IMG/VR virus record: IMGVR_UViG_3300033067_002502
Span: 32,001-96,000 of that record
Direction: 5' to 3' (one strand)
From: a virus
Taxonomy: Duplodnaviria > Caudoviricetes
DNA length: 64,000 bases
Part shown: piece after piece, positions 1 to 64,000 of the stretch
Layout of the letters: each line of letters opens with the position of its first letter
How positions within the stretch are numbered: position 1 is the stretch's first letter
Program-made: the position numbers and the translations under genes
Notes under the pieces: generated by a model
The model's input: only the letters and a program-made list of their open reading frames with translations
The model's database searches: none
Told to the model about the DNA's origin: nothing

Positions 1-1
1 T

Positions 2-1309
2 GAAAATCCTTCATCTTCAATGGAAGATCCTATGGCAAATGAAATGGGTAACAATATTGGAACTAAATTCAGAAATCCTGAAGAACTTAAATCTCTTTTA
101 GATCAAGGAATGGAAAACCATGATTTAAAAAACGAATTAATTAGATCTGCTCCAGAAGATCAACAGCAAACAATAAGCGATTCAATTAAAAAATATTATG
201 ATCCACAAACTTCTGAAGGCGAAAGGTTTTCTATAGTTGGAACAATTTATGATATTATTAATGGAGAAGGAGATAACACAGTGCCAGCAGAATATATTCA
301 AGCATCAGTAGATGCTCTTATAAAAGAATCTAATGAGAAAATTAAACAATTTGCAAAGAAAGCTGCTTCTGTTAAGTCTGTAAAGAAGGCAAAATCTTCT
401 TATAATTTAAAGAAGCAAGCTCAGCAGTTTGCAGGAACAGGTCATACAGAATTTGTAAATTTCGGGCCAAATGAAAAAAGAATGCTTCCTTATAGCAATA
501 CTGGTTTAGTTGGAAGCGATTGGCATGTTTGGCTTAGAGCAAGAGATCATAATTTTATATTTGACGACCATGCTGTAGATTTTGACACGTTTTGGCGTGG
601 AAATATCATGGACAAGTACAGTCAACCCTATCGAAATAAAAAAGGAGAATGGGTTGGAGGTTATTTAAATAAGAGATTTGAAACAGATCATAACATTCCT
701 GAGGGAAACAATCTTCAACTTCTTCCAGGACAACTTCGTCGTCCTTATCTTCCTCAGTTTGCAACTATGGAAGCTCGTATGGAAGATTCTAGAAGTAAGC
801 TTGCAAAAGATAGAGGTTATAGTCCAACAGATACTGATGCCGAAGCTTATAATTGGCATACCGCTTCCTCTCAAAAAAAAAAAGTAATAGCATCTGATGA
901 CTTGGGAATCGGATCTCTTCCTTCAATAGAGCAAACAAAGCCTCTTGGAGGGGTTAAGCAATGTCCATCTTGTGGCTCTGATAACAGTGCTACGGAAATT
1001 ATTTGCGTTAATTGTAAAGCTCCTATTCCAAAAGGAACTAGAACTTATAACCAGAAACAAAGAGACAAAAAAGGCAAACAAAAAGGAGCTAACCCCCATG
1101 AGGTAGTATTTATGGGAGCTCCTGTTAATAGGCAATTTGTTCCTGGGTTTGGAAGGCCAATAGAGGCTCAAATTATTCCTTCTAATAAAACAATACCATT
1201 AGTTAATCCGATAAAGAATAAGAAGCTTATTTCAGATGATGATGCTGAATTTGTTGACGATCATCATCTTTCTGATGTAGAGAATTCTGCTAATGAACTA
1301 GGCTTATAA
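2..1309 (+). CDS. Hypothetical head-associated protein, 5'-partial, with a C-terminal Zn ribbon
   Basis: The frame is open back to the window edge (codons ENPSSS precede the ATG at 20). It has a CPSC-x10-CVNC ribbon and several K-x-A motifs (AKKAAS, YNLKKQAQ), and lies directly upstream of the portal. Confidence 0.6.
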   Translation, partial: ENPSSSMEDPMANEMGNNIGTKFRNPEELKSLLDQGMENHDLKNELIRSAPEDQQQTISDSIKKYYDPQTSEGERFSIVGTIYDIINGEGDNTVPAEYIQASVDALIKESNEKIKQFAKKAASVKSVKKAKSSYNLKKQAQQFAGTGHTEFVNFGPNEKRMLPYSNTGLVGSDWHVWLRARDHNFIFDDHAVDFDTFWRGNIMDKYSQPYRNKKGEWVGGYLNKRFETDHNIPEGNNLQLLPGQLRRPYLPQFATMEARMEDSRSKLAKDRGYSPTDTDAEAYNWHTASSQKKKVIASDDLGIGSLPSIEQTKPLGGVKQCPSCGSDNSATEIICVNCKAPIPKGTRTYNQKQRDKKGKQKGANPHEVVFMGAPVNRQFVPGFGRPIEAQIIPSNKTIPLVNPIKNKKLISDDDAEFVDDHHLSDVENSANELGL

Positions 1310-1327
1310 AAAAGGAAGATATACTAA

Positions 1328-4300
1328 ATGGCTGAAAATCAAGGAAAACCAATTAAAATGCAGTTACCTACTAAAAAAGTATCTGCTACTATTTTGGCCT
1401 CTAAAGGAAATGTTATAAAAGACGGCAATGCTGCTAATCTTAATAATTACGCAGGATCTACTGTTCTTACTTTTCCTATTACAAAAAATTCTCAGTTTGC
1501 AGGTTCTGGTGCTAATGTTACAATGACTCAGCCTATGTTCTTTTCTCCACTGCACACTCCTCAAAACTGGCAGATTGCAAGTAAAAGAAAAGAAGTTTAT
1601 CAATGGGCAAGACATTATTACGAAAATGAACCAAAAGTTGCTGCAGGTATAGATTTTTATTCCCAATTCCCAATTAACGGAATGAAATTAACTTGTAAGA
1701 AAAAAAGCGTTATGAGATTTTATGAAAGACTTGTAGAAAAAGTAGATCTCATGTATTGGCTTAGAATGATAAGTCACCAAAGATTTCTTCTTGGTGATGT
1801 TTATGTTATGACGGAAATAGAATGCCCTCATTGTAAAGGAAGCGGCATTGATAAAGAAAGCGGAGAAAATTGCAATCATCCAGATGGAACAATAGGAAGA
1901 GTTACAGTTCTTAATCCTGATTGGATTGAAGTTATGAAAACTCCTATTTCTCAAGAACCTCAAATTGTTCTTTTGCCAGATGAGGAAATTCAAAAGATTA
2001 TTCAAACGAAACAGCCAAAATTTTTATATGATCAGATTCCAGATAATATAAAGATGCAAATTATGGCTAAAAAACCAATTCTTTTATCAAATAGAGTTAC
2101 AAGTCATATAAAGCACGGAGGAGTTCCTTATGGAACATATGGAGAGTCTTTACTTCGTCGCTTGTTTACGAGTCTTGCATACAAAACAAAATTAATGACA
2201 GCAAACTGGATTGTTGCAGAAAGGCTAATCCTCCCTGTTCGTATTGTGAAGGTTGGTTCTGATGAACGTCCAGCAGATGATGAAGCAATTGCAGATATGT
2301 CTTCTCAATTATCTGCTGTTGCAAACGATCCAAATCTTACAATCGTAACTCATAATAATGTTGAATATGAATGGTACGGGGCCTGCCAGGATAATTTAAC
2401 AGAAATTCTAACTTACAATGGTTGGAAATTGTTTAAAGATATTAGTAAAGATGAGATAGTGTCTACTTATAATAAAGACTCTGGTTTTATGCAATGGCAG
2501 CAAATACAAAAGTATCATGAATATGATTTTAAGTCAACAGAAACTCTTAAAATGATTGATTTTAAATCGAGAGGAGTTGATATTAGAGTAACTCCTAATC
2601 ATAGAATGCTTGTTCAGAGAGATGACAAATGGATTGAGGTTTTGTCTCAAGAAGTTAAGCATGGCGATAAGTTTTTAAATAATATTAATTGGCAAGGATA
2701 TTTTCCAGAAGTATTACAGTACAAAGATAGTCCTTTATCTCATCTTGTTCTTGATGATTATTTAGAATTTGTTGGCTATTATTTAAGTGAAGGCGGAGTT
2801 AAGAGAGAAACAAAACGAAATCTTTCTGTAGATAAACAAATACAAGCATGTTCTGTTGGACAAAATAGAAATAGTCCAATTTATTCTTCTATGAAAGATG
2901 TTGTAGAATTGGTTTATCCTAATTTTTCTGAAACAAAAGATGATCGAGGAAATGACACTTTTTGCAATTTTACTATTAATAATGTAAAAATTGCAAGATA
3001 TATGGCTGAAGAATTTGGCTCTAAATCTTCTGAAAAGAAAATTCCTACTTGGGTTCTTAATCTTCCTAAAAATAAATTAAAAATAGTTTATGATGCAATG
3101 ATGGCTGGAGATGGAGATTTAAGAAATGATAATATTAAACCAAGATATAGGTATACAACTACATCTAAGAATCTTTCTAATGCTTTTTCTGAAATAGTAT
3201 TAAAACTCGGGTATTTTTCATCTACATGTTTAGAAAAAGCAAAAAACGAAAGATGCAATGATATTTATAGAATTTATTGGTCAGAAGATCGAGTTGAGAC
3301 TCCTTTTGAAATAAGAAATCAACATATTTCTAGAACTGATTATGACGGTAAAGTTTATTGCGTAACTGTTCCTAATGGTTTTATAATTACTCGTCGTAAC
3401 GGAAGAATTACAGTTCAGGGTAATAGTGGAAAGATTCATAACATTAATGCAGAATTAGAATTTGTTGGTAAAGAAATTCTTGATGGATTGATGTTAAATC
3501 AAACTCTTTTAAATGGAGAAATGGCTGGCTATAACTCTGCTCAAGTTGGAGTTGAAGTTATGATTCGTCGTCTTGAGTCTTGGAGAAATGAGCTTGCTCA
3601 GTGGATTGAGAAAAATATTTTCTTACCAGTTGCTAAGATGCAAGGATTTATTGATGAAGAAGAAACAAAAGAATTCAACGAGACAACTTATCTTTATCCA
3701 AGAATTAAGTGGAATGATTTACGTCTTAGAGACAATACAAACCAACTTCAGATGTATTTGCAAATGCAACAATCTGGGTTAATATCAGCCCAAACTCTTC
3801 TTGAAGAATTTGATCTTGATTATGATTTAGAAGTTGAAAGAATAAGAGAAGAACAAGTTCAAGCTATGCAAAACGGAATGTTAGCTGGAGGTCAAGGAGC
3901 TGGTGGCGGTGGAGGAGGAATGGGTGGCGGTGGTGGTGGAGGCGGATCTCCAGGTGGTGCAGCTGGTGGAATGGATATGGGCATGGGTGGAGGAGGAGCT
4001 CCAGGAATGGATGGAGGTATGGGCGGAGCTCCAGGAATGGATGGAGGTATGGGCGGAGCTCCAGGTGGGGCTCCAGGTGGAATGGGAGCAGCAGCCGGTG
4101 GATCTCCTCAGAAGATATACAGAAAAGGAAAAGGTCCAAAAGAGGAAGAGGTAGCTCCTGTAAGACAAACAACGCTTCAATTAACAAAACCAGAATCAAA
4201 AATGTATAGAACATTAAATGCAATGTCTTTGCCATTTAGATTATTTGCTCAATATAAGCAACCAGTTCCAAATGATTCTAATTTTTATTTAATGGATTTT

Positions 4301-4630
4301 GCTATACCAGAAATAGGTGTTGATATAGAAGTTGATGGAGAGAAGTGGCATTCATCTGTTGAAGATAAACAGAGTGATAAAGAAAGAGACGTTGTTCTTG
4401 CTAAGTTAGGTTGGAGGGTTCTTAGATTTACAGAGCAAGCAATTGGAGAGCAGCTAGGAAAAGTTCAAGAAGTTATAAAGAAAGAAGTATACGACGCTGC
4501 TAAAGAAAAAAAATCTCTTTCAAAGAAGGCACAAGTAAGTCAAGAAATGAAATATGAAATAGAAAACTGTTTTGATGGATGTGAAATTTCAAGATGTTTA
4601 CCATTAGATAATGAGGTTAAAGAAGGATGA
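1328..4630 (+). CDS. Portal protein with intein, Gly/Met-rich linker and C-terminal DUF559/Vsr-like endonuclease domain
   Basis: Lies before the protease and capsid genes. Portal-like segments include YYENEPKVAAGIDFYSQFP, LNPDWIEV, HIKH..PYGTYGESLLRR, LPVRIVKVG and IKWNDLRL. An intein interrupts EWYGA/SGKI. The C-terminus has YLMDF..EVDGEKWH..DKERD..LGWRVLRF. SD AAGGA. Confidence 0.85.
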   Translation: MAENQGKPIKMQLPTKKVSATILASKGNVIKDGNAANLNNYAGSTVLTFPITKNSQFAGSGANVTMTQPMFFSPLHTPQNWQIASKRKEVYQWARHYYENEPKVAAGIDFYSQFPINGMKLTCKKKSVMRFYERLVEKVDLMYWLRMISHQRFLLGDVYVMTEIECPHCKGSGIDKESGENCNHPDGTIGRVTVLNPDWIEVMKTPISQEPQIVLLPDEEIQKIIQTKQPKFLYDQIPDNIKMQIMAKKPILLSNRVTSHIKHGGVPYGTYGESLLRRLFTSLAYKTKLMTANWIVAERLILPVRIVKVGSDERPADDEAIADMSSQLSAVANDPNLTIVTHNNVEYEWYGACQDNLTEILTYNGWKLFKDISKDEIVSTYNKDSGFMQWQQIQKYHEYDFKSTETLKMIDFKSRGVDIRVTPNHRMLVQRDDKWIEVLSQEVKHGDKFLNNINWQGYFPEVLQYKDSPLSHLVLDDYLEFVGYYLSEGGVKRETKRNLSVDKQIQACSVGQNRNSPIYSSMKDVVELVYPNFSETKDDRGNDTFCNFTINNVKIARYMAEEFGSKSSEKKIPTWVLNLPKNKLKIVYDAMMAGDGDLRNDNIKPRYRYTTTSKNLSNAFSEIVLKLGYFSSTCLEKAKNERCNDIYRIYWSEDRVETPFEIRNQHISRTDYDGKVYCVTVPNGFIITRRNGRITVQGNSGKIHNINAELEFVGKEILDGLMLNQTLLNGEMAGYNSAQVGVEVMIRRLESWRNELAQWIEKNIFLPVAKMQGFIDEEETKEFNETTYLYPRIKWNDLRLRDNTNQLQMYLQMQQSGLISAQTLLEEFDLDYDLEVERIREEQVQAMQNGMLAGGQGAGGGGGGMGGGGGGGGSPGGAAGGMDMGMGGGGAPGMDGGMGGAPGMDGGMGGAPGGAPGGMGAAAGGSPQKIYRKGKGPKEEEVAPVRQTTLQLTKPESKMYRTLNAMSLPFRLFAQYKQPVPNDSNFYLMDFAIPEIGVDIEVDGEKWHSSVEDKQSDKERDVVLAKLGWRVLRFTEQAIGEQLGKVQEVIKKEVYDAAKEKKSLSKKAQVSQEMKYEIENCFDGCEISRCLPLDNEVKEG
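2384..3424 (+). mobile_element. Intein (347 aa) with LAGLIDADG endonuclease, in the portal
   Basis: Block A CQDNLTEILTYNGWK, block B VTPNHRM, LAGLIDADG motifs VGYYLSEGG and DAMMAGDGD, block F/G YDGKVYCVTVP..RNGRITVQGN followed by +1 Ser. Confidence 0.92.
3995..4065 (+). repeat. 30-bp tandem repeat (about 2.4 copies) encoding GAPGMDGGMG
   Basis: GGAGCTCCAGGAATGGATGGAGGTATGGGC at 3995 and 4025, with a partial copy at 4055. Confidence 0.9.
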
Positions 4631-5070
4631 GCAATCTAATTTATAATCTTAATAAGATAGCAGGTCGTAAGAGAATTAAAGATCGAGGTATTCGGTGGGA
4701 AGAGATGTATAGAGATAGATCTCGTCCTCAAAAAGAAAAGTTCGAAAAACTTTTAGGACCAGGATCTTATTATCGTTGGGAAGGTCATGATTATACAACC
4801 AATTCCATTTATTATGTTGTTGTGGGGCCTTCTGTACAAAGGCATGTTGGCAAGATGTTTTTTGCTGGAATAAAGAAAATTCCAATTGAAGAATTTACAA
4901 AAGATCCAGATACAAAAACATACAGTCCTTATGGAGAATATTTTCCTACAATAAAAGGTGCTTTAATCTACGCAAGTCAAAGATGGGGAACAAAAGTTCC
5001 TAAAAATCAAATTCCTTATACCAAAGATACTTTAGCAAATGTAGACATTCCAGAACACGTTAAGGCTTAA
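4627..5070 (+). CDS. Hypothetical phage protein (head module)
   Basis: ATGA overlap with the portal stop; N-terminal YNLNKIAG motif. Confidence 0.7.
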   Translation: MSNLIYNLNKIAGRKRIKDRGIRWEEMYRDRSRPQKEKFEKLLGPGSYYRWEGHDYTTNSIYYVVVGPSVQRHVGKMFFAGIKKIPIEEFTKDPDTKTYSPYGEYFPTIKGALIYASQRWGTKVPKNQIPYTKDTLANVDIPEHVKA

Positions 5071-5086
5071 TAGAATTTATAATTGT

Positions 5087-5112
5087 AGGATTTGCTGTAA
5101 TATGTTTGAATA
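5087..5112 (+). promoter_or_regulatory. Putative late promoter AGGATTT-N12-TTGAAT
   Basis: Intergenic, before the protease-capsid genes. The same spaced motif recurs at 23529, 33915, 43716 and 47220. Confidence 0.55.
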
Positions 5113-5146
5113 TAAATGTTGATATAAATTAGGAGATTGAATTCGA

Positions 5147-8100
5147 ATGTTTGAAAAAAGCTCTAAAACTGAAACCAAAATGCATATAGAAGCCCTTTAT
5201 TTACCTTCAAGAGGAGCTTGGGGTCTTTATAACACTTCTCGCATAAAAGTAGCTTCTATTGATAAAACAAAGAAAACAGATCTTGGAGGATTTGATCTAA
5301 AAGCTGCTGTTGAAAAAAATCCAGACAATTTATTTGTAAAAGTTTTTGCTATAAAAGCAGATGAAGTTAATGACAATGGAGATTGTTTTAATGAGTCTGA
5401 ATTAAAAAAAGCAGCTCATACTTTTATTGGAGTTCCTGTTTTCGTAAATCATCAAAACGATAACGTAGAGAACGCAAGAGGCAAAGTTATTCATGCTTGG
5501 TATGATGATGATTCAAGAGGGATATATTGCATTAATATGGTTGATAGAGCTGCTTATCCTCGCCTTGCTAGAGGTATTGAGGAAAATTATATAAACGGAA
5601 CTTCGATGGGAGCCCAAGTCGGTTATTCTCTTTGTTCTATTTGTCATAATAAAGCTCATACGGCGGATGAATTTTGTTCGCACATAAAAAACGGTAAGAA
5701 TAGAAAAATTAGCGGAAGTTATGAATGCAAATATCACGAAAGTCCTTGTGGATGCGAAGATAAATGCCCATTAGATAGTAAGAAAAAATCAGAAACAAAA
5801 GAACACCTTCATAAAGATGCTAAAGTTTTTGAATGGAATTATGATATAAAATTTATAGAAGATAGTTTTGTTGTAAATCCAGCTTGTCACGACTGTTTAG
5901 TTTGTGATATTCTTAATGTAGAGGCAGTTAAGAGTGCTACATCAAACAGTATATATGAATTAAAGAAAGTTGCTTCTGCTTTAAGTGAGTCTGTTAGTAA
6001 AATGACAGATGGTTCTTTAGAAAAGACTGCTGGTAAAACAGAAGTTGAAGCTTTGACTCAAGCTATGAATCTTATGGAACACGTTGCTCGTTCTATGATG
6101 GCTCAAAAACAACAGATTCAACTTGATTATGTAAGCGATCTTGTAGAGCAACTTGCAAAGGTTCAATCTTTACAAGATGAACTTGTTGAAATGGGATACG
6201 CTCAATTGCCTTCTCCTCCAGAACAACAAATTGCTCTTGGGAATATAATGCAAAGCCCTGCAGGTCAATCTTCTCAGCAAGTTATGAATCCTTCTCAAGT
6301 TGGACAACAGCCTCAACAAGCAGCTCAAAGTTTAAGTCAACCGCCTTCCTCTGCAAGTCCTTCCTCCGCAAGCCTTGGAGATGTTGGAAGTGTTACTAGA
6401 CCAACATTTACTGGAGCTTCTTTGGAATTAAAGAAGGAATTTATTAAACAGTCATCGAATATGAGCGAGAAGCTGAATTTATTAAGTACAGCATTGCGTG
6501 GTTCTTTGGTCTTGTTAGCTCAAAGGAGAATGAAAGTGTCTAATTCTGAAAATATTGCTGAGTTTTCTAACGGCAATCTAAAAGTAACCGTTGCTAACGT
6601 TGAAGGCGACGGTTTAGTTGTAGGTAAATGGAAAGATAGTAAGCTTGTAAGCTGGGCTTCTCTTGATGAAATGGGCGATGAGATTAAAAGTCTTGCCGCT
6701 TCTAATTTACAAGAAGCTGCAAAAGTTATATTTAGTCAATATCAAAAAGAATCAGGAGTTAATATGTCTGCAAATAATAATACAAAAGTAGCATCTGGAA
6801 ATTCGTCTCAACAAGAAGTTACAACGCAAGCTCAACTTGATAAAGCTGGTCCTCTTCATCCAAGAGAAGAAAAATATCCAACAGTTACAACTCAAGCACA
6901 ACTTGAAGGCGGTGGAGAGATTAAACCAGTTAACAATACTACTTCTGACGACAATCAGCTTCGCAAAGATACTGCTCCTGAAGTTACTACGCAAGCTCAA
7001 CTTGAAGCATTAAGTGGAGATCTTGCTAGATGGAACGATTTCCCAGAAGTTATTACTCAAGGTCAATGGGACGAAATGAGTCGTAGAGTTTCTTCTTCTT
7101 TAGGAAGCGATTATACAGATCAAATTACTCAAGCTCAATTAGAAAGTTTGCAAAAGTCTCACAAATGGTCTCCTCCTGAAACAATAACTCAAGATCAACT
7201 TAATTCACAGAAGAAAGTTTCTCCAGAAGGAAAATCAGATTCTGAACGTTGGGCATCTTCTGCTAAGAATCTTATTAAAGCAGCAAGTTCTGCTGTTTCT
7301 GATGCAATCGCAGGATATGGTCTTTCTCCTTCTGATGTATCTAAAGCAGTAAATAAAATAAATGCATCCCCTTATGCTGTTATTAAGGCTTCGTATCTTT
7401 CTCTTATAAACGGATCTCCTGTAAAGATTCAAGCAAGGCTTGCAGAGCGTAATCGTAATAACTATTTTGCTAAGACAGCAAAAGTCTCTTCTGCAGTAGA
7501 TCCTGTAAATGGTCTTCTTGCCGCAATGGGAGACAATATTGGTTATTTGAAAGCAGAAGATTTTGTTGCTGCTGTCAAGTTTGTTGTTAATGATAAAAAA
7601 GCATTTGCATCTGCAGAGTCTTCTGCTCAAGTAAAAATTGCTTCAAATAATAATGATAGCGTAGAAGTTGTTGATACAGACAGTCTTTTCCGTCAAGCTT
7701 TTGCAGAAATGGATCGTCCTGAAGATGGTCTTTATAAGATATGCGGAACTCTTACAGAAGATGTAAAAACAAATCCTTCAGATAAGACTGCGTTTATGAA
7801 TTCTTTATTCTCTTTTGCAAAAACTCAAATTGACGTTCCTTTTGTTATTGCAAAAGTTGATTTAGATAAAGAAGCTGGCGTTTTTGAAATTGAATGTAAA
7901 GAAGAAAGATGCTGTTCTTCAGAAGAAAAAACAGCTTTCGCTTCTGTATTGAATTCTCAAGTTAAGACAGCAACACAAAAACCACAAGAAAAGAAAGAAG
8001 AAAAAGTTGCTCGCTCTTCTAATAGAGCAAATCTTGTTAAAGAAGCTCAGATGATGGGCGGTCAAATGGGAGGAGGAGCAGGTGGTGCTGGTCCTGCTGG

Positions 8101-11100
8101 TGGAATGGGAACAATGCCTGGAGCAGACGCTGGTGGAATGGGTCAGCCTCCTACAGAAAATCTTGGTGGTCAGCCTGGAGAACTTGGTGGAGAAGATGGT
8201 TTAGATGATATGGGTGGAGAAGATTCTGATATGCAACCAAAACCACCTGGTACAATTTGTCCAGTTTGCGGTTCTGGAGACGTTGATGTTCTTGATGGAA
8301 AAGGTAAATGCGGAAATTGTTCTGCAGAATTTTCTTATAAAGTTGATATTGAAATTACAAAATATCCTGGACTTCTTGATGATGGAAAAGAAGGCGGAGA
8401 AGAAGATGGTCTTGGTGGACCTGGCGAAGAAACAGAAGGTGCTGGAGAAGGGTTTGCTCTTCCTGAAGGCAACGAGCCTGCAAGTATGCCAGTTGCTGCT
8501 ATGACTCAAATTAAACCAGAAATGATTAAGAAAGCAAAAGCAGATGCTCTTGCTAATGGATCAACATGGTCATTGGGAAGTATTAGTCCTTATACTGGAT
8601 CTAATAGCGTTATGAAGATTAGTGATAATAAATTCCTTTGTCTTGATACAGGCGGAACTTACGAAGTTCACGCTGCTGGTGTTGATAACAAGGGCAGCAA
8701 AGCAGTATTTGCTGAATGGCGTTTTGAAGCTAAACCTCTAGTTGGAAATTGCGAAAGTTGCAGACGTAAGAAAAACGCATTTTCTTCAGCTCTTAAGTCT
8801 CACGGCATGAGCGATGAAGTTTTTGATTCAATGCTTCTTCTTGATAAAGGTAAAACAGTTCTTGCTATGAAAGAAAAAGGATTATTTAGCACTGTAAAAA
8901 CAGCTTCTAATAAATCTTCTATTCTTCAAGGACTTAAGAAGACATCTTCTTTCGGAAGCAAATTCCCAATTGAAACTTGTAGAGAAAAAATTGCTCGTAA
9001 ATTTGGACAGAATGCTCTTGCTTTGAGTGGTCCATGCGAAGGAGCAAATTTAGCTGATTGTGTTTGTAAGAAGCTTTCAACTGCTGGCGTTTACAGCAAC
9101 AACCTTGCTGTAAAAGTTGCAAGCGTTTGGGCTAACGAAGATCAAATGGTTCAATGTGTTGAAGATTTTGTTCGTAGTAAGAAATTCTCTATGAAACAAT
9201 CATGTTTCATATGCGATCAACTTAAGACAAAGTATGCACAATTTGATGATAGTGCTGCAGAAGAGATTGGTGGGGAGTCTTCAATGCCTATGAGCGGACA
9301 AGATAATTCTCAAGCTACAGAAGAACCTTCTAATGATGATGGTTTTGGAGATGTAGATCCATTTTCTTCTGAAGATAGTTCTAGCGAAGAAAGCAGTCAA
9401 GAGACAAGCGATCCTTCTATGAGCGGAGAGCCTGGAATTGAAGAAACTCCATCTATTGAAGGAGGAGAAGGAACTGATTCTCCTTTAGGATTAGGAGAAG
9501 AAACAGAAGTATCTAGTCCTATGACAACTCCTACAGCAATGCCTCCTATGGAAGGAAATAAGCCTGGAGTAGGAATGGTAACATTTGAAATACCTCTTGA
9601 TGCTCTTGAACAACTTGATAAAGCTATAGATATTGCTAAGGGAGAGAATCCAGCAGAAGAAGCACATCATCAAGAGCCATTAAGCGGAGCGGCTGTTATT
9701 GATATGCCTTTGGAATCTGTTGAAGGTCTTGATCAAGCAGCAGATCAAGTTCTTGATACGGCTGTTGATGCAACAAAAGAAGTAGGAGAATCTATTGGAG
9801 AAGCAATGAACTCTACCGAAACTCCTATGGAAGAAGAATCTGTTGGTGAAAAAGAAGTTGAACCTTCAAGTGAAGAATCTCATTCAGAAGGAGGAGAATC
9901 TTCTGAATCTCCAGAAGTAAAAGAAGAAAGCTTTGATAAAACAGGAGAAGAACCTTCTGAAGAAAGCAACAAGGATTCTTTTATGTCGCAAGCACAAGCA
10001 TCAGCTCAAGTATTCAAGAAAGGTAAGATTGGAGGAACTGGCGAAATCAATTTAGATTTAAGTCATGTTATGAAAGTTCTTGCAAGTCAAGGTAAAATTG
10101 CTAAAGAAGTATCTTTAGAAAATGTTCAAGACAATAAAGATATTGGAAAAGTTAGCGATGGAAAGACAATGGGTAATGAAGAAAAATTCGATGCTAAAAA
10201 ACCAGAAGTCTTTACTGGTGATGCAACGATGGGTGGAGAATCAGAAGCAGGATATAACAATGATAAACCAAAGGCTTCTTTTGAATCTGGCGGAGCAGAA
10301 ATGGGTGATGAAAAAGCACAAGGGTATACAGCTGAAAAACAAAATACAGCAACAGGCGGAGATAAGGGTCAAGGAAACCACACCTCGTCTAGCAAAGCAA
10401 GAATGTCTTCTTTAGCAGAAAGAATTGTTAATGCTTCTGTAAAGAAAACAGCAAATGATAAGAAATTAGAAAATGCAGCACCTATTTCTGAAGATGGAGA
10501 TGTAAAGCCATTTTCAGCAAATAAAGATAATCCAAAGAGCGGAAATCCTATTAAGCCTTTTGAAGAAGGACAAAAAGTAGGAAAAGTTGACGCTGGAGAT
10601 TCTAGTTTTATGGGTCATGAAAAAGAAACATTAACAAGCGTACCAAAGGAAGAAAATTCAGCCCCTAGCATTCCTGCTGGCGGAGGAAAGAATCCTAAGT
10701 ATGATAATAACGAAAAGAATACGCCGGAAAAACAAACGGCACATAAAGGAACAGTAATCTCTAGTGGAGATACAGAGTCCTTGGCGGTTAAAAAAGAGGC
10801 TGCAACAAGGGTCGCAGGTCGTAAGTTAAAAGCTGGCATGATATCAATAGATAAGCTAGCATCAGAAATCGAGAAACTTTCTCGTTATGATACTTCCGAT
10901 TTGAGAGACATTGAAACAGCTCTTTTCGGAGCTTCCAAGAAAGGACTTGACACTGTTGCAAAGGGTTCGGAAAAACCAATAGTTATTTCCGAAAAGAGCA
11001 ATCAAAGAAAAATTACATCGGAATTGAAGGATTCTTTACAGAGTTTGTTTACTCTAGATAAGAGAAACGTTCTTGCTCAGGACGATCCAACAGTCGAGAT

Positions 11101-11125
11101 CAAGAAAAGTAATTATAGATCGTAA
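5147..11125 (+). CDS. Prohead (capsid maturation) protease fused to a giant scaffold/core region
   Basis: The N-terminal NDNGDCF..F.GVPVFVNH..ARGKV..GTSMG..CSIC..C.H..F.EDSFVVNPA is typical of phage prohead serine proteases (His in NH, Ser in SMG). The rest is acidic, Gly-rich and repetitive. Lies between portal and capsid. SD AGGAG. Confidence 0.8.
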   Translation: MFEKSSKTETKMHIEALYLPSRGAWGLYNTSRIKVASIDKTKKTDLGGFDLKAAVEKNPDNLFVKVFAIKADEVNDNGDCFNESELKKAAHTFIGVPVFVNHQNDNVENARGKVIHAWYDDDSRGIYCINMVDRAAYPRLARGIEENYINGTSMGAQVGYSLCSICHNKAHTADEFCSHIKNGKNRKISGSYECKYHESPCGCEDKCPLDSKKKSETKEHLHKDAKVFEWNYDIKFIEDSFVVNPACHDCLVCDILNVEAVKSATSNSIYELKKVASALSESVSKMTDGSLEKTAGKTEVEALTQAMNLMEHVARSMMAQKQQIQLDYVSDLVEQLAKVQSLQDELVEMGYAQLPSPPEQQIALGNIMQSPAGQSSQQVMNPSQVGQQPQQAAQSLSQPPSSASPSSASLGDVGSVTRPTFTGASLELKKEFIKQSSNMSEKLNLLSTALRGSLVLLAQRRMKVSNSENIAEFSNGNLKVTVANVEGDGLVVGKWKDSKLVSWASLDEMGDEIKSLAASNLQEAAKVIFSQYQKESGVNMSANNNTKVASGNSSQQEVTTQAQLDKAGPLHPREEKYPTVTTQAQLEGGGEIKPVNNTTSDDNQLRKDTAPEVTTQAQLEALSGDLARWNDFPEVITQGQWDEMSRRVSSSLGSDYTDQITQAQLESLQKSHKWSPPETITQDQLNSQKKVSPEGKSDSERWASSAKNLIKAASSAVSDAIAGYGLSPSDVSKAVNKINASPYAVIKASYLSLINGSPVKIQARLAERNRNNYFAKTAKVSSAVDPVNGLLAAMGDNIGYLKAEDFVAAVKFVVNDKKAFASAESSAQVKIASNNNDSVEVVDTDSLFRQAFAEMDRPEDGLYKICGTLTEDVKTNPSDKTAFMNSLFSFAKTQIDVPFVIAKVDLDKEAGVFEIECKEERCCSSEEKTAFASVLNSQVKTATQKPQEKKEEKVARSSNRANLVKEAQMMGGQMGGGAGGAGPAGGMGTMPGADAGGMGQPPTENLGGQPGELGGEDGLDDMGGEDSDMQPKPPGTICPVCGSGDVDVLDGKGKCGNCSAEFSYKVDIEITKYPGLLDDGKEGGEEDGLGGPGEETEGAGEGFALPEGNEPASMPVAAMTQIKPEMIKKAKADALANGSTWSLGSISPYTGSNSVMKISDNKFLCLDTGGTYEVHAAGVDNKGSKAVFAEWRFEAKPLVGNCESCRRKKNAFSSALKSHGMSDEVFDSMLLLDKGKTVLAMKEKGLFSTVKTASNKSSILQGLKKTSSFGSKFPIETCREKIARKFGQNALALSGPCEGANLADCVCKKLSTAGVYSNNLAVKVASVWANEDQMVQCVEDFVRSKKFSMKQSCFICDQLKTKYAQFDDSAAEEIGGESSMPMSGQDNSQATEEPSNDDGFGDVDPFSSEDSSSEESSQETSDPSMSGEPGIEETPSIEGGEGTDSPLGLGEETEVSSPMTTPTAMPPMEGNKPGVGMVTFEIPLDALEQLDKAIDIAKGENPAEEAHHQEPLSGAAVIDMPLESVEGLDQAADQVLDTAVDATKEVGESIGEAMNSTETPMEEESVGEKEVEPSSEESHSEGGESSESPEVKEESFDKTGEEPSEESNKDSFMSQAQASAQVFKKGKIGGTGEINLDLSHVMKVLASQGKIAKEVSLENVQDNKDIGKVSDGKTMGNEEKFDAKKPEVFTGDATMGGESEAGYNNDKPKASFESGGAEMGDEKAQGYTAEKQNTATGGDKGQGNHTSSSKARMSSLAERIVNASVKKTANDKKLENAAPISEDGDVKPFSANKDNPKSGNPIKPFEEGQKVGKVDAGDSSFMGHEKETLTSVPKEENSAPSIPAGGGKNPKYDNNEKNTPEKQTAHKGTVISSGDTESLAVKKEAATRVAGRKLKAGMISIDKLASEIEKLSRYDTSDLRDIETALFGASKKGLDTVAKGSEKPIVISEKSNQRKITSELKDSLQSLFTLDKRNVLAQDDPTVEIKKSNYRS

Positions 11126-11156
11126 ATTTAGAAAAATCACTTAAGGAGATTTTAGT

Positions 11157-11807
11157 ATGGCATGTATTCCAAAATATCACACAGCAGTAGCAATGTTCCC
11201 AGTTGATCCAGCAGACGTTGCTTTGATCAATACAGGTTCTTCAGATGCAACCTACGGCATTTATGCAGGACAAATTGTTGGTATCAATTCAGCCGGTTAT
11301 GTTAAGCACGCAACCAAAAGCGATTCAGCTGGTGCTGCAAAATTCGTTCCAGTTGGAATTGCAGCAGATTCAATGGCTGTATCTGCTGGTCACACAGCTT
11401 ACCAAGATAGTCTTGTTGTAAGCGCAACAGGTATTAGAAAGGGAACACAGAATAGAGTTTCTGACATGTTCAACGAAACTCTTGGCTCTGGTCTTTTGAG
11501 CGTTTATATCGTTGGTGGAGAATTTTACACAGACATGTATATGTCTTCTGAGTCTTCAAACTTTGTTCCAGGAGCTCTTGTTTATAATCAAGGTGCAGCA
11601 GCATATACAACTGCTAATGCAGGAATGCTTAGCACAACAAGTGCAACAAATTATGTAGTAGGAGTTTGCACTTCTATTGTTCAGGGTTACCCATCGGGTG
11701 TCCCAGGCGTAGGAGGAGCAGTTGCATCCGTAGATTATTCTATGCCTCTTTCAACATTTAATACAAACGGTGGATTTGTATCTTTCATATTAAACATTCA
11801 GATATAA
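11157..11807 (+). CDS. Probable capsid decoration/cement protein
   Basis: Small beta-rich Gly/Ala/Ser protein immediately upstream of the MCP with a strong SD (TAAGGAG); assignment is by synteny. Confidence 0.6.
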   Translation: MACIPKYHTAVAMFPVDPADVALINTGSSDATYGIYAGQIVGINSAGYVKHATKSDSAGAAKFVPVGIAADSMAVSAGHTAYQDSLVVSATGIRKGTQNRVSDMFNETLGSGLLSVYIVGGEFYTDMYMSSESSNFVPGALVYNQGAAAYTTANAGMLSTTSATNYVVGVCTSIVQGYPSGVPGVGGAVASVDYSMPLSTFNTNGGFVSFILNIQI

Positions 11808-11936
11808 TATGAATAATATATCTACATAATATTAAGTGTAGATTGTCCTAGAGGATATTTCTTTTAGGAGAAAACAAATTTGTGATTTTGAGATCTATTA
11901 AAAAGGATATTCAAAAAACATATAAGGAGATCGAAA

Positions 11937-12827
11937 ATGAGTCTTGTAAAAACATATAATGATGAGCAAAAAGAAATGATTATTGCTCAAGCCTTGGAAA
12001 CAGACGAAGGACGTACAGCTCTTGCTCAAGCAATGGTTGAACCAATCCGTCGTTCGCTTGAATATCAAGCAGTTGGTCGTAAGCTTTTGATGGTAGACGA
12101 ACTTCCACAAGGAGCTCTTGCTCGTTACGAAAGAGACGTTGCTGCTATTGCTCACGTTGTATCTCGTAGAGGTGCAGTTCCTGATCAAATTCAGGAAGGT
12201 GAAGAAATTCTTGTTCCAACTTGGGAAATTGCAGCGAATCCAACGATTCGTCTTAGCGAAATCAAAGCTCGTAGATTCTACATTGTAGATAGAGCTCAGA
12301 TTAAGGCTAAAGAAGCAATTCAGAAAGAGGAAGATGAGCAAATCTTCAACGCATGCATCAACGCATGTCGTGCAGATCAGTCTATCGGAGGAGCTGCTCC
12401 TCTTACTCCTCAGATGCTTAATAATGCTTTCAAAGAAATTGAACAGCACGATTTAGTATGTACTAAGATTGTTATGCATGCTAACCGTTATGCAGAAGTT
12501 CGTTTCTTCAACGGTTCAGGCGGAACTCTTCCTTCTTATCGTTTCTACGACGAAGCAACCACAAGAGAAATCTTAACAACTGGTCTTTACGGCCACTTGT
12601 GGACAGCAGATCTTCATGTTTCATCTCGTATGAACATTCAGTACGTTCTTGCTGTTGCTTCTCCTGATACAGTTGGTGCTTTCCCAATTCGTCAAGATAT
12701 TACAGTTCTTCCAGCTGACGATCCTAAGAAACTTCGTCTTGGTTGGGTTATTTATGAAGAAGTTGGAGTCGCAATCATAAACGACTACGCAATTTCTCTT
12801 ATTACTCTTACCGGCGGTATAACCTAA
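11937..12827 (+). CDS. Major capsid protein, HK97 fold (Bxz1/phage G-like)
   Basis: AQAMVEPIRRSLEYQAVGRKLL.VDEL.QG..ARYE, EG.E..VPT.EIA.NP.I, IVDRAQ..AKEAIQ.EED and the C-terminal GWVIYEEVG. Strong SD and a terminator downstream. Confidence 0.85.
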   Translation: MSLVKTYNDEQKEMIIAQALETDEGRTALAQAMVEPIRRSLEYQAVGRKLLMVDELPQGALARYERDVAAIAHVVSRRGAVPDQIQEGEEILVPTWEIAANPTIRLSEIKARRFYIVDRAQIKAKEAIQKEEDEQIFNACINACRADQSIGGAAPLTPQMLNNAFKEIEQHDLVCTKIVMHANRYAEVRFFNGSGGTLPSYRFYDEATTREILTTGLYGHLWTADLHVSSRMNIQYVLAVASPDTVGAFPIRQDITVLPADDPKKLRLGWVIYEEVGVAIINDYAISLITLTGGIT

Positions 12828-12872
12828 TATTGGGTTAGTATAATAAGTATTAATCAACTTGAATGATTAAAC

Positions 12873-12904
12873 AAGGGATATCCAAAGGGGTATCCCTTTT
12901 TTAT
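12873..12904 (+). terminator. Rho-independent terminator after the MCP
   Basis: AAGGGATATCC-AAAG-GGGTATCCCTT hairpin running into a T tract. Confidence 0.85.
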
Positions 12905-12922
12905 TTAATATTGAAGATTTTT

Positions 12923-12930
12923 GTCGATAA
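12923..12930 (+). promoter_or_regulatory. GNCGATAA motif (sigma28-like -10), probable leaderless promoter
   Basis: GTCGATAA begins 14 nt before an ATG that has no SD. The same spacing occurs at 31688, 33031 and 47263. Confidence 0.5.
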
Positions 12931-12936
12931 AATAAT

Positions 12937-14358
12937 ATGAAGTTTATAAATACTACTAAAAATTCGGTTCATCTTGAGGATATAAAATTATCAATACCTT
13001 ATAACGACGAGATTCCTCAACACATTGATACAGAATTAGTAAAAAGAAGTTCTTCTTTTCAACAAATGGTTTCTTTTGGAGGATTTAAAGTAATCGAAGC
13101 AACAGTAGATCGCATTGAGCAAAATCTTTTAAAATTAAGTAATTTATATAATCCAATTATTGAAGAAGAAAAAACTAGACCTAAAAGTGGGAATAAAGTT
13201 GAGGTTATATTAAGGGGTCATTTTTACGAAACGACTGGTTATTCTAAAGTAAATAGGAATTTGGCAATAAACTTATATCGTAACGGTTTTTTTGTAGAAA
13301 TAGACCCAATTTCTACAAAAAATAACGATATGAATGAAATAGAGGCAAGGGTTTTTTCATCTTTTAGAAAAACAGCAGGAAAGGATGCAATACTTATTGA
13401 TAGTGTTATTCCTTCTCAAGGAAATCCCATTAAGGGTCATTATAATATATTATATACAACTTCTGAGTGTTGTTTTGTTCCAAAACAATTTATCGAAATA
13501 GCTTCCTCCTATGATGAAATTTGGGTAACAAGTAATTTTAGTAAATCATCTTTTAAGAATAGTGGCTGTAATTCTAAAATAACAGTTGTTCCTCCAATAA
13601 TAAATAAAAATTTATACAAAGAAAATGTTTCTCCTTATTTATTTAGACCTCAATTAAGAGAATTTTCTTTTTTAAGTGTGTTGACTTGGGATTACAGAAA
13701 AGGAAGCGATGCTCTTTTAAAATCTTATTGTAAAACTTTTACAAACAGAGATGAAGTATCTCTTGTTCTTCTTATTTCAGAAAAATCAAAATCTATTCAA
13801 AAAGAGATTAAAGAAGATATTAGAAAGCATATGTCTTTTCCAAACGCTCCACATGTTCTCGTGTGTACTAAGTCAATAGTAGAGCATCAGATGCCTTCTT
13901 TTTATAAGTCTTGTAATGCTTTTGTTTTACCATCTCGCGGAGAAGGTTTTGGTCTTCCGTTCTGTGAAGCTTCTTTATGTGGTCTTCCTATTATTTCAAC
14001 AAATTATGGAGGACAGCTTGATTTTTTGTCTGAAAATAATTCAACATTAATAGATGTTGATGAATTAGAAAAAGCAAGCAAAACTGGAATACATTATTGG
14101 GATGGACAATTGTTTCCTAGTTTGAAGTCTGAATCATTTATAAATTCTCTTGCTGATGGAATGAGAAGTGTTTACTTGAATTACGGTAAGTCTGTTGAAA
14201 AAAATAAAATTTTGCAAAATAAGATTATTGAATATTTTAGCGGAGAAAAAGTTAAACATCAGACGAAGATATTATTAGATTCTGTTTGGGACTCTTTGAA
14301 AAGGCGTAAAAATGATTGTTCTATTAAATACATCAAACAAAACTATTACAATATGTGA
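12937..14358 (+). CDS. GT4-family (GT-B) glycosyltransferase with an extra N-terminal domain
   Basis: TGYSKVNR, DEIWVTS, YRKG.D.LLKSY and FVLPSRGEGFGLPFCEA (intact EX7E). Confidence 0.88.
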   Translation: MKFINTTKNSVHLEDIKLSIPYNDEIPQHIDTELVKRSSSFQQMVSFGGFKVIEATVDRIEQNLLKLSNLYNPIIEEEKTRPKSGNKVEVILRGHFYETTGYSKVNRNLAINLYRNGFFVEIDPISTKNNDMNEIEARVFSSFRKTAGKDAILIDSVIPSQGNPIKGHYNILYTTSECCFVPKQFIEIASSYDEIWVTSNFSKSSFKNSGCNSKITVVPPIINKNLYKENVSPYLFRPQLREFSFLSVLTWDYRKGSDALLKSYCKTFTNRDEVSLVLLISEKSKSIQKEIKEDIRKHMSFPNAPHVLVCTKSIVEHQMPSFYKSCNAFVLPSRGEGFGLPFCEASLCGLPIISTNYGGQLDFLSENNSTLIDVDELEKASKTGIHYWDGQLFPSLKSESFINSLADGMRSVYLNYGKSVEKNKILQNKIIEYFSGEKVKHQTKILLDSVWDSLKRRKNDCSIKYIKQNYYNM

Positions 14359-14872
14359 TAAAACTGTAAAAGTTTATCCTTGGTCAAAAATTAAAGAAAT
14401 ATCTGGAATCCTAGATGGGAAAGAGATTCTTTATGTTTCTGAAATTTTATCTGTAACTGGAGACGAAGTTATTGATTTAATTAATGAAAGTATTGGAGAA
14501 GAAAATATTGGAGATCAAACGAGTATTTTAGAAACAGAATTTTATATTCACACAAAGACAAAATCAAAAATAATGGCAACGTATAACGGAAAAGACTATC
14601 TATTTAAAGGATGTTACGATCTTAGGCCTATAAATTCTTTACCAGAAGGAATGCTAGAGAAATGTTATATTATCGTAGAGGGACTTAAGAATGGTTTACT
14701 TGAAATAGTTGGAGAATCTGAGAAAAATTTTCTTATGCAAAAATACGAAGAAGAAAGCATTGAAGCAAAAGATTCTTTAAATAGGTTAGAAGAGTCAATT
14801 AAAGGGTCTGTTGACGATCCAATTGAAATAAATTTATCACCTTCAGGTAATTTTAAGAAAGGAAAGAATTGA
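14312..14872 (+). CDS. Hypothetical protein
   Basis: 186-aa ORF in tight operon context. Confidence 0.6.
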   Translation: MIVLLNTSNKTITICDKTVKVYPWSKIKEISGILDGKEILYVSEILSVTGDEVIDLINESIGEENIGDQTSILETEFYIHTKTKSKIMATYNGKDYLFKGCYDLRPINSLPEGMLEKCYIIVEGLKNGLLEIVGESEKNFLMQKYEEESIEAKDSLNRLEESIKGSVDDPIEINLSPSGNFKKGKN

Positions 14873-15618
14873 ATATTGCAATTTTGAATTTTGAAGTTCC
14901 GTGGATTGTTCTAGCATCTACGAGTTTAATTCGAGGATTTCTTAATAAATTCCCCAATAGTAATATTTATTTTTTTGTTTCTCAAGAAAGCTTTCCTGTT
15001 CTTCAGCATAATCAAAAAATACAAGTAATTAGCGGCTATACAAGTAATTTGCCTTTTTCTTTTGATCTTGTTGTAAATCTTTCGCCAACAATAGAATCTT
15101 CAAATTTTATGGCAGAATTAGATTCAAAAATAAAATTAGGTTTTATTGAATCTAGTGGTAATATCTCTTATTTAAACAAGGATGCAGAAGAATATTATGC
15201 TATTATGTACAATAGACTTCCTACAGAAAAAAACATATTTCAAGTTATCTATAAAATAGCAGGATTAACATGGAGAGGTGAGGGTTATGATTTAACTTAT
15301 TATCCTAAAAATAGAACTAATAAAAGAAGAACAGGAATAGCTGTATCTCATGAGGATCTTAGGCATTTTATTAAAAAAAATCTTACTTTAAGTATGTCTG
15401 AAATATGTAGCGTTCCAATAAGAAAAAATATATTCAAAAAAATGGATGAAATTAATAGATGTATGAATATTATTACGGATGATTTATTTATATTACACGC
15501 ATCTATTGCTCTTAGAAAGAATGTGGAATTTTTAGACACTACAGGCCTCTCTACCAAAATAGAATTTTTTGGAAAAGGGAATTACTACAGGATAAAAGAT
15601 GGAAGCTGGAAACTTTAA
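14869..15618 (+). CDS. Divergent GT9 (heptosyltransferase-like) glycosyltransferase
   Basis: TTG start. IVLASTSLIRGFLNKFPNSNIYF, FDLVVNL and IITDD..LHASIAL.K resemble GT9 motifs. Confidence 0.55.
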   Translation: MNIAILNFEVPWIVLASTSLIRGFLNKFPNSNIYFFVSQESFPVLQHNQKIQVISGYTSNLPFSFDLVVNLSPTIESSNFMAELDSKIKLGFIESSGNISYLNKDAEEYYAIMYNRLPTEKNIFQVIYKIAGLTWRGEGYDLTYYPKNRTNKRRTGIAVSHEDLRHFIKKNLTLSMSEICSVPIRKNIFKKMDEINRCMNIITDDLFILHASIALRKNVEFLDTTGLSTKIEFFGKGNYYRIKDGSWKL

Positions 15619-16429
15619 AAGTAAAAAAATAGAAATTAAAAGAGTTCATAATAATCCAAAGAAAAGAGTTTCTTACAATCCTTCTCTTTTTGGTTTTAAG
15701 GATTTGTCTGGAAATGGTAAGTTTGTAAGGGTTTGTTTAATTGATAGCGGAGTTCCTATTCATAAAGACATTACTGTAGATGAATATAAGAGTTATAATT
15801 TTACACAAAGCGGTAGTGTTAGAGATGTTTTTGGTCACTCAACGGCACTTTCTGGAATAATCGCAGCAAATGGTAATGGAGGAATAAAGGGCTTTGCTCC
15901 AGAAACAGACTTGTATTTTGCTAAGTCTTTATTAGATAGTAATGGAGAGGGGGATTTTGATTCTGTTATAAAATCTTTACTTTGGGCTATTACTAGAGAT
16001 GTTGATATTATTCTTATGGCTTTTGGATCTTCTATTGAACACGAAGGAATTCATGATGCTATTAAAAAAGTTTATAAAAAAGGAATATCAATGTTTGCAG
16101 CTTGTGGAAATTGTACAGTTAGAACGAAAGATGCAGATTTTCCAGCAAGATATAGTGAAGTTTTTTCTGTTGGATATTCTAATAGTATAATTAATAATGA
16201 AGTAGTTAAAATTGATGGCAAATCAAAAGGAGTTATTCTTCCTTATCAGGATTTTGAAACAACTTTTACTAATTCAAAGTTTGCAACAATGGAAGGTAGT
16301 AGTTTATTTTCTGCTGCTATTTCTGGTATAGCTGTTCTTGTTTTTCAAAATATGAGACATAAAGGCTTAGATGTAAAAAATCCTCAGATTGTATACAATG
16401 AAATAGGAAGACTTGCTGTTAGTGAATAA
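15599..16429 (+). CDS. Subtilisin-like S8 serine peptidase
   Basis: Catalytic motifs VCLIDSGV (Asp), FGHSTALSGIIAA (His), AACGN (oxyanion Asn) and EGSSLFSAAISG (Ser). Confidence 0.85.
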   Translation: MEAGNFKSKKIEIKRVHNNPKKRVSYNPSLFGFKDLSGNGKFVRVCLIDSGVPIHKDITVDEYKSYNFTQSGSVRDVFGHSTALSGIIAANGNGGIKGFAPETDLYFAKSLLDSNGEGDFDSVIKSLLWAITRDVDIILMAFGSSIEHEGIHDAIKKVYKKGISMFAACGNCTVRTKDADFPARYSEVFSVGYSNSIINNEVVKIDGKSKGVILPYQDFETTFTNSKFATMEGSSLFSAAISGIAVLVFQNMRHKGLDVKNPQIVYNEIGRLAVSE

Positions 16430-16446
16430 TTGGAGACTTTTTATTA

Positions 16447-17082
16447 ATGCCACATGTACCTCGTAATAAATGTTTTTATCCTGATGCAAGTTTTGTATTC
16501 TTTACTCCATCTAATCCTTTAGATTGGACATCGAATCCAGGTACTGTTCAATTAGCTTTGGACGAATTAGGAGAAAGATCTGGAGTTGGATCAGGAAGTG
16601 GTGTTTCTGGTTTTAGTGGTTATAGTGGATATTCAGGAAGTGGCATTTCTGGATATTCAGGCTTTAGCGGTATATCTGGATATAGTGGTATTTCAGGATA
16701 TTCAGGATATTCAGGAAGCGGTATTTCAGGATATTCAGGATATTCAGGCTATAGTGGAGATAGAGGAGATGCAGGTGTTGGTCTTGATGGAGATTCTGGA
16801 TATTCAGGTATTTCTGGTTTTAGTGGTTATAGTGGCTATTCAGGATATAGTGGTATTTCCGGCTATTCAGGAAGCGGTATTTCTGGTTTTAGTGGTATTT
16901 CCGGCTATTCAGGTTTTAGTGGAATTTCTGGTTATTCTGGATTTAGCGGAATTTCAGGATATAGTGGATATTCAGGAAGTGGTATTTCAGGTTATTCAGG
17001 ATATAGCGGTATATCTGGATATTCTGGTTATAGTGGTTCACCTGGATCTTCTGCGATTTTTATGAATAGGAATTTTATTTAA
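16447..17082 (+). CDS. Gly-X-Ser collagen-like repeat virion fibre protein
   Basis: About 150 aa of (G-Y/F/I-S)n triplets. Confidence 0.75.
   Translation: MPHVPRNKCFYPDASFVFFTPSNPLDWTSNPGTVQLALDELGERSGVGSGSGVSGFSGYSGYSGSGISGYSGFSGISGYSGISGYSGYSGSGISGYSGYSGYSGDRGDAGVGLDGDSGYSGISGFSGYSGYSGYSGISGYSGSGISGFSGISGYSGFSGISGYSGFSGISGYSGYSGSGISGYSGYSGISGYSGYSGSPGSSAIFMNRNFI
16750..16823 (+). repeat. 74-bp exact direct repeat, copy 1 (copy 2 at 25537-25610)
   Basis: TATAGTGGAGATAGAGGAGATGCAGGTGTTGGTCTTGATGGAGATTCTGGATATTCAGGTATTTCTGGTTTTAG is identical in both collagen-like genes. Confidence 0.9.
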
Positions 17083-17108
17083 ATATTAGTAATAGGAGTT
17101 TTATATAA

Positions 17109-17504
17109 ATGGCAGCAAATACAAATCCAATTTTTACCCTTACGAGTGTTTCAAAACCTGTATCAATGACAGCAACAGCAAATACAAGTCGTACTGTTTT
17201 TGCAACAGGAACAGATCTTTATACTGCAGGAACTAATGGCTCATTAATAGAAAGAATTAAATTCGAAGCAACAGCAACAACTACAGCAGGTGTTTTGAGG
17301 GTTTGGATTTACGATAGTTCTTCGTATTTTATGATTGATGAGATTCTTGTAACAGCGATTGTTCCTTCCTCAACAGTTGCTTCTTTTACTTCGGTATGGA
17401 CTCCTCCAGGAGGGTATTTACTTCTTCCTAATACTTATAAAATATCAGCTACAACACACAATGCAGAAGCTTTTAATGCTCTTGTTATGGGTGGAGAATT
17501 CTAA
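17109..17504 (+). CDS. Small virion structural protein (fibre-associated)
   Basis: Thr/Ala-rich beta protein with SD AGGAG in the fibre cluster. Confidence 0.6.
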   Translation: MAANTNPIFTLTSVSKPVSMTATANTSRTVFATGTDLYTAGTNGSLIERIKFEATATTTAGVLRVWIYDSSSYFMIDEILVTAIVPSSTVASFTSVWTPPGGYLLLPNTYKISATTHNAEAFNALVMGGEF

Positions 17505-17507
17505 AAT

Positions 17508-17915
17508 ATGCAAAAAGGAATGTTTCATCATGGAGAAGGAGGAGTAGTAGGTCATCATAGAACTATGACTATTTCTTTTGGTGATGGATTAAATGTTCCA
17601 TCAACAGGAACTAAATCATACTTGCCTAGATGCTGTATTCGAGGAACTCTTCTTAATTGGTCGATAGTTGCAGATGCAAGCGGTTCAGCAACAATAGATG
17701 TTCAAAAAGCAATAGGCAATTCTTCTCCAACTTTTGCTTCTATGGTTGGAAGCGGAACTCCTCCAACCCTTTCAAGCGTTCAAGCAAATATAAATAATGC
17801 ACTAATTGGATGGAAAGATTCTTCGTTTGTAGAAACAGATATGTTAATGTTTAATCTTCTTACAGTTACGACTTGTAAAAAAATTACATTAACTATAGAA
17901 TATAAGATAGATTAA
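17508..17915 (+). CDS. Small beta-rich virion protein
   Basis: Operon context; the W.IVADASGS.TIDV pattern resembles phage fibre-terminal domains. Confidence 0.55.
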   Translation: MQKGMFHHGEGGVVGHHRTMTISFGDGLNVPSTGTKSYLPRCCIRGTLLNWSIVADASGSATIDVQKAIGNSSPTFASMVGSGTPPTLSSVQANINNALIGWKDSSFVETDMLMFNLLTVTTCKKITLTIEYKID

Positions 17916-17917
17916 AT

Positions 17918-19273
17918 ATGGCATTAACCGTTTTCCCAACAGTTAGAATTAATTCATCATCAACAGATACTGACACAACAGCTTCTGGTGCTGGTCCTAC
18001 TACCGCTATATTAGGAACCTGCGCAACCGTTACAAATTCTACAACTATTACTTTAAACAACAGTGGGGCTGTAAATCTTTCAACAATAACAGCTCAAGAC
18101 GGTTCTAATTTATTATGGGTTAGCGGTCTTGGATATAATAGAATAAGTACGTTTGATGACGCAACAGATACTGTTGTTGTTGAAACAGCAATGACTATTA
18201 CTGTTGGTACTGCGTGGGCTATCGGAGGGACTCTACCTAGTCTTAATGGAACTGAAGCTCGCAGACTTTTTGCAGCAACATCTGGTCCTTCAACAAATTT
18301 TGGAGCAACAGGGCAGTGGACTATTTCTTTACAATCAAATGATACAATCAGCACAACAATTACTTCTGCATTTACAACAGGAAACGGTTGGCTTGATTTA
18401 AAATCCAGTACACCTGGAACATTAAGAACTCTAACTCAAAGCGCAAGTGCTACTCATTTTACTCAAAATACAGTAAATAAATTTAGGTGTACTGATATAA
18501 ATTTTTTAAATTCCAATGCAACTCCTTTAGAAGCATTTACTATTTCAGCTAGCAATAATTTAGCTCTTATTCACTGTTTAGTTGGGAATTCTGCAGGAAC
18601 TAATTGTCCTAAAAGTGCAGTAATTAGAACAAATGGAACTCCTACTGTTTATTTAATAGATACTTGTGTATTAAGAACAACAAGTCACGGTTATACTGCT
18701 TTTTCCGTTCTTTATGCAAGTGGATCTGAAATTAGTAGAAGCGGAGGTAGTGGTATTACTGGAGTTGTAAGTAGTTCTACTCTTGTAAATTGTATAGTTT
18801 CTCATAATAGCGGAGATGGTCTTAATACATCAGGTATTCCTATTTTAATAAATAATACAATACACGGAAATACAGGAGATGGTGTTGAATTAACAACAGC
18901 AAATCAATCAGCTGCTGTTGTTCTTAATAATCAAATAACAAAAAATGGCGGCTGGGGAATAAATATGAGTAGTACTGTTCCTCATCATGGAATGGTTGAG
19001 TATAACAATTTTGGGAACGCTAGTGATTCTACAAACAATACTTCTGGAACTGCTAATAATTTTACACTTTCATCAACTAACACAACCGTATCTCCTCAGT
19101 ATGTAGACGCATCTAATACTGTTAGAAATTTTACAGTTGGATTTAATTGTACAGCAACAGGATTCCCTCCTTCAACTGCAACTCTTGCTGCAAACCAATC
19201 AGGTTCTACGACTTATATGGATCAAGGAGCTGTGCAAGGGAAGCACGGTACTCCTTCTTTTGCGTCGATGTAA
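17918..19273 (+). CDS. Right-handed beta-helix (pectin lyase-like) virion protein
   Basis: Repeats NCIVSHNSGDG, NNTIHGNTGDG and NNQITKNGGWG; Thr/Ser/Asn-rich. Confidence 0.7.
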   Translation: MALTVFPTVRINSSSTDTDTTASGAGPTTAILGTCATVTNSTTITLNNSGAVNLSTITAQDGSNLLWVSGLGYNRISTFDDATDTVVVETAMTITVGTAWAIGGTLPSLNGTEARRLFAATSGPSTNFGATGQWTISLQSNDTISTTITSAFTTGNGWLDLKSSTPGTLRTLTQSASATHFTQNTVNKFRCTDINFLNSNATPLEAFTISASNNLALIHCLVGNSAGTNCPKSAVIRTNGTPTVYLIDTCVLRTTSHGYTAFSVLYASGSEISRSGGSGITGVVSSSTLVNCIVSHNSGDGLNTSGIPILINNTIHGNTGDGVELTTANQSAAVVLNNQITKNGGWGINMSSTVPHHGMVEYNNFGNASDSTNNTSGTANNFTLSSTNTTVSPQYVDASNTVRNFTVGFNCTATGFPPSTATLAANQSGSTTYMDQGAVQGKHGTPSFASM

Positions 19274-19289
19274 TATAAAAGGAAAACAA

Positions 19290-20282
19290 ATGCCTAAGTC
19301 TTTAGCGATATCAATAAATTTAGGAACAGGTTATAGTGGATTGAGTTTATATGCTCAATTAATAAGAACTAACGGAGAAAATATTACAGAATTTCTTTCT
19401 GATGGTTTTTATGAAGTAGGAAACGGTTTTTATATATGGGAATATGCTCTTTTTCCTGATAATTTTAGAGGCGGAGTAAAATTCTATAACCAGTCTGATA
19501 CTTCTAAAGTTCTTATTTTTAAAGATATAACAACAGAAGAATCTGTAGGTTGTTGTTCTAACGAAGAGTGTAATGGAGAAGTTGGTAGCACTTTTGATAT
19601 TACTTATAGCGATCAACCGAATCTTAATTTTTATGCTTTATTATTTTCTGCTGAAGATTCAACAAAAGCCTGGAATCCTTCTACAAATACTTTTGAAACA
19701 TACTCTTTATCAACTCATTCTTCTTTTTCAATGACATTAGTACAAGATTCAAATCGTTTAGGTTGGTATTCTTATTCAATAATAGATATTAAAAATATTC
19801 CTTTTGTTATTGGAAATCAATATTATTTTATAGAAGTTTGGAAGAAAATTAATTCAACTCCAGATAGAACAACAGATATCAATACAGGAACACTTAGAGT
19901 TTGTTGGGGAAAGGAAATTGGAGATTGGATGGAAATAGCAAAAAATGTTTGGGAATATGGAACAAGAACGTTAACTGATTTCCAAGGAATAACTCCTAAA
20001 CAAATTTGGGAATACTCTACAAGAACTCTTACAGAAGGAGGCAGTTGTGATTATGCAGAACTTGAAAAGAGTATTTTGTCTGCAATTAAAATCTCAACAG
20101 GACTAACTCTTGCTGAATTAGAAAAAGTAAATAAAGAACTTGGAGATAGTATCAGTAAAACATTTTCTCTTTTACAAACGTGTTGTAGTTCTAGGGTTTC
20201 AATTCCTCCAAAAGTTCAAAATCCAAGGATAGGACAAAAGGGATCATCAAGCAGCGGTTCTAATATTAAATTTGGTCAATAA
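19290..20282 (+). CDS. Virion structural protein (start revised from 19137)
   Basis: The ATG at 19290 follows AAGGA and lies after the upstream stop. The N-terminal domain is paralogous to 29293. Tandem WEY.TRTLT motifs. Confidence 0.65.
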   Translation: MPKSLAISINLGTGYSGLSLYAQLIRTNGENITEFLSDGFYEVGNGFYIWEYALFPDNFRGGVKFYNQSDTSKVLIFKDITTEESVGCCSNEECNGEVGSTFDITYSDQPNLNFYALLFSAEDSTKAWNPSTNTFETYSLSTHSSFSMTLVQDSNRLGWYSYSIIDIKNIPFVIGNQYYFIEVWKKINSTPDRTTDINTGTLRVCWGKEIGDWMEIAKNVWEYGTRTLTDFQGITPKQIWEYSTRTLTEGGSCDYAELEKSILSAIKISTGLTLAELEKVNKELGDSISKTFSLLQTCCSSRVSIPPKVQNPRIGQKGSSSSGSNIKFGQ

Positions 20283-20298
20283 ATTTGGAAATGGAATA

Positions 20299-20940
20299 AT
20301 GGAAAAAGATAGTGTAAATTTTGTTTATAGAAATAAAAATATATCAATTAATATAATTGATAAAAAAGAATATATTGGTAATTATATCAATCATAATAAA
20401 AATTTTTATGAAATTGAGCTTTTAGAACAAATATATAGTTTAAACAAAAATCACAACACTATATTAGATATAGGATCTAATATAGGAAACCATGTTGTTT
20501 ATTTTGAAAATTTTATTTCATATAAAAAAATGTTTTGTTTTGAACCTCAAAAATTAAATTATGAAAAACTGTGTAGTAATATATACAGAAGCGATACTGT
20601 TGCTTTTAATGTAGCTTTGAGTGATAGCTTTGGAAAGGGAAGTCTTGTAAAAAAAGAAGAATTCAATAGTGGCACATATCAACTTGTTGGTGGAAAAGAA
20701 GTAGATGTTTTGCCTTTAGATTATTTTAATTTCAAAGATGTTACTTTGTTGAAAATTGACGTAGAAGGTCACGAGCTTAGAGTTCTAAATGGTGCTTTAA
20801 ATACAATAAAAACGTGTAAACCAATAATATACATGGAAGTTGCAGACGAAGAAGCTTCTGATTTATTAATAGAAATAGGATATAAAAAGGATTTTGTTTT
20901 TTGGTATGGTCCTTCCCCTACTTATCGTTTTGTTATTTAA
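20299..20940 (+). CDS. FkbM-family SAM methyltransferase (start revised)
   Basis: ILDIGSNIGNH, CFEP, NVALS and LLKIDVEGHE.RVL.GA. Confidence 0.9.
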   Translation: MEKDSVNFVYRNKNISINIIDKKEYIGNYINHNKNFYEIELLEQIYSLNKNHNTILDIGSNIGNHVVYFENFISYKKMFCFEPQKLNYEKLCSNIYRSDTVAFNVALSDSFGKGSLVKKEEFNSGTYQLVGGKEVDVLPLDYFNFKDVTLLKIDVEGHELRVLNGALNTIKTCKPIIYMEVADEEASDLLIEIGYKKDFVFWYGPSPTYRFVI

Positions 20941-20954
20941 GAAAGATTTATAAA

Positions 20955-23069
20955 ATGCAAGATATTGAAATAACAGTAGAGATAAGCACTAAAGACAGAT
21001 ATTTTACAACTCTCCCTATGTGCTTAGCAAGTATTGCTAATCAGACGTATAAGCCTAAAAAAATACTTATATTTGATGATGGAGAGCATAAAGACCTAAG
21101 ACAAGAGCCTATTTATATTAATTTATTTGCTTTGTATCAATCAAAAGGTATTGAATTTGAAGTTATTTTTGGTCAAAAAAAGGGGCAAGTTCATAATCAT
21201 CAAGCGGCTATTTATTTAGCAAAAACAGATTGGATTTGGAGGTGCTTTAGAGGTAATCAAAAAGTAGAAACGATTAATGGTTTAAAAAATATAAGAGATA
21301 TAGAAATTGGAGAGTTAGTAAAAACTCATAAAGGAAGATATAAAAAAGTTATAAGAACATATAAACAAGATTATGAGCCTAAAAAAGAATTGCTTTGGAT
21401 TTATACAAAAAATTCTGTTATAAAGTGTACCCCAGATCATCCTTTTTTAATCTTAAAAGATAATAAAAGAGTATGGACTAAAGCTTCTAATTTAAATGAA
21501 AGCTCTATTTTACTTTATCCTTGTTCTGATAAAAAAGATGAAATAAATTTTGACTGTTTTGGAAGAGGAGCAAAATACAATAAATTGCTACATTATTCTG
21601 GAAAAAACTTTAAAAATGAATATTTTGGCAAATTTAGTGTTGATGAAGATTTGGCTAGATTTTTTGGATTATATCTTGCCGAGGGCTGCGGAGGACATGA
21701 CTCTATTAGATTTACCTTTAATAATAAAGAAAAAGAATTTATTGATTTTATAATTAAAGTTTGTAAAGAAAAATTCAATAGAAATCCTACCGTTCATTCA
21801 AGATGGGCAACCTGTGTAAAATTAAATATACGAAGTTTTGCGAAAAAATTTACTGAATGGTTTGGAGATGATGCAACAAATAAAAAAGTACCTGATTTTG
21901 TTTTTGATTGGTCTTTAAAGAATAAATTGGCCTTTTTACAAGGATATCTTGATGGAGATGGATGGCAAAATCAAAAGATGTATCGCTTTGGAACTGCTAG
22001 TAAGGATTTATTTAATGGTATAAAAAAATTATGCATAGAAAGCGGATTAGACTGTACTGATGCTCACGAGACAGGTCCAAAAGAGACACAAAGTTTGGGT
22101 GTAAAAATAAAATCAAGCGGATGTCTTTCTGGAGCTATAAGTTCTATTGGTTATAGTAAAATGCAAGATATAATACAATCAAAGATTGTTGACAATTGTT
22201 GTATTATACCTATTAATAGGATTGAAAATAAAAAAATGCCAACAGTTAACTGGAAAGACGATCAGTATGTTTATAATCTTGAAGTTGAAGAGGATAATTC
22301 TTATATTGTAGGTCCGTGTATTTGTCATAATTGCGATGATGATGATTTTCCAGAACCTAATTGTCTTGAAGAAATGATTAAAAGCATAAATGAAGAAGTT
22401 GGGGCAATAGGGCCTCTTGTTTTAGATCCAAAAGAAAAAATAATGAATAGTGAAATATGTTCTAGTAAAATAGAGCATATTTATACTCATATGAACATTC
22501 AATGGTCTAATCTTAAAGAAATAAAAGAAGTAGATCATCTTAATAATACTTTTTTGTTTAGAAAAAAAGCAGCATTAGATGCCGGTGGGTATTGTTTAGA
22601 CTTAAGCCCTGTTGGTCACAGAGAAGAGACTTTATTTACATATCAAATTAAAAGAGATGGCTATAAAGTGCTAGTGAATCCAGGTGCTATTGTTTGGCAC
22701 TTAAGGAATCCAAGTGGAGGAATTAGATCTTATGAGCATTCTTTTTTTTGGGAACATGACGAAAAAGTATTTTTACAAAAATTAAGAGATTTTGGAGTAA
22801 AAATAGATAAATTAATTATCTTAAATTGCGGTCTTGGGGATCATTTTGCATTTAAAATGATATTACCTGAATTAAAAAATAGATACAATTTAACTTTATC
22901 TGTTTGCTATCCAGAAGTTTTTAAGAATGACGATGATTTAAATATTATTTCAATACAAGATGCTATGAAAATTGAAAAAAGCATAGACAACCATAGTGTT
23001 TATTTATTTATGATTAAAAATAATTGGAAAGGAACGATTGTTGACGCTTTTAGAAAGATGTTATTATGA
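20955..23069 (+). CDS. GT2-family glycosyltransferase with intein and a C-terminal GT9-like half domain (start revised)
   Basis: ISTKDR, LIFDDG, WIWR/CDDDD (DxD restored after splicing), HREET and VWHL. The C-terminal LNCGLGDH resembles the GT9 N-terminal motif. Confidence 0.85.
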   Translation: MQDIEITVEISTKDRYFTTLPMCLASIANQTYKPKKILIFDDGEHKDLRQEPIYINLFALYQSKGIEFEVIFGQKKGQVHNHQAAIYLAKTDWIWRCFRGNQKVETINGLKNIRDIEIGELVKTHKGRYKKVIRTYKQDYEPKKELLWIYTKNSVIKCTPDHPFLILKDNKRVWTKASNLNESSILLYPCSDKKDEINFDCFGRGAKYNKLLHYSGKNFKNEYFGKFSVDEDLARFFGLYLAEGCGGHDSIRFTFNNKEKEFIDFIIKVCKEKFNRNPTVHSRWATCVKLNIRSFAKKFTEWFGDDATNKKVPDFVFDWSLKNKLAFLQGYLDGDGWQNQKMYRFGTASKDLFNGIKKLCIESGLDCTDAHETGPKETQSLGVKIKSSGCLSGAISSIGYSKMQDIIQSKIVDNCCIIPINRIENKKMPTVNWKDDQYVYNLEVEEDNSYIVGPCICHNCDDDDFPEPNCLEEMIKSINEEVGAIGPLVLDPKEKIMNSEICSSKIEHIYTHMNIQWSNLKEIKEVDHLNNTFLFRKKAALDAGGYCLDLSPVGHREETLFTYQIKRDGYKVLVNPGAIVWHLRNPSGGIRSYEHSFFWEHDEKVFLQKLRDFGVKIDKLIILNCGLGDHFAFKMILPELKNRYNLTLSVCYPEVFKNDDDLNIISIQDAMKIEKSIDNHSVYLFMIKNNWKGTIVDAFRKMLL
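21243..22331 (+). mobile_element. Intein (363 aa) with LAGLIDADG endonuclease, in the GT2
   Basis: CFRGNQKVETING.K.I, CTPDHPF, FGLYLAEG, LQGYLDGDG and VYNLEVEEDNSY..CHN followed by +1 Cys. Confidence 0.93.
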
Positions 23070-23524
23070 AAAAAATATTAATTAGTCCTTATTCTAGAAA
23101 ACTTCGCAAAGAAGGTAAAAATCCTAAAAATTTCCCTTATTGGACTGATGTTGTTGCAAAACTAAGAGAAAGAGGTTTTTATATAATACAGATTGGTATA
23201 AAAGGAGAAGATCTTATTGGAGCTGATGAGGTAAAATTTGATTTACAATTAGAAAGTTTAAAAGAAGAATTAAATGATTGTTTTACTTGGATTAGTGTTG
23301 ATAATTTTTTTAATCATTTTGCAAGTTTTTACAGAAAGAAAGGAATTGTTATTTTTGGAAAATCTGATCCAAATATCTTTGGGTATGAAGAAAATATCAA
23401 TTTACTAAAAGATAGAAAATATCTTCGTTCAAATCAGTTTGATATATGGGAAAATGAAACTTATTCTGAAGAAGTTTTTATAAATACAGATGTTGTTATT
23501 GTTTCTGTAGAGTCTATTGTTTGA
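23066..23524 (+). CDS. GT9-like C-terminal Rossmann half domain
   Basis: ILISPY..KNFPYW..V, IIQIG, ISVDNFFNHFA and IVIFG; ATGA overlap with the GT2 gene. Confidence 0.7.
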   Translation: MKKILISPYSRKLRKEGKNPKNFPYWTDVVAKLRERGFYIIQIGIKGEDLIGADEVKFDLQLESLKEELNDCFTWISVDNFFNHFASFYRKKGIVIFGKSDPNIFGYEENINLLKDRKYLRSNQFDIWENETYSEEVFINTDVVIVSVESIV

Positions 23525-23528
23525 AACA

Positions 23529-23554
23529 AGGACTTATATATTAATTATAGTAAT
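23529..23554 (+). promoter_or_regulatory. Putative late promoter variant AGGACTT-N12-TAGTAAT
   Basis: Intergenic, with the same spacing as the 5087 and 33915 motifs. Confidence 0.35.
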
Positions 23555-23589
23555 AAATAACTAGGTTTATTAAAAAAGGGAGTTTTGCG

Positions 23590-25803
23590 ATGCCTGTTGG
23601 CATAAGAATTGTAGATCAGATTAGTCAGCTTTCTGACGTTTCTTTATCCAATTTGCAAAATAACAATATATTAGTATATAATTCTTCTTTAGGTAAATGG
23701 GTTAATTCTAATTTTGTTGGAGAATCTGGAATTTCAGGATATTCAGGAAGTGGTATTTCCGGATATTCTGGATTTAGCGGTATTTCTGGATATAGTGGAT
23801 ATTCAGGAATAAATATATCCATAAAAGGAACTGTTTTAAGTTACGAAGATCTTCCTACTATTTCTCAAAATGGAGATCTTTGGATTGTTCTTGATACTGG
23901 TGATGGGTTTGCTTCAGATGGTATTGGTGGATGGAATAGTGTTGGTCAAATGGGAGTAAGCGGCTATAGTGGATATTCAGGAAGCGGAATATCAGGTTAT
24001 TCTGGCTACTCAGGTTATAGTGGAGAAATTGGAACATCTGGATATTCTGGAATAAACGGAGATATTGGAATTTCTGGAATTTCAGGATATAGTGGATATT
24101 CAGGAAGTGGTATTTCAGGTTATTCTGGATTTAGCGGAATTTCAGGAAGTGGGATTTCTGGATATTCAGGTATTTCTGGTTTTAGTGGTATTTCCGGCTA
24201 TTCAGGTTTTAGTGGTATTTCTGGGTTTTCTGGATTTAGCGGTTATTCAGGAAGTGGTATTTCAGGATATTCAGGATATAGCGGTTATAGTGGAAGTGGT
24301 ATTTCTGGTTTTAGCGGATATTCAGGTATATCTGGTTATTCTGGAAGTAGTTTTTCTTTATTGGATTTAAATGCTTTAAATAACGTATTAAGTACAGGAT
24401 TGCTTGACGGAGGAGATATTAGTATAAATGGATCTGATAATACTAAGTTTGACGTAAGTTCTGGTTTTGGTATTATTGTTGACAATTACACAAACCCCTC
24501 TAGTCCAACAAGAATTTTAGTGCAATGGAATTCTTTTTCAGGTATAACAGATACATACATAGCAACAGCAGATACAACATATGTTGCTGTTGATTCTTCA
24601 GGTTCTGTTTTATTATTTAGTGAAACACTGACAGAATCTCAAAGAAGAGAATATGTTGCTATTGGGTGGCTAGATCATCCTGGTCATTCAATTATAGAAT
24701 ATTCTTATACAGAGCCATTTTATAATACAGACATACAAAGTCAATTAAATGACTTTTTAGAAGCTTTTGGTTCTTTTAATATAACAGGAAATGATTATAG
24801 CGCAAATTCGAATAATCTAACCGTATCAAGAAGCGCAGGAAGAACCTTTGATAATTCTGCGAATTATAAAAACGATAAAAGAAATCCAAATGTCGTAACT
24901 AATTCTATAGAATCTCCTATATCTTTTTCGTATTACTATCAAGACGGGAATGGATCTTGGATAACTGTTGGTTCTCAAACAAATATAGATCCAAATAATT
25001 ACGACGACGGAACTGGTATTTTAAATTCAGTTACTGCTGGAATGTTTACAATACAAACTCTTTTCTTTTATGCACCAACTGAATCTAACGATATTCAGTA
25101 TGGTCAGCAAGAATATGTTAGTTTATCTTCAGCTTTAAGTGCTTTAAAAGATCCTATAGCAATAGATCCATTTAATTCTTATGATACTTTTAGAGGGTGG
25201 CTTATTGTTAAGCAAGGGTGTTCGAATTTGTCAAATACTGCAGAGTCTCTTTTTGTTCCTGCTGGAAAACTTGGAATTGTTGATATTGCTTCTGGAGGAG
25301 GAATTGGAGGAGAAGTTAATACTTCGTCTAATGCAGGATTAACAGGAGTTGGGATATCTCTTCCTAAACAAGGTGTTGATCTTCCTTTTAAAAGTATTAC
25401 TGCTGGTAGTCCTAATATCACAGTAACTAATGATGCTATAAATAGCTCTATAATAATAGACGCATCTCCTGCTATTTCAGGTTATTCAGGTTTTAGTGGA
25501 ATTTCTGGTTTTAGCGGTATTTCAGGATATTCTGGATATAGTGGAGATAGAGGAGATGCAGGTGTTGGTCTTGATGGAGATTCTGGATATTCAGGTATTT
25601 CTGGTTTTAGCGGTATATCTGGGTTTTCAGGATATAGTGGTATTTCTGGATATTCTGGATATTCAGGAAGCGGTATTTCTGGATATAGTGGATATTCAGG
25701 AAGTGGTATTTCTGGTTATTCTGGATTTAGTGGTTATAGCGGGATTGCTGGAGGAGGAGGGGTCTCTTCTTCTTTTGTTATTGCTATGTCTATTGCTTTA
25801 TAG
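23590..25803 (+). CDS. Collagen-like (Gly-X-Ser) fibre protein with a central globular domain
   Basis: Three GXS repeat tracts flank globular regions; ends in FVIAMSIAL. Confidence 0.75.
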   Translation: MPVGIRIVDQISQLSDVSLSNLQNNNILVYNSSLGKWVNSNFVGESGISGYSGSGISGYSGFSGISGYSGYSGINISIKGTVLSYEDLPTISQNGDLWIVLDTGDGFASDGIGGWNSVGQMGVSGYSGYSGSGISGYSGYSGYSGEIGTSGYSGINGDIGISGISGYSGYSGSGISGYSGFSGISGSGISGYSGISGFSGISGYSGFSGISGFSGFSGYSGSGISGYSGYSGYSGSGISGFSGYSGISGYSGSSFSLLDLNALNNVLSTGLLDGGDISINGSDNTKFDVSSGFGIIVDNYTNPSSPTRILVQWNSFSGITDTYIATADTTYVAVDSSGSVLLFSETLTESQRREYVAIGWLDHPGHSIIEYSYTEPFYNTDIQSQLNDFLEAFGSFNITGNDYSANSNNLTVSRSAGRTFDNSANYKNDKRNPNVVTNSIESPISFSYYYQDGNGSWITVGSQTNIDPNNYDDGTGILNSVTAGMFTIQTLFFYAPTESNDIQYGQQEYVSLSSALSALKDPIAIDPFNSYDTFRGWLIVKQGCSNLSNTAESLFVPAGKLGIVDIASGGGIGGEVNTSSNAGLTGVGISLPKQGVDLPFKSITAGSPNITVTNDAINSSIIIDASPAISGYSGFSGISGFSGISGYSGYSGDRGDAGVGLDGDSGYSGISGFSGISGFSGYSGISGYSGYSGSGISGYSGYSGSGISGYSGFSGYSGIAGGGGVSSSFVIAMSIAL
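25537..25610 (+). repeat. 74-bp exact direct repeat, copy 2
   Basis: Identical to 16750-16823. Confidence 0.9.
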
Positions 25804-25813
25804 TGGAGTTTTT

Positions 25814-26413
25814 ATGAAAAGGTTATTAGGAACAGATATTGTTGGTAATTATTCTTTTAGTGCTTCTTCTAAGTCTATAACTCTTAGTGGAATTTCTTAT
25901 ACTATTTCTTTGTCAAATATTTTATTAATTACGAATGTTACTAAAAATACTATTATTTATAATTTTGCAGATTCAAGCAATGGAGCTGTTAGTTTTTCTA
26001 ATAATGTTTTAACTCTTGATTACGATACTACTGCTGCAATGAGCGATAGTGATATTCTTCAAATATATTTAGATCTTGAAAGTTATGAAGAAAGCCTTCA
26101 TGCTTTGTTGAGAAGAATGAATAAATTACTTGAAAGTAATGCAGTTGTCGATTCTTCTCTTAGGCAAAGAATTGCTGTAGAAGTGATGCCAACAACAGCT
26201 GTTACTCTTGCAGCAGCTCCAACAACAGCTGTTACAAATACTACAGGTTTTGGCACAACGTTTATTTCACAGACTCCAGCCCAAGGTATGTATTCTTTAT
26301 CTGTTCCAAACTTGTTAGGAATTTATGAAGGCCCTGTTGATCAAAGATGGAGAATAGTTGACTCAGCTAGAGCTTCTTATGGAACTATTAGATCGAATCT
26401 TATATTTAGTTAA
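25814..26413 (+). CDS. Virion structural protein (start revised from 25496)
   Basis: ATG after GGAG; YSF.AS.K.ITL..ILLITNVT.N.IIYNFAD..LTLDYDT resembles a phage fibre/baseplate domain. Confidence 0.7.
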   Translation: MKRLLGTDIVGNYSFSASSKSITLSGISYTISLSNILLITNVTKNTIIYNFADSSNGAVSFSNNVLTLDYDTTAAMSDSDILQIYLDLESYEESLHALLRRMNKLLESNAVVDSSLRQRIAVEVMPTTAVTLAAAPTTAVTNTTGFGTTFISQTPAQGMYSLSVPNLLGIYEGPVDQRWRIVDSARASYGTIRSNLIFS

Positions 26414-26431
26414 ATTTTTGGAGAATTATAA

Positions 26432-29275
26432 ATGGCTCTTACGAATAGATTACAACCAATTGTTGATACACCAGTTTTTGAATGGATGAGGTTTGCTCCT
26501 GTTGCAACAATAGCAACGTCTGCTTTATGTGCATCTGATGATACATCTTCTAGATATATGTATTATTTAGTAGGTTCTGCTTTTTATAGATATGACGCTT
26601 ATTCAGATTCTTGGCAATTGTTAGCTTCTCCTAATACAGCTCCAGTAACTACTGTTTCTCTTAAATATAGTAAATACTCAGGATATAGAGGACAAGTTAT
26701 ATCCGCAACAGGAACTACTGTAACTTTAGCGGGGCTTAGAAATGGAATTTTAAAAGATCAAATAATAAGAATTGTTGGAGGAACCGGAGCTGGTCAAGAA
26801 AGAACAATAAGCTCCATAGCAGATGCTGTTATCTCTGATTTTGGAGTTGTTACTTCTGCTGCTGCTGCTTCTATTGGTGATTCAACTAAAAAATGGAGAT
26901 TTAATCAATGGGAAGGCTATCAAGTAAGACTAACTTACAGTACAGGGCAATCTCAAGTTAGAAAAGTTTTATACAACGATACGACAACCTTATATTTTAG
27001 TGATACGAATTATCAACCAATTGATTCTTTTAGCAATACTGGTTTTTCTGCTGTTGCTCCATATGCAGTGCCTATAACAACAGCCGGCTCTCAGACTCAT
27101 TATGTAATTGAATCTTCCGTTGCAACTGTTTCTACGTGGGATACAACACCTGATAATACGTCAAGATTTGTTATTTTGGGAGGAGGTATTTTTCTTTTAT
27201 CATCTGCTGCTGCAACTCCTTTTATTTCTTTCCAATGGTATGATATTTTAGCTGATACGTGGTATACAAAAACAGCAATAGGAGGTCATCTTCTTGCTGC
27301 TTTTGGTACAGACTTTTCAATGGATAGAACTGGAGAGGTTGGTGGATCTTTTGACTCAGGAACATCGTCAGGAGCTGGAACTGCAAGGACTTTAGTTAAT
27401 TCCTCTGCAACAATGACTGTGGATAGGTGGGCTAATTATCAAATAAGAATAACAGGTGGAACAGGAATTGGACAAAGAAGAAGAATAGTCGCCAACAATT
27501 CTACTACTTTTTGGATTGATAGGAATTGGGATACAAACCCAGACATAACTTCTACTTATTCAGTATATGGGGATACTGACAAGATTTGGATGGTTGGAGG
27601 AGGTTTGTCTGTTATGTTTCAATATTCTATTGAAGCAGATCAATGGGTTACAGGGCCTATTTCTGATTCAGGTATTTGTAGAAACGGATCTGCTCAATTA
27701 TACGGAACAACACCAGTTATTCCAGAAGAGGCTTTTCCTATAACATCTATTGTTGGAACAACTACAGGAATATTATCTGTAGCAGTTAATGCTGCTGGTA
27801 CTAACTATGTTGTTGGAGATTTGGTTACATGCTCAACAACAGGAACTTTAGGTACAGCTTTTGTTACTTCTGTTGGAGCCTCAGGAGCTGTTACAGGTTT
27901 GCAATTAGCTGCATCAGGATCTGGTTATTCTGCAGGGTCTTCTGCCACAACCGGTGGCGCAGGATCTGGTCTTACTATAACCATAACAGTAGGAGGAACT
28001 GGTCTTGTTACAACGTCCATAAATCACAGTTTTGTAGCTTTGCAAAACGTAACACTATCTGGAGCTATTACTCAAACTCAATGGAACGGGAATTTTCAAA
28101 TTATAGGAGTTGGTTCTTTAACAACTTTCTCTGTTGCTCAAGGAGGAACAACAACTTCTCCAACATATAATGCTCAATCAACTACTGTTGTTTACGATGC
28201 GTCTTGCAACTGGATAACAAACGAGCATGTAGGAAAAGTCTTATCATTAAATGTTGTTGGAGTTTCTCCAACAACTCAATTAAGAAGAATAACTTCTAAT
28301 ACTTCAAACTCATTAACTGTTGCAACCATTGTAGCAGGAGTTAATGGAACGTCAAGGTATTCTATACAAGGTGTTCAGTGTTTTGGATCAATGCAAACAA
28401 ATAGAATACCTTCAAAATCAAATAGCGGATGGGCTACATCGGGAACTGGAACTACATTAGTTGATTCAACAAAAGCATGGAACAATAATCAGTGGATTAA
28501 CTGTAAAGTTCGAGTTATGTCTGGAACTGGAGTTGGAAACGAATCGGCAATAACATCAAATACAGCAACAACTCTAACTGTTGCTTCTTGGCCTAACGCA
28601 ACTCCTGACACTACCTCTAAATATTTAATACTAGATTCTTTTGGAATAGCTACATCTGGTGCTTTAAATACAATAAACGATACGGCAAAAAATTGGACTA
28701 CAAATATTCTTGCTGGAAAGAGAGTTAGAATTGTTGCAGGTACTCTTACTGGAACAGAGGCTGCAATTACGTCAAATACGGCAACTGCTATTACATCTAC
28801 AGTAGGAACTCCAGATGCAACGAGTGTTTATGTTATTTATGAAAACGCAGTAAGATCTACCGGCATCTCTTTAAATTGGTTGTTTGGATTAAGTGACACT
28901 TCTTTGAAAGGAAAGTGGTTGATATCTTCTAGAGGAGGAGCTTCTAATTGTTTTGATATTTATGATATAACAACAAATAGGTGGGATATTTCTCCAACAA
29001 TTAGTCCTCAGACAGAAACATTAACAACTGGATCTATGTATACATATGACGGAGTTGATACTATTTATTTTACAAGAGATGCAACAGGTAGAGTTTTTGC
29101 ATTGAATTTAGCAACACTTAAAATTGACGCATGTACAACAACTCCTTATGCTCATTCAACAGCAGTTTTGGGCAATAGAATGGAAATTGTTTCAACAGTA
29201 GATAATCTTGAGTATATATACATAATGAGACACGGTGGTCAAGAAATGTGGAGATCTTTAATATTTTGGAATTAA
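26432..29275 (+). CDS. Large fibre/receptor-binding protein: Kelch-like propeller with inserted repeats
   Basis: Blades YRYDAYSDSW, WYDILADTW, QYSIEADQW and IYDITTNRW, plus about six D..K.W..NQW..VR...GTG.G modules. Confidence 0.65.
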   Translation: MALTNRLQPIVDTPVFEWMRFAPVATIATSALCASDDTSSRYMYYLVGSAFYRYDAYSDSWQLLASPNTAPVTTVSLKYSKYSGYRGQVISATGTTVTLAGLRNGILKDQIIRIVGGTGAGQERTISSIADAVISDFGVVTSAAAASIGDSTKKWRFNQWEGYQVRLTYSTGQSQVRKVLYNDTTTLYFSDTNYQPIDSFSNTGFSAVAPYAVPITTAGSQTHYVIESSVATVSTWDTTPDNTSRFVILGGGIFLLSSAAATPFISFQWYDILADTWYTKTAIGGHLLAAFGTDFSMDRTGEVGGSFDSGTSSGAGTARTLVNSSATMTVDRWANYQIRITGGTGIGQRRRIVANNSTTFWIDRNWDTNPDITSTYSVYGDTDKIWMVGGGLSVMFQYSIEADQWVTGPISDSGICRNGSAQLYGTTPVIPEEAFPITSIVGTTTGILSVAVNAAGTNYVVGDLVTCSTTGTLGTAFVTSVGASGAVTGLQLAASGSGYSAGSSATTGGAGSGLTITITVGGTGLVTTSINHSFVALQNVTLSGAITQTQWNGNFQIIGVGSLTTFSVAQGGTTTSPTYNAQSTTVVYDASCNWITNEHVGKVLSLNVVGVSPTTQLRRITSNTSNSLTVATIVAGVNGTSRYSIQGVQCFGSMQTNRIPSKSNSGWATSGTGTTLVDSTKAWNNNQWINCKVRVMSGTGVGNESAITSNTATTLTVASWPNATPDTTSKYLILDSFGIATSGALNTINDTAKNWTTNILAGKRVRIVAGTLTGTEAAITSNTATAITSTVGTPDATSVYVIYENAVRSTGISLNWLFGLSDTSLKGKWLISSRGGASNCFDIYDITTNRWDISPTISPQTETLTTGSMYTYDGVDTIYFTRDATGRVFALNLATLKIDACTTTPYAHSTAVLGNRMEIVSTVDNLEYIYIMRHGGQEMWRSLIFWN

Positions 29276-29292
29276 TTGTTTAGGAAATTATT

Positions 29293-29700
29293 ATGTCATA
29301 TACAGTATCAATATCTTTAATTTTAGGAAGTAGTCAGATTGGATTAGATCTAGTGTGTCAATTATTTGATACATCAGGAACCGATTATGGATCTCCAATT
29401 TCTTCAGGTTTTGCAGAGATTGGTTTGGGTTATTATTTGTGGACCGGAGATGTTCCTTCTGGATTTAGAGGTGGTTTGAAAGTTTATCCAAATGGGTCTA
29501 TTTCAAACATTCTTACTATAGTTGCTATAAATCCAGAAGAAATTGAAAATGTATATCAATTAACTGAAATAGTTACAACATCTCCTAAAGAAATATCAAT
29601 AGAAGTCCCTCATGTTGCAGCAACAGGAACAACAATTGATGTTGTTTCTGGTTCTTCAGAAACTTCTAGGTCTATAGAAATTAAAACAGGAATAAGATAA
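29293..29700 (+). CDS. Virion structural protein, paralog of the 19290 N-terminal domain
   Basis: Shares IS..LG....GL.L..QL..T.G..GF.E.G.G.Y.W..P..FRGG.K.Y with 19290. Confidence 0.65.
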   Translation: MSYTVSISLILGSSQIGLDLVCQLFDTSGTDYGSPISSGFAEIGLGYYLWTGDVPSGFRGGLKVYPNGSISNILTIVAINPEEIENVYQLTEIVTTSPKEISIEVPHVAATGTTIDVVSGSSETSRSIEIKTGIR

Positions 29701-30989
29701 TGAATCAAAGAATATATATAGAGTATAGAGTATCTGGTGTTTTAACTGAAGCATATTCTGTTAGGCTTGCGTCTCAAGATGGTTCATATGGAGTAAAAAC
29801 TAGTTCAGGTTCTGTTGTTGTAAGTAACGGAACTTCTGTTACATCTTCTTCTACTGGAATTTACGAATATAGTCTTTCTGCTACAGATGGAATAGAATAT
29901 ATTGCTTCTTGGGAAATTGTTCCAGAAAACGGAGATCAAGCAGTATTTGCAACACAAACAGCTGGTCCTTTTTCTTCAGTTGCTGTTACTCCAATTCGTT
30001 CAGTGCCAGATGTTAGAGGTAATTTTGTTCAAGGAACTGTTGGTACTCTTTTCTTAAGTTTAACAGACGTTCACGGTAATCCAATTACTGCTGAGTCAAC
30101 TTCTTTAACAATAAGCAAAGATGGAACTGAAATTATATCAGATGTAAGTCCTGATTTTATTAAGGCAGGATTTTACGCTTTTGATTGGAGTATTTCTTCT
30201 GATCTTGAAGTTGGAAATTATTTAGCAACTTGGACTTATACAGCTGATGGTTATACTGGAGCTGAACTTCAAGAAGTTGTTATATCTGAAAGCGGAGATA
30301 CAATTAATTCTGATTTGAATCTTTATGGAGGTAAAATAAGTGCATTAAGGACAGCGTTAAATGAAATGATTTGTTGCGCTCAAAAGATTCCTGTATATCA
30401 CGAACAAGCGTTGCCAGATATTTATAATAAAAAATTTAAATTAACGTTTCCAAGATGGAATCAAGCATACGGAACAAGAGTTTATCGTAACAATAAATTA
30501 GTAGAAGGTTCTTATGAAATTAATTATTTCAAAGGAACAGTTATTTTTGATAACTCTCTTTCTGAATATGATATGGTTCATACTGATTATAATTTTAGAT
30601 GGTTTGATGATCAACAATTAGATAGATTTATGTTCAATGCCTTAGCTATATCTAATTTTTATCCACCTCATACTGGATATAATATAATGAATGTTCCTGA
30701 TACTTACATACCTCTTATTCTTTATGGAGCAGCAAAGGATGCAATAAGAGAATTACTTATGTGTCTTAATTTTCAACAACCTCAACAGGTTTTTGGAGGA
30801 GCTGATGCTGCTCAAAAGGCTTTTTCTAATATGGAAACATTAAAAAAGAATTATGAAGAAGAATTTACAAGGCTTTTAGAACAGAAAAAATTTGGTCCTT
30901 ATCCAAAGACGAGATCTATTGTTACTCCTGAATTTACTCTTCCAGGAGGAAGATCTAGGTGGTTTAACTATATGTTTAAAGGCAGTTAA
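29700..30989 (+). CDS. Putative head-tail adaptor/neck protein with Ig-like N-terminal domains
   Basis: Beta-rich N-terminus and helical C-terminus (WFDDQQLDRF..NALA); assignment mainly by context. Confidence 0.45.
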   Translation: MNQRIYIEYRVSGVLTEAYSVRLASQDGSYGVKTSSGSVVVSNGTSVTSSSTGIYEYSLSATDGIEYIASWEIVPENGDQAVFATQTAGPFSSVAVTPIRSVPDVRGNFVQGTVGTLFLSLTDVHGNPITAESTSLTISKDGTEIISDVSPDFIKAGFYAFDWSISSDLEVGNYLATWTYTADGYTGAELQEVVISESGDTINSDLNLYGGKISALRTALNEMICCAQKIPVYHEQALPDIYNKKFKLTFPRWNQAYGTRVYRNNKLVEGSYEINYFKGTVIFDNSLSEYDMVHTDYNFRWFDDQQLDRFMFNALAISNFYPPHTGYNIMNVPDTYIPLILYGAAKDAIRELLMCLNFQQPQQVFGGADAAQKAFSNMETLKKNYEEEFTRLLEQKKFGPYPKTRSIVTPEFTLPGGRSRWFNYMFKGS

Positions 30990-31006
30990 TATAAAAGGAG
31001 TTCTAG

Positions 31007-31309
31007 ATGTCAATTACAGATCCAGAAGTTATAAAGTTTTCTAATGAAAGTGTTCGTCCGTTATGTGAAAAAATAAGAGCGTTAAAGGCAGAAATTCTAT
31101 CTCTTCAAACGCAATGGTATTCTGGAGTAAATCTTAAAGTTCCAAATACCAGTGAAATTCTAGATGATGGACGTAACGCAAGAGAAGGAGTTTCTATTAT
31201 TACTGGAGCTAATATAAACAGTGCTTTATCTGTTTTTATTACAATAGCTTCTTCTATTAATGATGAAATAATATCAATACCTTGTTCAAATCCATTAAGG
31301 ACTCAATAA
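31007..31309 (+). CDS. Hypothetical protein
   Basis: SD AAGGAG; 100 aa. Confidence 0.65.
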   Translation: MSITDPEVIKFSNESVRPLCEKIRALKAEILSLQTQWYSGVNLKVPNTSEILDDGRNAREGVSIITGANINSALSVFITIASSINDEIISIPCSNPLRTQ

Positions 31310-31683
31310 TGAAAATAATAAAATCAAGTTCATTTTTTAAATTTGCAGAAAATAGATTAGATCCTAAAATTAAACAAAAAATTAATCAAGAATTTATTCG
31401 TGCAGGATTAGACGGTAATGGAAGATTTGAAAAGCCAGGTAAAATATTAAATACCATAGCTGGTGTTTTGGGTCGTTTTGGTTTTGAAATTACAGATACT
31501 CAAGATCTTTATTCTTTTCCAGAAAATAGAAAAGAAAATATTAATAAATCATTAAGAATAAACCTTTCAGCCCCTCAAGAAAGTCCAATGTCTCCAGGAC
31601 CAGAGGTTTCAGATAGTCAAGTTTATGTGAGTTATCAAATGCTAGAACCATATAAGTATGAGGCTGTTGTGTATATGACTTAA
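31309..31683 (+). CDS. Hypothetical protein, possible internal head protein (start revised)
   Basis: TAATG coupling with the upstream gene; N-terminus MKIIKSSSFFKFAE contains a K-x-A motif. Confidence 0.6.
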   Translation: MKIIKSSSFFKFAENRLDPKIKQKINQEFIRAGLDGNGRFEKPGKILNTIAGVLGRFGFEITDTQDLYSFPENRKENINKSLRINLSAPQESPMSPGPEVSDSQVYVSYQMLEPYKYEAVVYMT

Positions 31684-31702
31684 AATTGCCGACAATATAC
31701 AT

Positions 31703-32050
31703 ATGGAAAAAAATCAACCAACATCTAATGAAATGCTCGCAAAGCTTAAAAAGCTAGGATTAGAAAATGAAGTAGAATTTATTTTTATACCTTCTGTTGA
31801 GCTAAAAAATAGAATTATTAGAGGAGGAGATTCTATTATTGACAAACTCCCTCCTTTGGCAAGAAAAGTTTTTTTAGAATTACCAGAAGGTAAAGGTATT
31901 GCGTTATACTTTCCTACAGTTTTAAAATATATAGACAAAACCTTAGATAGAAATAATTCTTATATATTTGATCTTGGAGAGATAAGAGTTCGCAATGAAA
32001 ACGAACTTATAATTAAAGCATTAAATAGATCTAATAATTTGCGAAAATAA
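31703..32050 (+). CDS. Hypothetical protein
   Basis: 115 aa, preceded by a GCCGACAA motif, no SD. Confidence 0.6.
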   Translation: MEKNQPTSNEMLAKLKKLGLENEVEFIFIPSVELKNRIIRGGDSIIDKLPPLARKVFLELPEGKGIALYFPTVLKYIDKTLDRNNSYIFDLGEIRVRNENELIIKALNRSNNLRK

Positions 32051-32142
32051 TTAGAGGCATTTATGTTTAGTTATCTGTATTAGTGATTATTAGTAAATAG
32101 TCGTTTTTGTCTTCAAATTTTAAATTGAAAACTAACTTGGTC

Positions 32143-32208
32143 AAAACTTTCCTAAAATCAAGCAAAACAGCTTGTATTTCTTCGTAAAAGAAGAAATAGG
32201 AAAGTTTT
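32143..32208 (+). promoter_or_regulatory. Structured RNA element (three-way junction) in the phoH leader
   Basis: A perfect 12-bp stem AAAACTTTCCTA/TAGGAAAGTTTT encloses the hairpins CAAGC/GCTTG and TTTCTTC/GAAGAAA. Confidence 0.5.
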
Positions 32209-32228
32209 TTATTTTAACTGGAGTATAT

Positions 32229-33032
32229 ATGTCAAGAAAAACAAAAGGTAAGAAAGAAGTTAAGGATTTTTCTTTTATAGAACAACACAATCATACAAAA
32301 TTACTTGTTACTGTTACTGCTAAAAATGCAGGACAGAAGAAAGCATTAAAAGCTATATCAGAAAACCAGGTAACTTTTTTATATGGAAGTGCTGGTACAG
32401 GAAAGAGTCACTGCGCTGTAGGTTGGGGTATTCAAGAAATGCTTAAAGGTCATTATGATAAATTAGTTTTTACAAGACCTTACGTTGAGGCTGGCGAAAA
32501 GATGGGATTTTTACCTGGAGGTACTGATGATAAATTTGCTCCATTTGTTATGCCTCTTTATGAAATTGTTGGAGACTATTTAAGTGCTACAGATATTAAA
32601 GAAATGATAGAAAAAAAGAAAATTATTATTTATCCATTTGCTTATATGAGAGGAGTAACTTTTAAAAAATCATATGTTGTAGCAGATGAATGTCAAAATT
32701 CAACAGTACAACAAATGAGAATGATACTAACTCGCCTTGGTGAAGGATCTAAGCTTGTTTGTACAGGAGATACAGAACAGTCAGATCTTGGTTCTAGAAT
32801 GAATGGATTATCAGATGCTATAAATAAATTACAAGGAATAAATGGTCTTGAATTTGTAGAACTTGGTTATGAGTCATGTGTTAGAGAGAAGATTGTTTCT
32901 GAAATTGATAAAAGATACAGAGATTCAAATTCTTCTTATCCAAATTTGATAAAAGCAAGAGAAAATATAAATAAAAATAATGGAGAAATTCCAAATATTA
33001 GTCATTCAATTGAAAGCGAGAAGTATGATTGA
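32229..33032 (+). CDS. phoH: PhoH-family ATPase (start revised from 32172)
   Basis: GSAGTGKS Walker A, TRP.VEAGE.MGFLPG, AYMRG.TF, DECQN, LTRLGEGSK..TGD..QSDL; GGAG SD before 32229. Confidence 0.95.
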   Translation: MSRKTKGKKEVKDFSFIEQHNHTKLLVTVTAKNAGQKKALKAISENQVTFLYGSAGTGKSHCAVGWGIQEMLKGHYDKLVFTRPYVEAGEKMGFLPGGTDDKFAPFVMPLYEIVGDYLSATDIKEMIEKKKIIIYPFAYMRGVTFKKSYVVADECQNSTVQQMRMILTRLGEGSKLVCTGDTEQSDLGSRMNGLSDAINKLQGINGLEFVELGYESCVREKIVSEIDKRYRDSNSSYPNLIKARENINKNNGEIPNISHSIESEKYD

Positions 33033-33044
33033 CGATAATAGCAT

Positions 33045-33914
33045 ATGCTCTATGCTAATAATATTACAGATTGGAAAGAAGGTTTAAATCAAATTATTTG
33101 CGGAGATTGCAATGATATTGTTGGTTTATTGCCAAATAAATCAGTTGATGTTTGTATAACCTCTCCTCCATATTGGCAGCAAAGAAATTACGGGTATGAT
33201 GGTCAGATAGGCTTAGAAAAGAGTCTATCTGATTATTTATTGGTAATGGTTGATTTTTTTGATTCAGTAAAAAGAGTTCTTAAGGATGATGGAACTCTTT
33301 GGATTAATATGGGAGATTGTTTTAATGAAAATAGCGGAGGTTATTTTGACAATAAAAAGAACGATGCTCCTAAAATAGGTAAACACAGAATAAAAACAGA
33401 AAAGTATCAAAAAGAAATACCTAGACGATCTCTTTTAATGATTCCTTATCGTTTTGCTATAGATATGATTGATAAAAAAGGATGGTTTTGTAGAAATCAC
33501 ATTATATGGAAAAAGAAAGTAGTTCAACCAACAACAGCAGAAAATAGATTTACAATAGATTATGAACCTATATTTATGTTTTCTAAAAAACAAAGGTATT
33601 TCTTTAATAAGAAAAAAGTAAAATATGTTCATAATGATAATATTTTTAATTCTCCAAGAGAAAGACGCTCTGTTTGGGATTTGAGCTCAGAACATACTGG
33701 AAAAGTAGAACATTCTGCTCCGTATCCAGAAGATCTTGTTGATATTATGATAGACGCAACGTGTCGTCCAAATTCTATAGTTTTAGATCCATTTATGGGG
33801 TCAGGAACGACAGCTTTATCAAGTAAAAAGAAGGGTTTTTCTTTTTTTGGAGGTGATAAGGGTGTAGATATTTGTAATAAAGCTCAATATAGGTTAGATT
33901 CCTTCAAATATTAA
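33045..33914 (+). CDS. DNA methyltransferase, N4-cytosine/N6-adenine beta class
   Basis: The catalytic ITSPPY motif precedes the SAM-binding VLDPFMGSGTT; also H.APYP..L. Confidence 0.92.
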   Translation: MLYANNITDWKEGLNQIICGDCNDIVGLLPNKSVDVCITSPPYWQQRNYGYDGQIGLEKSLSDYLLVMVDFFDSVKRVLKDDGTLWINMGDCFNENSGGYFDNKKNDAPKIGKHRIKTEKYQKEIPRRSLLMIPYRFAIDMIDKKGWFCRNHIIWKKKVVQPTTAENRFTIDYEPIFMFSKKQRYFFNKKKVKYVHNDNIFNSPRERRSVWDLSSEHTGKVEHSAPYPEDLVDIMIDATCRPNSIVLDPFMGSGTTALSSKKKGFSFFGGDKGVDICNKAQYRLDSFKY

Positions 33915-33939
33915 AGGGATTTACTACAATTGTTTGAAT
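33915..33939 (+). promoter_or_regulatory. Putative late promoter AGGGATTT-N11-TTGAAT
   Basis: Matches the 5087 motif (19 nt from AGG to TTGAAT). Confidence 0.55.
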
Positions 33940-33967
33940 TGGTAAATGGTTAAGGAGATCAAGTAAT

Positions 33968-36900
33968 ATGAATGTTTTTAGCATAATAAATAAATTAAAA
34001 GATAGTTTTTTGAAAGAAGCAGTATCTTTAAAAAAATACAGACAACCGGATATAACTCAAGACGAAAAAGATAAACCTTTTTCATCTTATGTTCCTCCTG
34101 TAGCAGGAGGAGGTCTTATTCCTCCTAAAAAGCAAAGTCCAGCCACTGGAGGAGATTTGTCTGTTGATAAGTCTCCTATTTCTAATTCTAATATTGGGAA
34201 TAGTCCTGTTGTGCAAAAGAAAGACACTATCGCTAAAACTGTTCCTCAATTTTTGCAAGTATATAAAGTGATGTTTAATAAAGAAGTATCAGATTTTTCT
34301 AGCAGAAATCCAATTACAAATTATCAAATTATTGAAGAAATTTTTAAGCCATTTTTATTAGAACAAAGAGAAAGTCTTGAAAATAATCTAGATCTTCCTA
34401 ATTGGGAAAACAGGCTTGAAGCTCTTAAACTTTTTGAAGAAGTATTTAATAATGAAATAAGAGGACATGTAGAGGGAGAGTCTGTTCCAGAAGATTCTAT
34501 TGATAGAAGACAGTATCCTGATTTATCTGATAAGGAAATGAGAAACCTTATTGAAAGAAATATTAGTTCGTTTGCAGGAGGTATGGGTGGAAGATCTAAG
34601 GCTTTGAAACAAATTGCAACTCTTCCAGAAATTGTTCAAAATGACGCTAATAGTAGGCTTTTTGAAAGAATAAAAACAGAGTATCAAGGAAGTATAAATC
34701 AAAGCGAATTAACAGATCAAGATAGAAAAGATTTAATAAAAATCTTTATGGATAGTTATTTAAATACCGCAAAAGCTAAGAATCCTCAAGAAAAAGCAAA
34801 AATTCAATCTAGATTAATGGCTCTTATGCCTGATATGGAAAAAGATCCTTATCTTATTCCTGAAAAAGATGATTTTGAAAGAAGTACAAGGAAAAAACCA
34901 AAAGTGAGAGGTAGGCGTAGAGATGAAGCGGAGGATATTTTAGATGCTCCTAGAGAAGATTTTGCTAAGTCTTTTCAACTTAAAAAAGAATCAGCAAAGC
35001 CGGTTCCTGTTATAAATCCTTTTGATTTTATTGAAAAAGAATTATTTCAACCAGATTCTTTAAATAAAGAATTATTCTTATCTTTCTTTTTAGAGAAAGG
35101 CAATACAGGTCTTATTCCAGTTGAAGATTATTCAGATCCAAGAGATTCAGCTATTTTAAGAGATCAGTCTGGTACTTATAAATCCGAAGCAATGGGTTTA
35201 GTTCAGCAGCATTCTAAAGAACTTGCAGAAATTCTAAAAGGGATTATGACTAATCCAAACGATCCAAACCATGATAAATTCTTTTCATGGGTTCTTAATG
35301 AAATAAGAAGATTTGGAATAAGAAAAGAAGATCCAAGAAACACAGTTGAAGAATCTAGTGCTGTTGATTCTGATGGAAAGGCAATGGGAGGAACACTAAC
35401 TAGCTCAGATGTTGGTTTTGCTTCAGAATTCCGTCTTCCTCTTTCTAAAAACGTAATATTTGAAGAGGGATTAAAGAATACAGGACCAAAAGTAATTCCT
35501 GGTAAAACAGTTGATTTAGATACTATTGAAAGCTTTAAGCAGAATGCAATGAAATTTATTGGATTTGTTTCAGATATGTTAAAAAACATGGAAGAAGTAT
35601 ACAGTACTTCTGATAATAAAGACTTAAAGAAGGCAATTTTAGAAAGACTTGTTTATTGGGGAAGAGTAAAAAGATCTTGCGAAGATTCCGCTAAAGTGAT
35701 AATTGGAGAAGCAGAGTCTTCTAACAGAACTGGAAAAAATCTAACTGATAGAAGATCTATTCTTATTTTAAATCAAAATTGGGATGACTTTTTCAAGAAG
35801 GAACATTTTATAGAATATGGATGGAATTTAGAAGATTCTCCTGATATTTCTTCAGCAGTAAATCTTGCTATTAGAGATAAACTTCTTCCTATTGATGGAG
35901 GGTTTATACAAGATCCCAACCAAGCATATGAAGAAATGTTTGGAGGAATTGATATTAGCGATAGAGGTGCTGCAAACAAGATATTAAATAGATCAAGAGG
36001 TAAACTCCCTCTTTTGAAAGATCTTATTATAAATCCAGAACTTATACAAAAGTATGATCGAGATACTTTGATATCATTTCTTGACGTTATTGGTATTCCT
36101 CCAGATTCTATTAGTATAGGAGCTTTACTTGCTAAAAATAACAAAGGGTCATTTGAGAATAAAATGAATTATCTTAGTGAATTATCAAGAAAAGGAGTTA
36201 TTCAGAAAAATGATGCAGAAATTGAAAATATGTCTCCTCAAGAAATATCAGATTTATTTGAAACAGTTAGATCTCATTTAGAAATGATTTATTCTACAAA
36301 TGGTGAATTAAAGAAAATGCTAGGAGATTCTAGTATTGTTAATGTTAGTGATCAAGAAGTTTCACGTATTGCTTCTGAAGCAGGCATTTCTAATATTAAT
36401 AATAAGGAAGATTATAGAAAAGCAAATAATGCCGCTAAAATGGCTATTACTGCTCAATTTTATAAAACAAATTTCGGTAAATATTGTGTAGAAAAAATTT
36501 CAAATATTGAAGCTTTTGAAATCTATGTTGAAAAATCTATTAGAGAATCTTGTAATAATCCAGCATTTTTGCAATCTAATGGTTTTTCAGATAAAAATGA
36601 GTTTTTAAATTCAATAGGAGTTGAGCCTTTGAATATTGGAGATTCTGTAAAAGAAATGCCAGAAAGAAGACTTTTTCAAATTGCAAATAAGCACTATAAT
36701 AAGTTATATAAAGCTTATAGAAAAGGATTATTGTCAAAAGGTCTTTTGGATAAAAATAAAGATAAAACAGTTGAAGAAGTTGTTAATAGTATTATAGATT
36801 TACCTGAAATAGAGCCAGCTAGAATGTTAAATCAATTACCTGATGCTTTGTTTTTTGCAGAAGCCCTTGATAGCAAGCCTTCCGAAAAAGAAGCTTCTGT

Positions 36901-37042
36901 AATCTATGAAATTATTCGTAAGATTGCTATGCAAAAGAAAGAAAATCAGTCGCTTCTTTTAAAGCAAAGATTGTCTAGATTTAATGTCGATACACAGGGA
37001 GTGGACGATATTCTTGAAAAAATAAAAAATGGAAGAAGATAA
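33968..37042 (+). CDS. Large helical hypothetical protein, possible internal virion protein
   Basis: 1024 aa, strong SD and a late-type promoter; FLKEA near the N-terminus and IRKIA near the C-terminus. Confidence 0.6.
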   Translation: MNVFSIINKLKDSFLKEAVSLKKYRQPDITQDEKDKPFSSYVPPVAGGGLIPPKKQSPATGGDLSVDKSPISNSNIGNSPVVQKKDTIAKTVPQFLQVYKVMFNKEVSDFSSRNPITNYQIIEEIFKPFLLEQRESLENNLDLPNWENRLEALKLFEEVFNNEIRGHVEGESVPEDSIDRRQYPDLSDKEMRNLIERNISSFAGGMGGRSKALKQIATLPEIVQNDANSRLFERIKTEYQGSINQSELTDQDRKDLIKIFMDSYLNTAKAKNPQEKAKIQSRLMALMPDMEKDPYLIPEKDDFERSTRKKPKVRGRRRDEAEDILDAPREDFAKSFQLKKESAKPVPVINPFDFIEKELFQPDSLNKELFLSFFLEKGNTGLIPVEDYSDPRDSAILRDQSGTYKSEAMGLVQQHSKELAEILKGIMTNPNDPNHDKFFSWVLNEIRRFGIRKEDPRNTVEESSAVDSDGKAMGGTLTSSDVGFASEFRLPLSKNVIFEEGLKNTGPKVIPGKTVDLDTIESFKQNAMKFIGFVSDMLKNMEEVYSTSDNKDLKKAILERLVYWGRVKRSCEDSAKVIIGEAESSNRTGKNLTDRRSILILNQNWDDFFKKEHFIEYGWNLEDSPDISSAVNLAIRDKLLPIDGGFIQDPNQAYEEMFGGIDISDRGAANKILNRSRGKLPLLKDLIINPELIQKYDRDTLISFLDVIGIPPDSISIGALLAKNNKGSFENKMNYLSELSRKGVIQKNDAEIENMSPQEISDLFETVRSHLEMIYSTNGELKKMLGDSSIVNVSDQEVSRIASEAGISNINNKEDYRKANNAAKMAITAQFYKTNFGKYCVEKISNIEAFEIYVEKSIRESCNNPAFLQSNGFSDKNEFLNSIGVEPLNIGDSVKEMPERRLFQIANKHYNKLYKAYRKGLLSKGLLDKNKDKTVEEVVNSIIDLPEIEPARMLNQLPDALFFAEALDSKPSEKEASVIYEIIRKIAMQKKENQSLLLKQRLSRFNVDTQGVDDILEKIKNGRR

Positions 37043-37229
37043 AGACTTATTTAAAATAGATAAAATGGTTGGTGTTTGTGGGTTTTGTAGACATCATCAG
37101 CATAATCCAACTATAGAATTTAATTTTGGAGATTCTAAAGTATACTGGCTATGTCCTTCTTGTAAAAAAATGAATGAAATGGATTTTTCAAAAAATCTTC
37201 CTAAGTCTTACCCTAAAACTAGGAGATAA
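37029..37229 (+). CDS. Small Zn-ribbon protein
   Basis: CGFC..CPSC. Confidence 0.65.
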   Translation: MEEDKDLFKIDKMVGVCGFCRHHQHNPTIEFNFGDSKVYWLCPSCKKMNEMDFSKNLPKSYPKTRR

Positions 37230-37231
37230 TA

Positions 37232-37798
37232 GTGTTTGTAGTAAAAAATATAACAAAAAACGAAATTTCGATACCAGATCTTAGGATAAATTTATCTCCA
37301 GGAGATCAGGTTGATTTAGATATGGTTACTTCTCGGTTTTATATAGAACAATCATGGACTCTTAAAGGATTACTTCGCAATCATGGTCTTAAGTGTATAG
37401 TAAAAGATGACGGAAGTGGGGTTTATCAAATAAAAACAGCAGAAAATCCATCTTATAATCCAAATGAAAAAACCTCATCTGACGTAATAGCTGCAGTAAA
37501 AAATCTTGAAGAAAAATTATCTAAACGATTAGATGAAAAAATTGCTTCTCAATCTCAACAACCTCAAATAGATATAAATTTACTTAATCAAGCTTTATCT
37601 GCTTTACAAGGAATAGCTTCACAATCTATTAAGGGTAATGTAGAAAAAACGGATGTAGACAATTCTTTGGTTGTTGATATCCAAAAAAGAACTCTAGATA
37701 GGCTGTCTAACAGTTCTACCTCAAATGTAAAGCATGAAGAGCAAATAACCGATAATAATGTATCTAAAAATATAGAAGAACTAGAAGGCTTGTTGTAA
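37232..37798 (+). CDS. Hypothetical protein upstream of the actin; N-terminal domain resembles that of 12937
   Basis: GTG start after AGGAG; KN.TKN.I...DL N-terminus and a coiled-coil-like C-terminus. Confidence 0.65.
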   Translation: MFVVKNITKNEISIPDLRINLSPGDQVDLDMVTSRFYIEQSWTLKGLLRNHGLKCIVKDDGSGVYQIKTAENPSYNPNEKTSSDVIAAVKNLEEKLSKRLDEKIASQSQQPQIDINLLNQALSALQGIASQSIKGNVEKTDVDNSLVVDIQKRTLDRLSNSSTSNVKHEEQITDNNVSKNIEELEGLL

Positions 37799-37813
37799 TA
37801 AAAAGGAAATAAT

Positions 37814-38641
37814 ATGGCTAATAGCAGAGCGGTGGCAGTAGCAGTAGCAGTTACAGAGGAAGAGATTAAAGATGTTGAACAACAGTTAAAGGAACTAGCC
37901 AATTGTAGAATATTTATTTGCGGTGATAGGTTTTGGAATTATTCTGTTTTTGATGGCATGATGCTTTCAGATGGACATTTGCAAAAATCTACAAAAAGTA
38001 AAAATGCTAGATTTTCTTTATCTTGTAAATATGAAGAATTTGCAAAAACTTTTCAACGATTAAGTGGTAGTTTTAATTGGACAGAATCACATTGTAGGGA
38101 TATTTATGACAAAAGAACTAATAAAACATATACTTCCTGGAGATTATCTAGTAAAACTGATGAAAGATTTACCATTGAACATAAACGATGGTATCCTGAA
38201 GGCAAAAAGATAGTTCCAAAAGATTTGATTCTTGATAAAACTACTCTTGTTTGGTGGTATTTAGGAGATGGTTCTTTGAATCGCAAGAAGTCTAGGCCCA
38301 ATTATAGAAGAGTTGTTTTTTGTACGCAGGGTTTTACGGTTCAAGATGTTGATTTCCTAAAATTAAAACTTGAAGAATTATTTGGTAATGATTCTATTTA
38401 TATAGAAGAAAATCAAATTATTATTGCCAAACAATCTCTTTGTAGTTTTATTAAATTTATAGGAATAGAAAGTCCAGTTTCTTGTTACCAATATAAGTTT
38501 GATTTTGGACCATATATAAACGAAAATTATTGGAAGAAAAGTTTTGAAGATAGACCTTTGAAGTATATAAATGAATATAGAAAGATGAACAAAGTAAGAG
38601 AGTTGAACTACAAATCAAAAGAGGAGATTAATCATGGCTAA
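37814..38641 (+). mobile_element. Free-standing LAGLIDADG homing endonuclease gene
   Basis: FDGMMLSDGHL and WWYLGDGSL motifs, WYP.GKKIVP and FCTQGFT. Confidence 0.88.
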
Positions 38642-39692
38642 TTCAAGAGTTCTGGGCGTGGATCTCGGAACAATGTTTTTTCAAGTTGCAGAAATGGATG
38701 GTTCTTTAGTTAAAGTAAAGAATACTCGTAATGCTTTTGTTGAGCTTCCAAAATCAGATGATGTAGAAGAAGCACTTAAAAGTAATAATTGGCAATACAT
38801 AAAAGATGGAGATAATTATTATGTAGTTGGCGATGATTGTATAAAAGTTGCAAATATTTTTCCAGGCAAAGTAGAAGTTCGTAGGCCTATGGCAGATGGA
38901 GTTCTTAATAAAAATGAAGATAAAAAACTTGTTGTCCTTGCTGAACTTGTAAAGGCATCTATAGGAAAAGCTCCTGATGATAAGTCTTGGGTTTGTACTT
39001 GCGTAAGTTCTGAATCAATTGACGGTTCTTCTGATTCTACTTTTCATAAAAACAGAGTAACTGCTTTGTTTACTCGTTTAGGTTGGAAGGTTAAGATAAT
39101 TGAAGAAGCCCATGCTGTTGTATTAAGTGAAAGACCTACTATTATTGAAGAAGATGGTACTGTTATTCCTTATTCTGGAATTGGTATTTCGTTTGGAGCA
39201 GGAAGGGTAAATTGTTTATTAGCTTATAAAGGCTTGCCAGTTATAGGAATGTCTGTTGCTAGATCTGGTGATTGGGTTGATAAGCAAGTATCTGAGCAAA
39301 CAGGAGTTGCTATTTCTCAAGTTATTTCAACTAAGGAACGAAAATTAGACTTTACTAAAATAGATGACGACGATGATGTTCTTTTTGCTTTAAATGCTTA
39401 CTACGATGTTATGATTGAGTATGTTTTTAAACATTTTGGAAATAAATTTCAAGAAGTAAAAAGCCAATTTACTCAACCTCTTGATATTATAGTTGCTGGA
39501 GGAACAAGTATGCCTAAAGGTTTTTGCCAGAAATTAGAGAAAATAGTAAGAGGGTTAGAATTGCCGTTCCAAATTAAAGAAGTAAGACATGCAAAGAATC
39601 CTAGAAATTCAGTAGTAGAAGGTTTGTTGACTCAAGCTCTTATAACACAGAAAAAAGAGGTTTCAGAAGCTTTAGACAAAATACTAACCTAA
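38634..39692 (+). CDS. Actin-fold ATPase, volactin-like
   Basis: Phosphate-1 VLGVDLGTM, RNAFVE, RRPM.DGVL, connect-1 IEEAHAV, phosphate-2 GIGISFGAG, ARSGDWVD and the adenosine motif IVAGGTS. Confidence 0.85.
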   Translation: MANSRVLGVDLGTMFFQVAEMDGSLVKVKNTRNAFVELPKSDDVEEALKSNNWQYIKDGDNYYVVGDDCIKVANIFPGKVEVRRPMADGVLNKNEDKKLVVLAELVKASIGKAPDDKSWVCTCVSSESIDGSSDSTFHKNRVTALFTRLGWKVKIIEEAHAVVLSERPTIIEEDGTVIPYSGIGISFGAGRVNCLLAYKGLPVIGMSVARSGDWVDKQVSEQTGVAISQVISTKERKLDFTKIDDDDDVLFALNAYYDVMIEYVFKHFGNKFQEVKSQFTQPLDIIVAGGTSMPKGFCQKLEKIVRGLELPFQIKEVRHAKNPRNSVVEGLLTQALITQKKEVSEALDKILT

Positions 39693-39703
39693 CGGAAAGT
39701 TAA

Positions 39704-40432
39704 ATGGCATATGCAACAACAACACAAGTTTATGATATTCTTGCTCAAGCTCTTACAAGCGCAACAAATAGGGTTGTGAACGGTCAGCCAGTTCCTTTAT
39801 GGACATTTGGAAAAAGTAAAGACGGTAATGTTATTTCTGATGATACTGTTCTTCAGTATATAACTTGGGCAGGAGAACAAATAGATGCTTCAATAAGCGA
39901 AATGTATGTTACTCCCTTAAGTGAAAAATCAGATTTAGAACTTGCTCTTTTGTCAGATATTGATACATATAATGACACAGTTCAAGTAGATAAAGCTGTT
40001 GTATTGAATCCAGGAGATACTCTTGTTTTTATTAGCGATTTATCAGAAGAAAGACATACTGTTTCTTCTATAACGAATAATACAGATATAGAATTGCAAG
40101 ATGCACTACTTGGTGTATATCATGTAGAAACTACTAGAATTATAAGAGTAAAGTTTCCATCAACTATTAGTTTAATGTGCGCAAGGTTCGCTGCTGCAAG
40201 TATTTATGACAAATACTTTGCTTCTCAAGCGAATCCAAATATTTCAGATTATGGTAAAACACTTAGAAAGTGGGCTGTATCTGACTTAAATGCAATATTA
40301 AATGGAATTGTCATTCTTCATGGACAAAAAAGAATAGGACATCGCTTCTTCAATCCTACACTAAGAGACAGATATGGATTGCCTCCTTTGGATAAGGATT
40401 TCAATATTAAAATTGAAGGAGGAGATGCATGA
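39704..40432 (+). CDS. Head-tail connector/adaptor (Mu gp36/DUF1320-like) with an inserted domain
   Basis: MAYAT..V, I..A.EQIDA.I..Y..P, CARFAA..IY and A..DL..I..G pattern. Confidence 0.6.
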   Translation: MAYATTTQVYDILAQALTSATNRVVNGQPVPLWTFGKSKDGNVISDDTVLQYITWAGEQIDASISEMYVTPLSEKSDLELALLSDIDTYNDTVQVDKAVVLNPGDTLVFISDLSEERHTVSSITNNTDIELQDALLGVYHVETTRIIRVKFPSTISLMCARFAAASIYDKYFASQANPNISDYGKTLRKWAVSDLNAILNGIVILHGQKRIGHRFFNPTLRDRYGLPPLDKDFNIKIEGGDA

Positions 40433-40677
40433 AAAGTCCAGGAAAAGATGGATTTGATCAGATAATTGATTTGATTAGTGAGATTAAAAATTTAGATGGA
40501 AGAAAAATACAAGATGTAACTTTTTCATCAAAGATTGTTATTAGTAAAACTCCAGATGAAGCAAAAAAAAGAAGCGATTATCAACAATTTCTTAGAGACA
40601 ATCTTGCAGAAGAAGAAGAATTGGGTAGTCATGCTAAGAATTTTGTTGAAGATATAGTTAGAAAACATTTGGATTAA
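40429..40677 (+). CDS. Hypothetical protein
   Basis: ATGA overlap and SD GGAGG. Confidence 0.6.
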   Translation: MKSPGKDGFDQIIDLISEIKNLDGRKIQDVTFSSKIVISKTPDEAKKRSDYQQFLRDNLAEEEELGSHAKNFVEDIVRKHLD

Positions 40678-40683
40678 AATAAC

Positions 40684-41589
40684 ATGCTAGAATTTTTAGA
40701 AAGCGTTAGAAGGACAATATATAGGTGGGTAAATACAACCGTTCCTTTAACGGCTGACTGTTCTTATGGTTCTACTACCGTTACTGTTACTTCGTCAAGA
40801 AGATTCCGTGTTGGTGATGAGGTCTCTATTCATGACGGAGTTAACGGAGAGCCAGGTTTGAGAATTAGCGAAATTCCAGATGATAATACTGTTATTCTTG
40901 TAAGCCCAATTAAAGTTATAACAGGTTGGAGAGTTTCTTCGGGAGCTATGCTTACAAAAACATACGATGGACAATTTGTTCAAGCTTTATATTTAGGAGA
41001 TCCAGATGTTATTCCTCGTTATCCTGCAATAGCGATTCTTGGACAAAAAAGTACATCTGAGTGGTTTACTTTAGGAACAACTAAAGAGAGATATGAATTA
41101 CAAATAGTTGTTTATGCAGAAAATGACGGGCAAGAAGCTTCTTATAAATCTGTTATGCAAATTGCAAACATTATACAGCTTGGACTTAAGAAGAATTTTT
41201 ACCCACTTATTGGTCCTTATGAAACAGTAAATGTTACTGCAAACGTTTCTGATGGAGATCAATTTATAAAAGTTGCAGATTCTTCAATATTTTCATGCGA
41301 AGATAAGATTCTTATTGAAAATGTTTATCAAGCAGAAGAATTAAGGGTTGCAGCGATTCCTGATTCAACAACAATACAAGTTTGGCCTAATATTTTTAAT
41401 GATTATTTAACAACGGATCAATCTAAAATAATTAGATTAACTAGGTTTGTCTATAATTCTTGGCCTAGTAGTGTTGATTATGGATTTAAATACAAAGGGA
41501 CGCTTCTTCATGCAGCAAGTATAAGTTGGTTTGGAGAAGAACAAGAAATACAAACTCGTCATGGATGGTCAGATCCTCAACTTTCTTAA
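40684..41589 (+). CDS. Putative tail terminator/completion protein with inserted beta domains
   Basis: LYLGD..IP.YPAI.I..EW..ERY.L.I.VY pattern, located between the adaptor and the tail tube. Confidence 0.5.
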   Translation: MLEFLESVRRTIYRWVNTTVPLTADCSYGSTTVTVTSSRRFRVGDEVSIHDGVNGEPGLRISEIPDDNTVILVSPIKVITGWRVSSGAMLTKTYDGQFVQALYLGDPDVIPRYPAIAILGQKSTSEWFTLGTTKERYELQIVVYAENDGQEASYKSVMQIANIIQLGLKKNFYPLIGPYETVNVTANVSDGDQFIKVADSSIFSCEDKILIENVYQAEELRVAAIPDSTTIQVWPNIFNDYLTTDQSKIIRLTRFVYNSWPSSVDYGFKYKGTLLHAASISWFGEEQEIQTRHGWSDPQLS

Positions 41590-41594
41590 TAAAT

Positions 41595-41888
41595 ATGTGG
41601 TATAAAAAAGCAAATAATTTAGGATATATGGGTATTGGGCAGACTCCAAAAGCAGGATTACCTGTATTCCTTTGGTGGTGGGACGGAACTTTTCATGTAG
41701 AAAAAACAGATGATCCAAAAAGAGGACATTCTTCTGTTATTCCAGATATGGATAAGGTTATTTGTAGAGGAAGATTTGATCCAAAAACCAATGACGTAAG
41801 TGTAATGGGTAATATTATTGCTAAAGAAGCAATACAAAATATAAAAAGACAGTGGCCTGGATCTAAAATACATGTATTTAGAATATAA
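41595..41888 (+). CDS. Small protein with MWYKKA N-terminus (start revised)
   Basis: The ATG at 41595 follows the upstream stop and begins MWYKKAN. Confidence 0.65.
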   Translation: MWYKKANNLGYMGIGQTPKAGLPVFLWWWDGTFHVEKTDDPKRGHSSVIPDMDKVICRGRFDPKTNDVSVMGNIIAKEAIQNIKRQWPGSKIHVFRI

Positions 41889-41952
41889 CTGAATAAGCCG
41901 ATAATATTATTGTAAAACTGACCCCGTAAGGTCTTTAAAGGAGAAAGTTCCT

Positions 41953-42525
41953 ATGAAAATAAATGATGGTAGAATAGATAAATCATTATACGCTGCTATA
42001 AGTGACGAATTCCAAAAAACGATGGATGCTTGGAGCGAAAAGTTTGCAGAAATAGAATCTGTAAGGCGAAAAAATAATTTAGAGTTACTTTATCTTAGTA
42101 CCGTAAATTTAATAGATATTGTTAAAAATACGCAAAATTATTTTGAAAAAAATGTTTATCATTCTATGAGTAGATTACAATTTGCTCAATGTTATGGTAC
42201 TGTAAAAGTATGTACCTCAAGAGAGTCTGGTCATACAACAGTAATAAGCAGACTTATAGAAGAAAAATTCAATAAAGTTATTGTTGTTTTGCCTACAATG
42301 AATATGGTAGAAATCTATAAACGATTACCTAGTTTTCAAAATATTAAAAATAAAATTTATTTTTGCAGTCCGAATTGTTTTGAAAGTAAGCTTTTAGGCT
42401 TTTATGATTTTGAAGCAGTTATTGTTGATTGTTCATTTCTTATTTCTCAGTCTAAAATAGATGAATTGTATAAAATAACTTGTTCTGTAATGGATAGACG
42501 ACCTTTATACTTATTTATGGAATAA
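41953..42525 (+). CDS. Hypothetical protein with a degenerate P-loop-like motif
   Basis: TSRESGHTT, VIVVLP and AVIVD; SD AGGAG. Confidence 0.55.
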   Translation: MKINDGRIDKSLYAAISDEFQKTMDAWSEKFAEIESVRRKNNLELLYLSTVNLIDIVKNTQNYFEKNVYHSMSRLQFAQCYGTVKVCTSRESGHTTVISRLIEEKFNKVIVVLPTMNMVEIYKRLPSFQNIKNKIYFCSPNCFESKLLGFYDFEAVIVDCSFLISQSKIDELYKITCSVMDRRPLYLFME

Positions 42526-43698
42526 ATGATGAAAATATTAACAATTGGAGCTTCTCCTTACCTTCTTGTTCGTAACGGTAAGATTAATGCTGATATTATA
42601 AATAGACTTGTTTTTGAAGGACATGATGTTTCTTCTGCTGTTTGGCATCATGATGAAGGTTATTTTATGCCATCAGAAGAAGGTGTTCATTCTTATGAAA
42701 AAGATAATAAAAATATTTGTCAACTTTATCCTTTTTCTCCTAAAACAGACGAGTCTTCTCCTTTTATTTATGAGTTAATGAAATCTGTTCAGCCTGAAAT
42801 TGTTATAACCATAGGAGATCATAAGGATACTAATTTTTTATATGCTATAAAAGCAATGTATCCTAATTTATTTAAATGGATTGCTATTTATACAATTGAT
42901 TGTAATGGAATACCGTCACAAAATAAAGATGCATTTGAATATGCTGATTATATTATTACAACAAATGAATTTTCTTTGAAGGAAATTTCTTCCTTTGCCA
43001 ATGTTGAAGGATTATTTATTCCATATGGACCAGATAAGGTCTTTAAATATGATAAATCTTCTAAAAGAGATTTAATTTTGTGTTCTTCTAGAAATGCACA
43101 ATCAAGTAATATTGCTTCTTTCTTAAAATCAACTTCTGGTGTTGAATTTTGTAAATTTATTCCATATTTGCATACGAATATGTACGATCCAGGCGATTAC
43201 AGTATAGATAGTCTTAAGGAAAAGTATAAATCAGAGTATTTGCAATATACAACAGATTATTGTTCTATTAAGGAAGGAATTACTGAAAATAAAATGGTAG
43301 AAATATACAATAGATCTGCAATTATTGTGGATTGTTCAATTAAATCAGCTACTGGATTGTCTTTGCTAGAGGGAATGGCTTGTGGGTGTATTCCTGTTGG
43401 CATGGATTATGGAAGAATTGGAGAGATTATATCTCTTATGCCAGAAAAATACAGATTTACTGTTCCTTATAATATTTTTGTTGGTCAGAATGAAGAAGAA
43501 TTTGCAATTATTTGTCCAAACAAACTCAGAATGACATTGCTTGAGATAAAGAATAAAATGGGTGCTTTGCAAGAGGCATCAGAAGCTGCAATAAACGTTG
43601 CAAATATGTTTTCTAACAAATCTTTTGTTGACAAATTGTTAGATATTATTCAAAAAGTACGTTTTTCTAAAGAGTCAATAGCTTTAGATGTTATTTAA
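42526..43698 (+). CDS. GT4-like glycosyltransferase
   Basis: MKILTIG, QPEIVITIGD, IPYG.D and IYNRS.I.V..S....TGLSLLEGMACG.IPV. Confidence 0.8.
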   Translation: MMKILTIGASPYLLVRNGKINADIINRLVFEGHDVSSAVWHHDEGYFMPSEEGVHSYEKDNKNICQLYPFSPKTDESSPFIYELMKSVQPEIVITIGDHKDTNFLYAIKAMYPNLFKWIAIYTIDCNGIPSQNKDAFEYADYIITTNEFSLKEISSFANVEGLFIPYGPDKVFKYDKSSKRDLILCSSRNAQSSNIASFLKSTSGVEFCKFIPYLHTNMYDPGDYSIDSLKEKYKSEYLQYTTDYCSIKEGITENKMVEIYNRSAIIVDCSIKSATGLSLLEGMACGCIPVGMDYGRIGEIISLMPEKYRFTVPYNIFVGQNEEEFAIICPNKLRMTLLEIKNKMGALQEASEAAINVANMFSNKSFVDKLLDIIQKVRFSKESIALDVI

Positions 43699-43715
43699 AA
43701 TAACATTTACTAAGA

Positions 43716-43741
43716 AGGATTTGATATATAGACTATTGAAA
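43716..43741 (+). promoter_or_regulatory. Putative late promoter AGGATTT-N13-TTGAAA, followed by a 13-bp hairpin (43748-43778)
   Basis: Motif match ahead of the tail genes; the hairpin is ATACTTCGTGTTC-GTAAT-GAATATGAAGTAT. Confidence 0.5.
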
Positions 43742-43822
43742 AAGAGGATACTTCGTGTTCGTAATGAATATGAAGTATGGTTTATTATTTAGGATTAAGT
43801 TTAGAAAGAGGAGTCAACAAAA

Positions 43823-44254
43823 ATGGCATCTAATAACGTAATTAGCGGAGTGGATTATTTAGCTATCGCAACTTACTACTCGAATGCAAGAGCTAGTAAT
43901 ACAGGTTCGGTTGACTATTTGTACGAAGCGGTATACAAGATTGTTTTATCTACTCAATTCTATCCAACGATAGATCTAATTAATGAATTCTGGACTAGCT
44001 ATAAGATTAACGCAGATATTTATAGATCTCCGTCTACATATCTTAGTGCTGTTCGAGCAATTAATAATCACGTTGTAAATAGAGCTGGATCAACGGTAAC
44101 TGATGTTAATGATTATCTCATTGAAGAGAATATTACCGTTCCTATGGGGTGGGCAGAACTTTGCAAGAATACAGGAGTTCTTATTTGTCTTACAAGAATT
44201 TCTAATCCAGGTGGAACTACATATGCAGATGGTACAACTATTCCAGCTTGCTAA
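43823..44254 (+). CDS. Hypothetical structural protein upstream of the tail tube
   Basis: Strong SD GAGGAG. Confidence 0.65.
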   Translation: MASNNVISGVDYLAIATYYSNARASNTGSVDYLYEAVYKIVLSTQFYPTIDLINEFWTSYKINADIYRSPSTYLSAVRAINNHVVNRAGSTVTDVNDYLIEENITVPMGWAELCKNTGVLICLTRISNPGGTTYADGTTIPAC

Positions 44255-44291
44255 GAATGGTTTTTGATTTTAATGTTTAGGAGAATTTTAC

Positions 44292-45350
44292 ATGGCTATA
44301 CCATACGCTCAAATGGGATTTGTTGGGTCTGTTAGATTTAGTGGAGGATCTATTGGACAAGAAATATTTGTTAGGGCTAAGTCTTGCGACATAAGAGCAA
44401 AGCAGGAAATATCTTATCCAGATGTAGTTGATGGTCGTATTGATAGAACTCTTTATCAAATTGGACCAAGAACTGTTGATGGGAATTGCGATTTTCCTCT
44501 AGTTCACGAAGGAATAGTTAATGGAACTCAAAAGAATTGCGGAGAAGGAACTGCCACTTGCGAAACAAATTTAGCTAACAGACTTTGGAATATTGCAGCT
44601 AAAAGAGATCAAGTAGGTAGACTTGTAAATCAATTCAATATAGATGTTCGTTATACAGATAACACTGCTTATAGATATCCAAATTGTATTATAAATACAA
44701 TGAAAATAAATGTTACTCAAAGCGCAGAAGTAAATATGAGCTTTGGAGTTATTGGTGGATCTAATTCTACAGATAATGTTAGAGAAATTATTTCAGAAGA
44801 CAGAGCTCCTGTTTTTATGTCACCTGCTCGTATTGTTACTTGGAATGATTTTAGAATAAATGTTTTTGTTAGAGAAGAAAGCATAACTCTTCCAGGAGCT
44901 TATATTAGGTCATTTGATGTTACTTTAAACAACAATGCAGATCGTTTCTATACATTGAACGGAAAACTAGCTCCTCAAGATATTACAGCAAAAAAGAGAG
45001 CAATTGAAGGAAGTCTTTCTCTTATGGGTTTTGCTAATAAGCAATTTTATGATTTCATCTATAATAATCAAAATCGCTTTACTTCTCAAACTAAGATTCA
45101 GTTCGGATATACTCTTGGAAGTGGATCTGTTCCTTATTGGGCAACCGCTTTATGGGGTGTTATTTTTCAGATTGAAGAAGTTGCTATCAGTAATGAACTC
45201 ATTGAAACAAGAGTTCCTTTTGTTGCTTTAGGTGACTGCGAAAATGATTACGAAGCTATTGAACTAGGAACATGCAATGTTAGCGTCGATAATTCTAACG
45301 CAACATTTGGCGGTCCAACAGCTCCTGGTTACTTTACTCCTTTGAGCTAA
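44292..45350 (+). CDS. Major tail (tube) protein
   Basis: R.VDG..DFP, YP.C.IN...I.V and IRSFDVTLNNN..R.YTL..DI.A.KR.IEGSL; directly upstream of the chaperone and tape measure genes. Confidence 0.7.
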   Translation: MAIPYAQMGFVGSVRFSGGSIGQEIFVRAKSCDIRAKQEISYPDVVDGRIDRTLYQIGPRTVDGNCDFPLVHEGIVNGTQKNCGEGTATCETNLANRLWNIAAKRDQVGRLVNQFNIDVRYTDNTAYRYPNCIINTMKINVTQSAEVNMSFGVIGGSNSTDNVREIISEDRAPVFMSPARIVTWNDFRINVFVREESITLPGAYIRSFDVTLNNNADRFYTLNGKLAPQDITAKKRAIEGSLSLMGFANKQFYDFIYNNQNRFTSQTKIQFGYTLGSGSVPYWATALWGVIFQIEEVAISNELIETRVPFVALGDCENDYEAIELGTCNVSVDNSNATFGGPTAPGYFTPLS

Positions 45351-45436
45351 TCCTTTTTATTAAAATGACGATAGAACTGTGTTCTTAGCTATTCTTTATA
45401 TAAATAGCTACCGTTTATGTTTTTAAGGAGAATTTA

Positions 45437-45877
45437 ATGGCAAAAATGCTTTTTTCAAAAAATGAAGAACTTATAACTATCACTTTGTATTATAAAGTAC
45501 AAACAAATAAATTTGGCGTTAGGCAATATAAGATTCTAGAAGAAGATGAAGCGAAAACAAGGATTTCAGAAGGAGATAAAAATGTTGATATTTTATCTTC
45601 GAAATGGCTAATCCCAACGTGGAAGTCAAATAGTCATCTTATTCGTTCTTCAACTTTTTACAACCCTTCAGATGGTCAAAATAAGGTAGATTGGTCAAAA
45701 TATCAGGATAATGTATTTAAAAATTGTTTAAAAGAATGGGATATTGTTGATGAAAATAATGTTGATGTTCCTATAAATACAGATACTATTGGTTCTTTAC
45801 CAGTGGTTATAGCTTCGGCTCTTCTTAATAAATACGAAAGCAGTTTGGCTTTGGAGGAAGAAGATCAAAAAAAATAA
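45437..45877 (+). CDS. Tail assembly chaperone (lambda G-like)
   Basis: LKEWDI.DE...VP...I.SLP pattern; ends CAA AAA AAA TAA at a slippery site. Confidence 0.75.
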   Translation: MAKMLFSKNEELITITLYYKVQTNKFGVRQYKILEEDEAKTRISEGDKNVDILSSKWLIPTWKSNSHLIRSSTFYNPSDGQNKVDWSKYQDNVFKNCLKEWDIVDENNVDVPINTDTIGSLPVVIASALLNKYESSLALEEEDQKK

Positions 45878-46110
45878 TATCTGATGCAGCTAGTTTTTTA
45901 GTCGGAAAAAATGAAAACGAAAACGAAATGCATGAATCCGTAAAAGAACATATGCTTGCATCAGAATACGGCTGGACGCTTGAGTATATTAGAGAATTGT
46001 CAATGAAGGACTTCAAAGAACAAATTTTGATATGTTCTATAAAACACAAAATAAAGAATGAACAAATGAAATTTTTAGCAGGAATTAGTGTAGCAAGGGG
46101 TGTTATGTGA
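45867..46110 (+). other. Programmed -1 frameshift site (A AAA AAA) and GT-like extension
   Basis: The -1 frame is open from 45874 (IISDAASFLVGK..) into ORF 45928-46110 (LASEYGWT..YI.EL). Confidence 0.8.
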
Positions 46111-46505
46111 ATTTATTTATAGATAAAAATGCAGAAATTACGGTAATTTTATATGTTTACAAGAATGAAGAAAATAAAATAATTTCTTGGACAAAAAATA
46201 ATACAAAAAATAAACCTGAAAATATCAATGAAAATGATTGTGAATCATTTTCTGTTGTTTTTAGAGTGCCTAATTATAAAGATTCAACAGAATTAATTGA
46301 TTCTGGTATACAACTTTCTTCTGATGGAAGTATGAGAATTTCTTCTGGTTCTGCTTCTTTTGGCAAATTCTCAAAATTATTGAAATCATGGGATTTGAAA
46401 GATGAGAAAGGGGAAAATATTCCAGCAATTCCAGAAAATGTTGCTATACTAGAGCCTAGTATTGGAAAATCAATAATTGCAGATTTGGAAAATCAACTTT
46501 CTTGA
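46107..46505 (+). CDS. Second tail-assembly-chaperone-like protein
   Basis: GTG start; F..PNYK..LLKSWDL.DE.G..IP resembles 45437. Confidence 0.55.
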   Translation: MNLFIDKNAEITVILYVYKNEENKIISWTKNNTKNKPENINENDCESFSVVFRVPNYKDSTELIDSGIQLSSDGSMRISSGSASFGKFSKLLKSWDLKDEKGENIPAIPENVAILEPSIGKSIIADLENQLS

Positions 46506-46601
46506 TAGTGATAGGTATCTTTTAGGGTTTTTATAAAAAACTGAGCTACACTTTAAAAATAGAGTCATATAGTAGTGGATCATTGAAAGGATGCCGTTTA
46601 T

Positions 46602-47171
46602 ATGCTTGCTTCATTTTATCGTTTTTTGATTAAAATTCACATTTTTGAATATGCAATTTTTTCTTTACTGATTTTAGTCATAATGGCAAAGTCAGTACTA
46701 TTGTCAGCTATGAGCGGACATTCTTTATATGAATGTTTGATTGCTGCTCCTTTTGTTGGGTTGATGATTCCTATTTTACTGGTTCTTGTAAATTCTTTTT
46801 TCTGCATTTTTCAACCACCTGTAATTAGAGTTATTTCTTCTATTTTTGTAATGCCTATCATTTTATGCATAACGGCTTTTGTTTCTGTTCCTATGGCAGG
46901 ATATGTTCCTAAAAGAGAATTTACTTCTCTTTCTAGTGTTGAAAAGAAAGATGTTGAGAAAGATTCAGTAAAAACCATATGGGAAGAGTCTTTGAAGAAT
47001 CCAGGCGGTCCAGAAAGCGAAATGGTAAAAAACTGGGAAAGTTGGAATAAATCACCATATGATTCTCAGTTTGCAGGTTATGATAAAGAAAAAGAATTCG
47101 CTATTGAAAAACAAAGAAAAAATAACGAAGCAATACCATTTGGACTAAAATGGATTTTGAGTACTAAGTAA
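46602..47171 (+). CDS. Membrane protein (about three hydrophobic segments)
   Basis: Hydrophobic N-terminal half, SD AAGGA and its own terminator. Confidence 0.65.
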   Translation: MLASFYRFLIKIHIFEYAIFSLLILVIMAKSVLLSAMSGHSLYECLIAAPFVGLMIPILLVLVNSFFCIFQPPVIRVISSIFVMPIILCITAFVSVPMAGYVPKREFTSLSSVEKKDVEKDSVKTIWEESLKNPGGPESEMVKNWESWNKSPYDSQFAGYDKEKEFAIEKQRKNNEAIPFGLKWILSTK

Positions 47172-47201
47172 ATATTTATACAAGCATTATTATGATAATA
47201 T

Positions 47202-47240
47202 AATCCGTTAATCCATTCAAGGATTGGCGGATTTTTTATT
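47202..47240 (+). terminator. Rho-independent terminator overlapping a late-promoter motif (47220-47244)
   Basis: AATCCGTTAATCC-ATTCAA-GGATTGGCGGATT followed by a T tract. Confidence 0.8.
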
Positions 47241-47276
47241 GTATTTAAAATACCAAATATAGGACGATAAATAAAT

Positions 47277-49961
47277 ATGCCAATAGATCCTGATCAATTA
47301 TCAGAAGCCAAAAGAAAAATATATAACCAGCTTATAGTTCACTGCTCTGTTGAAGAAGCTGAAAAGATGATAAACGATCTTGAACACGTTCAAGGAGCTT
47401 TTAGAAAAGCAAACGAAAGTGTTGCTTTATTTGAAAAGGGTTTATATTCTTTAGAATCTATACAAAGAAAATTGTCATCAGCTTTTGGTGCCGTATCAAG
47501 TGCTGCAAACTCTTTTTCTGGCATAATAAACGGTCCTACTCTTTCTATGAAGGCTGGTATTGAAGTTAGCTCTAAATACAGAGAGTCTTTTGTTCAAACA
47601 TATTCTCAGTTTCAAAAATATGGCACAACTGTATCTCAATACTCTGCCAGAATAGATTCTCTTCGTAATACATACAAGCTTACATATGAGCAGTCTATAA
47701 AGCTTGCTTCTGGAATGGAAAAAAGTTTTAATTTGACTAATCCTAAAAATCTAGATGGATATTTGCAAGGAATAAGAAAAACTGTTGGAAATAATGTTGA
47801 TGCTATAAATGAATTTAGAACAGCTCTTGAAGGTGCTACAAAAAACAATCCTATATTCCAAGAATTACTTGCTAATTCAGATTTCAAAGGAGCTGAAGAA
47901 TATGCTCAATCCTTATTAGGTTCTGGTCAAATGGATATGGACACTTATAAAGCATTTCAAGAAGCTGCCCAAGCTCAAAATAGACCAAAATCAGAACAAG
48001 ACCAATTGGATCAATTAATGAATCCTGTTGTTGCTATGAAAGGAATGGCAATGGCAATGGAAACTGGTGTAAAAAACGCTGGAGATTTAGGTCTTGCTGG
48101 TGTTGAGATGTCTGTCAAGATTGCTGGAGGTCTAGAAAACGTTGAAGCAGGTATAACAAAAGTCACAGAAGGCTTTGTTTTAGCGCAAACAGCCGTAAGC
48201 GGCCTATCTAGCGTTTTTAGCGGTCTTGTTGGCTCTTTTAGTGGAGTTTTGGGTGCTTTAGATGCTGCTGCTAATTTAAAATTACTTGGTCTAGGAGGCG
48301 GTGCTTTAAAATCTGTTGGAGGATCTATTGGGAAAGGTGTTTTATCTTTAGGAGGAATAGGTCTCAAGGGAGCTTTAGGTGCTACTGGAGTTGGAGCTCT
48401 TGCTGCTGCTACTGCTTATGGAGGATATAAAACTGGTAATTTTATTGCAGGAATTGCTGGCGTAAATGGATATGATACTACAGATGCTGAAAATGCAGAG
48501 TATCAAGCTAATAGCAGAGGAGCTGTTGCAAAAACCGATAAAGATAAACTTTTAACAAGAATGCTGTCTTTAGGAGCTAAATCAGACAAAGAAAAAATGC
48601 AAAGTTTAAGTGGCTTTACTGGATTATTTAGAAGTCAAGGAGTTGCAAGTGATGAAACTACAAAATCATTAAAAGACGCACAATCTCAATTAGCAGATAT
48701 TATTGAAAAAGAAAAAACACAAGCATCTGTTCAAGGAAAAGTAAATGAAGAAACCAAAAAAACAGAAGTTTTACAAAGTAAAGTAAATGAAGAAGTTAAG
48801 AAAATTGAAAAAAGCGAAGAATTAGTAGGAATTAAACTTCAAAAAAATGACTTTTTTCTTAAACAACAACAGAGGTATTTAGAGTCTTCAAATAAACTTT
48901 TATCTTCACAAATAAGCATATATGGAAAATCGGGGAATATTACAGGAATAGGCTCTGCTGTTTCTCTTAATAATGTTGAAATAAATAAAGAAGAACAATT
49001 AATTAAAGATAGATTGGAAATTCTTAAAAAACAAAGAGATAGTTCAACAAATGAAACAGGAAGAAGAGAAGCTCTTTCTGCGATAAGAGATAAAGAAGCA
49101 GAATTAAATGCTCTTACAGAAAAAAGAGTTGAAAACACAAATATGCTTGTTAGCTCTAATCAGCCTCAAATAGAGCAACAAGAAAGAGTAATTGGTTTAT
49201 TAGAAACTAATATTTCTTTACAAGATAGTGCTGGTCTTGGTTTGAAAGCTCAAATTAGTTCTAGAAAGCAACTTATAGATCAAATAGGGGTTGAGCTTTC
49301 TTTACTTAATCAAAAAGAAGACATTGCTATTAGAGAAAAGCAGTCTATAGAACAAAGATTACAAACAGCTGTTGGAGAAGAAAAGAATAGATTAGGAAGA
49401 GAATTGTATGAACAAAACAAAAATATACTGGAAATACAAAAACAACAAACACAAGCCGTTCAAAAACAAGCAGAAGTAAGTAAGTCAATGAGAGAAGGAT
49501 GGATTGGAGCAATTCAAGCAATGACAAGCGGTGCTGGAGTCTTTACAAGAATAGTTCTTGATAAAGATAAACGACTTGGAAATCTCGCTTTTGCTAGACC
49601 AGATGCAATAAAAGCTCTTGCTTTAGGAGGAACAACTGGAGGTAGAACAGAATCTGCTCGTTGGACTCCAGGTGGCTTTAGCGAAGGAAGTGTTGGTGGT
49701 TTTGAAAAAAGCGTATTAAAACAATATGGAGTTGATACAACAAATACTGTTCAACAAACGGTAAAAGCTTTAATGGATTATCAAAAAACAACTGGTTCTC
49801 AGATGTCTACAGCAGCGGCATCTTTTGGTATTGGTCCTCAAGGAACTGGAGAGGTCACGGAGTTAGTTAAAAAGATATCTGACATATTTATAACAGCTTT
49901 TACAGCAATAGGCTATAAGATTAAAGATGGAACTTTGAAAGAATTAGATAAAGGTAGATAA
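47277..49961 (+). CDS. Tail tape measure protein
   Basis: Long helical protein with an Ala/Gly-rich hydrophobic middle and coiled-coil segments, downstream of the chaperones. Confidence 0.75.
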   Translation: MPIDPDQLSEAKRKIYNQLIVHCSVEEAEKMINDLEHVQGAFRKANESVALFEKGLYSLESIQRKLSSAFGAVSSAANSFSGIINGPTLSMKAGIEVSSKYRESFVQTYSQFQKYGTTVSQYSARIDSLRNTYKLTYEQSIKLASGMEKSFNLTNPKNLDGYLQGIRKTVGNNVDAINEFRTALEGATKNNPIFQELLANSDFKGAEEYAQSLLGSGQMDMDTYKAFQEAAQAQNRPKSEQDQLDQLMNPVVAMKGMAMAMETGVKNAGDLGLAGVEMSVKIAGGLENVEAGITKVTEGFVLAQTAVSGLSSVFSGLVGSFSGVLGALDAAANLKLLGLGGGALKSVGGSIGKGVLSLGGIGLKGALGATGVGALAAATAYGGYKTGNFIAGIAGVNGYDTTDAENAEYQANSRGAVAKTDKDKLLTRMLSLGAKSDKEKMQSLSGFTGLFRSQGVASDETTKSLKDAQSQLADIIEKEKTQASVQGKVNEETKKTEVLQSKVNEEVKKIEKSEELVGIKLQKNDFFLKQQQRYLESSNKLLSSQISIYGKSGNITGIGSAVSLNNVEINKEEQLIKDRLEILKKQRDSSTNETGRREALSAIRDKEAELNALTEKRVENTNMLVSSNQPQIEQQERVIGLLETNISLQDSAGLGLKAQISSRKQLIDQIGVELSLLNQKEDIAIREKQSIEQRLQTAVGEEKNRLGRELYEQNKNILEIQKQQTQAVQKQAEVSKSMREGWIGAIQAMTSGAGVFTRIVLDKDKRLGNLAFARPDAIKALALGGTTGGRTESARWTPGGFSEGSVGGFEKSVLKQYGVDTTNTVQQTVKALMDYQKTTGSQMSTAAASFGIGPQGTGEVTELVKKISDIFITAFTAIGYKIKDGTLKELDKGR

Positions 49962-52900
49962 TGCCAACAACATGTTTAGGTAATTTACTTCCAAGTAGTG
50001 TTCTTGCTTATGATAATATAGATTTATTACCAAATGGATTTATTCCAACAATAGGAACAACAGCAAGGCCTAAAAATCGAAATCAAGAAGGATCTATTAT
50101 ATCTGAAAAAGAAGTAATAAACTTATTACCAGCAGATAGAATATATGCTGAATTTTGGTATGGGGTTTCTTCTCGTGTTACTGGCACTAATCTTGGTGAT
50201 TTAGGAGGAGGATCTTTTGATGCTCTTGGATTCCTAGGAGGAGGAGCTGGTGCAGGAATTGGAGGAGCTTTATCTTGTTCTTTGCAAGGAGACTCTGAAC
50301 AGGTAAAATCAAGATGGGTTTTTCATGTCGCAGACGCTGAAAGTAGAATAAATAACGAAATAATTTTAACTAAAGAAAACATTAAAACAGGGATTATATC
50401 TTTACCAGATTATGTTATTGCAGTTCTTGGTGTTACAAGAAATCCTATTGTTTTTGCTTCAACAGATGTAACTCTTACAAAAGAACAAATTGCTAAAGCG
50501 AAAGAAATGACTGCAAAAGAAGTAGAGTCTATTCTTGGAAAAAGAATTTCTCCTAATAATTTAACAGATAGTGATATAAGAAAATTATTAGGAATACAAG
50601 ATTTTAATGAATTGGATAATTTAGGAAATTCTCAAAGATCTATAAAAGGGTGGCCTCAAACTCAAGACGGACAAATACAAGCAGAATTCAAAAATTATAA
50701 ATATTCTGATAAGGAAAATTTATTTGTAAAAATTATAAGAGATTCAAGAAAAAATTATTATAGAGCAGATAATGAATATGACAGAAATAACGGTCATTGT
50801 TTCTGGAATGGAAGTACTGACGATCTTACAGATAAGTCTATTAATTTTAAACTAAAAGAAGAAAATAATTCTGTATTACTGAAAGAAGGTGAAAAAGTTT
50901 ATATATCTTATTCTGCTGCAATAGATCCTATTTTTAGACATGCAACAGAAAATAAAACTAATTTTTTTCTTTTTCCAGATCAAAGTGTTTATCAGTTGCC
51001 TCCTTTGGATTATGTAAAAGGATGGAATTTTAAAAAATTCAGATTTAGTGTTAGAAAAAAAGAAACAGAACGCTGTTCTCTATTAGATATATCTCATGAT
51101 GATCTTATTTATAAACAAATATCTGAGATACAAAATTCTTCTATATCTCTAGCAGAAAAAACAAAACAAATAAGCATATTACAACAAAAAACCCTTCTTA
51201 TAAGCATTGAGTGTCAACGACTTATAGAATCAAAGCTTGAAAAATCTCAAAGATCTCCTTTTATAAAGGGTTGTTATTTTGCTGATTCTAGAGGGATATT
51301 ATCTGTAGATTTTAGAGCAAATGGGCAGCCTGTTCTTTTAATCCCTCGCTCTAGTATAAGAGATCAGTCTTGGTTTGATGCATTGTTGCTAGATTTGCAA
51401 CAAAATACTATTGTTTTTGATTCAAATGGAGAACTTATTTTAAATAGAGCAGATGAATCGTTTTTTGATGATTTTTTATTTGATATTAGCGATCATGTAA
51501 ATATGTCAACATATGATAATGAAAAATTTGGATACGAGAGAAGACTTGCTAATGCTATTTCAAAATGCTCTATTTATGTTGAAGAAAATACAAAAAGTGG
51601 TGTTGGTTTTCCTAATCTTGATTTTATAAAGAACAAGACTTTAGGAAGAAATTCTTATGACTTGACAAGCGCAAAATTTGATTCTGTTCCAATGCAAGGT
51701 TCTTCTAATGTCTTTTCTTGTAATATCTCTTTTGTTTATGATTTTGGATTTTGTACAAAAGGGACTATTTCTGCTCAAATGCTTTTGAGAACTCCTATTT
51801 TTTTTGATAAATTGAGTAAAAAGTCAAGGATATATGTTGAAAAATTTCAAGCACAAAATCCATTAAAAGGTGATGGAGCTATTTGGGCTGGAACTAAACC
51901 TTCGTCTAGTGATAATTATTCAGTATCTACTGATCCAAAAAATTATTGTGGATATCTAGTATATCCAAATTCAAACAACGGAACTACTAATTTTAGAATA
52001 TTTAAAAACAGCATTGTAAACAAAGAGTCTTATTCTTTAAAATTACAAGATCCAAAAGTTGAAGGACATACTCTTCTTCCTATAGATTCTACTTTAACAG
52101 AAGATGCTATTAAAAATGGAGGATATGACAGTATATTAGGAGATCAGCCTGGTTATTTTGCAGGAACTGAAATAACAACAGAAAAGGCTTTTATGCTTTT
52201 GAATAAAGTATCTTATTCTATTATAAAAAAAGATAAATTGACTTTTACAAAAGATAATTCAACTGGAAGGTTGAATGTTGTAGGATTACCTAATAGGCGT
52301 TTGAAAAAAATAACAATAACATACGTTCCTATATCTTTTAATTTTGTAAGTCAAGAAAAGCTTATATCTTTTATTTTTCCTAATTCAAAGACGGTTATTG
52401 ATAATATCGAAATACCATATGAGGGTAAATTTAGGATTATTCCAAAAACATTTTATGTTGATACTAAATATGTTAGTTTGGAAAATTGGTTTATTGATGG
52501 AAATGTTCTGCGTCAAATAAATATAATAAGCATTGAAGCGGAGTCTATAGATGAAACGGAGTATCAAAAATATAAGATATCAACAAATTCCGTTAGTACT
52601 TGCTTTGATTCTTCTGGCAATTGGTTTGTTTTCTATGAAGATGAAAAAGGAGGGGAAGGAAATCTTTCTGATGGAGGAACCATAGAGAAATTTGCTGATG
52701 GTAGTCACTTAGTTGGTATTAGTGAATTAGGAGAAATGACAGGTCTTCAAGAAAAATCAGATAAAGAAATATCTTGTTTATTGTCTCCTGATTACGGAAT
52801 TACTTGGTATGATTTTAAGGGGATTGTAAGAACTGTTGTTGGTGATTCTATTAGTAACCCTTATGTTGTTTCAGATAAATTAAGTAAAAATATGCATTTA

Positions 52901-53779
52901 TTTTATGTTTTAAATGATATGTTGATGCATAAAATTATAAGTCCAAATTCTTTAGATCCGAAAGATGCATTTCTTGCTTATAAAAGACCAAATGTTTTAA
53001 ATGCAAAAACAGATAAAGGTTATGGTTTGTATCATTTTTCTGCTAAAGGAAGAGTAATGAGAGAAAGCCATAGCAGCGTTGTTGTTGGAAATTTATCAAG
53101 TACTTATTTAAAAAATGAATATAATATTATTTCTGATATGAAAAAAATAAACAGAAATGATTTTAGAATATTAGTTTCAGGAGATAATGTTGATTATAAA
53201 AACGGTTTTTCTGAAATAGATTTTTTCCCATATAAAGACTCAACAGGTAATTTAGTAGTAATATTTATATATGATAGTAAGATGTATTGTAGATCTAGTT
53301 CTGATAATGGTGATTCTTGGTTTGATGTTTTTGAAGAAGGGATTCTTATTCATAAAAACAGTAATTCTCAAGATTTAAAACCAATAAAAAATTTAGGAAT
53401 GTCTATAGATTTGAAATTAGAAATGGCATATTTAACTTATCAAGTAGATGGTATGCTATTTATAAGGAAATTTAAATCAAAAATATCTAAAGATACTTTT
53501 ATTTTGGATAATGATTTTTCAAAATCAACTTTTATTGTTGGAAATGTATCTACTGAATTAAAGAATGCTTTTGTAAACAAGGAAACTCCAATTATTTTTC
53601 CGTATAAAGATATAGATGTTTTTGGTGAAGGTTTTTCAATCTTAGAAGTACCTTCTTTAGGATATTCTTTATCAAATGGTCTTTTGAGGTTTTTTTATAA
53701 AGATTCAGAAGGCAATTTTAGGGCGTTCTCTTATACTGAAACCCCAATATTAGACATTAATTATGGAAAAGGCAAATAA
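49961..53779 (+). CDS. Large tail/tip protein with BNR (Asp-box) motifs
   Basis: SPDYGITW and SSDNGDSW; TAATG-coupled to the tape measure gene. Confidence 0.6.
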   Translation: MPTTCLGNLLPSSVLAYDNIDLLPNGFIPTIGTTARPKNRNQEGSIISEKEVINLLPADRIYAEFWYGVSSRVTGTNLGDLGGGSFDALGFLGGGAGAGIGGALSCSLQGDSEQVKSRWVFHVADAESRINNEIILTKENIKTGIISLPDYVIAVLGVTRNPIVFASTDVTLTKEQIAKAKEMTAKEVESILGKRISPNNLTDSDIRKLLGIQDFNELDNLGNSQRSIKGWPQTQDGQIQAEFKNYKYSDKENLFVKIIRDSRKNYYRADNEYDRNNGHCFWNGSTDDLTDKSINFKLKEENNSVLLKEGEKVYISYSAAIDPIFRHATENKTNFFLFPDQSVYQLPPLDYVKGWNFKKFRFSVRKKETERCSLLDISHDDLIYKQISEIQNSSISLAEKTKQISILQQKTLLISIECQRLIESKLEKSQRSPFIKGCYFADSRGILSVDFRANGQPVLLIPRSSIRDQSWFDALLLDLQQNTIVFDSNGELILNRADESFFDDFLFDISDHVNMSTYDNEKFGYERRLANAISKCSIYVEENTKSGVGFPNLDFIKNKTLGRNSYDLTSAKFDSVPMQGSSNVFSCNISFVYDFGFCTKGTISAQMLLRTPIFFDKLSKKSRIYVEKFQAQNPLKGDGAIWAGTKPSSSDNYSVSTDPKNYCGYLVYPNSNNGTTNFRIFKNSIVNKESYSLKLQDPKVEGHTLLPIDSTLTEDAIKNGGYDSILGDQPGYFAGTEITTEKAFMLLNKVSYSIIKKDKLTFTKDNSTGRLNVVGLPNRRLKKITITYVPISFNFVSQEKLISFIFPNSKTVIDNIEIPYEGKFRIIPKTFYVDTKYVSLENWFIDGNVLRQINIISIEAESIDETEYQKYKISTNSVSTCFDSSGNWFVFYEDEKGGEGNLSDGGTIEKFADGSHLVGISELGEMTGLQEKSDKEISCLLSPDYGITWYDFKGIVRTVVGDSISNPYVVSDKLSKNMHLFYVLNDMLMHKIISPNSLDPKDAFLAYKRPNVLNAKTDKGYGLYHFSAKGRVMRESHSSVVVGNLSSTYLKNEYNIISDMKKINRNDFRILVSGDNVDYKNGFSEIDFFPYKDSTGNLVVIFIYDSKMYCRSSSDNGDSWFDVFEEGILIHKNSNSQDLKPIKNLGMSIDLKLEMAYLTYQVDGMLFIRKFKSKISKDTFILDNDFSKSTFIVGNVSTELKNAFVNKETPIIFPYKDIDVFGEGFSILEVPSLGYSLSNGLLRFFYKDSEGNFRAFSYTETPILDINYGKGK

Positions 53780-56700
53780 TGGCAACTTTAGAAACAGCTT
53801 CTCCGGGTTCTCCTGGTAGATTAAAATTTAAATGCGTTCTTTGGTCTAATTGTCCTGTTTATGAAAGAGTTAAACAGGATCAGTCTTATATTTTTTCGCC
53901 AGAAACAATGCAATTTGCTCCTCAATCTCTTAAAAATAAGATTGTTACAATAAACGGATTAGATGGAGCCTTTTTGCGACCTATCCCTAATTTGAATTTA
54001 CATAATTTTATTAGTTTTATTAAGCCTATTATACCTTTTAGGTATGAGTTACTTCCAAAATTTCCAAAATCAGATAAAGAAAATCGTTATAGTTGGGATA
54101 GAGTTATACCTATAAATTATTTGGATTTTTTACAAGTTAATAATTCAATAACATCAGGATTTTTAAAGGTTACCAGTGGAGGATCTGTAGCTTCTTCAAG
54201 TGCTATTGGATCTCATCAAACATGGATTGCTGATGGTAGTTTATATTGTTATGTAAATATAAATCCTCTTGAATATTCTTCTATAGAAAGCATGACTCCT
54301 TCTGCTTTGAAAGCTCAAAAATCTTTTTGCACAAAATGGGAGTATCTTGAAGATGTTGTTAGTCATTCTGAAGGAAATTCTTCCTCTTCTATAAATTTAT
54401 ATAAGAATACAGTTTGCGTTCCATGCACAAGCGGTAATCTATCTATTAAAGATCCTATAGATGTTATGAAAAGTAATGGAGCTGAAGATTCTTTTAAGGT
54501 TTCAGATGCCGTTTATAAAAACATAAACCCAGGCATGCATTGGCGTGTTTTAAAGAGAACTCCTATTTTTCAGGGAGAGGACTTTTCTGTTGAATTTTCT
54601 TCAAAAGCTACATCTACTACAAATTCGGGTCAATCATCTGCAAAATATCTTATGTTGAATAAGTTTAAATTTTTGGATATATCTTCTCAGTATACTTCAG
54701 AAACTCAATGCAGTTCTCTTAATGAAGATGGTCTTTATGATAAAAAATTAAATGAAGAAGCTATTAATAATATAAAGAAAATTTTTGATTTTAGCAATCA
54801 GATTTATTATATGATTGAAATAGGAGTTGGAGATCCTGACCATAATTATTGGTTAATTATTGCAGAAAATTTATCTCCAATATTTTGTCATGTAGGAAAA
54901 GTAGCTTCTCTTTCTTGTAAGATTTACGAAAGCTCATCAATAACTCAAGAAGAACCAAAAAAGAATAATAATTCTAGTGAGGTGTTTCCTTGTTCTACTG
55001 ATTCAGAATCTGATTCTGGTCAAGGAGCAAGAACTGATCAAAATAATTCGCCTTTAAAAGAGATTGTTATAGCTTCCGTTGGAAAAGAGCCTATTCTTAG
55101 AAAATTATCAACTTATGAAGGTGTAAATTCTTTATCACTTATTAAACAAGAAAAGTTAAAAATTTCAATTAGGCAACATTCAGGCAATATTGTTGTTGTT
55201 TTTTCAGAGCATGAAAATAATCCTTGGGTTATTTCTAGAAAAGATATAGATCCAGCAACAACTCCAATAACAACAGAAGACGGACCACTTAATCCTGTTG
55301 GAGAAAGTAATGTTGTTTATAAAACAATTCAAATGCTTATACCTTTTGGTCAAATTGCTCTTATGGGAGGAAATAGAAAATGTGGATTTAGCTTTTCTCC
55401 TATGATTTATGATAAAATAAATCAATTTGTAATGCCTCAACCTCTTTCTGTTCAAGGGCCGGTAGGTGTTGATGATATGGAATTTCTTTGGAGTGATAAG
55501 GGCAAGAGTTTTAATCCCTCAGTATCTGTAAATTTATTAAATCAACAATATACAAATGAAGCAGGTGTGTATGGAGAATATATTTTAGATAAGAAAAAAG
55601 ACAAAGTTTCTTATAAGTGGACTAGAGCTATTGATGTTCAAGAAGAATCTGTTTATAATTATGGAAAAGCTCCAGACATGATGAATAATAAAGAGGCGTG
55701 GGATAAAGGAGCTAGAGAGTCTGTTTTGGCTTTAGACGCTTCGGAATGTTCTATTTCTCAAGGGTCTACTTCTTCTAATAGCAAACTAATGCAGATTTCT
55801 ATACAAATAACACCTGGCGGTTATATGTTTCCAGCAATAGACGGAGGAGATCCTTGGATCTTAAAAGATTGTGTTACTCCTATAATCTATTTATATAGAA
55901 TGAATGTTGCTCCTAAAGGAACTATTTATAAAAAAGACCCAATTGATGTAAGTCAACATGTTTTAACATTCAGTGATGAGTGGTCAGAAACAGACTGGCA
56001 AAAATTAGAACATAGCGGCTCTATTTCTTTTATTGTTAGCGATGGGATGAAATTTGTAAATAACCAGTCTAATTATCTTTATTCATTGACTGATAAAACG
56101 TTTTATTTACAAATAAGTATGTGGTGGGAAGGTGGTATTATGAAAACAGCATTAGATCCTAGAGATAATATTGTTTTTACTGGATTTTGTCATGGAGGAG
56201 TATTAACAACAGAAACAAATAAAAAGGTTTTAGATTGTAAAATAATAGATTATTCAAAAATACTTAAGGATCAGTTTTTCTTAAATTCTCCATTTTTTGA
56301 TAGGATGAGAGATGTTAATGCTGTTAAAGATATTATGCAACTTGCAGGATTGAGAGATGGCGAGGATAATGAATCTTCATTTGAGCCTGGATCTTTAATA
56401 AGAATACTAGCTGACGATCAATCTATTTCAGGATGGTATTGGTTCTTTTTCAACGGAGATAAAATTTGTGATAGAGAATTTGCATTGCCTGGATCTTATG
56501 ATATCTTACAATCTCCTTTTATGAGATTTTCAGATGGAAGTAGTTATTGGGATGCAATTGAGAGAATATCTCAATTGTCTAATAAGGTTGCTTTTTTTGA
56601 TAGACTTGGGGTTTTTCATTTTAATCCGCTTCCTTACGATCAGGAAATTTGGGGAGGACAAAGTGGATCTCAAACAAGATGGACTATTCAAGACTGGGCA

Positions 56701-57279
56701 GAACTTAGTAAAGTTGATTTTTTTGCAACCCCAAAACAGCTTGGTGTTACTAGCGGAGATTGTGCTAAATTAGGAAATCAGATTGTTGGAGATTATAAAG
56801 TTGAAAGAGTTGTTCAAGATGTTATGAATGAAATAAAAGTTATAACAACAACTCCTAATGGAGAAATTCTTGTTGCAGGTCATACAAATTATGCTTCTTT
56901 GAACGATCCTGATTCTCCTGGGTTTTTAGGATACCGTAAGCCTTTTTTACAAATGGATGGTATTTTTGGTTCAGAAGCTACCGTAAAATGGGTAGTTAAG
57001 AACTATACTAGAATGTTTATCCCACCAATAAAGGTTTCTTTCAAAGCAATTGGAAGAAATGATATAAAAGCTCTGGATGTTATAACCTTTCAACCATTAG
57101 GTTCTAGAGAGAAGCAGCCTTTAGTTATAACTTCAGTTAAAAGCGAAGTTGATGCTTCTAAGGGTACTTGGTTCCAAGATTTTGAATGCTTGTGGTTATT
57201 CCCAAGACAAGATGTTCAGTGGGGGAACACGAATGAGATTGGTCTTGGATTAGATGGTTCTATTTCTGGTACAGCATAA
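53779..57279 (+). CDS. Tail tip/hub-like protein
   Basis: C-terminal SYWDAIERI..FFDRLG.FHF, N.I.V and LDVI..I..V..E hub-like pattern. Confidence 0.55.
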   Translation: MATLETASPGSPGRLKFKCVLWSNCPVYERVKQDQSYIFSPETMQFAPQSLKNKIVTINGLDGAFLRPIPNLNLHNFISFIKPIIPFRYELLPKFPKSDKENRYSWDRVIPINYLDFLQVNNSITSGFLKVTSGGSVASSSAIGSHQTWIADGSLYCYVNINPLEYSSIESMTPSALKAQKSFCTKWEYLEDVVSHSEGNSSSSINLYKNTVCVPCTSGNLSIKDPIDVMKSNGAEDSFKVSDAVYKNINPGMHWRVLKRTPIFQGEDFSVEFSSKATSTTNSGQSSAKYLMLNKFKFLDISSQYTSETQCSSLNEDGLYDKKLNEEAINNIKKIFDFSNQIYYMIEIGVGDPDHNYWLIIAENLSPIFCHVGKVASLSCKIYESSSITQEEPKKNNNSSEVFPCSTDSESDSGQGARTDQNNSPLKEIVIASVGKEPILRKLSTYEGVNSLSLIKQEKLKISIRQHSGNIVVVFSEHENNPWVISRKDIDPATTPITTEDGPLNPVGESNVVYKTIQMLIPFGQIALMGGNRKCGFSFSPMIYDKINQFVMPQPLSVQGPVGVDDMEFLWSDKGKSFNPSVSVNLLNQQYTNEAGVYGEYILDKKKDKVSYKWTRAIDVQEESVYNYGKAPDMMNNKEAWDKGARESVLALDASECSISQGSTSSNSKLMQISIQITPGGYMFPAIDGGDPWILKDCVTPIIYLYRMNVAPKGTIYKKDPIDVSQHVLTFSDEWSETDWQKLEHSGSISFIVSDGMKFVNNQSNYLYSLTDKTFYLQISMWWEGGIMKTALDPRDNIVFTGFCHGGVLTTETNKKVLDCKIIDYSKILKDQFFLNSPFFDRMRDVNAVKDIMQLAGLRDGEDNESSFEPGSLIRILADDQSISGWYWFFFNGDKICDREFALPGSYDILQSPFMRFSDGSSYWDAIERISQLSNKVAFFDRLGVFHFNPLPYDQEIWGGQSGSQTRWTIQDWAELSKVDFFATPKQLGVTSGDCAKLGNQIVGDYKVERVVQDVMNEIKVITTTPNGEILVAGHTNYASLNDPDSPGFLGYRKPFLQMDGIFGSEATVKWVVKNYTRMFIPPIKVSFKAIGRNDIKALDVITFQPLGSREKQPLVITSVKSEVDASKGTWFQDFECLWLFPRQDVQWGNTNEIGLGLDGSISGTA

Positions 57280-57289
57280 GGAGGTTAGT

Positions 57290-57493
57290 ATGTCTAAAAA
57301 TAACGTTTCTTCTATTTGGTCTAAGATGAGAGAAGAGATTAAGAAAGATAGGAATTCTTCTGAGAATTTTCTTGCTATTAGAAATAACCGACAGGGTTAT
57401 AGAGGTATGGGTTTGTATCAACTTTCAAGGAACACAGCCGCAGAAGGTGTTATGATTGTTGGAGTTACTAGAGGCGGCAAAGTTGGAGCATAA
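57290..57493 (+). CDS. Small hypothetical protein (start revised)
   Basis: A perfect SD (TAAGGAGG) precedes the ATG at 57290. Confidence 0.7.
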   Translation: MSKNNVSSIWSKMREEIKKDRNSSENFLAIRNNRQGYRGMGLYQLSRNTAAEGVMIVGVTRGGKVGA

Positions 57494-57497
57494 ATAA

Positions 57498-60400
57498 ATG
57501 GCAGGTTTAACCCCTTTTTATGGACTAAGTTACTTTAATTTTGGAGATGACTTAGGTGACGGAATAAATGTTCAAAGAGAAATTGACCGTTTTCTTGTAA
57601 TTGATAAACAACTTTATGGCTTATATGCAGTATTTGGTGATGGTATTGTTTCTGGATGGGAAATATCAGAACGTAATACTTTTGGAAAAAATGTTATATC
57701 TATTGATATAAGCCCTGGTATTGGTATAATTTCAGGATTATCAGTTCAAACTGATTCAACGGGAGGGGTTGAAGAACTTCCTCCTAATGAAATTTTTTAT
57801 ATTTATGCTACAATGACAGGAGGGACTGTCAGAACAAGAGATGTTGATTTTGTGTGGAGTAGAACTCTTCCTACAAACAATGCTGTTAGGATTGCAAGAA
57901 TTACAACAAACGAAACTAATATAACAGATATTGATACGACATTTAGACAGGAAATTAGTTTTCTTGAATTTATTAAAGATGAAGTTGCAAAACATAAGCA
58001 CAGAGGAACTCCAAGTAAGATTGATTTGCAGACTGAAACAAGAAATCAATTACCTGGAGCGAGAGTTCAAGACTTTGATGCGGCAAAAATTTCTAGCGGA
58101 AGACTTGATCCAGAAAGAATTCCTCAATTAAATCATAATGATTTGAAAAATACAGGATTATTGACTCATGCAGCTCTTGATTCTTTTACCAGACTTATAG
58201 ATTCAGGCAATCGTCAGCTTTTAGGAGAAATTGCTTCTGTAAATACGATGAAATTAATTACTGCTCAATATAACTTAGCTAGTAAATTTGATCTTAATCT
58301 TAATGATATTGTTGATTTTCCTAATCTTTTAACTTGCTATCCAGGGTATACTCCTGATTCGATTATAGACTTCGATGCAACAACTTCTAATATTGATTTA
58401 ACTACAAATTGCATTTCTGGGAAGCCAGTAGCTAAGGGTTCTATTACTTCTGTTTTATGGGCAACTGATTCTGCTTTCTTTTCTGCATCAGAAAGGAAAA
58501 ATATTTCTATTGCAAAAAATACAGTATCTCTTACAAGAGGAGGAGGAAGTTCTACTCAAATTGAAGATTTTGAACAAGTTCCTAGATCTGGCGTATCTAT
58601 TCCTGGCTTTGCTACTCAAGTTAAAATAATTACAGACACTATTAGTGTTGTATCTGAAGATTCTAGTTCTTTAAAAACTCAAGGTTTTTATAGTGGGAAA
58701 TTTCAAACAGCAAGAGATTCGAGAATATTGTATACAAGAAGTTTGAGTCAAAATCGAGATTGGAGCCTTTTTGATGAATTACTTCTTGATGTAAAAAGTC
58801 TTACAATATCTCATGGTGCTGTTTATATGTATTTTATCAACGGAGAAGGGGATTCTGCTAAACAATCTCAATCATATCTTATTTTAGGGCAAGATGAGAT
58901 TACTGACAACATAGATCCAGTTTTAAATACTTTTGAACGAAGAGTTCTTGATATAACCCAAGAAACAAAAGATGATGTAAGAGAAATAGTATTTTATACG
59001 GATGACACAATTACAAAGCATGAATTTTGGATAGATAATATTTTTATTAGAAATCAAAGTTTATTCCCTCCAAGTGGTTTTATTAGATTTAGATATTCTA
59101 GCGGGACTTCTGTTCTTTTTAATTCTATTAATTTTGATTCTGATATTCCAGAAGGATGTGATGTTAGAGTAAGAATAAGATCTGCAAACTCTGCATCTTT
59201 ATTAAATAGAGCAGTATTTACTCCAAATATAAGATCTGGAGATGTTTTTGGTATAAACGGAACAGATGCAGAAATAGAAGTATCTTTAGTTTCAACTGTA
59301 GATAGAACCAAAACTCCAATTTTGTATAGTTTAGAATTACAAATAATTGTAGATTCTCAAATTACTGGATTTACTATCTCAACAGCAGATCAGTGGAATA
59401 GGGGTTCTTATATAAACGAAAAAGAGTCTACTGACGAGTATAATCCGTTTCTTTCTAAAATAACTATTCAAGACCCAATATCTGTTGGAGATTTATATTA
59501 TATATATCAAAACGGCGTAAATGAGAACAGTCCTTCAGGTTACGCTTTGTACGGTTTCAGAGGCCTTTTATTTAAAAATCTTATTTCTCCAAAACAAGCG
59601 GTAAATATATCTAATACAAGTTTTTCTTTGGGATTTAATAGTCCTTATTCTGTTTATAGATTGAAAAATAGAAATTTTATTATATCAGATACTATAAATG
59701 ATAGAGTAATTGAAACAACTCCAGATGGTAAATTTGTAAGAGGTATTGGAGGTCATACAGTTCTTGATGTTTCTTATTTTTATCCCCTTACTGTTGTTTA
59801 TAATAACAGAAAAGGAACATTAACTATAGCTTTTAGTCAAGAAGTAGATGTTACTAATGTTGATATAACAAAGATAAAATTATGGATTGGATCTTCTTCT
59901 GTTCAATTAGGAATAGGAGACAAAATTATTGATAATGGTAAAACTGCCAAGCTGTTAGAAATACAACTAACAAACGACAAAATAGAACAATTGCAAGATC
60001 CTAAATTTGACGTTTATGTAGATTTTGTTTCTGGATTTTATTTAACTCCTTTTGATTATCCAGATTCAGCTAAAAGTCTTGTTAGTTCTAAGGGTCTTTT
60101 TGCTTTCTTGGGGGATTTTATTTATATGAATGATATCCGAAGGCCTGTCTATTCTAATATAATGGCTAATGGAGATTGGATGATATGCAATTCAACAATA
60201 GAAGAAGAAAGCACTGATACGGGAGTTTCAACTAGTATATCTATGAAAGTTGGAGAAAGTACGAGTTTTACTGTTTCTGTTGATGCCCCTGTTGCAGGTT
60301 TTGAGCTTAGGTGGGAAAGGAACGTACCTGCTGAAATTCAAGATATATTTACTTTTGAAGCACCTATTCCTGGAAATCTCGCAACAGCTTATGTAAATTC

Positions 60401-61040
60401 TCCTACTGATTCTCAAATTAGAGTTTGGCAGCTTATATTTACTGCTGTTTACATTGAAACCGCAACAGGAATAACTGTAGCTACTACAACAAATACAGTA
60501 ATATTAACAATTTCTGCAGCAGACTCTACAACAGGAAGTACTCCTTCTGTAGAATTTCCATTTTTAGTTCAAATTAATTTTGATAAAGAAGAAATTTCCT
60601 TTAGCTACAGTGGGTTAGTTTTTTCTGATTTTACTTTAGGCTCTGTTTATGAGATAGATTCAGAAAAAATAATAGTTAGTGGACTTGTAAAAGACACAGA
60701 TCCTCTACCTGGCCCTAAAGGAGGTAAAGGAACTGAGACTTACGAAGAACAAGCTATTCGTAAATTATCAAATTATAGAGGTAAAACTCTGGTTTTGAAT
60801 AGAAAAGATAAGTCAATAAGCTTTACCTACGAGTCTTCTGATAATTCATATCCATCTGATGCTGTTTTAGACGAAAAGAATAACATAGTTATTGCAGAAA
60901 CTTCTTTTGTTGGAAATGCTGGTCGGGTTATAAAAGTAGATAATGAAGGTAACGTTATTTGGCAAATAAGCGAAGGAATGTTTAGTAAAATCAATGACGT
61001 TAGAGCAAAGATATCTGGTGATGTTGTAATTAGTACGTGA
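57498..61040 (+). CDS. Tail fibre/tip protein with NHL-like repeats
   Basis: H.H.G..SKIDL, KISSGRL..ERIP, FNSPYSV..IISDT.NDRV.E and YPSDA..IVIAE..RVIKVD. Confidence 0.6.
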   Translation: MAGLTPFYGLSYFNFGDDLGDGINVQREIDRFLVIDKQLYGLYAVFGDGIVSGWEISERNTFGKNVISIDISPGIGIISGLSVQTDSTGGVEELPPNEIFYIYATMTGGTVRTRDVDFVWSRTLPTNNAVRIARITTNETNITDIDTTFRQEISFLEFIKDEVAKHKHRGTPSKIDLQTETRNQLPGARVQDFDAAKISSGRLDPERIPQLNHNDLKNTGLLTHAALDSFTRLIDSGNRQLLGEIASVNTMKLITAQYNLASKFDLNLNDIVDFPNLLTCYPGYTPDSIIDFDATTSNIDLTTNCISGKPVAKGSITSVLWATDSAFFSASERKNISIAKNTVSLTRGGGSSTQIEDFEQVPRSGVSIPGFATQVKIITDTISVVSEDSSSLKTQGFYSGKFQTARDSRILYTRSLSQNRDWSLFDELLLDVKSLTISHGAVYMYFINGEGDSAKQSQSYLILGQDEITDNIDPVLNTFERRVLDITQETKDDVREIVFYTDDTITKHEFWIDNIFIRNQSLFPPSGFIRFRYSSGTSVLFNSINFDSDIPEGCDVRVRIRSANSASLLNRAVFTPNIRSGDVFGINGTDAEIEVSLVSTVDRTKTPILYSLELQIIVDSQITGFTISTADQWNRGSYINEKESTDEYNPFLSKITIQDPISVGDLYYIYQNGVNENSPSGYALYGFRGLLFKNLISPKQAVNISNTSFSLGFNSPYSVYRLKNRNFIISDTINDRVIETTPDGKFVRGIGGHTVLDVSYFYPLTVVYNNRKGTLTIAFSQEVDVTNVDITKIKLWIGSSSVQLGIGDKIIDNGKTAKLLEIQLTNDKIEQLQDPKFDVYVDFVSGFYLTPFDYPDSAKSLVSSKGLFAFLGDFIYMNDIRRPVYSNIMANGDWMICNSTIEEESTDTGVSTSISMKVGESTSFTVSVDAPVAGFELRWERNVPAEIQDIFTFEAPIPGNLATAYVNSPTDSQIRVWQLIFTAVYIETATGITVATTTNTVILTISAADSTTGSTPSVEFPFLVQINFDKEEISFSYSGLVFSDFTLGSVYEIDSEKIIVSGLVKDTDPLPGPKGGKGTETYEEQAIRKLSNYRGKTLVLNRKDKSISFTYESSDNSYPSDAVLDEKNNIVIAETSFVGNAGRVIKVDNEGNVIWQISEGMFSKINDVRAKISGDVVIST

Positions 61041-62143
61041 TTTATATGATTCCTATTGAATGGATATGTTTTTTAAACGAAACGGGGTACGGTCAAGCCG
61101 CTTACGATATGATTTCTGCTCTTTTAGAATCAAATCGTTACGATATGAGGATTGTTTGCTTAAATGGCTCTTTATCAAGAAATTTTCTTTCTAAAGAGTC
61201 TTATAACCTATTAGAACCATTAACGAAAAAGAAACCAAATCAAAAAGCGGTTCAAGTTTATCACTGTATTCCTCCTATGCAGATGAGATTTCCAAGAACT
61301 GATAGATCTATAGGATTTGCAACTTTTGAAACATACGAGCCACCGTCTAAGTGGATTGATCTATTAAATAGACTAGACGCAGTGATCTGTCCATCTAATT
61401 TTAATTATAGCATATTTGCTCATGCTGGCGTTAAAAAGCCGTTATTTTATCTTCCTCACTGTATTGATACTAAAATATGGAATGATAAAGTTTCTCCTCT
61501 TACTAGTTATGAGCGTTTTACTTTTCTTTTTGTTGGTACTTGGAAAAAAAGAAAAGGATGGCAAGAGTTGATTGAATCTTATTTTAGAGAATTTTCTTTA
61601 AAAGACAATGTTCAACTTCTTATAAAAACAGATAAAATTCAAACGGCTATACAAGATATAGAAAACATAAAATTATTTCTTGGTTTGAAAAAAGAGTATC
61701 CTAAAATAGTTTTTGAAAAAAGAATATTTGATGATAAAACAATGCCATTTTTTTATAAATCAGCAGATTGTTTGATTATGTGTTCTTTAGGGGAAGGATT
61801 TGGGCTACCGGCGTTGCAATGTATGAGTGTAAAAGTTCCTGTTATTGTAACTAATTTTTCTGGATGTCAAGAATACGCTTCGTTGGAAAGGTGTACTCTT
61901 CTTGAACCTTCAGGCTTTATAATGCATTCAAATATGGATAATATTTCTCAATTTGCTAATAAAAAGTGGCCTAGAATAACAATACAATCAATACAGGAAT
62001 CTATGAGAAGAGTATTTTCCAACAAAGATGAAGCAAAGATTAAGGCCGATAAAGCTTATGAGTTTGTTCAAGAAAATTTCTCATATGCTGTTGCAATAAG
62101 TAAATTTGACAAGATTTTGGAGAACGTGTACCGTGCCAGTTAA
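61037..62143 (+). CDS. GT4-family glycosyltransferase (paralog of 12937)
   Basis: TGYGQAA, TFET, D.VI.PS, RKG..ELI..Y..EF and SLGEGFGLPALQ. Confidence 0.88.
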   Translation: MIYMIPIEWICFLNETGYGQAAYDMISALLESNRYDMRIVCLNGSLSRNFLSKESYNLLEPLTKKKPNQKAVQVYHCIPPMQMRFPRTDRSIGFATFETYEPPSKWIDLLNRLDAVICPSNFNYSIFAHAGVKKPLFYLPHCIDTKIWNDKVSPLTSYERFTFLFVGTWKKRKGWQELIESYFREFSLKDNVQLLIKTDKIQTAIQDIENIKLFLGLKKEYPKIVFEKRIFDDKTMPFFYKSADCLIMCSLGEGFGLPALQCMSVKVPVIVTNFSGCQEYASLERCTLLEPSGFIMHSNMDNISQFANKKWPRITIQSIQESMRRVFSNKDEAKIKADKAYEFVQENFSYAVAISKFDKILENVYRAS

Positions 62144-64000
62144 ATTAAAGTTACAACCATTTAGTTCTACAATTGCTCAGACAAAATCTATTGTATTTGT
62201 TTTGTCAGATCTTGATTTTTCTAAAAAATATCGTATTTCTTTTGAAAATGCAACTCTTGATAGACTTGCAAAAATTATATCATGCGACAATGGAAGTATT
62301 ATTGGTGATAAGGTTATTATTTCTCAAGTAGAGTCTTTTTCTGGAAAACTTGATTTAAATCTTTATGATTCAGATTCTGTAAGTGTTGTTTCTATTTATG
62401 CCAATGTTGAAGAATATAAAGAATTGGAAGAATGGGGAATATCGGATATAGCTGCTTTTTCTTTTCAAATAGAAAATTCATCAAAAAAGACAACTGGTGA
62501 TAAGATTTCAATCTACCCTCCTTTTGTAGGACTTGAACAAAGAGCAACTATAAGTATCCAAACTGAACCAAATTCGACAGTACAAATCATTATTAATAGT
62601 AAAAGATTTATTGTAAAATCTAATTTTTCAGGTTTAGGTTCTTTTTCTTTTAGAGCAATTGACGTGCTTGGTGGTTCTTCTTTTTCTTCAAATACATTAC
62701 AAAAATTTCCTATTACATATGCAAAATCTAATGATGAATATAAAGAGATATATGATTCAGGTTCATTTATTCATTTTGTTCCTGAAAATATGAAAGCTTT
62801 ACAATCTACAAATTCAGGATCGACAGAGTGTGCCATTTTGGATGCAGAACCAGGAGAAGGTCTTACTTTAGAAAAGCTTGATAAATACTGCATAGATGGA
62901 GCTGTTGTTGGTTCTTTATCTGTATTTGATAAAGATACTTCCGATTTTTATAATTCTAAAGTCGGGTTTTGTACGGAACCAGAGAAGGTATATCCTATAG
63001 AAGGAAATGACTCTGTTTGTAGAATATTTAATTCAACTTCTTCTTCTATATTAAAAGACGGATCAGGTCTTGTTGTTTTTTCTTCTCAAGAAACCTTTGA
63101 AAACGAAACTCAACCATTTCCTATTCTTGCGAGCAGAATTTTTGTTGCAGGAACTCATAGCTCTTTAAAGTATAAAGGAAATATAGTTAGAGATGGTTCA
63201 ATTATTAGTCCTCCAAAATTTTATCACACAGTTACTCCTAGTAATGTTTTAGTAAATGAAATTTATAGCATAACATTTAGATCTGATGATAGCTCTTTCT
63301 TTGAAATAAGATATACTTCTTTGGAAGGTACTGTATCTGAAGTTGTGTCTGGATTCGTTACGCTTATTAATAATGATTTTAATTTATCATCTTTAGGAAT
63401 AAAAGCTGTTAATCAAAATTCATTTATTGAATTAAAATCTGATAACAGGTTTGCGATTAATGCAGTTGTTATTTCCGGACAAGCTACTTTGACAGTTGCT
63501 TTGAAAAGTAATAAAACATTAGATCTTATTACTGATAAAAACGGAGTTAATGATTCTGGTAATACTGTTGTGTTTTTATTTCCAAAAGTAGGATATCAAT
63601 ATCATTCTATAGTTTCAAGAGATTTAGTTAATAATATAATAAGAATAGAAGTTCCTTCAGGATTTAATAATGGTATTGGTCCAGATATATATGAAAATAT
63701 ATATTGTCAACAATTTGTTATTGTAGATTTAACAAAAAATGCTTCATCTTTAAGCCTTATTGATATAAATCCACTTCCTTATATTTATGACACTTTTGGA
63801 AGAGAAGTTTCTTGTGTTTATCCTGTAATAACAACTAGATTGATTGAGTCTAGTAAAGAAGAATTGGCATATGTTGTTTGCCAAGCTCCTGTAGATGGTA
63901 TTTATCAAATTTTCTTTTTCTCATTTAAGATAGGCAGTCCTATTGAAAATACAGAATGGAAGCAATTGACATTTGTTGGCGAGAATAAAAATGCCAAAAT
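62133..64000 (+). CDS. Large structural protein, 3'-partial (absent from the ORF track)
   Basis: GTG at 62133 after GGAG. Manual translation (MPVKLKLQPF..TEWKQLTFVGENKNAK) stays open to the window end. Confidence 0.75.
   Translation, partial: MPVKLKLQPFSSTIAQTKSIVFVLSDLDFSKKYRISFENATLDRLAKIISCDNGSIIGDKVIISQVESFSGKLDLNLYDSDSVSVVSIYANVEEYKELEEWGISDIAAFSFQIENSSKKTTGDKISIYPPFVGLEQRATISIQTEPNSTVQIIINSKRFIVKSNFSGLGSFSFRAIDVLGGSSFSSNTLQKFPITYAKSNDEYKEIYDSGSFIHFVPENMKALQSTNSGSTECAILDAEPGEGLTLEKLDKYCIDGAVVGSLSVFDKDTSDFYNSKVGFCTEPEKVYPIEGNDSVCRIFNSTSSSILKDGSGLVVFSSQETFENETQPFPILASRIFVAGTHSSLKYKGNIVRDGSIISPPKFYHTVTPSNVLVNEIYSITFRSDDSSFFEIRYTSLEGTVSEVVSGFVTLINNDFNLSSLGIKAVNQNSFIELKSDNRFAINAVVISGQATLTVALKSNKTLDLITDKNGVNDSGNTVVFLFPKVGYQYHSIVSRDLVNNIIRIEVPSGFNNGIGPDIYENIYCQQFVIVDLTKNASSLSLIDINPLPYIYDTFGREVSCVYPVITTRLIESSKEELAYVVCQAPVDGIYQIFFFSFKIGSPIENTEWKQLTFVGENKNAK

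Follow-up and report, generated by a model that had tools for sequence, protein, structure and literature searches.

A Vsr/DUF559-type nuclease domain fused to the portal protein across a clade of phages with genomes of about 0.5 Mb

The window examined in this study, the whole 64,000-nt stretch of phage DNA, carries near its start a head module with the gene order portal, protease-scaffold and major capsid protein (Table 1). The first of these genes is a stop-free ORF on the plus strand that encodes 1100 amino acids, or 753 amino acids once its intein has been spliced out. A PHROG search matched its N-terminal part (aa 53-356) to the portal family phrog_16240 (E 2.2e-36), and Bacillus phage G gp14 aligned with the ORF in two pieces at 30% identity. 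A preprint (10.1101/2024.12.16.628780) reports that proteomics and cryo-EM identified the phage G protein in virions. No sequence match to solved portals was obtained by profile search against PDB, and the MuF family (PF04233/PF06152-type) was absent from the Pfam matches of the ORF. By sequence comparison, we identify this ORF as the portal gene of a phage with a genome of about 0.5 Mb. The 1992-aa protease-scaffold protein matched the head maturation protease family phrog_18299 (E 6.4e-11) as well as phrog_2774.

Within the portal core lies a LAGLIDADG intein, on which the original prediction was silent. The intein begins at C353 (Cys1) and ends at N699, the +1 residue being S700, and in intein-free homologs the flanks are joined directly. 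Inteins occur only sporadically in the portal genes of relatives: 0, 1, 2 or 3 insertions were present in 31, 19, 13 and 3 ORFs, respectively, and three or more insertion sites are used.

Table 1. Features of the portal gene and its neighbors (positions are those of the window).
Feature	Position	Strand	Evidence or remarks
Complete portal-intein-tail-nuclease ORF	1328..4630	+	Open frame; Pfam and PHROG domain map
N-terminal extein of portal, aa 1-352	1328..2383	+	phrog_16240; phage G gp14 match; 51-94% identity to 80 related loci
LAGLIDADG intein, aa 353-699 (347 aa)	2384..3424	+	Pfam Intein_splicing and LAGLIDADG_3; absent at this site in intein-free homologs
C-terminal extein of portal, aa 700-842, ending at the last helices before the tail	3425..3853	+	Second aligned piece of phage G gp14; 54-94% identity in relatives
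Disordered Gly/Met/Ala/Pro tail or tether, aa 843-931	3854..4120	+	Composition and length statistics, 81 ORFs; TRF
Basic junction motif PxK(I/V)xK(K/R)GKxPK, aa 927-938	4106..4141	+	Column conservation; predicted disordered
Vsr/DUF559 (EDxHD-type) endonuclease fold, aa 953-1067	4184..4528	+	Pfam, AF2, Foldseek, profile against PDB, hhalign, conservation
KKA (part of KKAQ), end of last helix	4523..4531	+	Conservation; AF2
C-terminal beta-hairpin appendage, aa 1074-1092, moderately conserved	4547..4603	+	AF2 strands 148-156 and 159-166 (model numbering)
147-aa gene, start overlapping the portal stop (ATGA)	4627..5070	+	Conserved family of the nuclease-bearing clade
Giant scaffold-like protein with a fused N-terminal prohead protease (about 260 aa), 1992 aa in all	5147..11125	+	PHROG matches; conserved in relatives
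Major capsid protein, 296 aa	11937..12827	+	phrog_2522 major head protein, E 5.5e-58

The C-terminal extein is followed by a low-complexity tract of 89 aa (49% Gly, 12% Met, 13% Ala and 7% Pro), the limits of which were set by a composition criterion. It includes a tandem repeat at 3995-4065, in which TRF recognized 2.4 copies of a perfect 30-nt, 10-codon unit; minus-strand ORFs at 3864-4235 overlie this region of repeated Gly codons. Across 81 ORFs, the tail measures 42-104 aa (median 82). The original prediction described a G/M/A/P linker of about 70 aa. Such a tract is indeed present and joins portal to nuclease, but it is somewhat longer than proposed and not merely a linker, since portals without nuclease share such a tail. 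The portals of phage G and of sister phages with genomes of 150-205 kb, which share the protease and capsid-protein module, possess a homologous core (about 30% identity) and end in a bare Gly-rich tail that bears no domain at all; DUF559 was found nowhere in three complete or near-complete sister genomes. Because these related nuclease-less portals end in a bare tail, sequence comparison indicates that the Gly/Met tail is older than the nuclease in the portal lineage. GroEL also carries GGM tails, which the Gly/Met tails of the sister portals resemble. The scaffold-like protein has a Gly/Met tract of its own in mid-protein, and whether the low-complexity tracts of portal tail and scaffold aid recruitment of the portal into the scaffold core is a testable question.

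A basic motif lies at the junction of tail and nuclease. Its G934 is kept in 109 of 120 homologs, and in the AlphaFold (AF2) model the motif is without secondary structure (pLDDT about 66). We also considered [IV][YF][KR]KGK as a common cleavage motif, which within the window is confined to the scaffold and the junction between tail and nuclease; it was rejected because it is kept in only 1 of 58 related scaffolds.

The region beyond the junction was matched by Pfam DUF559 (PF04480) over aa 951-1053 (nt 4178-4486; E 6.9e-10, 39.2 bits against a cut-off of 20.6 bits), with a weaker, overlapping match to REase_MTES_1575. All of the short motifs on which the original prediction was based (PESKMY, AQY, YLMDF, IEVDGEKWH, DKERD, LGWRVLRF and KKAQ) are found in the portal frame. 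The AF2 model of the domain has an overall pLDDT of 84 (87-97 in the core), and the best Foldseek matches were the catalytic domain of I-Bth0305I (3r3p, TM 0.77-0.81) and the Neisseria DUF559 protein NGO0050 (3hrl, TM 0.80), with Vsr (1cw0, 1vsr) and PvuRts1I also among the top matches. A search of the nuclease family profile against PDB retrieved the same two structures (3r3p, E 2.4e-5; 3hrl, E 2.4e-4). In addition, hhalign aligned the domain with Escherichia coli Vsr (probability 85%, E 6e-6), pairing E956, D990, D1003, W1007, H1008 and D1017 with Vsr E25, D51, H64, W68, H69 and D97, respectively. Catalytic roles have been assigned to E25, D51, H64, H69 and D97 of Vsr, and W68 is one of its intercalating tryptophans at the mismatch site (PMC3239194). 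The five counterparts of the catalytic residues, together with E1001, are kept in 113-120 of 120 homologs, and W1007 is near-invariant in the same set. On these sequence and model data, the domain is of the Vsr/EDxHD-type DUF559 class with a full catalytic set, and nuclease activity is predicted. Thus, the proposed DUF559/Vsr-like domain with intact acidic and His residues is borne out by Pfam match, predicted fold and conservation, and the models give no sign of a different fold. The accompanying PD-(D/E)xK label holds for the restriction-endonuclease-like fold but not for the active site: instead of the canonical form this is the Vsr variant, in which His serves as the general base and Lys is missing.

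Comparison with known enzymes places the domain more closely. I-Bth0305I and Vsr have the same fold and the same catalytic spacing, E...D...x(5)H...(9)D, and the portal nuclease also has the extra acidic residue of the EDxHD family at the position of Vsr F62. The zinc insertion of Vsr (roughly 19 residues, after the WH motif) corresponds to a gap in the portal nuclease, as it does in I-Bth0305I, and Asp occupies the position of Vsr His64 and I-Bth0305I Asn208. Vsr proper has both the zinc insertion and a Dcm-type methyltransferase partner, and neither was found for the portal nuclease, the methyltransferase having been sought in five related records. NGO0050 aligns along the whole domain; however, DUF559 proteins such as this one are small stand-alone or C-terminal cellular modules, to which the portal nuclease adds a long helix and a beta-hairpin. 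The KKAQ sequence (aa 1066-1069, nt 4523-4534) stands at the end of that helix, before a stretch of low model confidence, with K1066, K1067 and A1068 kept in 106, 85 and 81 of 120 homologs. For the beta-hairpin appendage, dN/dS is about 0.37.

The fusion is widely distributed, being found in more than 360 protein clusters, and PF04480 is carried by 118 of 119 relatives among the matches listed. With a single exception, every informative IMG/VR locus has the nuclease in the reading frame of the portal, and the domain is single-copy in 21 of 21 records; no close locus of the split portal form P0135 was found in IMG/VR. Examination of relatives, which the original prediction had suggested as a check, showed the fusion to be kept in all of them, down to about 50% portal identity. 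The dN/dS of the nuclease (about 0.05-0.2) points to purifying selection, the ratios being rough because synonymous sites are near saturation in most pairs. Nuclease distances also follow those of the portal core (Mantel r 0.73, p 0.001), compared with 0.72 for the two portal halves against each other. These sequence data indicate that the nuclease is vertically inherited and fixed in one large clade, unlike the sporadic inteins of the same gene. A stray homing-endonuclease remnant or an assembly artifact is not supported by such a fixed, single-copy and co-diverging fusion. Genomes of the nuclease-bearing clade measure 461-499 kb, against 150-205 kb for the sister phages without nuclease. In the literature searched, we found no paper linking portals to DUF559 or Vsr.

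The 147-aa gene lies directly downstream of the portal gene in 79 of 80 loci (the remaining locus is truncated by a contig end), and its product is 48-84% identical among relatives. An HMM of the family gave no match in 25 nuclease-less loci, a result confounded by divergence and phylogenetic distance, and a different small gene takes this slot in nuclease-less relatives. The AF2 model has a pLDDT of 85. Neither Pfam nor PHROG gave a match to this protein, protein-atlas scores were below the useful level, Foldseek returned no similar fold, and the best Z score in a wide VIA-align search was 4.6. The protein is a candidate partner or inhibitor of the nuclease.

A comparable arrangement is known from MuF toxins, more than half of which carry nuclease domains; downstream of most of these toxins lies a small unannotated ORF presumed to confer immunity (Jamet et al. 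2017, PMC5576092). MuF proteins are portal-associated, capsid-internal and encoded at the portal locus, and the likeness consists in a nuclease at the portal followed by the 147-aa ORF. They differ in being polymorphic proteins of temperate siphophages present in 1-2 copies, whereas the present nuclease is conserved in huge, apparently lytic-type phages, has no MuF domain and would be present in 12 copies, because it is fused to the portal itself.

We also searched for other nuclease and DNA-modification genes elsewhere in the genomes. Pfam Terminase_6N/6C and the phage G terminase retrieved nothing in the phage's own record or in four complete relatives, and the matches to phrog_19299 were confined to the inteins of a helicase gene and a PhoH gene. 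A PHROG scan nevertheless revealed a likely large terminase of 1424 aa with two inteins upstream of the window (17927-22201 of the record), in which Pfam recognized no terminase domain and for which PDB gave no sequence match. The idea that the portal nuclease replaces the terminase nuclease is unsupported. No RuvC was found in the four complete relatives; such negative genome searches are weak, because the terminase was missed in the same manner. A C5-methyltransferase was not found above the cut-off in five related records. ThyA-like genes are present in two of four relatives, and DNA-modification genes able to shield phage DNA from a non-specific nuclease were not consistently found.

Portals are dodecamers with the C-terminal crown directed toward the head interior. 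Because of this architecture, it can be soundly inferred that the fusion would place twelve nuclease copies in the interior of each head. In the reading we favor, with a probability of roughly 0.4, the protein is a portal-loaded, capsid-internal nuclease, possibly released by protease, that acts in the infected cell. The fusion would be a built-in capsid-targeting device that brings exactly twelve nuclease domains into each procapsid, where tethers of about 110 residues would hold them just below the inner opening of the DNA channel, and the nuclease would be a virion-borne enzyme loaded through the portal. It may stay tethered or, slightly likelier, be freed by the HK97-like prohead protease, whose gene is the second one after that of the portal and which would cut at the conserved, disordered basic junction; a freed nuclease would leave with the genome and attack DNA in the next cell to be infected. 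During synthesis of the portal amid replicating phage DNA, the 147-aa protein would prevent damage by the nuclease. Release is the least certain step of this mechanism, and literature searches on T5 portal processing yielded nothing usable. Export of the nuclease would also leave the bare tail of nuclease-less portals unexplained. A wider formulation is that twelve active Vsr-type nucleases inside the head, mounted on an ancient tail, either process phage DNA at the channel mouth or are freed by the protease and expelled as a fixed-dose effector, with the 147-aa protein as inhibitor; we put this forward tentatively, at less than even odds.

The main rival, somewhat less probable than the favored reading, is that the nuclease remains permanently tethered and acts on the phage's own DNA in the head without proteolytic release. 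It would then meet both the first end to enter and the last segment packaged, and might trim, nick or hold an end, or cut distorted, mismatched or damaged sites in passing DNA. This agrees with the universal covalent fusion in the clade, and the invariant W1007-H1008 pair, equivalent to W68-H69 of Vsr, hints at structure-specific rather than general cutting. The narrow range of tether lengths would also fit, but bare tails have similar lengths, so that the range may reflect a role of the tail itself. Restriction of the fusion to the 461-499 kb clade and its absence from the 150-205 kb sisters suggest a link to genome size, which probably represents a single evolutionary event, however. Moreover, holding an end needs no intact catalytic set, and we know of no need for an active nuclease on packaged DNA. 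A precedent exists in SPP1 gp7, a DNA-binding protein that binds the portal inside the capsid (PMC5576092).

Alternatively, the domain could be a homing-type endonuclease, selfish or domesticated, that travels as a passenger at the 3' end of the portal gene; in cells infected by more than one phage, it would cleave competing genomes close to the portal locus in the cytoplasm and drive inheritance of its own allele. I-Bth0305I, a phage homing endonuclease, provides with its catalytic domain both the closest solved structure and the best profile match, most of the similar viral proteins in BFVD are of the small stand-alone or homing type, and the portal gene is a hotspot of selfish elements, as its inteins demonstrate. 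We consider this reading improbable, as the domain has a fixed, single-copy distribution, co-diverges with the portal core and has kept its catalytic residues over deep divergence. Whereas I-Bth0305I has a NUMOD/HTH recognition region, resides in introns or inteins and occurs sporadically, the portal nuclease is fixed on a structural protein outside any intron or intein and has no NUMOD or other sequence-reading DNA-binding domain, only the Gly/Met tract lying upstream.

Equally improbable is a catalytically silent module, structural or DNA-binding, that would plug the inner channel mouth or serve as an anchor there, its nuclease residues being kept only for binding metal or DNA. The basic flanks of the domain (aa 927-938 and 1059-1069) would suit such a module, and the bare tails of relatives show that the tail has a non-enzymatic role; however, exapted nuclease folds usually lose some catalytic positions, and here all five and E1001 are conserved at the level given above.

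The least probable reading is a packaging-coupled nuclease that clears branches or junctions by reaching stalled DNA on the outer face of the portal. Precedents for a nuclease required at the portal vertex in packaging or morphogenesis are T4 endonuclease VII (gp49), described as bound to the portal gp20 and as releasing stalled Y-DNA (PMC9958956), and the T4 head-completion protein gp4, a virion-associated nuclease of restriction-endonuclease-type fold needed for morphogenesis (PMC7824862); the failure to find RuvC in the complete relatives would also fit. Both T4 proteins are separate, non-covalently bound polypeptides that act from outside the head and have another fold (EndoVII) or belong to a TnsA-like subfamily. 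Resolving branches outside the head would be topologically awkward for the portal nuclease because the domain would lie inside: from within the shell it could not reach a stalled outside branch while DNA fills the channel. An Endonuclease VII of 156 aa is also encoded as a protein of its own in two of the four complete relatives.

Few components of tailed phages and herpesviruses are as conserved or as thoroughly studied as the portal, for which, to our knowledge and in the literature searched, no enzymatic domain has been reported. That a nuclease with an intact catalytic set has become fixed on the portal across a whole clade of about 0.5-Mb phages implies a selected role at the packaging vertex that is absent from current models of packaging and ejection. 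If the favored reading with release is correct, the fusion would be a simple, stoichiometric way of loading cargo into capsids, which may be of interest for phage engineering; if the nuclease remains tethered, DNA would be handled enzymatically inside the head, with a bearing on how very large genomes are packaged. Either version, if true, would add a novel class to the functions of portals and a previously undescribed way of packaging proteins in capsids, and the portal would be more than a passive gate, delivering an enzyme or cutting DNA.

The plus strand between positions 1328 and 4630 holds a single stop-free ORF of 1100 residues, the segment limits of which were set by Pfam and PHROG scans and refined by script. 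The original prediction had described a portal continuing in frame through a flexible linker into a DUF559/Vsr-like nuclease domain, and this observation was confirmed, since every quoted nuclease and linker motif was found in this ORF.

Segments of the portal ORF, with protein and nucleotide coordinates
Segment	Residues (aa)	Position (nt)	Strand	Remark
Portal, N-terminal part	1-352	1328-2383	+	
Intein with LAGLIDADG endonuclease	353-699	2384-3424	+	Cys1, terminal Asn, Ser+1
Portal, C-terminal part	700-842	3425-3853	+	
Gly/Met/Ala/Pro tract	843-931	3854-4120	+	
DUF559 domain	951-1053	4178-4486	+	PF04480 E 6.9e-10, exceeds curated cut-off
Remaining C-terminal tail	1054-1100	4487-4627	+	includes KKAQ

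The portal core matched the portal family phrog_16240 (E 2.2e-36), and its top match in the phage database was gp14 of Bacillus phage G (30% identity, in two pieces on either side of the intein), which a preprint (10.1101/2024.12.16.628780) reports, on proteomic and cryo-EM data, as the portal of the virion. Downstream of the portal gene, the head module is completed by a 147-aa gene, by a 1992-aa protein with a head-maturation protease (phrog_18299) at its N-terminus, and by the major capsid protein (phrog_2522, E 5.5e-58). The His and Ser motifs of the protease presumably resemble those of the HK97 (S78) type. The whole 1992-aa protein (5147-11125) is a prohead protease fused to a giant, acidic, low-complexity scaffold-like protein (1835-2477 aa in relatives), with an MMGGQMGG tract in its middle part and zinc-ribbon-like segments rich in Cys. 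A glycosyltransferase gene (12937-14358) lies directly after the capsid gene, and the structural module also houses a subtilisin-family (S8) peptidase and collagen-repeat, tail-fibre-like proteins (15599-16429, 16447-17082 and 23590-25803). Elsewhere in the window's own record (G000), four giant ORFs of 2746, 1507, 2768 and 3230 aa follow one another downstream of the window (C1:108512-139295). A probable large terminase (1424 aa, interrupted by two inteins) is located upstream (C1:17927-22201; L087:11927-16201); it was recognised only by PHROG terminase families (phrog_17415, E 6e-22), whereas neither the Pfam terminase domains nor the phage G terminase gave a match.

An AlphaFold model of residues 927-1100, built with 57 homologues, had a mean pLDDT of 84 (87-97 in the core). 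Foldseek against the PDB ranked first 3r3p, which is the catalytic domain of I-Bth0305I, a phage homing endonuclease (target-normalised TM 0.77-0.81), followed by the DUF559 protein NGO0050 (3hrl, TM 0.80), Vsr (1cw0, 1vsr) and PvuRts1I. From sequence only, the family profile matched 3r3p (E 2.4e-5) and 3hrl (E 2.4e-4), and it aligned to E. coli Vsr with a probability of 85% (E 6e-6). In this alignment, E956, D990, D1003, W1007, H1008 and D1017 correspond to Vsr E25, D51, H64, W68, H69 and D97, respectively, and E1001 sits at the position of F62. Taylor et al. (PMC3239194) assign catalytic roles to these residues in both Vsr and the EDxHD family, and I-Bth0305I likewise has an extra acidic residue at F62 and a missing zinc site (PMC3239194). 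The active-site positions are conserved in 113-120 of 120 homologues. By model and profiles, the C-terminal domain adopts the nuclease fold of the Vsr type with an intact predicted active site, as had been expected, and its sequence, fold and active site place it in the DUF559/Vsr-like superfamily. Unlike Vsr proper, the domain lacks the zinc insertion in the profile alignment; this absence, together with the failure to find a Dcm partner (negative genome searches being weak), ruled out an assignment as Vsr proper. An EDxHD homing endonuclease was also rejected, as both architecture and behaviour differ. Viral look-alikes of the domain in BFVD were only small or homing-type proteins.

Searching 5.8 billion proteins gave 366 clusters. 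Among the matches listed, PF04480 was flagged in 118 of 119 relatives, and a later search found the domain in the remaining one as well. These proteins range from approximately 740-810 aa when intein-free to 2602 aa with several inteins; the domain always lies about 40 residues before the C-terminus, and 58 of 60 long hits have the Gly/Met/Ala/Pro tract. Across 80 IMG/VR loci, domain and portal share one stop-free frame wherever the contig covers both, with the sole exception of L014 (IMGVR_UViG_3300045125_000158; 187 kb, completeness estimated at 93%), in which portal, intein and nuclease are spread over different frames. This frameshift may reflect either missequencing of the Gly repeats or decay of the copy; the estimated genome size of this phage (~200 kb) is atypical of the nuclease-bearing clade. 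All 21 related records contain exactly one DUF559 domain, always that of the portal. The dN/dS ratio is roughly 0.05-0.2 for the domain core versus ~0.05 for the portal core, with synonymous sites near saturation. Pairwise domain distances correlate with portal-core distances (Mantel r 0.73, p 0.001) as closely as the two portal halves do with each other (0.72); therefore, domain and portal have been passed on together by vertical descent. Insertions of ~360 aa (inteins), by contrast, occupy at least three sites, with none, one, two or three per ORF in 31, 19, 13 and 3 distinct portal ORFs. The fusion, whose absence from relatives would have marked it as a stray remnant or artefact, has become fixed across a large clade, whereas the inteins of the same gene have not.

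Inteins are also present in a helicase and a PhoH-like ATPase (own record C1:144602-147154, L085; relative L084), showing that this phage lineage is unusually intein-rich. A family-2 glycosyltransferase amid the structural genes (20901-23069) is split by a LAGLIDADG intein as well (Pfam Intein_splicing, E 5e-12). Protein P0135 (358 aa; on 22 contigs of up to 200 kb) starts within the C-terminal part of the portal and continues through tail and nuclease; therefore, some phages may have a divided portal gene, with an intron, a homing-endonuclease gene or a split intein among the possible causes.

Over 81 ORFs, the tail tract varies little in composition (G 43%, M 15%, P 12.5%, A 12%), and its median length is 82 aa (42-104 in complete ORFs). 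In this window the tract includes a perfect tandem repeat of 30 nt (10 codons), which shows how the tract changes in length while staying in frame. Within the window only the portal and the giant scaffold have a Gly/Met tract, the latter at a conserved position. Distant portals (~30% identity, ~550 aa) carry a similar Gly/Met-rich tail at their C-terminus but no domain beyond it, and phage G gp14 has a Gly/Pro-rich C-terminal tail. Protease and capsid genes are common to the loci of these distant bare-tail portals. No DUF559 domain was found anywhere in three complete or near-complete sister genomes (150, 173 and 205 kb), although negative genome searches are weak. Complete genomes with a nuclease-bearing portal measure 461-499 kb with terminal repeats, and most nuclease-bearing fragments extrapolate to ~0.4-0.7 Mb; the window's own record spans 170 kb (completeness estimated at 34%). 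Sequence comparison thus indicates that the tail predates the nuclease.

The 147-aa gene (4627-5070) starts on the portal stop codon and lies 3' of the portal in 79 of 80 loci, the exception ending at a contig edge; family identity is 48-84%. An HMM of the family had no match in 25 loci of nuclease-less portals, where the slot after the portal is taken by a CxxC zinc-ribbon family (123-140 aa) or a beta-rich family (130-155 aa). The three small-gene families, which occupy this slot in related lineages, are mutually unrelated, and the model of the 147-aa protein (pLDDT 85) matched no known fold. The link of the 147-aa gene to the nuclease is thus only suggestive.

All solved portals are rings of twelve subunits whose C-terminal crown points into the capsid; therefore, twelve nuclease domains would hang in the head near the channel mouth. 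We slightly favour, at a probability of roughly 0.4, that the prohead protease would free the nuclease, a virion-borne effector that would then exit together with the DNA, because the tail-nuclease junction has a conserved basic motif predicted to be disordered and the abutting gene is clade-specific. Trimming of the lambda portal gpB during maturation is one precedent. Others are MuF proteins beside portal genes, which often bear nuclease toxins followed by small immunity ORFs, the portal-bound internal protein SPP1 gp7 (PMC5576092), and T4 gp4, a virion-associated nuclease with a restriction-endonuclease fold (PMC7824862). A motif shared by scaffold and junction was rejected as the cleavage site after failing a conservation test in relatives; for the KKA near the C-terminus, conservation is the one property observed. 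Only slightly less likely is that the nuclease instead stays tethered where the crown would place it, handling phage DNA inside the head. Clearing of DNA branches stalled outside the head, as by T4 endonuclease VII (gp49), which has been described as portal-bound (PMC9958956), is counted against, since a domain in the interior cannot reach such branches and 2 of 4 complete relatives encode a separate EndoVII.

Full-text literature searches found no paper connecting portals with DUF559 or Vsr, and automatic JGI names already label these ORFs 'very-short-patch-repair endonuclease'. While the DUF559/Vsr-like superfamily is already known, a portal with a covalently attached enzyme-type domain, as predicted here, appears to be new.

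What the first reader, a model, noticed from the sequence alone, without database searches (positions are those of the whole stretch)
37029..39692. Volactin-like actin embedded in the phage head-tail joining module
Seen: a complete actin-fold ATPase lies immediately before the head-tail adaptor gene, preceded by a Zn-ribbon gene and a coiled-coil gene. Known (recalled, unverified): the motif series G.D.GTM, RN.FVE, YVVGDD...ANIF, RRPM..G.L, G.GISFGAG..N..LAY, ARxGDW.D and GGTS.P.GF matches haloarchaeal volactin more closely than MreB, ParM or FtsA. Characterised jumbo-phage cytoskeletons are mostly tubulin (PhuZ). Inference: an actin-based system for positioning or moving capsids or organising assembly, with 37232 as a candidate adaptor. 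Being targeted by a homing endonuclease would imply the gene is conserved.
Basis: partly seen in the sequence, partly recalled or inferred. Interest (0 to 1): 0.82.

Follow-up and report, generated by a model that had tools for sequence, protein, structure and literature searches.

The report
Volactin-type actin module in huge phage
An uncultured phage of about 500 kb, related to Bacillus phage G, carries between its head and tail genes an intact actin-like gene of the "volactin" family with its own partner gene, so these phages probably build their own actin filaments, which I found in no paper.

Summary
ORF 38634-39692 (352 aa) matches Pfam Volactin PF25216 over its full length (E 4.8e-64, 217 bits; MreB 19.5 bits). 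All nucleotide-binding motifs are intact and the AlphaFold model is very confident (pLDDT 96.6).

Its nearest solved relatives by profile are filament formers: MamK, BeeR, FtsA and MreB.

The gene sits in a one-strand morphogenesis block, in the order portal, major head protein, protease, PhoH, 1024-aa ORF, Zn-ribbon, coiled-coil partner, homing endonuclease, actin, Mu-gp36-like adaptor, tail tube. This order recurs in 19 IMG/VR contigs, three of them complete genomes of 488-498 kb. It also recurs in two distant phage lineages where the actin is only 33-37% identical.

The coiled-coil gene 37232-37798 is a dedicated partner. Homologues lie directly upstream of the closest cellular volactin genes, in Planctomycetota chromosomes.

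The homing endonuclease is present in some genomes and absent in others. It sits inside the first codons of the actin gene. Relatives carry inteins at four sites in the most conserved motifs.

Polymerisation and any role in virion assembly are inferred, not shown. This scan has noted similar phage volactin modules in at least 85 other genomes. I found no paper describing them.

The parts
33968..37042 (+). 1024-aa ORF of unknown function that precedes the module and overlaps the Zn-ribbon gene start
   Evidence: No Pfam or PHROG match. Syntenic homologues at 22-39% identity in related phage loci. A 1052-aa ORF lies two genes upstream of the Zn-ribbon gene in the distant lineage L110; homology not shown.
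37029..37229 (+). Zn-ribbon protein (66 aa) with a conserved basic C-terminal tail (P-K/R-T-R-R); found only in the phage loci
   Evidence: Weak Pfam Zn-ribbon hits. Its profile finds it in 18 phage loci, in L109 (E 1e-25) and in L110 (E 5e-15), but in no cellular volactin locus.
37232..37798 (+). Dedicated partner of the actin (188 aa): a confident N-terminal alpha/beta domain of about 60 aa, a variable helical middle, and a conserved C-terminal helix ending ELEGLL
Evidence: Always directly upstream of the actin in phage loci. Alignment. AF2 N-domain pLDDT above 91, mean 72. No solved fold match.
37814..38641 (+). LAGLIDADG homing endonuclease inserted after about codon 8 of the actin gene. 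It is read from the old actin start (MANSRAVAV...), and its 3' end supplies a new ribosome-binding site and start for the actin.
   Evidence: PF03161 E 9e-22, phrog_11023 E 1e-22. Present in L003-L006 and L014, absent in L002, L007-L013 and L015-L019. Junction comparison of L002 (without it) and L003 (with it).
38634..39692 (+). Volactin-family actin-fold ATPase (352 aa), intact, one copy per genome
   Evidence: PF25216 E 4.8e-64, full length. AF2 pLDDT 96.6, pTM 0.93. Fold matches: BeeR Z 28.2, MreB Z 26.7, crenactin Z 25.9. Profile against PDB sequences: MamK 9e-16, BeeR 2e-11. It carries all invariant family residues. One copy in each of five related phage records searched, three of them complete genomes.
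39704..40432 (+). Probable head-tail adaptor (Mu gp36 / DUF1320 type), 11 bases after the actin stop
   Evidence: Alone it is weak: PF07030 E 0.018, phrog_195 E 5e-4. Across the family, 12 of 16 homologues hit PF07030, best E 1.7e-5. Atlas neighbour cluster named Mu Gp36, score 0.95. Syntenic in all loci.
40429..41589 (+). Two further syntenic ORFs of unknown function (82 aa and 301 aa), probably neck genes by position only
   Evidence: Conserved in position in the related loci. No convincing family match.
44292..45350 (+). Tail tube protein; marks the tail module downstream
   Evidence: PF18906 Phage_tube_2 E 5e-16, phrog_290 E 4e-16.
11937..12827 (+). Major head protein; marks the head module upstream and places the phage near Bacillus phage G
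   Evidence: phrog_2522 E 5.5e-58. 48.6% identical to the phage G major head protein.

Best explanation
Shown. The window comes from an uncultured phage of about 500 kb, related to Bacillus phage G. It encodes an intact Volactin-family actin as a fixed, vertically inherited gene of its virion-morphogenesis block. A phage-only Zn-ribbon gene and a dedicated partner gene always precede it, and a Mu-gp36-type head-tail adaptor gene always follows it. The partner-plus-actin pair is also a chromosomal two-gene cassette in Planctomycetota, whose actins are the phage clade's closest cellular relatives.

Inferred. The actin binds ATP and polymerises into dynamic filaments, as Haloferax volactin does in vivo and as its nearest solved relatives do. 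The partner dimerises through its helical middle and contacts the actin through its conserved N-terminal domain and/or its conserved C-terminal tail (ELEGLL in phages, DLLSNL in Planctomycetota). Both ends are conserved between phage and cell, so the partner more likely regulates, nucleates or caps the filament than chooses the cargo. The phage-only Zn-ribbon protein is the better candidate for a phage-specific link.

Most speculative step. Because the module is packed into the late structural block, and these phages have neither tubulin nor an Alp/ParM actin, the filaments most likely organise late infection. They could position or move large capsids, or hold the site where heads meet necks and tails. 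That would be an actin counterpart of the PhuZ spindle of nucleus-forming jumbo phages.
For: Family and integrity: PF25216, 217 bits, full length; all invariant and motif residues kept; pLDDT 96.6. Nearest relatives polymerise: (MamK, BeeR, FtsA, MreB by profile; the only other hit at E<=0.01 is EutJ, a weak match with no significant stretch); volactin polymerises dynamically in vivo (PMC10869688). Phage origin and size: IMG/VR record, 34% of an estimated genome; relatives of 488-498 kb with terminal repeats; phage G head protein, 48.6%. Block structure. Synteny: 19 loci; two lineages with the actin at 33-37% identity and the same gene order. Partner; the Planctomycetota loci are cellular (TPR protein, histidine kinase, sigma-54 regulator; GC 63-75% against 33% here). 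Tree: the phage clade has support 1.0 and lies inside a clade with support 0.98 that also holds the partner-bearing Planctomycetota. Selective weight: endonuclease and four intein sites in the phosphate-2 and R-x-GDW-x-D motifs. No tubulin and no ALP_N actin in three complete relatives. Fusions elsewhere in the family point to cytomotive use: ParB-HTH::volactin, and tandem double actins.
Against: Nothing here shows polymerisation, ATPase activity, a partner-actin contact or time of expression. Gene position in a huge phage is weak evidence of timing or function. The fold search does not separate filament formers from Hsp70 (BiP Z 24.0 against BeeR 28.2). Plant closteroviruses use an Hsp70-like actin-fold protein in virion assembly without filaments (my own knowledge; such proteins appear). 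The partner is shared with cells that make no virions, so the pair itself is not capsid-specific. Phage G has an Alp7A/ParM-type 'partition protein' and no volactin, while this clade has the reverse. That could mean the module handles DNA rather than capsids. The actin is less conserved than the major head protein.
Confidence: 0.55

Rival explanations
1. It is a DNA-positioning or partition system of the ParMRC/AlpACS kind. The actin filament, through the partner or the Zn-ribbon protein acting as a DNA-binding adaptor, moves or anchors the 500-kb phage genome, for replication, packaging, or plasmid-like carriage.
For: The known prophage actin AlpC with its adaptor AlpA does this (PMC4446434, PMC5539076). 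Phage G has an Alp7A-type 'partition protein' plus a small neighbouring gene and no volactin, while this clade has a volactin and no ALP_N actin. ParB-HTH::volactin fusions exist elsewhere in the family. The layout is a small adaptor-like gene next to the actin.
Against: There is no centromere-like repeat array and no non-coding space near the cassette. Neither the partner nor the Zn-ribbon protein matches any DNA-binding family. The module is embedded in the structural block rather than in a replication region. Synteny with the adaptor gene holds even at 33-37% actin identity.
Confidence: 0.2
2. It is a host-takeover cytoskeleton. The phage actin and its partner, of cellular origin, reshape or enlarge the host cell or block its division to make room for very large virions.
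For: Volactin acts in cell-shape transitions in Haloferax (PMC10869688). The same pair is chromosomal in Planctomycetota. MamK-like actins have been linked to large or shape-shifting cells: Bbp (PMC10580974) and saltatorellin (bioRxiv 10.1101/817700). Whether those two belong to PF25216 was not tested.
Against: There is no membrane-binding segment in the actin or the partner (sequence). The fixed position beside the adaptor gene is not explained. The host is unknown, and the phage's GC of 33% does not fit the 63-75% GC Planctomycetota that carry the pair.
Confidence: 0.1
3. It is a non-polymerising actin-fold ATPase that acts as an assembly chaperone or virion-associated protein, like closterovirus Hsp70h.
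For: The position is among assembly genes. The fold is also close to Hsp70 nucleotide-binding domains (BiP Z 24.0). Viral Hsp70h proteins appear in the viral fold search.
Against: By sequence profile the nearest solved relatives are MamK, BeeR, FtsA and MreB; no Hsp70 reaches E 0.01. There is no substrate-binding domain (352 aa, one domain). The founding family member forms filaments (PMC10869688). Tandem double-actin relatives exist.
Confidence: 0.1

Closest known systems
Volactin (VolA, HVO_2015) of Haloferax volcanii; Pfam PF25216
   Same: Same Pfam family, matched over the full length above the curated cut-off. Same motif set, including RRPM and R-x-GDW-x-D. Like volA, the gene has a conserved neighbouring gene.
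   Different: It is encoded by a tailed phage inside its morphogenesis block. The neighbour is a soluble helical protein plus a Zn-ribbon protein, not the four-TM CdpA-like HVO_2016 (PMC12126565). In my tree the phage clade sits with Planctomycetota sequences. I could not fetch the HVO_2015 sequence, so there is no direct pairwise comparison.
AlpC/AlpA of Corynebacterium glutamicum prophage CGP3
   Same: A phage-encoded actin-like protein with an adjacent adaptor gene that serves the virus itself (PMC4446434, PMC5539076).
   Different: It probably belongs to a different actin family: the ALP_N/ParM-type model gave only a sub-threshold match in the C. glutamicum control genome, whose locus I did not see. 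AlpA binds defined DNA sites, and none are evident here. AlpAC is not in a structural gene block.
PhuZ tubulin spindle of nucleus-forming jumbo phages
   Same: A phage-encoded cytoskeletal polymer in a very large phage. It is the proposed functional analogue, since PhuZ filaments position the phage nucleus and deliver capsids (my own knowledge; reviews PMC7950403, PMC8314001).
   Different: Different protein superfamily (tubulin against actin). No tubulin is present in this record or in three complete relatives. The analogy is one of function only and is untested.
Bacillus phage G gp506 'partition protein' (Alp7A/ParM type)
   Same: An actin-fold protein in the closest cultured relative, with a small neighbouring gene.
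   Different: Different family: ALP_N plus Alp7A_like_C, with BLASTP E 1.1 against the window actin. It lies on the opposite strand, far from the head genes. Phage G has no volactin-type gene.
MamK, BeeR and MreB (solved filament-forming bacterial actins)
   Same: Nearest solved relatives by profile and fold: MamK E 9e-16, BeeR E 2e-11 and Z 28.2, MreB Z 26.7.
   Different: Only 15-20% identity. The MreB Pfam model scores below its cut-off. Different genomic context and different partners.

Membership tests
Volactin family (Pfam PF25216) | Full-length match to the family profile above its curated cut-off (35 bits) | tested here: met
   217.3 bits, E 4.8e-64, residues 7-335 on profile positions 3-321 of 321. 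Repeated on the genome copy.
Volactin family (Pfam PF25216) | Intact actin-fold nucleotide-binding motifs (phosphate 1 DxGT, phosphate 2 GxSxGAG..N, adenosine GGTS..GF) and the family motifs RRPM and R-x-GDW-x-D | tested here: met
   D10, G12, T13, R84, P85, G188, G190, N193, G212, D213, D216, G289, G290, G296 and F297 are invariant or nearly invariant columns, and all are present in the window protein.
Volactin family (Pfam PF25216) | Four-subdomain actin fold | tested here: met
   AF2 pLDDT 96.6, pTM 0.93. BeeR Z 28.2 (rmsd 3.7, 309 aligned), MreB Z 26.7, crenactin Z 25.9.
Volactin family (Pfam PF25216) | Dynamic nucleotide-dependent polymerisation (shown for H. volcanii VolA) | not testable with these tools
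   Needs protein biochemistry or imaging. Known only for VolA (PMC10869688).
Volactin family (Pfam PF25216) | Adjacent CdpA-like membrane protein, as in H. volcanii (an associated feature, not a defining one) | tested here: not met
   The upstream gene here is a soluble helical protein of another family. hhalign gives only 24% probability against the membrane protein upstream of the Archaeoglobaceae volactins.
ParMRC / AlpACS-type segregation locus | Actin of the ParM/Alp families (ALP_N, ParM, StbA models) | tested here: not met
   No such Pfam model hits the protein at E<=0.1. ALP_N is absent from three complete relatives.
ParMRC / AlpACS-type segregation locus | Centromere-like repeat array beside the operon | tested here: not met
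   No tandem or clustered repeats between 31000 and 41000. The genes abut or overlap.
ParMRC / AlpACS-type segregation locus | Adjacent small DNA-binding adaptor | tested here: inconclusive
   Two small adjacent genes exist, but neither matches a DNA-binding family or fold. DNA binding was not testable.
MreB (Pfam PF06723) | Match above the curated cut-off (27 bits) | tested here: not met
   19.5 bits, partial.
Mu gp36 / DUF1320 head-tail adaptor (ORF 39704-40432) | Match to PF07030 | tested here: inconclusive
   The window protein scores 15.6 bits against a cut-off of 24.7. However, 12 of 16 homologues hit it, best E 1.7e-5. A DUF1320 chain scores E 0.11 in the PDB profile search.

The most novel reading that the evidence does not exclude
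A large clade of roughly 500-kb phages builds its own actin cytoskeleton from three genes (volactin-type actin, a dedicated partner shared with Planctomycetota, and a phage-only Zn-ribbon protein). It uses this cytoskeleton late in infection to position or move giant capsids at the head-to-tail joining step. This would be an actin-based counterpart of the PhuZ tubulin spindle, and evidence that cytoskeletal modules move between huge phages and bacteria.
Probability: 0.35. Interest if true: 0.85.

Novelty: new variant of a known kind. Interest (0 to 1): 0.7.

Why it matters
Phage-built cytoskeletons are known mainly from the PhuZ tubulin of nucleus-forming jumbo phages and from ParM/Alp-type partition actins. 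A different actin family, fixed inside the virion-assembly block of a widespread clade of 500-kb phages and carrying its own partner, would be a second, independent answer to the problem of organising a very large virus inside a small cell.

It also gives the poorly understood volactin family a defined candidate binding partner, conserved in phages and in Planctomycetota. That partner can be tested directly.

One practical point follows. Phage contigs carrying this actin are binned into cellular MAGs, including one named as an Asgard archaeon. This matters for surveys of archaeal actins.

Tried and rejected
1. Rosetta-stone test. Profiles of the Zn-ribbon protein and the partner found nothing in the N-terminal extensions of longer volactin homologues. 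Those extensions are other things, such as ParB-HTH or a second actin domain.
2. Partner fold. Only generic coiled-coil rows with Z below 5 and no Foldseek match (best YqbF, E 1.1). The Atlas gave only unnamed viral clusters.
3. Common origin of the upstream genes of different cellular volactin subclades. hhalign gave no convincing link (best 24% probability).
4. Centromere-like repeats. None found.
5. Promoter and terminator scan. No more promoter-like sites than in shuffled sequence, so it is uninformative. One hairpin at 38649-38671 lies inside the actin coding region.
6. Absent from the actin, the Zn-ribbon protein and the adaptor. Single occurrences in the partner and the 1024-aa ORF are what chance would give.
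7. tblastn of the adaptor against cultured phages. No match.
8. The broad 35-sequence alignment was too diverse for the genome scan. Relatives cannot be drawn for a virus record.
9. Cluster look-ups gave almost no names.
10. I could not obtain the H. volcanii VolA sequence, nor Bbp or saltatorellin sequences. Their placement relative to the phage clade is untested.
11. 'Recent passenger gene from Planctomycetota' is rejected. The gene order holds in phage lineages whose actins are only 33-37% identical.
Full report
**What is there.** All ORFs from 32 kb to 46 kb of the window lie on the + strand and are tightly packed. ORF 38634-39692 encodes 352 residues that match Pfam Volactin (PF25216) over the whole profile: E 4.8e-64, 217 bits, cut-off 35. 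MreB_Mbl reaches only 19.5 bits, below its cut-off of 27, and no ParM, Alp or FtsA model hits. Aligned with 117 relatives, the protein carries every invariant or nearly invariant family residue. These include the phosphate-1 loop (D10, G12, T13), the RRPM motif, the phosphate-2 loop (G188, G190, N193), the family motif R-x-GDW-x-D (G212, D213, D216) and the adenosine loop (G289, G290). AlphaFold2 on that alignment gives a very confident single-domain actin fold, with pLDDT 96.6 and pTM 0.93.

**Where it comes from.** The window is bases 32001-96000 of a 170-kb IMG/VR virus record that CheckV rates 34% complete, which implies a genome near 500 kb. The major head protein (11937-12827) is 48.6% identical to that of Bacillus phage G (497.5 kb), the closest cultured relative. 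Relatives in IMG/VR include three complete or near-complete records of 488, 494 and 498 kb, two of them with terminal repeats.

**Gene map.** PHROG and Pfam searches give this order:
- portal at 1328-4630, with intein-like and HNH-like segments
- a 1992-aa ORF
- major head protein, glycosyltransferase and head protease
- collagen-like fibre genes
- PhoH, a DNA methyltransferase and a 1024-aa ORF
- the Zn-ribbon gene, the helical partner gene, a LAGLIDADG endonuclease and the actin
- ORF 39704-40432, then 82-aa and 301-aa ORFs, and a glycosyltransferase
- tail tube at 44292-45350 (PF18906, E 5e-16), followed by four ORFs of 900-1300 aa

ORF 39704-40432 on its own hits Mu gp36 and a head-tail adaptor PHROG only weakly. 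At family level 12 of 16 homologues hit PF07030, with best E 1.7e-5, so 'head-tail adaptor' is probable but not proven.

**Conservation and synteny.** The word-indexed search found 610 homologues at 60-87% identity, on contigs up to 467 kb. The exhaustive search found 824 clusters at E<=0.001. In 19 IMG/VR loci the order PhoH, (methylase), large ORF, Zn-ribbon, partner, (endonuclease), actin, adaptor, small ORF, 301-aa ORF, glycosyltransferase, tail tube is kept. Two much more distant phage lineages were reached through representatives P0133 and P0142. Their actins are only 33-37% identical, yet they keep the same order, and profile searches confirm the Zn-ribbon and partner genes there. Across those loci the actin (59-87% identity) is better conserved than any gene within 12 kb of it. 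It is less conserved than the major head protein, at 87/82/69/68/59% against 89/86/85/84/75%. Each of the five related records searched, three of them complete genomes, has one copy.

**The partner.** A profile of ORF 37232-37798 finds the same gene in every related phage locus. It also finds homologues directly upstream of the volactin gene in a dozen Planctomycetota MAG loci (L024-L036). Those loci are cellular. Downstream lie a TPR protein, a histidine kinase and a sigma-54 response regulator, and their GC is 63-75% against 33% here. The proteins share three features:
- an N-terminal domain of about 60 residues, with N6, D28 and D30 invariant and R35, S41 and K58 nearly so, and pLDDT above 91
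- a variable helical middle
- a conserved C-terminal helix that ends ELEGLL in phages and DLLSNL in Planctomycetota

In a FastTree phylogeny rooted on a Desulfosarcina MreB, the phage clade has support 1.0. That clade holds the window, 16 IMG/VR loci and two library representatives. It lies inside a clade with support 0.98 that also contains these partner-bearing Planctomycetota sequences. The shared partner gene independently supports that grouping. The direction of transfer is not resolved. The Zn-ribbon gene was found only in phage loci. Other cellular volactin subclades each have their own conserved upstream gene: a multi-TM protein in Archaeoglobaceae, and long coiled-coil proteins in a second Planctomycetota group and in Omnitrophota. 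These are not detectably homologous to one another. In H. volcanii the neighbour is a CdpA-like membrane protein (PMC12126565).

**Selfish elements.** The endonuclease gene is present in five of the 19 loci and absent from the rest, always at the same place. I compared L002, which lacks it, with its close relative L003, which has it. The insertion lies after about codon 8 of the actin, just before the codons of the phosphate-1 loop. The endonuclease is read from the original actin start. The 3' end of the insert brings a new ribosome-binding site, a new start and new first codons for the actin. This explains why both ORFs in the window begin MANSR. Relatives of 700-800 aa carry inteins (Hint and LAGLIDADG or HNH domains) at four sites. 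Three sites are in or just after the phosphate-2 loop and one is in the R-x-GDW-x-D motif. Such elements settle in sequences that cannot change, so these motifs are functionally essential.

**Does it polymerise?** This cannot be shown here. Several lines favour it:
- The founding family member forms dynamic filaments in vivo (PMC10869688).
- By sequence profile the nearest solved proteins are MamK (9e-16), BeeR (2e-11), FtsA and MreB (about 4e-8), all filament formers. No Hsp70 or sugar kinase reaches E 0.01.
- The best fold matches are BeeR (Z 28.2), MreB (26.7) and crenactin (25.9).
- Family members exist as tandem double actins and as ParB-HTH fusions.

Against it, the fold score of an Hsp70 nucleotide-binding domain (Z 24.0) is not far behind. 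The fold alone therefore does not decide.

**What it does.** I see four readings.
- Virion assembly (my preferred reading). The module is an invariant part of the morphogenesis block and abuts the adaptor gene. Three complete relatives have neither tubulin nor an ALP_N-type actin. I therefore think the most likely role is spatial organisation of late infection, such as capsid positioning or transport, or holding the head-tail joining site. The partner would act as a filament regulator, because both of its conserved ends are shared with cells that make no virions. The Zn-ribbon protein is the candidate phage-specific link.
- DNA positioning (the strongest rival). Phage G has an Alp7A/ParM-type 'partition protein' (gp506) with a small neighbour and no volactin, the reverse of this clade. 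The known prophage actin AlpC works through a DNA-binding adaptor (PMC4446434, PMC5539076). Against this, there are no centromere-like repeats and no DNA-binding signature near the cassette.
- Host reshaping. Less likely, but not excluded.
- An Hsp70h-like chaperone role. Also less likely, but not excluded.

**Novelty.** Full-text searches for volactin, phage actin, actin-like with huge or jumbo phages, and related terms found no description of a volactin-type actin in phages. Earlier notes of this scan report similar modules in at least 85 other genomes. One of them, on the same clade, also notes the Planctomycetota partner. These are unreviewed notes and not independent evidence, but they agree with what I tested here.

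Noticed in passing
window 37814-38665: The LAGLIDADG endonuclease ORF starts with the original first codons of the actin gene. The end of the insert carries a new ribosome-binding site and start for the actin. The result is a gene-splitting insertion that leaves both genes translatable.
   Followed up: yes
L054 (JBECUL010000084.1, 7.6 kb): A contig binned into a 'Candidatus Asgardarchaeum abyssi' MAG carries the phage Zn-ribbon, partner, actin, adaptor and 301-aa genes in phage order, at 34% GC. It is almost certainly a mis-binned huge-phage fragment, which is a hazard for surveys of Asgard actins.
   Followed up: partly
P0123 cluster (includes MBT6045721.1, 'Candidatus Scalindua sp.', contig 158,812 bp): An intein-bearing actin of the phage clade (56% identical) is filed under an anammox planctomycete MAG. 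This is either mis-binning or a hint at the host. Other members are filed under Clostridiales and Phenylobacterium MAGs.
   Followed up: no
P0121, P0123, P0124, P0129, P0136-P0138, P0151, P0153, P0177, P0183, P0208: Inteins sit at four different sites of volactin-family proteins: IS|CGAG, GAGM|CN, N(I/V)|C(F/I) and AR|CGDWID. All are in the phosphate-2 loop or in the family's GDW motif.
   Followed up: partly
P0247, P0197; P0130, P0173: Volactin domains occur fused to an N-terminal ParB-type HTH (P0197 above the Pfam cut-off). They also occur as two complete actin domains in tandem in one protein.
   Followed up: partly
L038-L053, L058-L092, L055-L059 (cellular volactin loci): Each cellular volactin subclade has its own conserved gene directly upstream. 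In Archaeoglobaceae it is a multi-TM membrane protein. In a second Planctomycetota group and in Omnitrophota it is a long coiled-coil protein. In Nitrospirota it is a protein of about 170 aa. They are not detectably related to each other.
   Followed up: partly
L113:2261-3376 (-), Bacillus phage G gp506 and gp505: Phage G encodes an Alp7A/ParM-type actin annotated 'partition protein', with a small neighbouring gene, far from its head genes. It has no volactin-type gene.
   Followed up: partly
window 1328-4630: The 1100-aa portal ORF has portal matches at both ends. In the middle it has matches typical of intein and HNH endonuclease segments, so the portal gene probably carries an intein.
   Followed up: no
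window 38649-38671: A terminator-like hairpin followed by a T run lies inside the actin coding region, over the phosphate-1 codons and just after the endonuclease junction. It may be chance.
   Followed up: no
window 12937-14358 and 42526-43698: Glycosyltransferase genes sit inside both the head module and the neck/tail module.
   Followed up: no
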